A stretch of DNA of 64,000 nt from the NCBI RefSeq assembly GCF_033153115.1, contig NW_026889774.1, positions 1,302,001-1,366,000 of the forward strand. The letters are read 5' to 3'. The first letter of the stretch is position 1, and the number at the start of each line of letters is the position of its first letter. Of this stretch, positions 1 to 64,000 are shown one piece after another. The notes beneath the pieces are model-generated. The model searched no databases. It was not told where the DNA came from and worked only from the letters and a program-made list of their open reading frames with translations. The position numbers and the translations under genes were made by a program. The stretch comes from Saccostrea echinata. Lineage: Eukaryota.

Positions 1-344
1 CATTTGGAATTTATTTATTTGTTGAATACTATATATGCAAGATTTTATATTTCTGTCTCATAAGATTTGTCTCCAATCCTTTATTACCCTGCTGTAGCCT
101 CGTAAGGTTGTTCTAAGCAATCAAATTTTTTTAAAATTATTTTTATCCTACGGTTAGTCGCCGCTAGTCATGCAAACGCAGACTGGTAAGTGTGACACTT
201 TAAAAACAAAAAACAGTAAAAAAGAAAAAGAAAAAAAAACAAGCATGTCATAAACCCCCTTAAAAATACAAAATTAACAACACTTTTTAAAAAAATCTAC
301 ACCCATATCAGGTTCACTTTTCTATATATCAGTGCTACTTGAAC

Positions 345-426
345 ATTTAGTAACAGAATGCTGTGTTCAAATGTATACTGTAACTTACCCTCTGTTGAGT
401 AGGGACGTTTAGTAACTGTTTCCAGG
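345..426. repeat. Left, split-off copy of a 76-85 bp tandem repeat
   Basis: GAATGCTGTGTTC..TACTGTAACTTACCCTCTGTTGAGTAGGGAC.TTTAGTAACTGTTTCC is the same unit as the array at 9297-9577. Confidence 0.85.
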
Positions 427-1806
427 TGTAACGACGAAAAGTGACCCCTAGAATATTGACCGGGGATCATTTGTCTACATAGAAATTTTTTCCCCCTGGT
501 CAATACTCTACGTAGGAAAATACCCACTTTTTTGTAGAAATTATGGCCTTAGAGTCATTTTTCTCCATGTGGATAGTATAAAAATGACGCTGTAGAATAA
601 TGATCCTGTGTCATTTTTTGACACAAGGAAAAAAATACTGCATGGTTTTGGTAGGAAAATTCTTGTTGGGCAAAAACACAGGGGTTAAATCACGCAGCCT
701 TATGATATGAAGTGTTCATTTCCAAAAGCTTTAAAGTTTAAATGACAAAATTAAAAGGTTATACTATAGTTTACCTTAAAAATGCAAGATCTTTTATCCA
801 CATTAAAAGAAAGCCTAACAAGGCTATAATGATGTTCTATCACTATTAGAGCAAGAATACATGGTCGTACATTCTTTTATTTGTTTTATTACATTTAATA
901 AATTAAAATAAGTTTCCACAGTTGTAACTTTTAAAAAAATCAAGATCATTTTCCGAGTCGGTGTAAGAAAAAGACACATATATATATATATAAAAAGAAA
1001 TATCTTCCATAATTGTAATCCTCTTTGATTTTACTCTGGGAAAATAATGTGCAACAAATTAAAATATAGTCTTCCTTTTTTTTCTTTAGAAGTTATAAGA
1101 AAGGTTGACGTTTTGGAACCCTACCCAAATAAATTTGCGTGAAAAGAATGGAAGATTGATAAGAAAATTCGATCTCGTAAATATCTTTGATTTTCTATGA
1201 ATAAAGTCTCAAACTTTTTCTCATAAAAATATAGGGAAGATTACATTTGTGAAAAATTAAAATAACACAGAACTAAATCAACATGCCTCTGACCTTCGAT
1301 ATCAGGGGTCACAAAAAGTGATTAGCTCAAAATCTTTACCAATGTCTTTTGTCGTTTGTTAGTGTCAACAAAGTCTTTAACAAAATGAGGCGTTTTACAT
1401 AAAAAAATTGATTGCTTATAAAAAAAGAAGAAGATGTGTTTGGTATACCAAGAATTGACACAAGTTTCTACAAGGTAGTATCGTCTTTTCCCTTTCTAGT
1501 TACATGTAAAAAAAAATACCAATATAAAAAACGGAAATGTTGCATTATGAAAAAAAGCTTCTCAGTCTAATTTACATGATATTTTCCTGAGTATGATTGG
1601 CAATATTAGCACATTTGAAGTTGCATGTGCAAAAAATATAGAACTGTACAAAAATGTATTGTAACACATTGTGTTAGAATCAAGAACCATGCGAGATTCG
1701 TACAAGCTTATCTTTTAAAAAGATTGGTTAGCTAGCGCCGTAGCATAATAAAATACAGAAGATATCTGAACCATTTGTTAAATTTGCTGAATCGATTAAT
1801 TATTAA

Positions 1807-2011
1807 GAGGGCTGGGTGGTCGTGGCCATTTTTAGACTATATTGATCTCCTTTAGAAGAAGAGCTCCATATAAAGATATACAAAAATGATCAAATTTTAA
1901 AACTAAAATGTATGAATTTTTTCTTTGCCAAATGATAGTTGACAGCTTAAGATATCATATCTAAAAAAATAAGTTATATCTGATGGTTAATTTGTTGACC
2001 CCCCAGCCTCC
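1807..2011. mobile_element. Kolobok-type MITE (TTAA-flanked)
   Basis: TTAA|GAGGGCTGGGTGGTC ... GACCCCCCAGCCTCC|TTAA; imperfect 15-bp TIR. Confidence 0.6.
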
Positions 2012-2182
2012 TTAAGGAGTTTAGGGGTGGGTGGGCACAATTCAAAATGGTGAATCTAAGAGTGTGCTTCACGTCGGCAATGGCATAACTCCTAACTGTG
2101 CTTTAAGCATTCTGTATTTTACTGTAATTTCAATTTCGAGGTGAAAAATAAAAGGTCAGTAGAACAATGAGCACCTTCTGCC

Positions 2183-2481
2183 CTTTCCGGCAAGCTCGGA
2201 AAACATATCCGAGGTTGCTGCGGTTTTCCGAGCTTGCCGGAAAGATCCATGAAGGTAGATTAGAAAAGCTATGTATTCATTACAACTTTAGAAATAACAG
2301 TCTTGGTTTTATAAGACCCGAGTTACTGTTACTTTTTGTTCATTTACGTGCAGGTTGGACAACAAAACACGAAACTTCAGATCATATGTATTCTCAGATG
2401 ATAAACACTAAATTGACATGTCTTTCCGACATACTCTGAAAAAGATTTTTGTTGTTGTTGTTTTTTCCGAGCTTGCCGGAA
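2183..2481. repeat. Inverted/direct repeat cluster TTCCGGCAAGCTCGGAAAA
   Basis: CTTTCCGGCAAGCTCGGAAAAC (2183-2204) pairs with GTTTTCCGAGCTTGCCGGAAAG (2223-2244); third copy at ~2463-2481. Confidence 0.75.
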
Positions 2482-5400
2482 TTATCCACTAAGGTGGTAA
2501 AACTGTAAGGAAAGCTAGATGTCTAGAATCTTGGCATTATATGGCCAAATTTTTTCTTGTACTTTTATGTGTAGGTTAGACAATAAATTAAAAAAAAAAT
2601 TCAGAATCCGGATCTAGACTGGTATTGACTGTCTCTAACCTACGAAATGTATATCGCGCATATCAGACAGGAAAGGCCAGTGTAAATTCGGATCATTTCT
2701 ATTTTTGTATGACAAAACGAAATTGTTATCGCACAGTCTATCTACAGTAGTTTTCCCAGAATCCCCGACCGTGAAGTCGAGCATGCGTATTTCAGAAATA
2801 TAGACTAACGTAGTTGCTAGCGCTCGAGAGCGCTAGCAATAAGCGTATCTATAGTGGCGAGTTTTGAAGGGGTTACGGGGTTGTAACCCACTCTTTAAAT
2901 TTGCTACATGTAGTAGCCTATAGGAAAAAAAAATTCCCTTCTGGCCATGTACGTCTTTCCTATAAACAAATTAAGCGTTCTTGCTGTCTGAAACGAGGTT
3001 TAAAAATAGGATAAAAGTGAAGAAATCTTTTCTTTTCACCGAAAATCCTCTTATAAGGATTTTATTTACATAATGCATATGTGCATTGTAAGGCAGGCTG
3101 TTTTAAAGATTTACAAAGAGACAGGTACATTAGTAGTGAAAATCGGCCCTTCGTTGAAAATTTAAAATTATGATAAAGGAATGACTTGAGGATTTACACT
3201 TTATAAATATATTAACAATTTTTATCTATCTTTTATAGTTTAGTTGCAATAGCCCTCTAAAAATGGAAGTATTTTATTGCATTTAACCGCTTTGAGCACT
3301 ATGACGTCATAATTGCCGTCAATTTAGAACATTTAAATAACAACTTTAATGTATCAATGTATGTTATACGTAAAGATCTTATATTAAAATGTTTACATTG
3401 CACTGTTTAATTACTTCAAAGAAAATATTGCACAAAAAAGAACGTTTTAAAGAATAAATGACCTCCATAGTGTCGGTATATCTGAATATCATAACTGCAG
3501 TCAAAATTCCATGCATAATGTGCAGTCTGTTTTTCTCCAAAAATAAATTATTTTTTTTAAGAATGTTTAAAAAATAGAGAGAGGATGCAAAAAGATCTTA
3601 AAATGAAATTTGATTAACAAACAAGAAGAGTAAACGAGGAAATATAACTTACTTTAGCATTAATTTTGACCTATTTGCACTTAAGTTCAAATTATAATAT
3701 TATAATGCCGAAAATCGCCCTTTTGGAGATTAACCAATACAATTTAAAACAATATTTAATTATTCATTCAAAAGAGAACAATGGGCAGCAAAATAATAAG
3801 GAATTATATCAACAGGATTAAATGATAACTCAGGCACGAAGTATCGGGGGGGGGGGGGGGCTGCTGTCCCTTTTATTCAAACATTACCTTTTATATCGAA
3901 AATGTCCATTGAAGGGCTAGATGTAGTTCCTCCCCTCCCCAACTTTTTCCCCGCATTTCAAAACCGATACTACGAGCCTTCAACTTAAGAAATATCTACT
4001 AAAGTTCATTGACTTCAGAATCCGGAAATTCTGCATTACTGCAAGGTTTTGTTTAATTCTAGATCGCTATTCCGCTGAGAAAGGGAGGAAAGGGGGTGAA
4101 AGTGAGCTATACTGGTATAACAAATATAAAAAAAAAAATCAAACTTGACACCAAGGTTCCTTGTGTGCTGTACGTCAAAGTTAACTTTTTTTAATTTGTC
4201 AAAACTTATAGATACGGTATAGACTGGATCGAAATTACACATCTTTAAGTCAGAGTCAGGCTCTAGGTGACATGCCTTCATCATTTCCATCAGCATTTTC
4301 TTCTAGTTTACGATAGCCTTGCAAATTGATCTTTGAATTTAGACCACTGACAAAGGTGTCAACTACCTAAGAATAATTTAAAATCTTCTTTCTAACTTAC
4401 CAACAAGGAACTTGTAAAGCCATACAAAACAGCTGATGTAAATTCAAATAATAGTAGACAAAGTGATAAGATTTAATTTCATTTGTCTAAGGGGGAATTT
4501 CAGGCAAAACTTTTCTTCCAAAACTTTGTGAAATATGGGATGAATTGCTTTGTCAAATGAGCTAGAAATATTTCGATTATTCCCAGTAATTTTAACAATC
4601 ATTAATTATGTCTCTATTTTAACATTCATTTATTATGTCTCTGACGTCGTTTTTGTCATATCAACACATTAATTTATGATTGGACGCTGTTCCGTTTTCA
4701 TGGTCATTACTTGTGATTTTTCTAAATATATACACCATCCCTCCAATAATCGATATTAAAGATATCAGAAAATGAAGACGGTCGACTCATCTCATACACG
4801 ACATATTAAATTTTTATTAAGCTTTGACTTGGTTTATACATGATAAGTATATATTTTCAACCTTCATAAAAAAGGTTGTAACATTTCAACCCTGGGCCAT
4901 ACGCACTATCTGCGACCTTAAAGATGGCGATTTTTTATTTTATTTATTTATTTATTTTTTACAAAAAAGTAATTACATTGGGTTGCCTTAAGTTGGATGA
5001 AAAGTAAAGCGATGAGGTTACTAGTGTCTCGAAACGCGGAGATATTCAAAATGACCGTAAGCATAAGGTAAAAAAAAATATGACTTTTAATAACGCATCA
5101 ACCAGGGTCATGTTGAATTCATTCCTCTCCTGGTTTCAGCTTTAGAACCTGACTGTTGATCATCTGAGGACAAACAACAACAAGAAATTAAAATCTGAAA
5201 ATAGTTCAACTTCCCGATTTCCTAGATTTTAAGTATGATATATAAGCTTATAAATAGCCTCAGTGGGACCCACCCACCCCCACCCCTTTAAACACATACA
5301 TATTATTATACCTCATCATAATTATTCTATAAAACGCGTTATCTGATTGGTTCTAAGTTGTCACGTAACAGAGCCATAAAACTTCATATTTCCCTGTCGT

Positions 5401-5764
5401 CGTCATGCTTTTCATCATACTTAACCTCCTAGGAGACCACTTGCATTTTCTCGCAATACTTATAAATCGTTCGTTAGAAAAATGAAATTTATAAAATAAG
5501 AAGAAAAAAATTCAGTATCTTAGAATTTCATAAAATTATATGAAGCTGTCGCATTCAGAGGTTTTCATTACAATGAGTTTCATTTTTAGTCAAACATTAT
5601 TTTCATGCGCCCCCCCTCAACAATTTGCATAGTTATTAAATGTATATGGTAAAGCAACTAGAAGTGACTTGGACCCCCCCCCCCCCCCCGGAAAACGCGG
5701 ACCCCTGTTAAGTTGGTAGGAAAAGTTATACATACAAAGTTTTAGAAGTGAAACGGAGCGGCAA

Positions 5765-5898
5765 CCCTCCCCCTTTTTTTGTTTTGTTTTGCTTATTAAG
5801 AAAATTCTGGGTTAGATTCTTTTATTTTTAATTGACTAGGGTGGAATTCCCCAACCCGACCCCCACCCCTTTGGAAAAAAATCCAGGATCCGCGCCTG
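5765..5898 (-). mobile_element. Fragment of a poly-G/GGATCC MITE family
   Basis: Ends GGAAAAAAATCCAGGATCCGCGCCTG; related to 18930-19286 and 45172-45455. Confidence 0.55.
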
Positions 5899-6899
5899 AT
5901 TTTATTTATTCTCATCTTCACTTTTCTGAAGGAAAACTTAATAATAGATTTATGTAATCCCCCACCCACTTTCTTTCTCCCCCTTGAATTTTACCGCATT
6001 GTTTCACCGTTTTTAGGGACATAAATAACATATACTTACACCTCTACTGTTAGTCTCAAAATTAACATTTCAATTTATTTTTTGAGAAGACATAAAATAA
6101 AACATATTCAATGGTATATGTATTCTTTTTCGTTTCTAGGCGATGGTATATGAATTTAATTTATTAAAGGATTATCATACTGAAAATATACTAAGTATAA
6201 CTATGTACTAATTGAGCTTTTGGAGAAAGGGTGGTAAATGCTATATTATTAAAATAATTCATCATGTAAACTTTCCAGCATTTTTACAGATAAATAAAAA
6301 AAAGTCATTGAGATTTATTATATCTAAAATGAATCATCTGACTACAGTTTTCTCTTTTTCTCTGGAGAAATTCTCAATTTTTTTTTTAACAAAATGTTTG
6401 ATAAATCAACGTATTGTTTACAGTAAAATATTGAAAAAGACTGAAATATGGGAAAAAACTTTTGGCACGTCACTGTACGTTATCAATGTAAACAATGAGA
6501 GCGTCTATATTTAGAGTTCGATGTATAACCTGGAGACGCGACGTTAGGGTTTTGCCTTAAAATTAACATAAGATACCTTTTAATAAATTTATCAATCCCA
6601 ATGACATCTCAATTACATGTATACCTTTTTACAACACACCTGAAATTTAGACGTTATATGTGCGTGTACATTTGCCTGTGTTTTGTTAGTCCCGAATTTG
6701 CCTGGAATGAGAATGAAAGTGTGGTTGTGGATACGAACTTTTATCAACTGAGTTATTGAAATAATGCATTTATCGTTTAGATTCCTACAAAATAAACATG
6801 TCTTCAATTGATATTTATTTTCTAAGAATATAATCAAAATACCAAGCTAATATTCCATTCCCCTCACGTCAAGATCCGTAAAGCAGACGACTGATAATA

Positions 6900-7044
6900 T
6901 CAGAATTTTTAAAAATTCAATGTGGCCACAGCCCACGGCCAGAACGAAACCTGTATAAATCAATCCCTTTCATGTTATAGTATTTCTAGTTAAAATATCT
7001 TTGTGGCCGATGCATGTGGCCACATCGAATTTTCCCAAAAACTG
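6900..7044. mobile_element. Small foldback MITE
   Basis: AAAATTCAATGTGGCCACA..CGGCCA ... TGGCCG..TGTGGCCACATCGAATTTT imperfect inverted arms. Confidence 0.55.
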
Positions 7045-8224
7045 AGTGAATAATGAAGAAAATTGCTTGTTTTCCGGATACGGCATAGGTTTGGATACTA
7101 CATAGCAGCATAAGAAGCTTGGATCCGCCCAAATGTTTACATATACAAGGACTTAGGTTCATAAACTTTATAAATATACATGGTTAGTGAGGATACGCAA
7201 ACTTTATTTTTCAAGTATTTTGCAGGGCCTGTTGACGTTAGCTAACGAGCCTTGCTCTTTTATCTCTTTAACGTTACGTGACTTGAGGAGAGCGGTATGC
7301 GCGACAGAGGCAACGTTGTAGCAATTTTTGAGCACACATTTTGAATGGCTCTCTTTTTTATTGAATGGAATGATTGTAATTTTCCCAGAAGGGCTAAGGC
7401 CTGTTATAAGGTTAACATTTACTCAAATTACACTGATGGGCCAACGGTAAATCTTATAATACTACCCATTCAAAAGCTACGGTTAGTAGAGTAGAACCAT
7501 GCAAGAAGTAAAGGTTACATGTAGGTTTTATTAACAGTACGCATTTGAATAAAGCAGCAAACGAACATTCATATGCAATGAGAAAATATGACATACCAGG
7601 TAATGCGTAGAACAACGAGGGAGTCATTATGCAAATGCATTTTGGCTAACATTCAACGCAACGACACGATATCTGAACTGGACAAAAATTATAAAAATAT
7701 AAGTAAACCGAATGCATGCAAGGGAAACGGATAGTGAATGTCAAACCCATATCACATACTTGATCAAATAAAGAATAATTTATAGACCTCCTCTCAGCAT
7801 GTGGATGATTTAGATACTTTTCATAACCGTACAACAAATGATAAGTAATGTCCAACTGGGATTTCAAGCTGACATATCATCTTCCTTGCATATAAAATTC
7901 TTCTTCATTAAATACGCAAACAAACAACGCAATGATCTTATTGGGAACTGAGAAGCAGTATTTTCTGCTGTGTGAAGTTATCGCCCGTATAATTTTAAAT
8001 TGCATTCATTTTTTGCATAAATAAACTTTTCTGCTAAATTCTTTTTAAAGTAAAAAGATCAAGAATAAACATTTTATAATTTATTTTAAAATAACGATTA
8101 AAATTTTCTCCATTATTTCTTCATTATTTTTTATTTATTTATTTTATTGTAAAAAACTGTGAAACATGTATGTTTCAGGCATATATGTAATTTATTTTAA
8201 AGGATTAAGTGTTACTGAGACAGA

Positions 8225-8530
8225 CGAACAAGAAATAAATAAAGAGAGAAGGAGGGAGAGAGAGAGAGAGAGGCTGGTAAGAGAGAGGGTAGAGAAAGAG
8301 AGTTGGACGAAAGACAGAGAGCGATTGGGGAGAGAGTGAGGAGGGGGAGAGAGAGTGGAGAGAGAGCGAGTGGGGAGGGAGGGGGTGATAGAGGGAAAGG
8401 GTGGAGAGAGTGAGGTGATAGAGAGGAAGGGTGGAGAGAAAGAAAGTGGGGAGAAAAAGAGAGTAAGTGGGGAGGAGAGTGTGAGTGAATGCGTGGGTGT
8501 AGAGAGGGTGAGGAGGGGAGAGAGTGAGTA
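8225..8530. repeat. GA-rich polypurine low-complexity tract
   Basis: ~300 bp of degenerate (GA)n/(GGA)n. Confidence 0.9.
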
Positions 8531-8927
8531 GTGTTACAATTTCATATTAAAAATTATGTCAGTAGTTTTTGCATATACAACTGAGCTGTGTTTTTTGCAT
8601 TTTTGATGTTGTAAATTTAGCTTTTCTGGTATGGGTACTTAAAAATTTACTCTTATTTTGACCCTATTGATATCATACTTGTATATTTCTTCTACTTGTA
8701 TAAAACAAGATATTTTAACTTGAATGTGCTGCAAAAAAATCATACCGCAAACATTGTATATGATGATAGTATTAGGAAGTAGCTTCATTTAAAGGAGGGA
8801 GAATATACTTTGCTCCCAACATACATTTGAGAGTATACAAAATATCGGGAGACGCAGTTATCTCTGGGCCTTCGCCGACCATCCCCCAACCATTGAATGA
8901 AAGCCTATCTCATTTCTAAAGGTTTTA

Positions 8928-9084
8928 TAGTAAAATTTGTCTAATCCGGACACTACTGATTCCATAGAAAATGGCCGGATTAGACAACATTTAAAACAAA
9001 TGAATTTACTGAAATGGACTTAAAGTTAACATCGTAACAAGCAAGATTTCGGATTATACATCCGGATTAGACAAGTTTTACTTG
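8928..9084. mobile_element. Tc1/mariner (pogo-like) MITE
   Basis: TA|TAGTAAAATTTGTCTAATCCGGA ... TCCGGATTAGACAAGTTTTACTTG|TA, with internal copies of CGGATTAGACA. Confidence 0.7.
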
Positions 9085-9296
9085 TATTATATAATATAGA
9101 TAAAAAGTAGGGGATCAGAGTTCTATGGGGGTCATTTTTCAACGTGTGTGGAGTTGTAGAATTACCAGCCTGGAAGGGTTTTCTACGGTGGAAAAATGAC
9201 CCTACTTGCTGTAGAATATTGACCGCGGGTCACTTTTTCACGTAGAAATTTGACCCTTCGGTCAATATTCTGCGGGGGTCACTTTTCGTCGTTACG

Positions 9297-9577
9297 CCGG
9301 CACATGAATGCTGTGTTCCAGTGTATACTGTAACTTACCCTCTGTCGAGTAGGGACATTTAGTAAATGTTTCCCGGCACATGAATGCTGTGTTCCAGTGT
9401 TTATAACCGTAACTGTAACTTACCCTCTGTTGAGTGGGGCATTTAGTAACTGTTTCCCGGCACATGAATGCTGTGTTCCAGTGTTTATAACTGTAACTGT
9501 AACTTACCCTCTGTTGAGTAGGGGCATTTAGTAACTGTTTCCCGACATATGAATGCTGTGTTCCAGTGTATACTGTA
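9297..9577. repeat. Tandem repeat, 76-85 bp unit, ~3.4 copies
   Basis: Units start GGCACATGAATGCTGTGTTCCAGTG at 9299, 9375, 9459 and 9544 (variant). Confidence 0.95.
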
Positions 9578-10012
9578 CTCATCCATTACAGTTTTCTCTT
9601 CAGCACAGAACTTCCCAACTTCAAATAAAAATCCCAGTCTGATCGTTTATGATTCAATTTTTTTTCTTATATTTAGACAACACATATTAGCATTTTGCAA
9701 TTTCAATTTCACAACATGGTAAGTCAAACTGATTCCATAAGCTCAAATACTTCTGTCATACACAGTTGTTATATTTAATTTTATAGGAATTTTAGAACAG
9801 GGGTGTGATTGGTTATAAGCCAAGGCTTGTATGATTTTTAAATTTCCAGTTAAGATTATGAATTGAAATCATCAAACTTTCATCTTACTTTTAATTAACT
9901 CAAACTCAAAATGTTAACATATTTCGTAGATCTTGTACAGATCATACCAAGACCTAAAACAAATCTGCAAAAAGCTCTCTCTATAGCTATTTATAGGTTT
10001 GGGTTCACTAAC

Positions 10013-10181
10013 CTTCATATTTTAGACTGAAGTTAGAGTCTTTAATAAATGCAGTATCAACTTGAAACTGAATCAACAATGAATTGCTTGATGATAGAGA
10101 TGTGGTCATATTCCTGCGAATGTCCTCAAACTGCCCAGGTGCAATACAGAATGTTCCATTTTGCCCCATAAGGCCTAGAAC
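10013..10181 (-). CDS. Exon of a CUB-domain protein (C-terminal half of the CUB domain)
   Basis: ttag|GTT...GAA G|gttagt; open frame VLGLMGQNGTFCIAPGQFEDIRRNMTTSLSSSNSLLIQFQVDTAFIKDSNFSLKYE resembles CUB 'G.FC...S.SN.L.I.F.....F.L.Y'. Joins in phase 0 with the exon at 12277-12536. Confidence 0.75.
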
Positions 10182-10890
10182 CTAATTTAAAAAACCGATG
10201 TTAAATTGCAAGCCTTTTTTCTCTTTTTGCAATATATTGCTAAACTAAGTTGTTTCATTTGATTGATTTTTTTTAAAAGGACTAATTTTTTTTACTATAT
10301 TTATTTGAGAGTACTGGTTTTTGAACGATAATATTCCTCTCAAGGAAAAAAGAAATTTTACAGTGTAAACATAATTATTAGATCTTTCTTTGTATACTGT
10401 TGAAGATAAACATTTGGGTAATTTGTTTGATTCCACCGAGGAAAACTTAGTATTAATTTTTCTTTCGAAATTCATCAGTCATATGCTACATAGCTTGTTA
10501 TATGCTATGGGGGAATAATAAAGATATGCATGTACTTTCTCATCTTTCACTACGCTTTCCAAACTTAAGATAAAAATTTATTTAAAGAAAAATATTATAA
10601 TTTTTGTAATACGAAATAAATAGCCAATGAAATGCATTTTATTTTTGATTGCAAGTGTGTGTAAAACTTTTTCATGTCTAACAAAACAAAATAATTAGAC
10701 ATAAGTACTAGATTGTAGATTCAGTGATACTCAAAATATTTTTAAATTCAGTGAATTCATGCCAACTACTGAATTGAAAACAATGGAAAAAAAATTGTTT
10801 CTTTATACTTTGATGACTAACAATTGAAGTATTTAATTGTACATACATGTACATATACGTTGTACAGGTAGCTCAAAATAAATATGTGTT

Positions 10891-11066
10891 ATTTAAGGAA
10901 TGTTTTTAACTTTTGTGCGAGTTATTGGTGTGTAAATCACACAGACTTGTCACGTAGGCATATTTCATGAAGCGCGCTGGCGCTTCATGAAAAATATGCC
11001 TACTTGCAAGTCTTTGTGATTTACACACCAATAATTCACACTAAACTTAAAAAACATTTCTTATAT
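10891..11066. repeat. Long foldback hairpin (~85 bp arms), probable non-autonomous element
   Basis: ...TATTGGTGTGTAAATCACACAGACTTG..GTAGGCATATTTCATGAAGCGC-GCTG-GCGCTTCATGAAAAATATGCCTAC..CAAGTCTTTGTGATTTACACACCAATAA... Confidence 0.85.
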
Positions 11067-12276
11067 TTACATTTTACATGTTTAATTTTACATGTTTAAA
11101 AGCACCAAAAATATACTCGGTGTTTGAATAATTCACTGCCATATTTCGTTACTTTTGTAGCCTCAATGTGACGTCACTTTAGCGCGAGTTTCTCCTTGCG
11201 TATTTCTACGCGTGAGTATGCACGAAAATGGCATTCAAATCAATTTCACAGTTGGCTTAGTAGAAAAACACAGCAAATGTAAATACATGTATTAATAAAT
11301 GTTAATTTTTGTCTTGGTGGTGAATATCAAACCATATTCACCGCCAATAGAGTCCATAATTGTATAGTATTTACCTGTGTTTCAAAGTTTGTTTTGGTGT
11401 TACCGTATAATATCGATATTTGATATAAGTAAGTTGTACTTAATTTTGTACTTGGTATTGACACACGTATATATTGTCTTTTTCCTTGTCATCTTGATTT
11501 AATAAACTCGAACTGGGGATTACAGTCATTGACAGCCTACTGTATACCTGACATAGCAGTAGGTAGCATTTATATCTTTCTACACCTTTAGTGTAAATAT
11601 TTTACACAGTGATATTATTTTTTTTTAATTTTCAAATCAGTTGTATTTTTATCATTTCAAGTTTTATAATTTAATGAAAAGTTTAAACACTGAATTTCAA
11701 TGAAGTTTTATTTTTAATGATAAAAACCTTTTCAAATTTCAAATTTGTATTGTTGTTTGTTGCTTAATATCTTGGTTGAACCATAAAATCAGAGAAAACC
11801 TTAGTGTGAAGGAATATGGGCATAATTTATTATCGGTCTGACTGCCCTTCTTTATTTATCTAAATATACTAGCAATGTTTGTACATATTTTTCTCGATTT
11901 TTTAATAAATACAGTACCTCTTTCTACATATTCATTTATTTAATTTTTTGTAACTCGTTTGCCATTATATAAATAGAGTTAGAATAAATTGAACTTGAAC
12001 TAGTAATTTAAAAACAGAGATAAATTGTTTTTATACCAAATGATGACTAAGTAAGGCGAAACATTTCTAAAACATGTAAATGTTGCTGGGATCTCTCAAT
12101 ATGTGCCCAGACTGCACTCAAATTAAGCAGACTAATTAGGTCCCGAGTTCAAAAAGGAATGAAAGTAAATATAACTATAGAGAGAAGACGAACGTTATAA
12201 TCGGCATCAAGACACCTTTTGAAGACAATCAATGAAGAATTGCTATCAAAAAAGGGAAATGACCGAAATGGCTGAC

Positions 12277-12536
12277 CTTTAAATTGCTTTTCCGCGACTC
12301 ACAAGATATATCTGCTGTTGGATTCAGGTTGTAAGGCCAACCTTTGAAGTATGTTACATTTATCAAAGTGTTTTTTGGACTTTTGATGTTCCACTGATGG
12401 TGTTGGATCCCGCTTTCTGAATAACTTCTGTAATCCACTGTTATATATTTATCACTAACATTCTGAGTAAAGTCTGTGGCGTTGAAATGAATTTCATAGA
12501 AAGGAGTATTTTGCAGACTATCGTTGTTGCACAAAT
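12277..12536 (-). CDS. Exon of a CUB-domain protein (N-terminal half of the CUB domain)
   Basis: acag|AT TTG TGC ... TTA AAG|gtcagc; DLCNNDS...HQWNIKSPKNTLINVTYF...ISCESRKSNLK resembles CUB 'W.I.AP....I.L.F......C'. Several N-glycosylation sequons (NDS, NAT, NVS, NVT). Confidence 0.75.
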
Positions 12537-14299
12537 CTGTAATTAAATGTTTCAACATTCAAATAGCTATGGATTAAAGTATATCATGTGTTAACGTAAA
12601 ATTCTAGGATGATTTTTTTTTCTAAATCAATGTGTCATATTGTTGGTACCGCCAATGTATTGTAAAACATGAATAAACACAATATAGAAATGAACTTTAA
12701 TTCCTTATGATAAATTAGTACAAAACAAAAGATTGAACATCTGCAAAATAATGCTCTTTCGTTTTTTTTAGATAAAAAGATTAATCAGACATTATAATAT
12801 TTAAAATAGCTTTATTTCAGAATTAATATTACAATTAAAGCTTTCTCCCTTCTTTACTTACAGCAAAAAAAGCATGGTAAGAGAATGAGTATGATATATC
12901 TCGTGGGCGTGGCAAACATATTGGATATAATCTGAAATATACATAATACCTACATGTATAATAAAATATAGTCATAAGTACATGTATATATAGTCATAAG
13001 AAGTAGTAAAAATACCCATATATTAGAAGTTCTTCGAAAAATGGGGAGTTGGAACACATAAAAAAAATGAAAGGAAACTAAAAAAATGATAAAAATTATT
13101 TAATAATAAATCGTATTATGTGAAAAAAATGTTTTTTTGATTTTTTTCTGTGAATAATACATATTGCATCATCAATACTCTGCCAATGAGATTTTATTTT
13201 TAAAAAAGAATTGAGCGTTATTTTGTTAGAGAATTTAACAAGTCATGGAGTGTGTGTCACTCTAACTCAAATATATTATGGTGTGACTTTAACATCGTTC
13301 TTCAATATCTAAGCTTCAATGGCAGTAGGGCAAACTACGATCGAAATTGCATGCAAACACACTTTTATCGCAAAAACCTATCATTACGTTGGTTAGTGTC
13401 AAAACAAAACGACAAAACAGAGCCTTAAAGATGGCCAACTAATTGCACATAATCATCTTCTGAAAAATGAAAGTGTTTAAGAAGTCTCCATGACTATCTC
13501 GTTTCGTCAGCTCCAGATCATCTCGGATCTTTAAACATTTGGTCAACACTGGTATTTCCGATTATTTATGTAATGAAGTCCGCTTGACAAACAACCCTTA
13601 TTTACACTTGCAAGTGACACTCCGTAAACACAGAGACATTCCGAAACATTAGCTCCCGTCTTTACTGTTTAAGTGCCTTTCACTAACTGTATCCTTCTTT
13701 GCTCACATATCTGATACATGTAGTCTTACTATGTCAAGACTTTGATATTTTTATTTTACATCCCATTGTCACTCCTTTGATTAGCTTTGGTGCCAACTAT
13801 ACCTAAACTGTACTTTTATCCTCATGTTCAAGTACAGAACATAAATTTGCTGTTGTATATAACTGTGTTACTCTACAGCACTTAAAAATTTTAATTTTAA
13901 AAATGCAGTATTATCGAAATACATATGGAAGTACAGTTCCCAATTTACATTATTAAATATTTCTTTTAAAGTGAAGACAAATAAAAATAATGCTTAAAAT
14001 TCTTACGTTGAGAATCAGTGATGGTCAGTGATAAGAAATAAAGATAAATAAAATAATTTGACCCAATATATAGCATGGTTGGGAAAGACAGTGATTATTT
14101 TTGAGGTATCAATTAAAATATGCACAGGTATTTAAGTCAACTACATGTATGCCAAAAACAATTTCAACTTTTCAACAATTTCCAATTAAACAACCTAGAT
14201 ATGAATGGGAAGAAGTTTAATTGATAGACCATGACCCAACTTCATCCCCACTACACCCTGAATGGAAATACATGTACTTCTAATCAGGTTAGGGTTAGA

Positions 14300-14896
14300 T
14301 TCCGTGTGCCAAAAACTTCGTCAATACGCTGAAATCGACTGGAAAGTTAAAAATACAATCATCTCCAAAATAAAGGACATATATTTCCTTAAAATCTAAT
14401 CGCGAAACAGAACCGTGTGTTACATCAAATATTTCAAAACAAGAAATTTCAGCCCTGGCATAGCTTAGATGTGGCGTTCTTCCTATTCGTTTAGGATCTG
14501 GTCGTTATAAAATTGAACCTTTAAGTGAAAGGACGTATGTTTTCTGTTCAAGTTCGTCTGTCGAAGATGAAAAACACTTCTTATTAGATTGTCAAATTTA
14601 TGATAATATAAGGAAAAAATATTTTGATAGATTATATAATGATCACCCAAATAGTAATGATACTGATTATTTATTCAAAGTTTTAAATCAAAATTACCAG
14701 ACAAAGTTAGCCAAATTTGTACATACAGCCTTTAACCAAAGAAAAAATCGTCTGCATGTGTAAATTTATATTTAATGAAAAGTGACTTACAGGTCTAATG
14801 GGCCGGGTGCAGTTTATTTTGTTCACTGTGTAAATTACAATGTTTATAATGCACAATGTCACTCTAATAAATGATTACTTACATGTACTTACTTAC
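14300..14896 (+). mobile_element. 3' fragment of a CR1/L2-group LINE (degenerate)
   Basis: Translation ...LRCGVLPIRLGSGRYKIEPLSERTYVFCSSSSVEDEKHFLLDCQIYDNIR... is a typical ORF2 C-terminus with in-frame stops, followed by a 3'UTR, AATAAA and a (TTAC)n tail. Confidence 0.85.
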
Positions 14897-17800
14897 GATA
14901 ATCAAGAGTAGATTGGTGCTGTTTCAAAACAAATCTGGGCACGAAAAGAAGTGAAAAGCCTTCCCATTAACCTTAGACCAGAGTTGGTAATGTACAATGA
15001 TCTTCAAGTAGTTTAGATTTAAGGTTTGTAAAAATCATTGTTTGGACCCAAGATGAGCCACCTAGGGGGTCGGATTTACAAAGGTTTATACATTTAGGAT
15101 CTTCTCAAAAACAACGTGGTCATGAAAATGAATAAAACTAATATGCAACCATTCCCATGTGTGTAAATAACTTTGTAGATATCATGCATGGGAAATATTA
15201 TATTTTTATTTAAAAGATTCCCTAAAACGTCGATAATATTTGCATATAATAATGTATAAAGGAGAAAACGATAATCAGATGGGTTTTATGTACGCTAATA
15301 TTAAACTTCTCTCTCGAATGATTTCATTGGTATTAAACAGTAGAGAATTTAGGGGACATACGGCCTTCCATATTTCACCTCGATTTTTTTCCCTGGAAAT
15401 TTTTTTTTTAAATTTTTTTTTTACAAAATGGTTAGGGGATTTTAAAAAAAAAAGATCATTAAAACAGAGAAACCCCGCATTTTTAATTCAAGCCGTTGTG
15501 ACTATTTCTTGTCAAACTTTTTTTTCGCTGCTTCTTACTCAAATTTATGGGTCCATCCCATTTTATCGTACATGCTTGATGGTATTGGAAAATGTCTTAC
15601 CTTTTGCTCTTTATGCAACTTCAGGTCATCATCAGTTTTGTCGCAGGGCAAGATTTACACTTCGAAATGTTGCAGTAGTTTTTAATATCTATAAAATGTA
15701 AATATATTGGTTTGTTTATTTACTTTCCAAAGTATCACTTTTAATCGAAACAAATCATTTGTTTGGCAATAATTAAAGTTAAAGTTCATATTCATATTTG
15801 TATGAGTATATTAATACTTATCCCTTATAAATGATCGAGTATTTGTGTAAAACACTTTGATGAGCAAATAAACTTGCATGCTGACGAACTAGTAGTTATT
15901 TCGTGTCGACATATATAAGATATATATTAGCATAATTAAATGTATCTGATATTTTGTTATACATGTACATGTAAGACAAAAAAAATTACGGGGACGTTGA
16001 CCCTTGTTTGTTGAAATAACTATTGTTACTCTGTCAACATAACTAAGTTACATGTATATATGTCGACACAACTAGTTATGTGCCGATATTAATAAGTAGA
16101 TTTAACCTAAATATATAATTGATTTTTAAAGTGTAAAGAAAGTTAAACAATTATCTTGCGGGTAATACTAAATAAATTACATCTTGCAAGTTCAATGTAA
16201 GATTTCACTACTGGCCACTCTTTGTTTTTGTTTTTTTGTTTTGTTTTTTTTTTTTGGGGGGGGGGGTATTTTATATGAATGTTAAATGTATTTTGGTTTT
16301 TTTTTCTTTTTTAAACTTTTTATTTTAAAATAATATGTATATATTTAATTTAAAAATGTCACTCTTGCTATATCAATTATATTCCTTTTCATAATACCCT
16401 GTACGTGAATGTACATGTATTGTCTTGGGAGCTACAAAACGATGTTTGTACAAATTTTCCTTGTTCTTGCTGCATACGATTTTTATCTAGCGTGTGCGAA
16501 ATGACATTTTTAGCATGCACATTTTCAGAATGGTTTAGACATACACATGTATGCATTTTTCAGTATGGTTCCCATTAGAAAGGATAATATTATTTGAAAT
16601 TCTGTATCAATCGTTTTTGTTACTCACCTCTATAAATACAATAATTAGATCATATCAAATCAAATGAAAGAATTCATGCTCAAAACTATTCATCAAACAT
16701 GATCATAATTTTTCATTAAAATTAATTCGGAGAGTTTCCTTAATAATTCAAATGTAATAAGTGTTCTCATAAAAACACAAACGTGAAGATATCGAAAGAC
16801 GACCGATCGCATGATTAATTAATTATCTTGATAAAAGTTAACTTTTTAAACTTTTGATTAAGAATAGAGAGGTCTCCAATAAAAGACAAATGTTAGTTTT
16901 CTCCTAACTGCAGCTCTATATTTTTTTAAGCATAAAACATATTTATTGATGAGAGAGAGAGTTAACTTCATTAACATTCTAATAGCAACTCATTTTACTT
17001 TGTTTAAATATAATGGACAAAATTCGCAAAATTATTTAAATATTTTTAAACCGGGTGTGATGCAAAATCACCGAAATTAAGAGAAAAATTACACATGCAT
17101 CACTGCTATTTCTTAGTAAGAGTTTATTTTATGAACTATTTATCACAAAAAAATGAACTGAACTGAATTTTTCGATTGACAAATATCAAATCATAATGTA
17201 ATTTTCAGTCACTAAAAGGATTCATCTTTAAGGAAAAAAAGTTTGAAATAATCATACCGAAATTAATGTTCCCACGTTTGCTTTAAAAATCAGTAATCAC
17301 TTTTTCTTTTGATTCATAAATACCTATCTGTCCTCAAATTAACCCAGTATTTTTACTTACATGATTTTTGTCGGTTAAATCTCCGTTAGGCTGAGGAAAA
17401 TACCAGTGTACAATGAATTCCGTTATCTTGTCCTGCGTCTTGAGTTTATCGTCTGCCTCTTTGATCTAAGTCAACAGAGCGCTTCCGTAAACGATGTTTG
17501 GCCAGAAACTCCCTTTGGTATCAGCTATGTTTAAAACATTACTGACTTCGTTGAATCATAATCATCAGATTTCAAAAACTGTCATTTAGTACGTGCCCTA
17601 AAACAGGTTCTGAACTAGTATTCATATGAAGTTAATTAGGCATATATTTTTAATTGAGCAGTTTAATTATTTTATCTCAAAATGAAATGTATACGGCAAG
17701 AACATCTAATTAAAACTAATGCACAATGTAATATTGCTTGACCCATATGGGTGTATTATGCAATAAAGAATAATAAAAAATTTCGGCAGGAAAAATAAGA

Positions 17801-18343
17801 GTTCACCAACATTTTGTTTCTTTTGTTTTAAAACGAACATTAATTATTGATTCCATGGGATGCTTTTCTTTGGAAAGGGGGGGGGGGGGGGGTCTACGAA
17901 AGGTAGACACATCTTTTTTTTTTTTTTTTTTTTTTTTTTGCTTCGTCCTTTCTTCAGAAACATTTTTGCTATCGGATTTTTAATAAGATGCAATGCAAAT
18001 GAAAAGTACTCATCTAAAAATATAACAAAAATAATACCCTTCAAATATTTAAAATCGAAATAATCTACTCCTTTCAAAAATCCCCCAATAAATAACATGT
18101 ATACGGTTCCTTGATTGAAAGAATTGACATATCGTCGAAGTCGCTCGGTAACCAATTATCCGGGGGATGAAATAGCTAAGCTACTGCGAAAATGACCTAC
18201 CTAACTTCATATCATTCCTGACTGTGTAGTTGAACCATTCAGTATAATGGCATTATAATTTAAATAAATTCATTTTTCATTTATAAATGAACTACTATTT
18301 CCAGTTTTGTGTTTGGATTGTGATAATGAATTCGGAACATGCC

Positions 18344-18494
18344 NNNNNNNNNNNNNNNNNNNNNNNNNNNNNNNNNNNNNNNNNNNNNNNNNNNNNNNNN
18401 NNNNNNNNNNNNNNNNNNNNNNNNNNNNNNNNNNNNNNNNNNNNNNNNNNNNNNNNNNNNNNNNNNNNNNNNNNNNNNNNNNNNNNNNNNNNNN
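18344..18494. other. Assembly gap
   Basis: Run of N. Confidence 1.
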
Positions 18495-18499
18495 ATTTG

Positions 18500-19545
18500 T
18501 AAATAAGTGAGCTTTTTTATTACATTGTCTGGCATCCATCTGTCTGTCTGTAATTAATTTTTCAAATTTTCAAATTATTCTACAGAAGCACTGTGCCATT
18601 TTTAACCAAACTTGCCACGAAACATCCTTGGGTGAAGGGAATTCAAGTTCGTTCAAAATAAGGGCAACATGCATTTTCAAGGGGAGATAATTAAGAATAT
18701 GTGAAAATATGGTGGCATCTTTTTTAGGCCCGATATCTTCTTAAAAACCACTGCCACAGAAAAGATGAAATATATGTTCTAAAACTTCCTGATATTGTGT
18801 AAATTCAAATTTGTTCAAATCATGGCCCGAAAGGATAGGATCGTGCCACACAAGGACATCAAAATTTTACCTAGGATTGTATAGAAAACAATTTAATATT
18901 TCAAAAATATTTTTCTACCATGAATACTAGTAGTGATACGGATCCAGGAATTTTTTTCCAAGGGGGGGGGGGGGGTTCCACCCCAGTGAAAAAAATTCCA
19001 ACCCAAAAATTTCATGACAAGCAGAAAAAAATAAGTCCCTTCCCATACGTATTAAACCCAGAAATTTTCTTGACAAGCAAAAATAAAAAAAATTTTGACA
19101 AGTAAAACCCATTTTCCAAACGTGAAAAACACCTATTTCGTGGTGGTGATGGTGGGGTCTACGTTTTCTAGGGGGGTCAAAAGTGTTTTTTATTTGCTTC
19201 AGTATATACTTTTGATAACTCTGCAAATTCCCGGGGGAGTCCGGACCCCACCTCTGACCCCCCCCCCCCTTCTAGATCCACACATGACAAATATGGGAAA
19301 AAATCTTTAATTAATTATAAAATCTTATTCTCAATAACAGTATTGCCACGAATATTAATACAAGCAAGCATCCTCAGGGAGTTTACAAGTTTGTTTAAGT
19401 GATAATCCCCCTCTTAAACAGGGAGAGACCAAAAAGAGAATCAATTTTTACTTGGAAATATTCAGGAGAAAATCTTTTTAAAATCTTGTGAAGATCTAGG
19501 GCCAGAATGACTCAGGTGAGCCTTGTGGTCCAATGGCCTCTTGGT
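18500..19545 (+). mobile_element. Helentron-type non-autonomous element with degenerate ~166-bp satellite units
   Basis: GTGAGCTTTT...(TCTG)n microsatellite, degenerate central units, 3' ACTCAGGTGAGC..GTGGTCCAATGGCCTCTTGGTT. Confidence 0.7.
18930..19286 (+). mobile_element. Poly-G/GGATCC MITE nested in the Helentron-type element
   Basis: CGGATCCAGGAATTTTTTTCCAAGGGGG ... CCCCTTCTAGATCCACACATG. Confidence 0.65.
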
Positions 19546-20302
19546 TTGTGTGTTTTAACTTTTAGATAAAAACTTGACATTTGGTCGCCTCTCTATAGCA
19601 ATAACTCAGTCATTTTTTTACATGAAAATTAGAATTGTTCCTAGACTTAAAACAAATTCTAATTATTCACTTTTTCCGGATTATTTGTGGTCAGCTGTTT
19701 TTGATAGCATGTTTATTGATTCCTTGATTCCTTAACGATCAATAAAGGGTGACTGTGTTGTCTCACCGGCATTCTGATCCTTACATTTTGAAAATATCTA
19801 TTTTCCCCTGCATAGGTTGGTTTTGCATAAGATACCTGTATAATCCTAAATAAACGCTACTTTTGACAACAGTGGTCATTCCATTAACAAACATTCTCCG
19901 AAGAAGAAAACGAATACCACTTGAAAGTATGCAATCTTTATCAACTATCATTTATAAAATAAAATATTTACACTGTCTTCATACATGTAAAGTTCTTTCT
20001 AATATTTTTGCTTGTATATGTACAAAAGGATTCCAAATGAAATATTGAGCACAATATTTCAATCATTTTCTTTTTTTTTTTTACTATCTGCATTAGGTAC
20101 AAAACAGATGTAGATCAACCAACAATATTTTTTTTCATAGTGTTTTTAACACTTCACCAAAACATCACTCATTATATCCGTCAATGTAGCACTGTGGTAC
20201 ACAATTTAGCACATTTTTGATGATAATTTAGCACATTAATGTTGATCGTAATCTAGCACATCACAATTGTTATAATTTTTAATCTCTGACAGTCGTATGG
20301 AA

Positions 20303-20896
20303 TCACGTGTATCTAGGTGTCTCCATGCCCCACAGGAAGTTGTCAATGTGTGGAAGAAGTGTTGACGTCATGTTGTAGATATCCTCCATCGTGTTCCCAA
20401 TGGATGGAATGGAATACGTGACGTCACTGTCTAACTTCCGTTTCTTCTTTGTCGGTGTGGGATCATCCTGAAAAGGATCTCTGATCCTGATGTTGGACTT
20501 GAGAATAGACGATTCTGTAAGTTCTGGTGTGAATGAAACACAGCCGGTCTCATTGCTTGGTGACTTCGATGAAGGTGTCTCAAAGGCTGATGCGAGTGCT
20601 GGGAAGGAGAAGGGAGCGTATCCACTGGAGAGTGATGGAGCACCGAAACACGGAGGCGGATTTGGCCAAACTGACTGTGTCATATGTGGTTCTTCCATAA
20701 GAATACGCAATGTTTCCTTCACATTGTTGTGTGCTGTTTCTTCATCCACAAGAATCCGCCTACGCTTCTTGGATGTTGGTTGCAGCTGGAAAACGGATCT
20801 GGTTTTCTGTAAAGTACGTAACAGCTCGGAGATGTCACCACGAACCGGCTGTTTACTGTGATTACGATCTGTTTTTCTTCTTCCTTTGAACCAAGC
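20303..20896 (-). CDS. Terminal exon of a divergent PRD-like homeobox gene (homeodomain residues 47-60 plus C-terminal tail)
   Basis: ttttcag|GCT TGG TTC AAA GGA AGA AGA = AWFKGRRKTDR. 197 sense codons, GC content above background, basic NLS-like motifs KKRRR and PTKKKRKL. Confidence 0.85.
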   Translation of the reverse strand, partial: AWFKGRRKTDRNHSKQPVRGDISELLRTLQKTRSVFQLQPTSKKRRRILVDEETAHNNVKETLRILMEEPHMTQSVWPNPPPCFGAPSLSSGYAPFSFPALASAFETPSSKSPSNETGCVSFTPELTESSILKSNIRIRDPFQDDPTPTKKKRKLDSDVTYSIPSIGNTMEDIYNMTSTLLPHIDNFLWGMETPRYT

Positions 20897-21367
20897 CTGA
20901 AAATTCAACAATTACATAAATGAATCATAATATGTAACAGAGGAAGAATTTTGAACTTCTGTAGAATAAATTAATCTTTGTCCGAAGAATTGAACTCTAT
21001 CGATTTAGATATTTTTAGTGTGAATATTTTTTTTAAATCTATTCATTTGATCAATTTAAAGAAAGAAGATGGGGGAACAAGAAATAGAACATAGAAATGC
21101 CTATAGTGCGACAAACATGAAGGTTAAAAAAATCAAATCTCAATTATAACAAAATTTTCTTTGATATTTCATCTTATTTTAGAATATACTTTATGTAAAA
21201 TCTCCACAATTTGCAAAAATTTCACAAAGATTAAAATTATTTGCCTTTGAAATAGCATACACACACTAAAAAGGGCAAAAAGTATCACTTTTCTCAAACT
21301 ATAACACAATTTAGATATGAGTGGGTCTTCGCTCCATTTTTTTTTTTTTGGAAAGTTTATCCTCAAA

Positions 21368-22418
21368 CAGGGATGGGGTCAATTACATAGGAATGTAATT
21401 AATTAAATTACAATTACTTTCCCAAAACCTTCAATTAAATTACCATTACCATTACAAGGATTTTGAAATATAATTAATTAAATTACAATTACTTTGCAAA
21501 TGTAATTAATTAAATTACAAATTACATTTTAAGAAAACACTTATATAGTCATGAACGTTCCTTTTTATTCATATCAGATTCCGTTACATTTTTGCTCAAC
21601 ATTTACATTATTTAGATGTTTATCGATGTATCAAATACTGTGTTCCCTAACCTATGTCTATCAGGTTTGACGCTTTTTCCTGCCACACTGAAAATTCTTT
21701 CTGCTGGGGCATATGTGACAGGAATAGGATAATGACTAACAAGTTTACTCATGTTTTTACCTAATTCATATGTTTACAAAATTCTATGTCATTTTTTAAG
21801 CTTTCTGATATATTTATGTAAAACAATGGATGCATTTTGCCTTGATGGTTCCTTTTTCAGCATTCTAAGATTTCTCAAAATGTTGGTTTTTGACATATTG
21901 TGTGTCAAACTACCATAAATGCAACGTCTAAGTGTGCACTTCTAACACAAGCTGAAAACAGATTTGGCAAACAAAAGATTAGAAACCCTTGGACTATTTA
22001 ATTTAACTGTCAGTTAATAAACAACTTAATCAAAATTATTAATTTATATGTTAATTAAACACAGAGATATTATTTGGATTCAAAAGTTTTAAAGAAAATG
22101 CACAAGAGAAAAAAAATCACTAAGAAGGACAAATATTTAAATTCCTTTGACAAAAATAACTAGCAAAATATTTTGTCAAAAAGATCAGTTAAGCTTTTCT
22201 GAATGTTGTGTCTGGAGGGGAGTGGGGTATTTTTCATTCAATAAACATCATTGTAATTGAAAAGTAATTGTGAATTACATGCTTTTCTTGAAAGTAATTA
22301 ATTAAATTACAATTACATGTAATTGAAAGTTTGGTCAATTACACATTACTTTCAATTACATCGAAATTTGTAATTAATTACGGTCAATTACCATTACACA
22401 TTACCATTACCATCCCTG
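21368..22418 (-). mobile_element. Non-autonomous hAT element (1051 bp) in the homeobox intron
   Basis: TIR CAGGGATGG...CCATCCCTG; perfect 8-bp TSD TCCTCAAA (21360-21367, 22419-22426); AATTAC subterminal arrays; minus-strand remnant IPVTYAPAERIFSVAGKSVKPDRHRL of the hAT dimerisation domain (~21645-21750). Confidence 0.92.
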
Positions 22419-22426
22419 TCCTCAAA

Positions 22427-22690
22427 CTTAATTTTGCGTAAAAATGTACATGTACATTTTTTGGCTAACAAAAGCATGGAGCAAAGACCCACTAAACTTT
22501 AAAAATACCATTTTATGACACAACAATTTTTTGATATGAGTGGGTCTTTGCTCTATTTTTTTTTTTTTTTTTTTTTTTTTGTAGTTTATCCGCAAAGTGC
22601 GTAAAAAATACATTTTTGGTTAACAAAAGCATGGAGAAAAGGCCCACTGTACCTTAAAAATACACTTTTATAACACAAGATTTGCATCTT
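22427..22690. repeat. Degenerate ~160-bp tandem repeat interrupted by the hAT element (left part ~21260-21367)
   Basis: TAACAAAAGCATGGAG.AAAG.CCCACT occurs twice; GATATGAGTGGGTCTT.GCTC occurs on both sides of the hAT insert. Confidence 0.7.
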
Positions 22691-22762
22691 TCCGAGAAAT
22701 ACCTGAAGTCCATTTAGTCAAGGGTCATATCACAAACATGATTTAAGTGCCATTATTCATCA

Positions 22763-22866
22763 GGAGTTGTGTAGCGTAGTGGTTAGCGTGTTGGTCTCAA
22801 AGGCAAATGATATTCAGGATTTTTATAGCTAAGGTTCGAACCCCACGAATACCTCATTATTTTTTT
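22763..22866 (+). other. tRNA-derived Pol III promoter-like sequence (SINE head or tRNA relic)
   Basis: A-box TAGCGTAGTGG, B-box GGTTCGAACCC, downstream T-run; cloverleaf stems pair poorly. Confidence 0.55.
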
Positions 22867-24895
22867 AATAACAGAATAAAATTTTCCTCGGAATTTCATT
22901 TATTTCAATAATGAGGACATTACTCTAAATACTAAATTCACAAATTGAATATGTTTTTTTGTACACCTGAAGCTATAGGTATTCTGCATGCCCTGTTCAC
23001 CCATCTCCTCAGATCTCGTCGATTGTAAACTTATACGGAGCTTAATTTTTGCTTAATTTTAGAGTAATATGCTTCCTTTACCATGTATTCTGCTTTAAAT
23101 AGGGGACTTTATGTATTTGTAATATCATGCAGCGGCACATTTATATATACGTGTATCATCTACATGTATTTAAATATTGTTTGCCTCTTCTCGGTGTTTA
23201 TGGAGGTAAAAGATGAATTATGCTAAGATGCTCACATATTTACTTTAAATTCTCGTGTTTCTTTAATCTTATGAAATAAAAATTTCATCCTGTTGTTCAA
23301 CACAGGATCTTAATAAGCTAAGTGAATCAAACCCATATATATGTTTTTGACGTGGAAAACCTGCTTACATTGTAACTCCAACCAAGTGATAGGGCTGGTT
23401 GTATCTACCTTCCATAAACCTTATCTACAGTTAAAAAGGATTGAAAGTATATTTATATTTGTTAATGGAGAACAAAGGCCGAAAACAATTTTGAATGTAA
23501 ACTGAAAAAAAAATATGTGTCATCTTAGTCTTGAAAAATGCGTGTTTTTCAATTTAAATATTTTTATGAATAAACGTTTAATTTTGGGAAAAAATACTCT
23601 CTTCATGTAGGTGGCTGCCAATTTAATCTCGATAATTTTGTGAATTTTTTTAAACGACACATTTTGAATTTATAGCGGAAATCCTTTCCCCTCCCCCGCT
23701 TTCTCCCTAAGTCACGTTTCTCCAAGGCTTGACACAAAACCAATTTTATGAATCTACAATACACATAAAAATCCAAGATGGAAAATATCTTTTGCTTTTA
23801 ACATGTTATCTACATTATTTTTTTTTTATCAAAAACTTAATTGTATATTTAAATGTAGAGATAAAAGCAACTTCTGAAAATTTAAGACATCCCTTCTTTT
23901 CCTGCAACGCAGGCCATCCGAGCTGGATGAAACAATGGTGACATCTACAGTGATATATAAGAAACTCTATATATACGATATATAGTTTCTTATAATTATT
24001 CAAAACAAGAGATGATGGGGGGAGGGTTACCCCCCCCCCTCCCCGTATTATAAATGCATCCATCTGTTGGGTTGCTTCTATAAATATATACTGTCTAGTA
24101 AATAAAATGGACTTTCCGTTTTCGCATATAGTAACTTCAATGTATCAAACTGTAAATTCTTCATCTATTTTAAAATTATTCATGTGCCTGAATGACCATA
24201 TACAGTGGTTTTTATTTATACAAGGAAATGCGAATGAAAACGTTTACAGACCAGTTTGCCGCAATGGGATGCTATATTCAGTTAATTTCAGTAAACAGCC
24301 CTTTTTGACTTTTGATACATACTTTGTATATATAATGCACATAGCTTTCAGCTCCTGTGTTCAGCAGATCTCACAGTAAATTTATCTGTGTATTTGTACA
24401 AAAAACAATTACAATTGTTCGGAAAACAGGAGGAATAACTCAACGAAGGGAAGGGAGAATATACATCTCCTACAATTTATTCCTCTTTGATCAGGGAACT
24501 TCTGAAAACGGTATATTTTTAATAAAAGAAAACAAAACAATATTCATTTGCATAATTATAAGAGAAAATAATCTGACTGTTATGTAGCCAAATGTAATTA
24601 AAAAATTAATTGACATAAAAATTGTCAGATAAAAAAACTGCTTTCAAATTGGTATGATCACGAATACAATTTAAACATGAATTCAAGGGATAATCTTTTT
24701 TCTTCCCCTTATGGAAGGGAGGGAGTTTAATGCAAATGCGAAAATAGTCAAGGATAAGATTTGATATTCACAAAGATATCGCAATCCCCCTAATCACCTT
24801 TCTCTTTTAGATACATCGGAATCGTAATTGCTCGTCATTTTGAAGCTTATCGCAGGAGTTATCTCCCCCCACTGTGTTGTACGTCGATACACCGA

Positions 24896-25058
24896 CATAA
24901 TATTATTCATTCGTCATTTTTAAAAATATTTTCCAAACATATCGCACGTGCATAACTTTATATATCCTCAATCTACATAATATAATTATTCATTCGCCAT
25001 TTTAAAAAATATTTTTAATATATCGCACATGTTATTGTATAACTTTTATATATCTTCA
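24896..25058. repeat. Two-copy ~82-bp direct repeat
   Basis: ATTATTCATTCG.CATTTT.AAAAATATTTT...ATATCGCAC.TG...ATAACTTT.ATATATC.TCAA twice. Confidence 0.75.
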
Positions 25059-25551
25059 AAAAGATGGAGCTGTAAATTTTAAAATGATTATAAATACATG
25101 TCTTGAGACTTAAGGTGGCAGAATTCTAGCCGTTTGCATTAGTCCGGTAAACATTTCTCAATTTAACAATTTAAATCAAGAACTTGTAAAGGATCTTTTA
25201 TTCTCAATCTCTATCACACAACCCCCCCCCCCCTCCCCTCATCCTACATGAACTTATACACGTGAACTTTTTGATCGGTTGTGTCCCTATCATACTTGTT
25301 CTCAGTCCCCTATTTCATTAGTCTATAATTTACTCCTTTTATGGGTTTTTTCTCCTTATCAGCTAAGAATGTCAATACCTAACCCGGGTTATTGAGCAAA
25401 TATGAACTACATGTATGTATAAGTGCATAACTTTCCTGCACTACTTCGAAAGTAGAATTTCCACCGCAAATAAATGTCATTGAAAAGCACATACAAAATT
25501 GATATATTATATACAATTAATCTTATCATGCTAAAATTTTACGTTTTTTAC

Positions 25552-25688
25552 CTGAACTCTCTTCTCTGTTTCCCCGATGATTTCGCTAATGCACTGACGC
25601 TCGTCTTTCGTTGGAAATCCGCTGATAGCATAAACTTCCGTCATCACGTCAAGTGCAAATGCACTGAAAGTGCTGTAACGTTTGATTT
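25552..25688 (-). CDS. Homeobox exon (homeodomain residues 1-46)
   Basis: atttcag|AA ATC AAA CGT ... AGA GTT CAG|gtaaaa; xIKRYSTFSAFALDVMTEVYAISGFPTKDERQCISEIIGETEKRVQ. Splicing to 20896 gives an exact 60-aa homeodomain with F8, L13, M16, Y20, P26, R31, V45, W48, F49, R53. Confidence 0.88.
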
Positions 25689-27593
25689 CTGAAATTAATT
25701 AGCATAATTAGGTATCTCCATCAAAATGACAAGAAAATTCGTCAATTCTAGATCTTTGCGAAAATTGCATGAACTCTTTCGCCATGCCTTTTGAAAACAT
25801 ATATGCAGATTCTATATCTATTTTTTTTTTAAATGAAGGACAATTTATAGGACGATATTATTATATTTATATGCCTATATATTGTAGCGACTTATCAAAG
25901 CTAAGAAAATATTTAAGTAAAAGATATACTTGTGTTCAAATGTTTCTGAATCATTTTGTTACAAGTCTGAAATTGAATACATTTGCCCATTTCTTAGCAA
26001 CGTAGATATAAAGCGACATTTTTTTTTTTTTTTGATTAAACGAAAACGTAACTGTTTAGGAAAAGATTAAGTTTTTTTTCTTTCTCTAACACTTGACACT
26101 TAAGTGTTAAAAAAGAGATGAGCACTTTTTTTTATTTTGTCTTGAAGTGCATATTTCTTATATATACATGTAATTCCTTTCAGACAGAATATCAAAATCC
26201 TTAGTAGCAATGACGTTAAAACCAAATGTAAAATACTCATGTATATGACTGGCAAAAAGATCTACCCTCGTCTTTAAAGATGACCTCTACTCGATCTTAA
26301 ACAGTCATGTTGTTCTCTCCCCCCCCCCCCCCCCCCCGAAAAAAAACTTTATTCATAGTTTGTTGCTTGAGTCTCGTAATATACTTTATTAAAATTTATA
26401 TAAATTGATAGTAAACTTATGACTTGCATCTATATTAAGAAATATTAGCTACACAACTTAAAAAATCATATTCTCAAGTTATGTTAAGTTTTAATTCTAA
26501 CATTAAATTCCTGTAAAGTTCCGTAGCTTTAATTACGCTAATTACAGACACACACTGCCACCCCCACGAAGCTTAGGACTATTATGGAACCAAATTAGAC
26601 TTTACCACAAGACTTAGAGAATATGAACGAGTATTAAAATTGTTTCTTGGGTAAATATTTGAAGATTGATTTTCTTATTATTTCATCCATGAGATGCTGC
26701 TTAACCTGTCTTCGTGCAGATATAGATGAATCAAAATTAGTTTTCATTATGCAGGGAAGTTTGAAGTTGCCTATGCACATTAAATAATAATTTTATTAAT
26801 TAATCTAATTACATCTACATGTAATTACTTAATAATTTTGGTCCTTATGTAACCGTACCTCAGTTTGGACAGGATACGTTGTACAATACAACCGTACATG
26901 GTATATCTTTTAATGATGTCTACGGTTTACATCGTACAAATGAAGCTTTTCTGGTGTAAATAATGTTTCTTACATGCGTTATTTACAAAATTTGAAAATT
27001 TTGAAATTTTACTTTATTTTGTCAACAATATTATTTTTTTTAAAACAAAATTTAATACAAAGGGGATTGAAAATGAAATGTACCTTACTCAAAATATACA
27101 AGTACATGCAGATATGTACTAGATTAAAGTTAGATGCAACAGATTTAAAGATTATTTTATACATGTATACACGTGAAATATATCGATGATGCATTGCAGG
27201 TAAGACATAAATTCTATTAAAGTTAAAAGTTGAACATAAATAATGTTTAAATTAAACGGGATCTAAAGGTGGAAAACTTAATTTGATAAATGTGCCGACT
27301 CTTTGACTAGTACATGTACAATGTACGTTCATGTACATGTATCTTCAAACGGAACAGAGGTTTTGGATGATCTGAAGAAGTTAGGGGATTCATCCCCCCT
27401 TTCCATCTTAAGTGTAATTCACCCCTCTGAAATACTTTATATAGGTTATTCATCGACAGGTAAGATTTGGCACAAACTAACTCAACAAAATTAAATTTAC
27501 ATATTACATCTTGTGAAAATGTACATATTATCTTGTGAAAATGTACATATCTTGTGATAATGATAATTAACTTAAAAAATGTATATTTTGTTT

Positions 27594-29109
27594 GAATTGA
27601 ACATATTTTATTGACAAAGTCAAAAGGATCGGACACAAGTTCAGAAACTTAGATAGTCTTCTCCTAATACAACATTTTATAAAATTGCCAGATTAAAAAA
27701 ACATATATACATATGGTCTACTACATATACATCGTAGTAATAGAAAGGAAAAAAAAGTTCTTTAAGTGTAAAAGTATAATTTGAATTGGTAAGAAGAAAA
27801 AAAATGAAGGTTATTTTGAAAAACGACCACATTCATTTAAGAAAGTTTGAATAGTCTTGAAAAGTTCAGCATTTTGTTCAATAGTGAGAGAATCATCGCC
27901 CCATAGCATTAAAGGTACATCTATAACATATAAATAATTAAATGACAATAGCTTATTCATTAAGGAATTCCTTGCTTTCACATAATATTTACAAGCAAAA
28001 AACAAATGATATGCATCTTCTAGTAGTCCACAAGAACAATTAGGACTGGTTATTAGGTTACAGCGATATAAGTCAGAATTTAGAATACAATTATGTCTTA
28101 ATCTTGTATGAATTATGTTCAAAAACCTTTTTCCATATGAAAAATATTTTTGAGGTTTTTCAATACTGTTGTGCAGATAGTTTTTAAAAATTTTGATAGA
28201 AGTTGCCTCCCTTGTTTTAAGACTAAGGGAATTCCACTTTCTAACAGTATCAGGAATAAATGATTTATTATATAGTTCTAATCTGTATTTTGGCAAAGAA
28301 TAATTTAAGGAATTCCTGGTAGTGTATCCTGAAATATTGCCTCTTGTATCAGGTACTAAATTTTGTAAATAATTAGGTACTAAATTATTGTGCATTTTAT
28401 ACATTGTTATTAGTTTTGCTCTGTTTCTTCTGTATTCCAATGGTTCCCAACCTGTTTCCAAATATAATGAATTTCTTGAAGCAATAATTGTAAGCCCAGT
28501 AACTATTCTTGCAGCAAATAATTGTACTTTTTCAAGATTCTCAATGTCTGTTTTTGTGCATCCAGACCAAACTTCAACAGCATATTCAAGTTGTGGTCTA
28601 ATAAAAGATATATACATCTGGGATAGAATTTCTCTTGACACAGAAAATTTTAGTTTTTTAAGAAGCCCCAGCTTTTTGTATGCTTTCTGTATAATGATAT
28701 CAATATGATCAGACCATCCTAAGTTGGACGACAGAAGTATCCCAAGATGTTTGTGTTCTGTAACATATTCCAATTGGCAATTGTCAAAAAATAATTTTGG
28801 AAACTGCTGCACATTTTTTAAGTTAAAAAATACAGCTTTGGTTTTCTGTGGATTAAATTTCAATAACCATTTCTTTGACCATTCATCTAGTATTTTAAGA
28901 TCATGATTAAGATTTTGTTCAATATGATTGATATTATCTGAACATTGTTGTAAGGAATTATCGTCAGTATATAATCTACAAACAGATATCATATTTTCAG
29001 CCACATCATTTACATACAGTAAAAATAACAAGGGACCAAGTACTGAGCCCTGAGGAACTCCGGCTTTTACATGTCCTACAGAGGAAAAGTGATTTCTATA
29101 CATGACTTG
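27594..29109 (-). mobile_element. 5'-truncated CR1-group LINE, young copy
   Basis: Candidate 11-bp TSD ATATTTTGTTT at 27583-27593 and 29110-29120; 3'UTR ends with AATAAA near 27610. Confidence 0.9.
27811..29109 (-). CDS. C-terminal part of LINE ORF2 (reverse transcriptase motifs and C-terminal Cys/His region)
   Basis: GVPQGSVLGPLLFLLYVND, LYTDD, KHLG, RPQLEYAVEVW, CSCG..EDAYHLFFAC; ~430 codons with no stop. Confidence 0.93.
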   Translation of the reverse strand, partial: QVMYRNHFSSVGHVKAGVPQGSVLGPLLFLLYVNDVAENMISVCRLYTDDNSLQQCSDNINHIEQNLNHDLKILDEWSKKWLLKFNPQKTKAVFFNLKNVQQFPKLFFDNCQLEYVTEHKHLGILLSSNLGWSDHIDIIIQKAYKKLGLLKKLKFSVSREILSQMYISFIRPQLEYAVEVWSGCTKTDIENLEKVQLFAARIVTGLTIIASRNSLYLETGWEPLEYRRNRAKLITMYKMHNNLVPNYLQNLVPDTRGNISGYTTRNSLNYSLPKYRLELYNKSFIPDTVRKWNSLSLKTREATSIKIFKNYLHNSIEKPQKYFSYGKRFLNIIHTRLRHNCILNSDLYRCNLITSPNCSCGLLEDAYHLFFACKYYVKARNSLMNKLLSFNYLYVIDVPLMLWGDDSLTIEQNAELFKTIQTFLNECGRFSK

Positions 29110-29391
29110 ATATTTTGTTTTACAATTATCACTGATAATGGAACACATCGATGGGTTCAAATTTTAATGCAACAACCTATATCTTACTATCAAAATCTAA
29201 ATATGAAAATGCTTTTGTTTTTCATGTACTATTAAAAGCAAATAAAAAAAGAAAACAAACAAATCACCCCACCCCACTCCCAAAAAAATCCATGGGGAAC
29301 GGGATGCGCGTACATTGTATGCATACAGTGCTTCAACGGGCATAGGCTTACCGTTCGTTACCTTCATATTTCAATCTCTTTCGCACTATTA

Positions 29392-29541
29392 NNNNNNNNN
29401 NNNNNNNNNNNNNNNNNNNNNNNNNNNNNNNNNNNNNNNNNNNNNNNNNNNNNNNNNNNNNNNNNNNNNNNNNNNNNNNNNNNNNNNNNNNNNNNNNNNN
29501 NNNNNNNNNNNNNNNNNNNNNNNNNNNNNNNNNNNNNNNNN
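29392..29541. other. Assembly gap
   Basis: Run of N. Confidence 1.
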
Positions 29542-29589
29542 GAGATTTTGTATGAAATTATATATCTGTTATTTTTTTGTTTGATAATA

Positions 29590-29990
29590 GGAAAATGTTC
29601 ATAAATTAATTTCTTGTCTTGTTCAAACCAGACAAATCCAAGTCCATTTTCAAAAAGTTTTTCCTTGATATGTACAACCCAGCTGTTGTGGAATATTCAC
29701 AACACATTTTCGGGATACAATTATCAGTTTCTAACAACTTGAACCAAAATTTAAAAATACGAAAAATGCGAACAATCTTCATCGGGAGTCTACAAGTTTC
29801 AACATAAATCATAGCAGTATTTGACTGTGCTCTTTCTTACACCTAAAACATATTTAATAAAGTCCAAATGTACTTTTTCAATATTACTAGCATTGTGTCC
29901 CCCCATACTTTGCAACCATAATTCAATTTGCTTGCAACATAAGAATCAAAAAGTGAAAAGTAAGATGGTACTCGAGGTCATGCTTCGCTA
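29590..29990 (-). mobile_element. Degenerate CR1/L2-group LINE ORF2 fragment
   Basis: Frameshifted ...NASNIEKVHLDFIKYVLGVRKSTV / MIYVETCRLPMKIVRIFRIFKFWFKLL, typical of the post-RT region. Confidence 0.75.
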
Positions 29991-31119
29991 CTAGCATATA
30001 ATAATTATTAATTAACAAAATTGAAAGTTTCTTGTTATATTCATTTAATTTTTTTTTACATGTTATAAAACAATTTTTTTTTGATGTTTTTTTTTCAGTC
30101 GCTGATTTTATTTCAAGTAAAGTAACCATTATTAAAAATTTTAATATCTAATAAATCATTGATTAAATCTTAATTACACTGTATCAAGGCTTGATTTGAA
30201 AACAAAACTTAGAAATGTCAATTTGGACACTGGGATATAATGATGAGTGCTAATTATGAGACAAAAGAGGGCACATCAAAATAAAGATTGTTAGGTCGGG
30301 AATAAAAAATAGATTTACTTTCATTAATATTGCAACGTGTATCAATGTATACAACCCGGGGTTGGCCATTTAAGCGGATGGACGGTTTTTTAATTTGTGG
30401 AAAATTTAGCGGAATATTTGTGGAAAATTTAGCGGAAGATTTATTGAACATCTTAGCTAAAGATTTATAGGATATCTTAGCTGAAATCAAAATTATATAC
30501 CAGCACTATTAAAATATCAAGTCAAGACAAAACATAACATATTTACACTATTTATAAGTCAGTATTGGCTCTCTATCTGTTTATATGTATATTTACAAGT
30601 AAAATCTTACAGATAAAATTGTAATCAAATACGAAGGTCATTTACTTTCTCTTTTGATTTTTTCATGGCTATTACATGTAGTCCATATTACTGTTTCACC
30701 TAATGCATCAGATTGACAAGTACACAAGTATTAAAGCACATAACAATAGGCAGAAAAAAATATTTCTTTATGTAAAATCTGCTTTTTATTCCTTTAATGG
30801 TAGTTTACTAGAGTCATATTTAGTTAAGAATCTAGAAATATAGTAAAAACATAATTTACACCTACATGTATCGATCTACGCCTAATTTAAAAAAAAAAAA
30901 CATTAAAGTTAGTCACATTGAATTTGATGAACAAACAAGCATCTTTAAAGCTTTTCAAAGAATGACCGTCATCAAAATTAAACCCAATTTCCTAAAATGA
31001 CTTCTTTTTGTGACCAGCTGGTGACATGAATGTTACACTACATACTGCATTATAATGTTCTTACAGAATTTACGTTATAGATACATGTATGGCATGCGGA
31101 ACTTATAAGGTATTCAATT

Positions 31120-31886
31120 AAGGGGGCCGACTGGGATTTTCATTGCGCAATACTTCGCGCAGCATAGTAAAATAAAGCGTATTTACTCTATTAAAGTAAC
31201 TACATGTATTTTTACATAATTTATAAAAATTAACAAATTTAGGAAATCTCAGGTTAAAAAAATCTAATAACGTTTTTAAATAACTGATTTTTAAACGATT
31301 TTTCAAATGACGTGTAGATAGACGTCGTAATAGTGTGTTTTTGACGTTATGAATAACCGAAGTTCTTTAAGCGGGGTCATTAATTATGTCATAAAATAAA
31401 AAAAAAGTATAAAATATATGCTCTTGAAATTTTAAACATAGTAAATTGAGAATCTAACAATCATTTTTATTATTTTTTATGTAATTTTGTGCTATCTGTC
31501 ATGTTTTGTTATACTCCATAAAAACAGGAAAATATCATGAATTTTGATATTTTGAGATTCCCCGATCTGGAAACCAGACGGTAGATTTTTGTGTTTCTTG
31601 CACAAAATGTAAAGTATAGTATTACCGATCATATAATTTAATTTGAGCAAAAAGTTTACAGTAGCATTTGTATAATTTGCTTCGAAGTGCGAAAAAATGG
31701 TATTTTCCTATATAATCCTATAGTAAATGTACCTGTATTTTGAGATGGTCCCTAAAAAATAACCAGACGGTAGATTTTCGCTAAACTTGGCATGTTTACT
31801 GAAGTCAATGAAAGGTACATATGGTATAAAATTAAAGAGTTTCTCTATATTAATTTTCACACAATAAAACCCCAGTCGGCTCCCTT
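31120..31886. mobile_element. Kolobok-type MITE
   Basis: AAGGGGGCCGACTGGGATTTT ... AAAACCCCAGTCGGCTCCCTT with TTAA at or next to both ends. Confidence 0.7.
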
Positions 31887-33072
31887 TTAAACAATATCCA
31901 TGAACAGCTGTGCAGATAATTTTGTCCATAATGTCATACATGTAGTGTCGTCGAATTTTACATGAGACATGAATCTAAGTAGTTCAGAGCAACTAAAATG
32001 TGGTTCAACGTTTTAATTTCATGGGCATGCTTATATTTGTAACGTGTAAACTGCCTTTCACTATTAAAATAAGTACATGTACATCTCTACCAGGTTGTAT
32101 GTAAAGCATGTTAAAATTCCTAATACTTTCTACTCAAAAAATAAATATGACTCAATGAAATCTAATGTTTCGTTAATTTATGTCATGTTTACTAGACATT
32201 TCTATGGATGTTTAATAAAAACCAAAAAAATGGAGTAAATTGTATGAATAAGTGTAAATACCTGTCTTTCTTTTCTCTGCCATCTCTTGTGTCTTAGAGG
32301 TGTACCGTAAAACTGACCAGTGGAGGATTCTTTTCTTCAACTTAAGGCTACAAATATTTAATTGAGAGAACTTAATGAGGAGAACAGAAAGATGGTATGA
32401 TATCATGTTTAAAGAAGCGGCTAATTATTTACTTCTAATTAAATTTAATTATAATATCGGAGATTGCTAGTAATTATTTTTTGTTCGAAATATGCATAAT
32501 TACTTGAATAAGCAACATTGCCCCTTTTAATGCTTACACATATTACATAATTAATATGGACTGTATAATAGAAAAAGGAATTAAGTAAGATGTTTTTTTT
32601 TTAATTATATAGTGTATTGCCATCTGTAACCCAAGTTATAATGATTAAATTTACATGCATGATATACTCATGTTTCGTCGCATTCCTTTTTTCTTTCAAA
32701 ATTTTATTGTAGAAAATTAAGATGTGAATTTATCTTATGACAGTTAAATCAAGTTTTAGGTTTAAATTACTTTGTCTTTGCTTTAATGCATTATGGAAAA
32801 AGCTTAAAATATTACATGTAGATTATAGTATTTATTAACTACATTATTATTTTATTATATGAGTCAAAGGTGTATTTATAAGATGTGATAAAACTTGACA
32901 GTTATCTTCAGATGATAAATCCATTGTACATGTACGGATTTCAGTAAGGTCTTTTAAAAGCATTAGCATTTATGTTCTACATAGGACTTACATGCATATT
33001 CAAGTGAAACAAAAACATGATCAATTCAATCCCACGGCACCGAAATCAGTCAAACACGAATGACTTTTTTTC

Positions 33073-33076
<4 letters not shown>

Positions 33077-33109
<33 letters not shown>
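33077..33109. repeat. (CT)n microsatellite
   Basis: Pure CT run. Confidence 0.95.
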
Positions 33110-33112
<3 letters not shown>

Positions 33113-34381
33113 AATGCGCGAATTGTTTTATACTACAATATGTAATTAGAATATATATTTATATATATTATAATTGTTTCTATATATTGTTTACATATGC
33201 ATTACAGTCATAAACAAAATTAAAAGGTAGTTTACGGAATATCATCTACTGATTTACAAGTTACAATATATAACTTTATAATGTTGTAAATTTTGAATTT
33301 ATTATAGAGAAAATGATGCATGACACCAGAGTGAAACCGGTGATATTTAATCAAAAGAAAATATTTTGGTCCAATATATCACAAAATATAAATTAAAAGA
33401 ACAAATAAAATCCACAAACACATGTAGGCGAAATGCATAAAATAAAATGCTTTCCAGAAAAAGTAATAATGAACATAGAAATCCCGCGCAAGTTTTTACC
33501 ACTCCTGACGGAATAATTCTAGTAATATATCTTATAGTATCAACTAAAAGTTAAATACAGGCTTATAGCAGGAAAATACATTTTTTTTTTCAAAATCCCG
33601 CAATTGGTTTAGGAGCAGAAGAGATATCCCCCCTCCCTTGCCTCTTCATCTTTTTTTTAACTTCAAATTCTCATTTTCACTAATTGACGTTTTCTCATTA
33701 CATGTTGGTAACTTTATTTTGATACCTGATGTATTATGTTATATACGTATTGTACTTCGAGTATGCTCCGTTTCCATTTCCATCAAAAATAAAAGAAGGG
33801 AATGTGCACAGTTTACTGAATTTGCCACGGTATTTGGGGGGGGGGGTTTAGCTTTTCACACCTTACATGTATGTATAGGCCTGGTATTTAATACAAAATA
33901 TTATGCAGAAAAATTGAAGTACACATTTTTAAAAGCTTTAGTAATTTGTGAAAATTTAGAACGAACCACTTTTACTTCGTATACTATACCGTATTCATTA
34001 ATCGACATTTTCTTTTAAGCAAGATTGCTACAAGATACAAATTGTACTTAGGGTTCCTTGTCATGATGTTCTCAGTGGCAAATATGCACATTTTACTGAA
34101 AAATTTATTATCACAACCTACTAATAGTCTTTCGATATATAAATATATTCACAAATTATAGTGTTATTAATCTCTCAGCTGCTTCACCATTATTTTCATG
34201 CCCATTCACACAAAAGCTTTCTTTTATATTCATGTAATGATAATCTCTTTTTATCATCGGGCTGAATGCCAAATGTTGTTCTCAAAATTTCCGTTAAGAT
34301 TAAGATCGGTGAATGACGAAAACGATTTCTACAGTTTGTTTTTAATCAGTTATCACAACTTATTTCTCTTTTGTCACTTAA

Positions 34382-34714
34382 AGCAATATGAACTGCATTT
34401 TTTGAGAATTTAATTTTGCTGTTAAAATGTGCTGTTTTGATAAATTTAGTGTAATTTGAACCTTTTTGATCAATTTGACATACATAAAGTATTAAATTGT
34501 TTCAGAAGAAAGATTTCTGTACAATCGAGTATAAGGAATCGATGTACATGACAACAATAATGTAATTCTGCTTCAATCAAAGCTTAAAAATAGTTCTTCC
34601 ATCCCAAATATGAATAATAGAAGATTATAAACGTTCTTTTTTTTTGTCATTGAAATAGTAAATTACAATTTTGCAACAAAAATTTCCGACATCAAAGTTG
34701 CAGCTCATATTGCT
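34382..34714. mobile_element. Kolobok-type MITE (333 bp)
   Basis: TTAA|AGCAATATGAACTGCA ... TGCAGCTCATATTGCT|TTAA. Confidence 0.8.
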
Positions 34715-35864
34715 TTAAATCACGTTTTGATTGAACAATTCATTAATGGCGTGTTATGAAATAATTAAACGATTGCTTGTTGCCAGTTTCACTAAAAATT
34801 GCCAGTAACTTAGATCCGCCAAGCGGAACCACCACCATTTGCTATTTCCAGCTGATTATCGAAAATGAAGGTAGACTTTTAATTAAATATAAGATAATTA
34901 CTATGCGAGGAAATCTTAATTATATATAGTTTGCGGACATTACTGCATGTCTAGTGTGATATTAACGGAATAAGTATAAACTCTGGTGCAGGCGTTTCGG
35001 AGTTTATTTGCAACATTTATTAATTTATAAGTATAGAGGCTGTATATGTACGTGTAGACACCGGTATTAAGTCCACATAACAAGACCATTTTTCAGGTGT
35101 ATGGAGTATATACATGTATACAACCACGTATACAATTTTGCATCAAAACTGCACCCAGTTTCATTTTCTGGTAGCTAAGGATCAAAATTAAGTCTAAAAT
35201 GTCTTATAAATCTGTATCAATTTAATCTTCATGCACTCTTAGATTTTTAAAAAAATGTTTCGAGATGATGTATTTCCTTTCCATTCTTCACTCTCATAAA
35301 GTTTTCAGATTGACACCCTGAATTTTGTCGTGCAAGTGCACATGACGAATAACAAGAAGTCTGACTTGTTTTAAAGATGTGCTTTAATTATAATTTTATT
35401 TTAAGTAAGACAGGTAAAAGTAGGTAGAAGTAGCTACTTTAAGTAGATTTATATACCTAGGAAGTAAAATTTCCCCCCCCCCCCCCAAAAAAAAAAAAAA
35501 TACTGTACATGTGGAGCGGCCCATTAAAGCTTTCGATATTTAACTCCGTAGATTTTTGTTTGTTTGTTTGTTTGTTTTATATGAAGAATAACGTTGTCAC
35601 TGCATAAATCCTCATGATACGACTGCTCTTCTTCTCTGCTTCACTGTTCGAATCTTTAAAATAAGAAGAAAAAATTACACAAAAATAAGAGTACCTTTTT
35701 TTGTTTGTAATAGGAATGAAACAACATAAAATTTTTAACTTAACAGGAGCTTCAAGTTTATTTAGTATTAAGACTAGAGACAAAGAGAAACTTTATGTGT
35801 TGAATGAAATTGTCTGTAATAAATGTTATTCTCATCAGAGGTGTAATAAAAATAATTTACTCAC

Positions 35865-38746
35865 TGTTGATTCCTGAATCAGGGCAGAGACATGACATCT
35901 GATGGTGTCTACAATTTCTGGGGACATGGTGTTGGCAATATCAGTGGTGTTGGTCAAAAAGTGTCCAAACTCTTCTAGCTTTGGGACAGTTGGCTGGCCA
36001 AATCTGTGTTGCTTTTCGAGACGTGACTCCCACCAAGATGTTTCCTCATCTGCCAGGCTTCCACATCTTTTCCACTTGGGGAGATCTGTCATCATGACAT
36101 TTAAGCCCCCCTGCCTTTTTTCTGGCATGGCATTGATCGGAAGTGGTGAAGCATCAAAGGCTCTGGCCAACTCCGTGATGTCCAGCTCCTGGAAGGTTGC
36201 TCTCTGCAAGGGCCATTCCTTATATGACATGATGACCCTGTCCTCCTGAAGATGGAACCTGAAGCAGTGAGGGGACTTGTGGCCAGACAGCTGGATGGGT
36301 GACCGGAGTGCCGAGCTCGGTAGTCCCAAAGATCATCCATGTATTCTGTTGTGGGCTGGGGATGGTAGGCCACTTGGACTTCCTCATGGAGGGTATCTAG
36401 GGTCTTGATGGCCATCTTCCATATGTGGATAGATATCCTTGAAAACATCTGGTCCACATCCTCATGGATATGTCCTACCATCAAGAAGGACAGCTTCATC
36501 TACAGATAAGGAAAACGAACTACTGATACTTATAAGTATATATGTTATTACAATATTTTGAAAATTCTCTGAATGAGATTTTTTAAAAACTTTTTGACCA
36601 GTCTTTGGAGATGGTTATAATAACCATACCTTTTTAAATACTTTCATGAGAACCAAACTCCCAAGGAACGCCATCATGATGAATTTTTTGCCCTTTGCTG
36701 AATTGTCGGCCTGCAAGTAGAGTATGGGAGGCAACCGTCTTTGCTGCAATGAAAGGAATATTTTAAGTCTTAATTTGACCGATATAATAAACAAAACAAT
36801 GTTGTAAAATTGATTACAGTAGGGAATGCCAGGCAAATTTACAAAGCACATATATTATAAAACTATCTTACTGAATAAATTATTATATTATAAAAACTGA
36901 ATGTGTTCGTACCATAAGTAGATATTATTAAAGAATTAAAGATCTGAATAAGTGAAAATGGTTTATAGTTTCTAGATATATACCTGTGCAATGTCATCAA
37001 AGACTCTCAGCAAGCAATTCATTGATATTGGAATCACAGGAGAATTTGTCTGTTCATGTGAAGACATAGGATTTTCATTGACCATGGGCCAAGATTCCTG
37101 TGACGTGGTGATGGATCCTGGTGAGGCTGACATCTCCCTGTTAAAATAAATTTCATTGAGAAAATAAAAAAAAAAGAAATTGCAACAGACATGCACAGAA
37201 AGAAAGACAGATATAGAGCCAAGTCTAATAACTACGTGTAGTTGTCTGCTGCTTTGGACTAAAAATGATTGTGGTATATAGGGATTTTATTGTCGATAAA
37301 TTAGTTTTAAACCTCATTTGAAAACTTTTGAAAAGATAGAGACGGAGGGGGAGGGTATGAAGGGCCATTGTGCTTTAAAATTTGTAATCATCAAACCTTA
37401 ATTTAAAACTATAGTCAAAATTATGTTTACCTTATGATATGAGGGTAATCTGGGTAGATTTGTCTTCGCCTGGTCTATATTGTCGATGATAATCGAACAA
37501 TACTTCTGTGGGTTGTCTCTTGCTTTCTTAATGTGCATGTAGTACTTTTCTCGCGCAATTCTACAATTAAAAGACACAATATTACATAATTGATCATTGT
37601 CTGTCATTGATATTACATACCCTGACATATCCATTGCCACTTCCTTTCTAAAGACATAAACAAAAGACTCGGTTTTCACTTAGTTACAGTGAAATCTTAA
37701 GATAAGTTCCAGCTAATTTTTCAGAAACTAAATTGGTTGTATTTAAACTGTACTAGCTGCTTTAAAAGATTTACATTTAATGTTTTACATTATATATAAT
37801 AGTATATTCTTGATATATAATTTTATTTTCCTCTAATTTTAATTACTGGTATACAAATATGTTCCTGCCCCCGGGGATATCTATATTGTACTGGTATTTG
37901 CCTTTTAACATTGCCACTGCATAAATGATGGCTTTAAGTTAGACACACATTCAAGTGATATTACTACAATTTCTTATCACTGAAATGAAATTACTTCTGA
38001 ACAAGAAGATGGGCTTTCTTTTGCTCTTCTAACAGCAGTAACTGTACCTTAGATAGGTTCCCAGCCTTTTGCATTTCTAATCATGGAACACTCCTTACAT
38101 TCTGTAAATGTGGTTCTCTACAAAGATTTGAAAAAAAAAATGACGAGTATAAATTCATATAGATGTTGATAACATAAAGTGTTCCCTTTAAGCATGAAGG
38201 ACAGATGTTGTACAGTGTGCCATTGGCAACACAAGATAATAATTTTTTTTTGTAAAAAGAAAAATATTTACATTTTAATTTAGATTTTCAAACTCTGATT
38301 TTATACAACTCTTAATTATTTACTAAAACTTTTGGTTGAGTTCAGCGTGACTAAATCTTTCATGCATGACTATAAGAATGCATGCTCTTTAATAAAATGT
38401 ATTCAATGTACATTAATATCAGTATGCATGGCAATAAAAACATTCAATGATACATAAATTATGGATTTAGATAATTTAAAAAAAATCTACCATGCCCCTG
38501 ATGCTTTGATTTCTGGAAAACGGTCATTAAAATGCTCCAGACAGTAGGGGTTGCTGTGTCCACTTGCGTACTCCTCATACATGTTGTGAATGGAGTAACA
38601 TGTTGGGAGCATCACATTCCCATTGTTTGGCTGGACCTCCCCATGGGCTCTACCTGAGCTCCTGATGAAATTTACAACATCAGCTCTCCGGGGCCTGTCA
38701 TATTTGTGTGAGGTTCTTGCATCTCTTCCCCTTCAGCACATAGTAT
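35865..38746 (-). pseudogene. Spliced DDE transposase pseudogene (Sola1/DUF7869-like), six exons
   Basis: GT-AG exons 38491-38746, 37995-38117, 37431-37560, 36984-37137, 36630-36743, 35865-36499. Motifs FTECKEC, SIIIDNIDQAKTNLP, HVTGILAHG, LYLQADNS, LSFLMVGHIHEDVDQMFSRIS. Premature stops and frameshifts present. Confidence 0.8.
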
Positions 38747-51981: not shown

Positions 51982-52014
51982 TCAGTCTTTAGCGAAATAA
52001 GAGATGGTACTAAA

Positions 52015-52496
52015 TTATTAGTCCCCTACCGGTGAAACCGGAGGGGACTATAGGTTTCCTCTGAGTCTGTCCGTCCGTCTGTCTGTCTAGCTGTCTGTCC
52101 GTCTGTCCCTCTGTCTGTCTGTCAGTCTGTCCCACTTGGTTTTCCGCATTTTTTTCCTAAACGCTTGCAGATATCGAGCTGATTTTTGGTATGCGAGTGT
52201 ATCTTGGTGAGTTACAGATCAAGTTTGCATTTCGTTCCGCTTCAATGATTTTTGAAGGAATTACGGCCTTTTCAATTTTTAAGGGTTTTCCACAATTTTC
52301 TTCTACATGCTTTCAGATATTGAGCTGATTTTTGGTATGTGACTTTACCTTGATTAGTTATAGATCAAGTTTGCATTTCGTCCCGCTTCATTGATTTTTG
52401 ACGGAATTATGGCATTTTCAATTCTTAACGGGAACCAGATTACACTTGCCAGTAGGGGACTAGTATTGCTAATGCAATACTCTCAGAATGCTTGTT
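52015..52496 (+). mobile_element. Compact, complete Helentron-type non-autonomous element
   Basis: 5' TAGTCCCCTACCGG..CCGGAGGGGACTA, (TCTG/TCCG)n, two ~145-bp central repeats, 3' GTAGGGGACTA, hairpin AGTATTGC-TAAT-GCAATACT, CTTGTT end. Confidence 0.85.
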
Positions 52497-53030
52497 TATG
52501 TTCATTTATATGCCACACGCACTTGTCTCAGTAAAAAAAAAACTCTCTCTTATTAACGGAATACTATGGACAAAAACTTTTATTTAAGAAACAAGTTAAT
52601 ATGTGCTAATTCATGCTCATTACAAACAAAAGTATATGACTAAGAAAATTTAATGTTTGTAAATTCATAATGCATGTATTTTGTTTTATAAGGGGATAAA
52701 AGTTGTAGATTTTAAGACTTCTCTAAAGTAATAGACATGCAAGAAGGAAATTCAGTTCGAGGGAGAGGGAGGAGGGGGGCAACCAAACAGAAAATCCAAA
52801 TTAAAGTGAGAACCAACTTATGCTGATTGCTAGATTAAGTCATCAGAATGTAAAATTTCCAGTGGTATGAGATGACCTAAAAGAGTAATCAGTATGTTCC
52901 TTACTTTGTACAACAGAAATCCATGCATCTGCTCATAGAGACATTACAAAGAATGAGTGGGTCAACCTTCCTTCAGAGAGTCTTCTGCAAGTCTGCAATA
53001 AAACAAAGATCTGGAATAATTCTTTTAACT

Positions 53031-53193
53031 TGAGCAGTGAGGGATCTTTTTCGTGCAAACACCTACTGCGACACGGTTTATACGGTCTCACCCGAAGGAC
53101 CGGTCTCCACGTCCCGCAATGGATTCGCAAGGATCAGCTCCTTACTCCGCGACTCTAGTGCAGACGCTCTAACCACTGCGCCATGCGGGCGAC
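53031..53193 (-). mobile_element. 3'-truncated copy of the SINE at 40572-40871
   Basis: GAGCAGTGAGGGATCTTTTTCGTGC...GACGCTCTAACCACTGCGCCATGCGGGCGAC. Confidence 0.85.
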
Positions 53194-53559
53194 AAGATGG
53201 ATAAGATTGATTTATTGATTATTCTTGTTTAACGCCGAGTCGGCATATTTCGGCGATAGATGGACAAGAAAAGAAGCCCTTGACTAGTATATCAGCAAAG
53301 TAGAACGTTTCGGGGACTGTATCTCCCCTTGCTTAAGGGCCACATCCTTAGATTTAATATAAATGAAAGCCCTTGGGTTAAAGATACTCTGTGACAAATT
53401 TGTTAAACATTGGCGTAGGGAGGGGTTCTTCAGAGATGACCCATATTCTAAAACGTTTACACGCACCGCACAAATGGCCATAGCAATAGCTCTTTGAGCC
53501 TTTGGCTAAGAAGAGCTAAATCTTTAACATTAAAAATACTTTAACTTGCACGTTCACCC

Positions 53560-53755
53560 ATTTATGTACAAGACCGGGGATAAAGTGTGGTACTTACAAG
53601 AGCGGATTGGGGATTGAAAGTTCAGCAGCATACTTAATGGACCATATTTTATTATAAAGAAACTTTCAGATTCAACCTATCAAATACGCACGAAGAATGA
53701 AGAAGGGTGATGACAATTTAAGATTGTTTCTCATGACAAATTAAAACCTTTTTAG
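53560..53755 (+). mobile_element. Gypsy-type integrase C-terminal GPY/F remnant
   Basis: YKTGDKVWYL ... NGPYFIIKKLSDSTYQIR ... KIVSHDKLKPF, with stops and a frameshift. Confidence 0.75.
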
Positions 53756-53854
53756 AAAAAAAAACGGTATTTAACTGAGATAAAGCACAACCTTCGTGAC
53801 CCACCCAATTTTCACTCTTTGGCAACATATCATGAAAACCTTAGACAAAATTAG

Positions 53855-54410
53855 TACCAGTGCTAAAGATGTCGCAAGTAAGACGGAGAGAGAAGATACG
53901 TAGAAGTGCATTATAACAAATATCATACCGCCTTGGACGCTGTTCCATACTACTGTAGTTTATGTCATTTTATGGGCAAGACAGAAAGAGGGGTTACCAG
54001 GCATACAAAGGAGTATCGCCTACACAAATTAGCAGAGGAAAATTTGATTCAGCATGAAAAAAACCCGGAAGAGATTACTGTATATCTTCACAAACCCGGA
54101 AGAGATTACTGTATATCTTCACAAGAACGAAAACCCCCTTCAGCTAAGGATGAGCACATTAAAAAGCTATCCTGGGAAGAGAGCAAGAGGATTTGGAGGG
54201 AGAGGTCAAGACACCCTAGGCAAAAACCACGAAAGCAGAGGAGCTTAAGGAAGAGAAGACTAGCACGGATGCTGTTGTGCCAGACTTTCTTACAATCATG
54301 CCAGAGCCACTAAGAGAGAAGGAACCAAATGTATCGAAATCTGTGTTGCCTAACCCCCCGCCTCCAGAACCCGATTTCAACATACTGGGCGAGATCCTTC
54401 ATATAGATTC
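53855..54410 (+). pseudogene. Decayed ORF with two C2H2-like zinc fingers downstream of the integrase remnant
   Basis: YQC*RCRK*DGERRYVEVHYNKYH (C-x2-C-x12-H-x4-H) then YYCSLCHFMGKTERGVTRHTKEYRLH; ~32-bp internal tandem duplication at 54061-54124. Confidence 0.6.
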
Positions 54411-54629
54411 ATTATAGGCAGAGAAGTGTGTAGTGTATAGAGTTACATGTTTACATTTGTAAATTTGTTCTTAAGATTTTGATGAGAACGCCAAAGTTTC
54501 TGAGGGGGAAAATATCATGGTTTTACTTATAGATTAATGTATATAGCATTTTGTGTTGAATGAACTATAAGAATTGTACATCTCTAGCTTTGGATATCCG
54601 CCCCTCAAATTTTTGTTTACATGTACAAT

Positions 54630-55545
54630 TAACTAGATTGAAAAAAGTCTCAACCAGTAATCCACGAAAATTCTGGGAAGAACTGAAAAAAAAACCTGGC
54701 CCAAAGAAAAAGTCAAATGTTCCTGTGGAGTGCTACACTGCAGATGGTGGCATTACTTCTACTTGATCAGATGTACTTAAAATTTGGGAGTCAGATTTAT
54801 CAAAATTATATACATATAGTGACACTAGCTATGATATAGAATTCTACAATGAAAGCCTACAACGTAAACAGCAACTAATGAACAATATTATTGCCCAAGG
54901 ATGAAGTGGCTCATGCTGTTTTAAACTCAAAAGAAGGAAAGACACCTGGATTCGACAATATGTATAACGAGGTACTGAAGAACTATGAAACAATAACCGT
55001 ACTACAGAAATAATTCCAGTTGTGTCATCAAGTTGGAAAAGTACTTACTATAGCAATGGAGGAAAGCACATATTCACCCTATTCCCAAGGATGCATCTAA
55101 TAGTAAGATCCAAGGATACCGTCAAATTACTGAGTAATTAGCCTATTAATTGTCTGTTGTTGCCAAATGCTACAGCTGTGTTTTAAATAAGAGGATACAA
55201 GTTTTCTTGAAGAAAACAATGTTATAGTAGATGAAAATGGATTTAGGAAAGGTATCATGTTTTTACATTGAATATGTAGTTTAATACAGAATCTTTGTCA
55301 ACATTTGTAGATCTAAGGAAAGCAATCGACTGTGTGGATCGTAACCTCCTACAATATAACCTTCAGCTGAATGGCATTGATGGAAATATATACAACGCAA
55401 TAGCCATCCTTTATGTTGACAATGAATCATTTTTATCCATCAGTGGTTTCCATACAAATTGGTTCAACTGTACAAACGGAGCCCGACAAGAAGGTAACCT
55501 TTCACCTACCCTCTTATCATTTTTCTTTTATAAATGATTGAGCTA
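54630..55545 (+). mobile_element. Heavily decayed CR1/L2-group LINE ORF2 fragment (N-terminal RT region)
   Basis: NPRKFWEELKK; GKTPGFD; PIPKD; FVDLRKAIDCVDRNLL; GARQEGNLSPTL. Confidence 0.85.
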
Positions 55546-55789
55546 TAGAAGTTATACTAGGTGAATTATCATCAGGCTCGGAAACAACATTCCTAGCTAC
55601 CCCAGGGTCTGAAATTTTCAGGGAATTGGGCCAGTGATAAACTACAAACACTATGAAAAATTTAGATAATACTAACTATGTCTACTTTTCGTGATCCACC
55701 CCTTTTTATGTTATTTATTTACACAGAATTGTATCTGACTTCGGTAATCAGAAGGTCGTGAGTTCGCGGCTGACCTAAGTCGGTAAATG

Positions 55790-56345
55790 AAATATATGGA
55801 GATAACGAACAGTAATCAAGCTCAAAAGTCCATTAAACAATACAAAATAGGAGCAAAGCAAACACAGACCTCGAAAACATCAAAGGTGGGATCAGGTGCC
55901 GACCGGTCACACCCGCCGTGTTCTCCTTGTCATGATCAGAAATAACGGAAAAATCCGTCGACAATTCAGTGTGTAAATAATGGTCGAACAATTAGTTTGA
56001 AAAATGTCAGTCAGTATTTGACTCAATGATAAATTGTATTTGCTGACAAGGTCATTGTATCGACCATAGAACTTAAGAAATGATGACTTTAAACGAGACT
56101 GCTGATATTCTTGTTTCATCAACTTGTTTGTCAGTAATTTACCTCGTTTTAGAAATTGTACATAGGTACAGCATGCTCTTGCGTATCGAATCAACTGAGA
56201 GATATAAACCCCGTATGCAGGTTGCTGCATAAGTAAGGGAAGTTGACGACAACCATTGTTAATTGACAATACATCGTCGATATATCTAAATGTTGAGTTG
56301 AAGGCCACAGCAAGTGTTTTCTTCTTTTCACATACAAAATTTTGG
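55790..56345 (-). mobile_element. Penelope-like retroelement 3' fragment with an internal deletion
   Basis: FNSTFRYIDDVLSINN joined almost directly to PAYGVYISQLIRYARAC...RLKSSFLKFYGRY. Confidence 0.85.
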
Positions 56346-56371
56346 ACAAATTCTGTAAAAAAAAAACAAAA

Positions 56372-57014
56372 AAACAAGAGGCCCAAGGGCCTTTACGGTC
56401 ACCTGAGTATAATACAACAATTTAGAGGATCCATAGAGTATAAAATGAACTGAAAGGCGAAGCTTTATTGCCCAAAAGCAAGAAAAATAGGGTGATCAGG
56501 ATCAACAAAATAATTAGTCTAGTATTCATTAACAGTTCATAAATTAGGTTATAATCTGTTCCCCATTTATCACTATCACCATACAAGTATATTAACAAAC
56601 TATCAATGCTTCTGTACTATTTTAATTCCTTGTTGAAATCTCTTACATTGGCCTCTTGGTCTTTGATAAACATTTAATAAGACAAGTTATTTTTGTCTCA
56701 TTTTTATTTATCTATTACTTACAAGTCTACCCAATCATTAAAACTACGAAAGTACTTTTTGTATTATAACAATAACAATTCTTGCATAATTCTCTTATTC
56801 TATTAACCTTTCAAGTACATTATTTACAGTGATTAATTATCAAAAGTAAATTGCAAAGAGGAATAACTCCTCTCAGTAGAATACAAATTAATGGAGCCCT
56901 GGCCAGGACCAGAACACTTGACCAAATGGTCCAGATATTCAAAAATCTGGTAAAAATACCCTTCCTTATTTTAAAAAACTTTACTCTTTTTGCCTCTGAT
57001 ATGCCCAAGTGCAG

Positions 57015-57048
<34 letters not shown>

Positions 57049-58275
57049 CAGATTCACTATATTATCAGTAGAGCCCCCCCCCCCCCCCCCATCGAGAAAT
57101 ACCAGAGCCTCTCACCCTGGGACCAGAAGTTTGCTCATCATAAGTAATCACTTTATTTATCTGCTTACCACTAAGGAGCAGACAGGATTATTTAATATAA
57201 TTAGTGCATTTTCAGTATATTATCAAGAGCCCCACCCTTACACCAGCACATCTCACCAAGAGGTCATGCAATTCACTACTCTGGAAGAAGCACTCTTGCT
57301 CATCATAACTATACACTTAATTCTTTGCTTTTTAACTAGAAGCAGAAAAGAATATTATCAAAGAAATTTTGCCTTTTCACTATATAATCAATAGAGCCCC
57401 CGCCCTTTTCTTTCACCAGAACCCTTGACCCTGGGGCCATGAAATTCACAATTTTGGAAGAGGCATCCTTGCATATCATAACAATGAACTTAGTTTGTTT
57501 AAATAATATCCAGGGGCAGAGAAGATTTTCAAAGAAATAATTCACCTTAACTATAGGATCTAAATAGCCCTGCCCTAGCACCAGAACCTCTGACCCTGGG
57601 GCCATGAATTTCACAATTTAAGAAGAGGCATCCTTGCTTATCAGAACAATGTACTTATTTTGTTTAAATAATACACATGAGCAGAGAACAAGATTTTTAA
57701 AGCATTAATGCATTTTCACTACCGTAAATCTGGAAATTTTTACGTCGATTTATTTTTGCGAAACTGGGTCAAAAGTCTGTTGATTAATTTTTACGTTTGA
57801 AATTTTTGCGAATCGTCATTTGAACTAATATATAAAAAGCTCTTAAAATGTTCTTAAACGTTTTAAATAACGTATGTACATACAATAAATTACGAATTAA
57901 CATACAATATTAAACTACGCCAATGTTCAATAATAAGATAAAAAAGTTTGAAAGTGTTGAAAGTTTTCATAGCATTTTCACAAATCACACATGTACATAA
58001 AATATATATAGCAATGTAATCTTAAAGTAATCTTTATATAAAAACATTTTTTGTTTTTGATTTATTTTTAAGAAAAATATTTTTGCGAATGCAATGCATG
58101 CGCAAATTTGCTAAAAATTTATCTACAGCAAAAATTTCCAGATTTACGGTATATAATAAATAGAGCCCCGCCCTAACACCAGAACCCCTGATCCAGGGGC
58201 CATAAAATTCACAATTTTGGAAGAAACATTCTTGCTTATCATAACTATATATTTAATTTGTTTAAATAATACCCA

Positions 58276-58310
<35 letters not shown>

Positions 58311-58352
58311 CTTTCACTATATGATCTATATAGCCCCGCCCTAGCACCAGAA
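56372..58352 (-). mobile_element. Helentron-type element with ~170-bp satellite units
   Basis: AACAAGAGGCCC-AA-GGGCCTT..GGTCACCTGAG terminus; repeated AGCCCCGCCCTAGCACCAGAACCCCTGACCC.GGGGCCATGAAATTCACAATTTT. Confidence 0.75.
57722..58149. mobile_element. Tc1/mariner-type MITE (428 bp) inserted into a satellite unit
   Basis: TA|CCGTAAATCTGGAAATTTTT ... AAAAATTTCCAGATTTACGG|TA; removal restores TTTTCACTATATAAT. Confidence 0.9.
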
Positions 58353-58886
58353 TACTTTGTGAAAAAATGGCTGAAGATGATACACATATGGAATCTTCAA
58401 TGGATACTTGGGATTGGCATGTACATACTTTAAATCAGAGTTTGCATTTAATAGTAATTGTTCGATGTAGATTAAAAGTGTAACATACTGACTGTGTGAA
58501 TATTTATATATAGAACATAAAGAGCTAGCGAGCAGCATCCTGTTTACGACAAATGTGTTTGTTGATTATTTATATTAGCACTTGGTTAATTTATATTAGG
58601 ACGATCGAAGTGAGGGAGAATATAAAAGATCTTTATAAAACTCAGCAAGTCCGATCTTATGGATTTTCTCTTCTTCAAACCTCAACTCATTGCTGCTCTG
58701 AATTTTATTTTCAAAACACATGAAATCTTAAACTTTCTCAAATTATTTCTTCTTTTTCTCCCCTTTACTTGTTTGATCTTATTTTTTGTTTAAGAAACTA
58801 AGATTTGAAACCTTGTTTCTAAGTTTTCGCCTTTTGGCAATACATTTGGTTTCAGTTTGGCATTTACATGTGCATATAAACAATTT

Positions 58887-58888
<2 letters not shown>

Positions 58889-58952
<64 letters not shown>
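58889..58952. repeat. (TA)n microsatellite
   Basis: Pure TA run. Confidence 0.98.
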
Positions 58953-58956
<4 letters not shown>

Positions 58957-61900
58957 CTTTTTTGTTTGTATTTTAGTTGTAAGCCTTTAAGAAACCATAA
59001 TCTGTTTTAACACCAATTTTCTTCAGTGTTCTTCTCTATCTCCATCAACATTTAAAAAAGTTTTTATCATAAACCTGCCAGTACTTAATTCAATTTTCCA
59101 ATATTTAATTGGTCTTCTTGGGAGCTTTTACAAATTTACCATCAATTATTTAAAAGTGTGTCTTGCTCCATTTTAACTCTGGTTTGATGAGAATTGCACA
59201 TCTCTAATGTATGTACAATTGGTTTGAAAAATAAAGAACTTTCCGTCTTGAAAACTCTAGAAGTTGTCCGGACAAGTAATGTTAGTACCTTTTGATAGAT
59301 TCCCGCTCGCCAAACCCGGTTAAACTATTTTTTGTTACAAAAAATGTTAATTCTAATTATCATTCCGAGTTCATTGTATTATGCTATTGAAATAAAATGT
59401 TATGTGTGAAAATATGAATATATAAAATTGTCTATATAATGAATCACATCATAAGGGCAACAGGTAAATTGATGCCCCTAGTCCTGACTCGTATCGGTCA
59501 GGTAAGATCACCTCAAGGATTACGTCTTTGGGTAATCATTTCACCAAGCTGGTCTCATGAAGAGTGTCTTACTGCATGTTGCATGCATCACCTACTTTCA
59601 TGAACATTGTTATTTCATAGAGCTGAAATGAATGTTCGAACATTCGCGAAGGAATATTTTTCATGAATATCCGAATAGAACATTTGTATCTGAATATTCG
59701 GTCACGTTAAATTTGTTGAAAACCCGTATGTCATGCAATAAACTGTACAGCATCCAGTCTTTTAACCGTGATGGAAAGGAGAAGCTGGGTATGGGATAGT
59801 CCGAAATAGCTGACGGTTTCCTAGTTTGTTTACGATTTGACATTTTACGTGCCAGGAAAACGTCAGAACCGGCGCCCTAACGAAAACTGGGAATTCGCCG
59901 CCTCCAACTGGAGGCGGCATTCTCGGGTTGGTTTTCGAAACTTGCGAACCAAATTAAATGTCAAACTCACAACTTATCAATAGTACTTTAGCACTCACCA
60001 ACATCGTTTTTATGGTTCGTTTATAAAATATACCATCCGTTGAAAAACATTTTATCTGACAGTCGAGATTTGTTTTCATTTCGTGCATTTTAAAATATTG
60101 CAATTCCTGTATCAAAATGTGGAGTGATGTTTTCTTTTCATCGATATTGGTGAGTACCAGAAGCATTGTGCTATTGATAAATTGTGAGTTCGGCATTTAA
60201 CGGGGCCGAGTCTAATTATTTCTACCCTAGAGATTTTGATAAATTTTCCTGAATTAATTTTTACTATTATATTTATTGTTTTAAGATTAAAAAATTGAAT
60301 GTTTACCATCCCGATTTCTTAGGGGGTATCTCAAAAGTTGTCAAATTTTACTAATATTTAATGAACCCTATGGGAATTCGTTGGAAAAGCGCCAAATTAC
60401 CGTATTTTTTCCAAAGTTTTTGTATTTCTTCCCTCGAGATTTCTTTTTTTTTTCAAAAAAGTTGACCATCTAGGTTGTTGTAGGAATTATTACAAAGTTT
60501 ATTTTTTTCAATGCCCAATACCTCTAAAATTGTCATATTGCGGTATATGTATATATCGGTGCAGATGAATTATCGGCGCAGATAAATTATTTTGGTAAAA
60601 AAAAAATAGCAATGTTTTGATTGGTAGTGTGTTTCTTTTGATGTTCTATAAACAGTTTTTAGTAAAATATCCATGGACGTCTTATATATACAAGCGAGTC
60701 ATGTGTCATTCTCAGCATCATGCATTGCTTATAAAATCGGAAAACAGTGACGTCGTTAGAGCCATTTCAGCGGTTTTTTCCTCATTATTGTCGTAAAACC
60801 ACAATTTCAGACCATAGGTGTTACAGATAATGTTAATTTTGTATTAAAATCACAATATTTGGGAAAGGTGTAATATCCATGGTACAGATGTGAATTTAAA
60901 ACGCTCTTTTCGAGGTAAACTAAATAAATATCGAAGGCATGGTGCCTAAAGATTTCTTGAATATCAATAGATAATCAGGGTCACGCGTTTTTCATCGTTT
61001 GAATACATAGTCAGCGCATGTTTGTCGGCTGTTCTTAAGAAAACTGTAGTTGTATATTGAACAAAATGTCATATTAAAAGGAGAAGAGCCGACAAACGTG
61101 CGCTCACACTTAATTTAACAAAAAACATGTTCAAAACAAACTTCTCGTTTCCATTGTTATGACTGAGTTAACCTTGATTTGACTTCGGTTGACCTGTTAA
61201 ATATTAAAATTCATCACGTGATGTCCACCTGCGAGTGTACTCGTGAAAACAGTTACATTGTATTCTTCAACCTGACCTCGTTCTAAATCACATCTTTGAG
61301 CGTGTTTGGTTGCCAATTTCAGAATTCAGCAAATTAAATGTTGTTTTAATTTTGCGTGCCCAGACATTTTTTCCTTAATTTCATATTGACATCGCTGTAA
61401 TATGCCATACACATATTCGAATTCTAGAGGGAGAGAGAGAGATGTCAACAATGACGCCGATAGATAGCCCCGCCTTCTATTGATTACGTGACCTAAAAAC
61501 CACTCCGGGTACATGCCAAATTCCGGAAGACGACACTAATGTATCGTTGCTTCAATTTTGATTCATGGCAACAGGGCATTACTTTTGTACAAATGTTCTA
61601 CCTAATATAACCATATATACGTAACTCTTTCTATTGCTTGTAATATATTTTGATTCACTTCATTTACAGCTTTGTACAGTAGTCGCAAAAAGATCCAAAA
61701 TAGGGCGTTAAGTCCACCCATTCTTTCCCGTTTCCTGCATGGCACGTAAAATATCAAATCGCAAACAAGCCAGGAAAACGTCAGGTATTTCGGACTAGGT
61801 ATGGGAGCATTTCTCTCTAAACGAAAGCAAAGACAAAGGAGTTTGCAAACGTCGTCCATCGGCCTCATTAATTATAAATTTCATCCATGACATCATTTCT

Positions 61901-62277
61901 CCGATCTATGACTAAGTGTCACTTTTTTTTTTTAAGATCGAAAGTAATAAAAGGTTTATATCGTACGTAGAGAAATATTCCGGATTAACAAATTGTTTAT
62001 ACTATATAGCGATTCTATAATAAATAATTGCAAAAATCATTCGTGAAATGTATATATGTGTGAGTGTGAGCTACTGAATTAAATTCATTTAATTTTTTTT
62101 TAGTTTCATCGCTAAGTACTGTTGGAAAAAAGTAAATGCGTGGCATTTTTTTCATAAATTCAATTAAGCTAAGCAGGCAACATTGTCAGCCATTCGATAC
62201 GCAATTAATTCTTGATAGATATAATAATTTAATAATAATAAAAAGTATTAAATACATTTGAAAATGTTTTATTTTAG

Positions 62278-63500
62278 GGACACTGGCACTGAACGCGGTA
62301 AAAAGCGGACTTTGCAGGAATCCCAATGAGCACTGCAGTTTAGCAAGAAAAAGCCACGAGAAAGTTGGTTAGCAACTACAAAATATCTGGTTGAAATGTG
62401 TGCCAGAGATCTGCGCCCCTTAAGCATTGTAAATGGAGTAGGGTTTAGAAATTTTGTTCACTGCCTTGACCAATCATTTATCGTACTACCATTAAAAATT
62501 ACACCAATTATTTCTACGGCACATTAAAACAAGCAGTAGCGAATGACTTGCAGTCACACTCATCATTAGTTTACAACCGATACCTGGACATCGTGCGTAA
62601 CGGAAGGCTATCTCACCCTCACAGCTCATTTTATAGATAGTTTGTGGCAATTAAGTACTATGTCTAAGCTACATGTACCAAAGAAGTCAAAGATCACAAA
62701 GGAGAAATCTTGCGAATGAAATTAAAAGTATACTGGAGGACTTCGGACTCTCAATACGCCAGTATTGGGCATCACTACTGATATTGCTGCCATTATGGTA
62801 ACTATGACAACACACCTCGAATGGCTACATATTCTTTGCTTAATTTGCACATACCCTGTAATTTAATGTAAAAGCCGGACTCAAAATCAAGGAAATTTCC
62901 ACTGCAACGGCAGCAGTACGAAACCTTGTGGCTCATTTTAAAAGAAGTTCTTTGGCTTCCAACGAACTGAAGTCTCGCCTGAAGCAATTAGATCTGCCAC
63001 AGCACTCGCTGCTGCAAGACGTCCCCACCAGATGGAATGCTACGTACCCCACCAAACGTCCCCACCAGATGGAATGCTATGTACATTATGTTTGAACGAC
63101 TTCTTGAGCAGCGCCTGGCGATTTTTACCGTCCTTCATAATACATCTATCACATGTCCTTCCGATGCGAGGGCCCTTGAACTATCAGACCAGGTCTGGAA
63201 AATTATGGAGGACTTAGTTCCCGGTTTAAAACCGCTGCAAGTACTACAGCATTTAGCGGAACAAGCTTCCCTACATTGAGCATGGTCTATCCGATTGTAA
63301 TTGGTCTCCTTAAGAATCATTTGAATGTACGAGGAGAAGACACAACTGTTCTAGTCAAATTCAAAGAAGCAGTTACAAAAGACCTCTCGTCTCGATTTCC
63401 ACAAACCGATCATAAATTATCAAGGCACCAATCTGTTCCTACCTGCGCCCTTAAATTCATGACCGAAACTGCTAGGAAAGCTGTTGACATTATTCTTGTA
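62278..63500 (+). pseudogene. ZBED1-like hAT transposase remnant
   Basis: MCARDLRPLSIVNGVGFRNF; FTTDTWTS..TEGYLTLTAHFID; ITTD; LLQDVPTRWNA; MFERLLEQRLAI; many frameshifts. Confidence 0.85.
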
Positions 63501-63599
63501 AAGAGTAAATCAAAAGTGTCATCTCAGAATCGTTTGTAGATAAGATTAACACCATACAATCACAAATTGACCATCTAGAGAGACGCTTAGATGAAATGG

Positions 63600-63825
63600 A
63601 ACAATATTCCAGAAGGAACTGTTTTGATGGGTTTGGCCCCATCCCTCAGAACCTAGGGGACAAGGACTATGAAATTCAGTTTTTGACCCCATTTGCCCAT
63701 AAATGTTTTATACAAAAAATGGTTCGGCAGTTTATGAGAAAAAGCTGAAAATGTTCAAAAGTTTTCGACCGACCAAAGACGCGCACGACGACGGACAAAA
63801 ATAGATAAAAGGGCACCTGAGTGAC
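63600..63825 (-). mobile_element. Helentron-type element fragment
   Basis: GCCCCATCCCTCAGAACC..ATGAAATTCA unit, ACGACGACGGAC microsatellite, CACCTGAGTGACT end. Confidence 0.55.
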
Positions 63826-64000
63826 TATCGGAACTCAGTCCTCAGTCAAATTTCGCTTTGGATCTGAAGTTGAAATAGTACCGATGCCATGCTTATTTCT
63901 GGATCCATGGTACAAATTCCTCCCTTTTCTATCATGAAAAGAGAACTTTTTTACAGGAAGTAATATAAATGCCGCTTCCAGTGATCCAGTCGCTCATTAA

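What the first reader, a model, noticed from the sequence alone, without database searches (positions are those of the whole stretch)
20303..25688. Hidden, highly divergent K50/G51 PRD-like homeobox gene
Seen: two GT-AG exons 4.65 kb apart splice in frame to a 60-aa homeodomain, xIKRYSTFSAFALDVMTEVYAISGFPTKDERQCISEIIGETEKRVQ|AWFKGRRKTDRNHS. Established: the codon 46/47 intron is characteristic of PRD-class genes; N51 and R5 are near-invariant contacts to the TAAT core; HOPX (WFKQR) is a known homeodomain that does not bind DNA. Here residue 51 is Gly and residue 5 is Tyr, while the hydrophobic core is kept. Inference: a lineage-specific, fast-evolving homeobox gene, either with altered specificity or acting as a non-DNA-binding cofactor. 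I do not recognise it as any named family. It is the best candidate for novel biology in this window.
Basis: partly seen in the sequence, partly recalled or inferred. Interest (0 to 1): 0.85.

Follow-up and report, generated by a model that had tools for sequence, protein, structure and literature searches.

The report
Oyster-only homeobox gene lacking Asn51
The two exons form a real, spliced, transcribed homeobox gene found only in true oysters. Its DNA-reading helix has lost the almost universal Asn51, and it was already listed in 2015 as Pacific-oyster gene Cgi_CUT2, so it is an odd member of a known kind, not a new one.

Summary
Minus-strand exons 25688-25552 and 20896-20303 have GT..AG borders. 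Transcript-like contigs of two public runs join them exactly. Together they encode a homeodomain with Tyr5, Lys50 and Gly51.

The genome is Saccostrea echinata. A near-identical inverted twin lies 4.8 Mb away on the same contig. It is annotated as uncharacterized LOC133192841, with the same homeodomain, and passes Pfam Homeodomain (32.8 bits against a cut-off of 22.9).

Orthologues occur in Saccostrea cucullata, Crassostrea, C. virginica and Ostrea edulis. None has Asn51 (they have Gly or Arg), all have Tyr5, and all keep the 46/47 intron. So the oddity is old and conserved, not an assembly error.

The family is not unnamed. Paps et al. 2015 list the Pacific oyster orthologue as Cgi_CUT2 (CGI_10022104) in an unsupported "CUT Clade I".
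- the intron sits at 46/47;
- the best solved-structure matches are Aristaless, OTX2, DUX4 and Paired;
- there is no CUT domain on this contig.

The fold-core residues and two C-terminal motifs, one of them NLS-like, are conserved. The base-contact positions 47 and 51 vary. The likeliest function is a nuclear homeodomain protein without canonical TAAT reading. Whether it binds DNA at all is untested, and the start codon was not located.

The parts
25552..25688 (-). Exon A. It holds two bases of a split codon plus homeodomain residues 2-46 (helix 1, helix 2 and the start of helix 3).
   Evidence: Sequence and splice sites; translation; Pfam Homeodomain profile 2-45; RNA-like contig X1 record 8 covers 25551-25690 with no differences.
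25666..25680 (-). Codons for R4-Y5-S6-T7-F8. These are invariant in all five oyster homeodomains compared. Tyr replaces the usual Arg5.
20897..25551 (-). Intron of 4655 bases, GT..AG, between homeodomain codons 46 and 47. It contains repeats.
   Evidence: Joint 20895->25551 in X1 and X2. Orthologous ORF fragments P0019, P0021 and P0022 all end at ...KRVQ and then read into an intron.
20306..20896 (-). Exon B coding part, 197 codons: homeodomain residues 47-60 followed by a 183-residue C-terminal region.
   Evidence: Contigs of X1, X2 and X3 cover it. Orthologues share 47-81% identity.
20882..20884 (-). GGA codon for Gly at homeodomain position 51, where Asn is near-universal.
   Evidence: It is unchanged in the contigs of three runs. 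Orthologues have G or R here.
20432..20491 (-). Conserved motif IRIRDPFQDDPTPTKKKRKL. It ends in a stretch like a classical nuclear localisation signal.
   Evidence: Alignment A1; coordinates. The NLS reading is an inference from the sequence.
20327..20389 (-). Conserved C-terminal motif MEDI..TS.LLPHIDNFLWG.
   Evidence: Alignment A1; coordinates. No Pfam or Atlas match.
20303..20305 (-). Stop codon TGA.
20250..20302 (-). Start of the 3' UTR. The transcript contig runs on about 320 bases beyond the stretch that was laid.
   Evidence: X1 record 1 is 976 letters long, and only letters 2-653 lie on 20250-20901.

Best explanation
This is the Saccostrea echinata orthologue of the Pacific-oyster homeobox gene Cgi_CUT2. 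It is one of two near-identical copies in this assembly. The gene is confined, as far as the databases show, to true oysters (Saccostrea, Crassostrea, Ostrea). It has at least three exons. An upstream exon that I could not locate supplies the start. Exon A encodes homeodomain residues 2-46. Exon B encodes residues 47-60 and a largely unstructured tail of about 180 residues with conserved short motifs. It is spliced at the PRD-type 46/47 position and is transcribed. Shown: the homeodomain core (F8, Y20, F25-P26, R31, I34, W48, F49, R53) and K50 and K54 are invariant among oysters. Positions that normally read bases differ from the canon: 5 is always Tyr, 47 varies (A/S/N/Q) and 51 is G or R. 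Inferred mechanism: the protein enters the nucleus through its KKKRKL-type signal. It uses a homeodomain that still folds but no longer reads TAAT in the canonical way. Its conserved C-terminal motifs probably recruit partners. My odds are about 55% for a protein-binding or non-specific nucleic-acid-binding cofactor (it works like HOPX without being HOPX), about 35% for a DNA binder with a new specificity, and about 10% for something else. By class it is better described as PRD-like than as CUT.
For: Gene structure and translation. Species, the annotated twin and orthologues. Pfam Homeodomain above the cut-off for P0001 (32.8 bits) and for O. edulis P0110 (30.1 bits). P0001 and P0110 are 55% identical over the full length, E 3e-89. 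Published orthologue Cgi_CUT2, whose homeodomain shares GETEKRVQ.WFKG. Spliced joint and exon-only coverage in X1-X3. Position-by-position conservation. Exons differ at 0.55% between the two copies, against 5.2% (about 1.9% counting mismatches only) in the aligned non-exon DNA around them. PRD-like affinity: the best PDB sequence matches are Aristaless (8.3e-5), OTX2, DUX4, Paired, ALX4, CRX and PHOX2B, with no CUT-class chain at E<=1. CUT domains occur only on contigs C20, C54, C5 and C16, and the homeodomains beside them run to profile 54-57 in one ORF, so they have no 46/47 intron. The 46/47 intron is reported for the PRD-class genes otp, rx and hbn (PMC2938728).
Against: The start codon and 5' exon were not found. 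There is no ATGG|GT on the minus strand between 25689 and 42119. The candidates beside the twin lie in a twin-specific repeat insertion. The runs are only guessed to be RNA, come from one study, and are contigs rather than reads. The AlphaFold model is poor (mean pLDDT 49), so the fold is inferred from sequence only. Invariant R4, K50, R53 and K54 are what a DNA binder would keep, so loss of DNA binding is not shown. No dN/dS could be computed because no orthologous DNA was available. The C. virginica reference models disturb the first half of the homeodomain (P0012 and P0115).
Confidence: 0.85

Rival explanations
1. It is a sequence-specific transcription factor with a new DNA specificity. 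The homeodomain still binds DNA through K50, R53, K54 and the R4-Y5 arm, and Gly or Arg at 51 changes the core that is read.
For: R4, Y5, K50, R53, K54 and R31 are invariant in five oyster homeodomains. The basic stretch after helix 3 (RK.DR) is conserved. The tail is NLS-like.
Against: Positions 47 and 51 vary among close relatives (A/S/N/Q and G/R). That is unexpected if they read a fixed motif. Arg5 and Tyr25 are also replaced. By established knowledge, Asn51 is the near-invariant adenine contact of homeodomains.
Confidence: 0.35
2. It is a CUT-class gene, as filed in the literature (CUT Clade I): a derivative of Cux, Onecut or Cmp that lost its CUT domain.
For: Paps et al. 2015 place Cgi_CUT2 with Cgi_CUT1, which has a CUT domain, in 'CUT Clade I'.
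Against: The same paper marks that clade as having no monophyletic support. There is no CUT domain on contig C25. The homeodomains next to CUT domains in this genome have no 46/47 intron. No CUT-class chain is among the 51 PDB matches at E<=1, whereas PRD-class chains lead the list. Most other 'CUT Clade I' members show PRD-like RR.R..FS...QVWFQNR.
Confidence: 0.1
3. It is a decaying or neutrally drifting homeobox relic, transcribed but without function.
For: The homeodomain is very divergent and has lost canonical contact residues. C. virginica reference models read part of the homeodomain in another frame (P0012) or start at Met16 (P0115). No start codon was found in the window.
Against: Open frames are intact in both S. 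echinata copies. Full-length orthologues span three oyster subfamilies, with 24 invariant homeodomain positions and strongly conserved C-terminal motifs. The exons are several-fold (about 3.5x counting mismatches only, about 9x with gap columns) better conserved than the flanking DNA between the copies. An ENA contig from C. virginica keeps the frame (P0022).
Confidence: 0.05
4. The 'second copy' is not a paralogue. It would be the other haplotype of the same locus, left in the assembly and placed inverted 4.8 Mb away. This concerns copy number only, not the nature of the gene.
For: The colinear block is at least 61 kb and open-ended on one side, at 92-99.5% identity with transposon presence/absence differences. 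That is typical of oyster haplotypes. Many other homeobox loci occur as equal-scoring pairs on different contigs. The RNA contigs show a third, recombinant combination of the differences.
Against: Colinearity ends sharply at window 40912 inside sequence without N runs on the twin side. Both copies lie on one contig.
Confidence: 0.5

Closest known systems
Cgi_CUT2 (CGI_10022104), 'CUT Clade I' of Paps et al. 2015 (PMC5322547)
   Same: Orthologue. The homeodomain has the same RY(S/T)TFS, INGFP/ISGFP and IIGETEKRVQ.WFKG strings. Crassostrea-type fragments P0003, P0006 and P0019 match both the published homeodomain and the window's C-terminal region.
   Different: It comes from another species (about 65% identity in exon A and about 51% in exon B). 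The published class label CUT is not borne out by my tests. The paper does not discuss the missing Asn51.
PRD-like (paired-like) homeobox genes such as aristaless, Otx and Pitx
   Same: The intron lies between codons 46 and 47. K50 is present as in Otx, Pitx and Gsc. The best sequence matches among solved structures are of this class.
   Different: There is no Asn51, no Arg5 and no Val/Ile47, and Pfam finds no paired domain or OAR. Identity to any named family is too low for orthology, and the gene is absent outside oysters.
HOPX
   Same: It is a homeodomain at the very N-terminus of a small protein, with a non-Asn residue at 51. It serves as a model for a homeodomain that works without binding DNA.
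   Different: It is not an orthologue. The oyster Hopx A and B sequences (..WFQHRLA.WR.QQ) are distinct genes. HOPX is about 73 residues with no tail, whereas this protein has about 180 further residues and keeps R53, K54 and a basic stretch.
Lopx (Barton-Owen et al. 2018, PMC6118893)
   Same: It is a lophotrochozoan-restricted orphan homeobox family that general trees have mistaken for CUT class.
   Different: Lopx is Cgi_Hbx2, with the canonical KIWFQNRRRKD and a different helix 1-2. It is not this gene.

Membership tests
Homeodomain (Pfam PF00046) | Profile match above the curated cut-off | tested here: met
   P0001 (the twin copy, with a homeodomain identical to the window's) scores 32.8 bits against 22.9. 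O. edulis P0110 scores 30.1 bits. Window exon A alone scores 18.2 bits over profile 2-45. The window's joined exons were not submitted, by rule.
Homeodomain (Pfam PF00046) | Hydrophobic core residues F8, L16, F20, W48, F49 and R53 | tested here: met
   F8, M/L16, Y20, W48, F49 and R53 are present and conserved in five oysters.
Homeodomain (Pfam PF00046) | Asn51, the adenine contact of helix 3 | tested here: not met
   Gly in Saccostrea and in the Crassostrea fragments (P0003, P0006) whose helix 3 matches the published C. gigas Cgi_CUT2; Arg in C. virginica and O. edulis. RNA contigs confirm GGA.
Homeodomain (Pfam PF00046) | Three-helix fold | tested here: inconclusive
   AlphaFold on a 15-row alignment gave mean pLDDT 49. 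It predicted helices at 8-24 and 29-59 with no resolved turn. I ran no fold search on this model.
PRD / PRD-like class | Intron between homeodomain codons 46 and 47 | tested here: met
   It is conserved in Crassostrea and C. virginica fragments. Literature: PMC2938728.
PRD / PRD-like class | Closest sequence affinity to PRD-class homeodomains | tested here: met
   In PDB phmmer, Aristaless, OTX2, DUX4, Paired, ALX4, ceh-37, PHOX2B and CRX lead, but only at E 8e-5 to 1e-2. No phylogeny was made.
PRD / PRD-like class | Companion paired domain, OAR or octapeptide | tested here: not met
   Pfam finds no other domain in P0001. These companions are optional for PRD-like genes.
CUT class | CUT domain upstream of the homeodomain | tested here: not met
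   PF02376 matches only on contigs C20, C54, C5 and C16, and none on C25. Paps et al. also report none in Cgi_CUT2.
CUT class | Homeodomain similarity and gene structure like Cux, Onecut or Cmp | tested here: not met
   No CUT-class chain appears among PDB matches at E<=1. The homeodomains linked to CUT domains in this genome are uninterrupted to profile 54-57.
Cgi_CUT2 orthology group (oyster-specific) | Shared homeodomain strings plus a shared C-terminal region with the IRIRDPF..DPTPTKK.RKL and ..LLPH.D.FLWG motifs | tested here: met
HOPX | Orthology to Hopx (..WF.HRLA.WR.QQ, about 73 residues) | tested here: not met
   The oyster Hopx A and B sequences in PMC6118893 differ throughout. This protein has 244 residues.

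The most novel reading that the evidence does not exclude
True oysters carry a private homeodomain protein that lost the canonical base contacts (Arg5, Val47, Asn51) before the Ostrea/Crassostrea/Saccostrea split. It has since been kept under purifying selection as a nuclear, non-TAAT-reading cofactor. That would be a convergent, HOPX-like use of the fold with its own conserved C-terminal partner-binding motifs, and possibly a recent duplication in S. echinata.
Probability: 0.4. Interest if true: 0.45.

Novelty: new member of a known kind. Interest (0 to 1): 0.3.

Why it matters
Lineage-specific homeobox genes are a recognised source of developmental novelty in molluscs, and this one has only ever been listed, not studied. 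Two points are useful. First, its published class label (CUT) is probably wrong, and PRD-like fits better. Second, the missing Asn51 is conserved across three oyster subfamilies while the rest of the domain stays constrained. That makes the gene a clean natural test of what a homeodomain does once it can no longer read TAAT. The finding does not change general understanding, because many such divergent orphans are known.

Tried and rejected
- A word-indexed search with the homeodomain part of P0001 found only itself.
- An exhaustive phmmer search found, beyond oyster fragments, only unspecific multi-homeodomain arrays from nematodes, fungi and insects, plus single homeodomains of unidentified origin (Ala-rich proteins, no source checked). 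These are not relatives.
- Lopx and Hopx were checked as possible identities and rejected.
- Structure prediction was too poor to use. The Atlas search of the C-terminal region gave nothing.
- The 5' exon was sought as ATGG followed by GT. Nothing plausible lies within 16 kb upstream in the window; the site at 42120 lies in repeat-like sequence. Beside the twin, all GT-donor candidates lie in a 7.36-kb high-copy repeat insertion that the window lacks.
So I could read neither the annotated exon structure of LOC133192841 nor orthologous DNA for dN/dS.
The joined rows printed were for counting residues only.
- The N runs at 18344-18494 and 29392-29541 were left as they are.


Full report
**What is there.** On the minus strand, exon A (25688-25552) is preceded by ...aatttcag and followed by gtaaaa. 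Exon B (20896-20303) is preceded by ...attttcag and runs for 197 codons to a TGA at 20305-20303. Read from 25686, exon A gives IKRYSTFSAFALDVMTEVYAISGFPTKDERQCISEIIGETEKRVQ. Exon B begins AWFKGRRKTDRNHS. Exon A alone matches Pfam Homeodomain in exact register (profile 2-45, 18.2 bits, E 0.0022).

**The genome and the twin copy.** The window is contig C25:1302001-1366000 of a 923-Mb genome. A protein search with exon B returned 'uncharacterized protein LOC133192841 [Saccostrea echinata]' (P0001, 244 aa) at 99% identity, on a contig of 29,015,514 bases, which is the length of C25.
- P0001 begins MEIKRYSTF... and is the exact product of a second copy at C25:6129521-6135731 on the other strand.
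- The window's copy has an identical exon A. Exon B differs at four bases: two non-synonymous (Q/E at 20851, V/L at 20845) and two synonymous.
- P0001 has the window's homeodomain letter for letter. It passes Pfam Homeodomain at 32.8 bits against a cut-off of 22.9, profile 2-56. This fixes the numbering as Tyr5, Lys50, Gly51.

**Transcription and splicing.** Three public runs from one study hold about 5-12% of the sampled words of window:20250-26200. In the best run (12%) that is about the share the two exons make up.
- Their contigs cover exon B and the 3' UTR. X1 record 1 spans 20250-20901 and runs on about 320 letters further. X1 record 8 covers exon A (25551-25690) with no differences.
- The unique parts of the intron (23036-25423) have no depth.
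- One contig each in X1 and X2 carries the joint 20895->25551, skipping 4655 bases, with ends CT..AC (GT..AG on the minus strand).
- The genome holds no intron-less copy, so the joint is best read as spliced RNA.
- The runs are only guessed to be RNA and are contigs, so level, stage and tissue are unknown.
- The GGA codon of Gly51 is unchanged in all three runs, so it is not an assembly error. X3 carries the window's variant. X1 and X2 carry a mixed variant: E at 20851 without L at 20845.

**Relatives.** Exon B finds S. cucullata LOC134248040 (81% identity), Crassostrea-type ORFs from Logan contigs (about 51%), C. virginica LOC111124159 and O. edulis LOC125678865.
- The O. edulis model (P0110, 258 aa) is full length. 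It is 55% identical to P0001 (E 3e-89) and passes Pfam Homeodomain at 30.1 bits.
- Short ORFs from other oysters (P0019, P0021, P0022) carry the exon-A homeodomain part. All end at ...KRVQ and then read into an intron, so the 46/47 intron is conserved.
- An exhaustive phmmer search of 1.84 billion representatives gave only nine hits below 1e-10. The specific ones are all oyster fragments. The rest are multi-homeodomain arrays from Caenorhabditis, fungi, stick insects and metagenomes that score by summing weak repeats.
- On this evidence the family is confined to Ostreidae. A Pinctada sequence in the 2015 supplement (..GETHLRVASWFKYQAR) may be a more distant relative. I did not test that.

**Already in the literature.** Paps et al. 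2015 (PMC5322547) classified 136 C. gigas homeobox genes. Their supplement gives 'CUT_Clade_I_Cgi_CUT2' (gene model CGI_10022104) with the homeodomain SGRYTTFSMFALDILKEFYHINGFPSPKSERTKICEIIGETEKRVQNWFKGQKVD, plainly the orthologue.
- The paper marks CUT Clade I as having no monophyletic support and notes that this gene has no CUT domain.
- No other paper in the library mentions it.
- It is neither Lopx (= Cgi_Hbx2, canonical WFQNRRRK) nor oyster Hopx A/B.

**Which class.** Three tests favour PRD-like over CUT.
1. The intron sits at 46/47, as in the PRD-class genes otp, rx and hbn (PMC2938728). In this genome dozens of homeobox hits stop at profile 44-47. The four homeodomains next to CUT domains (on C20, C54, C5, C16) run on to profile 54-57 in one ORF.
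2. No CUT domain lies on C25.
3. Among solved structures the best sequence matches are Aristaless (8.3e-5), OTX2, DUX4, Paired, ALX4, ceh-37, PHOX2B and CRX. No CUT-class chain appears at E<=1.

The scores are weak and I built no tree. 'PRD-like orphan' is therefore the better label, not a proven one.

**What the conservation says.** I compared five oyster homeodomains.
- Invariant positions are R4, Y5, S6, T7, F8, Y20, G24, F25, P26, T27, E30, R31, I34, G39, E40, K43, R44, Q46, W48, F49, K50, R53, K54 and D56.
- Variable positions include 47 (A/S/N/Q), 51 (G/R), 52 and 55.
- So the fold core and several basic residues are held, while two of the canonical major-groove readers drift and Arg5 is always Tyr.
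- Outside the homeodomain, the conserved islands are RGD.S.LL..L.K..S.FQL, VWP.P, FPAL, SF.P.LTESS, IRIRDPF..DPTPTKK.RKL (NLS-like) and ..ED I...TS..LPH.D.FLWG at the C-terminus. Pfam and the ESM Atlas give no name for these.
- Between the window and its twin, the exons differ at 4 of 731 bases (0.55%). The 6.4 kb of aligned non-exon DNA differs at 5.2% with gaps, or about 1.9% counting mismatches only.
- Together these results argue for purifying selection, but no dN/dS could be computed.

**Most likely function.** This part is inferred. I read it as a nuclear protein whose homeodomain still folds but does not read TAAT in the canonical way, and whose conserved C-terminal motifs bind partners. 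I put about 55% on a cofactor or non-specific nucleic-acid binder, about 35% on a DNA binder with new specificity (R4, K50, R53 and K54 are invariant) and about 10% on something else. The AlphaFold model was too poor (mean pLDDT 49) to help.

**Open points.**
- The start codon is not located. P0001 takes only 'M' and one base from an upstream exon. The window has no ATGG|GT on the minus strand for 16 kb upstream. The GT-donor candidates beside the twin lie in a 7.36-kb high-copy repeat insertion that the window lacks. O. edulis has 12 residues before the homeodomain.
- The window's copy was not returned as a separate annotated protein. In that narrow sense it may be unannotated.
- The twin belongs to an inverted colinear block of at least 61 kb (C25:1282001-1342912 against 6175477-6107064) with one sharp end at window 40912. 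I could not decide whether it is a true duplication or a retained haplotype.

**Verdict.** The gene is neither unnamed nor new: it is the S. echinata orthologue of Cgi_CUT2. The useful additions are the corrected class, the finding that loss of Asn51 is ancestral and conserved in oysters, the conserved C-terminal motifs, and the evidence of splicing.

Noticed in passing
window 1-40912 and beyond (C25:1282001-1342912) against C25:6175477-6107064: An inverted colinear twin block of at least 61 kb lies 4.8 Mb away on the same contig. Identity is 92-99.5%, with transposon presence/absence differences. It ends sharply at window 40912 and is open-ended on the other side. It could be a retained haplotype or a true inverted duplication.
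   Followed up: partly
window 1714-7257: The twin lacks this 5.5-kb stretch: blocks on either side abut at 6151123 and 6150858. The stretch lies inside the Ginger1-like element that another note of the scan places at 423-9300. The twin could therefore serve as an empty-site comparison for that element.
   Followed up: no
L006/L009, C25:6117242-6124602 (twin only); the insertion point corresponds to window 31118-31123: This is a 7.36-kb insertion present only in the twin. Its flanks overlap by 6 bases on the window, like a target-site duplication. Its last 900 bases occur in at least 40 places in the genome at 91-99% identity.
   Followed up: partly
window 27814-29160 (-): A 449-codon ORF with a reverse-transcriptase domain (PF00078, 43 bits). 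It is a retroelement fragment 2 kb upstream of exon A on the same strand.
   Followed up: partly
window 35838-36499 (-): Two overlapping ORFs match DUF7869 (70.9 bits for 36104-36499). This is probably a broken transposon gene.
   Followed up: no
whole genome G000: Many homeobox hits come as equal-scoring pairs on different contigs, for example C8:306913 with C1:38640618, C16:29337757 with C42:3743887, C25:3185681 with C35:1838163, and C30:35454885 with C54:27786610. This suggests widespread duplicated or uncollapsed blocks in this assembly.
   Followed up: no
P0012, P0115 and P0022 (Crassostrea virginica LOC111124159): The older reference model XP_022322729 reads the first half of the homeodomain in another frame. 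The newer XP_078326261 starts at the Met equivalent to position 16. An ENA contig (P0022) keeps the full frame. This could be a model error, a polymorphic frameshift or decay in that species.
   Followed up: partly
window 18344-18494 and 29392-29541: Two N runs of about 150 bases lie inside the colinear block.
   Followed up: no
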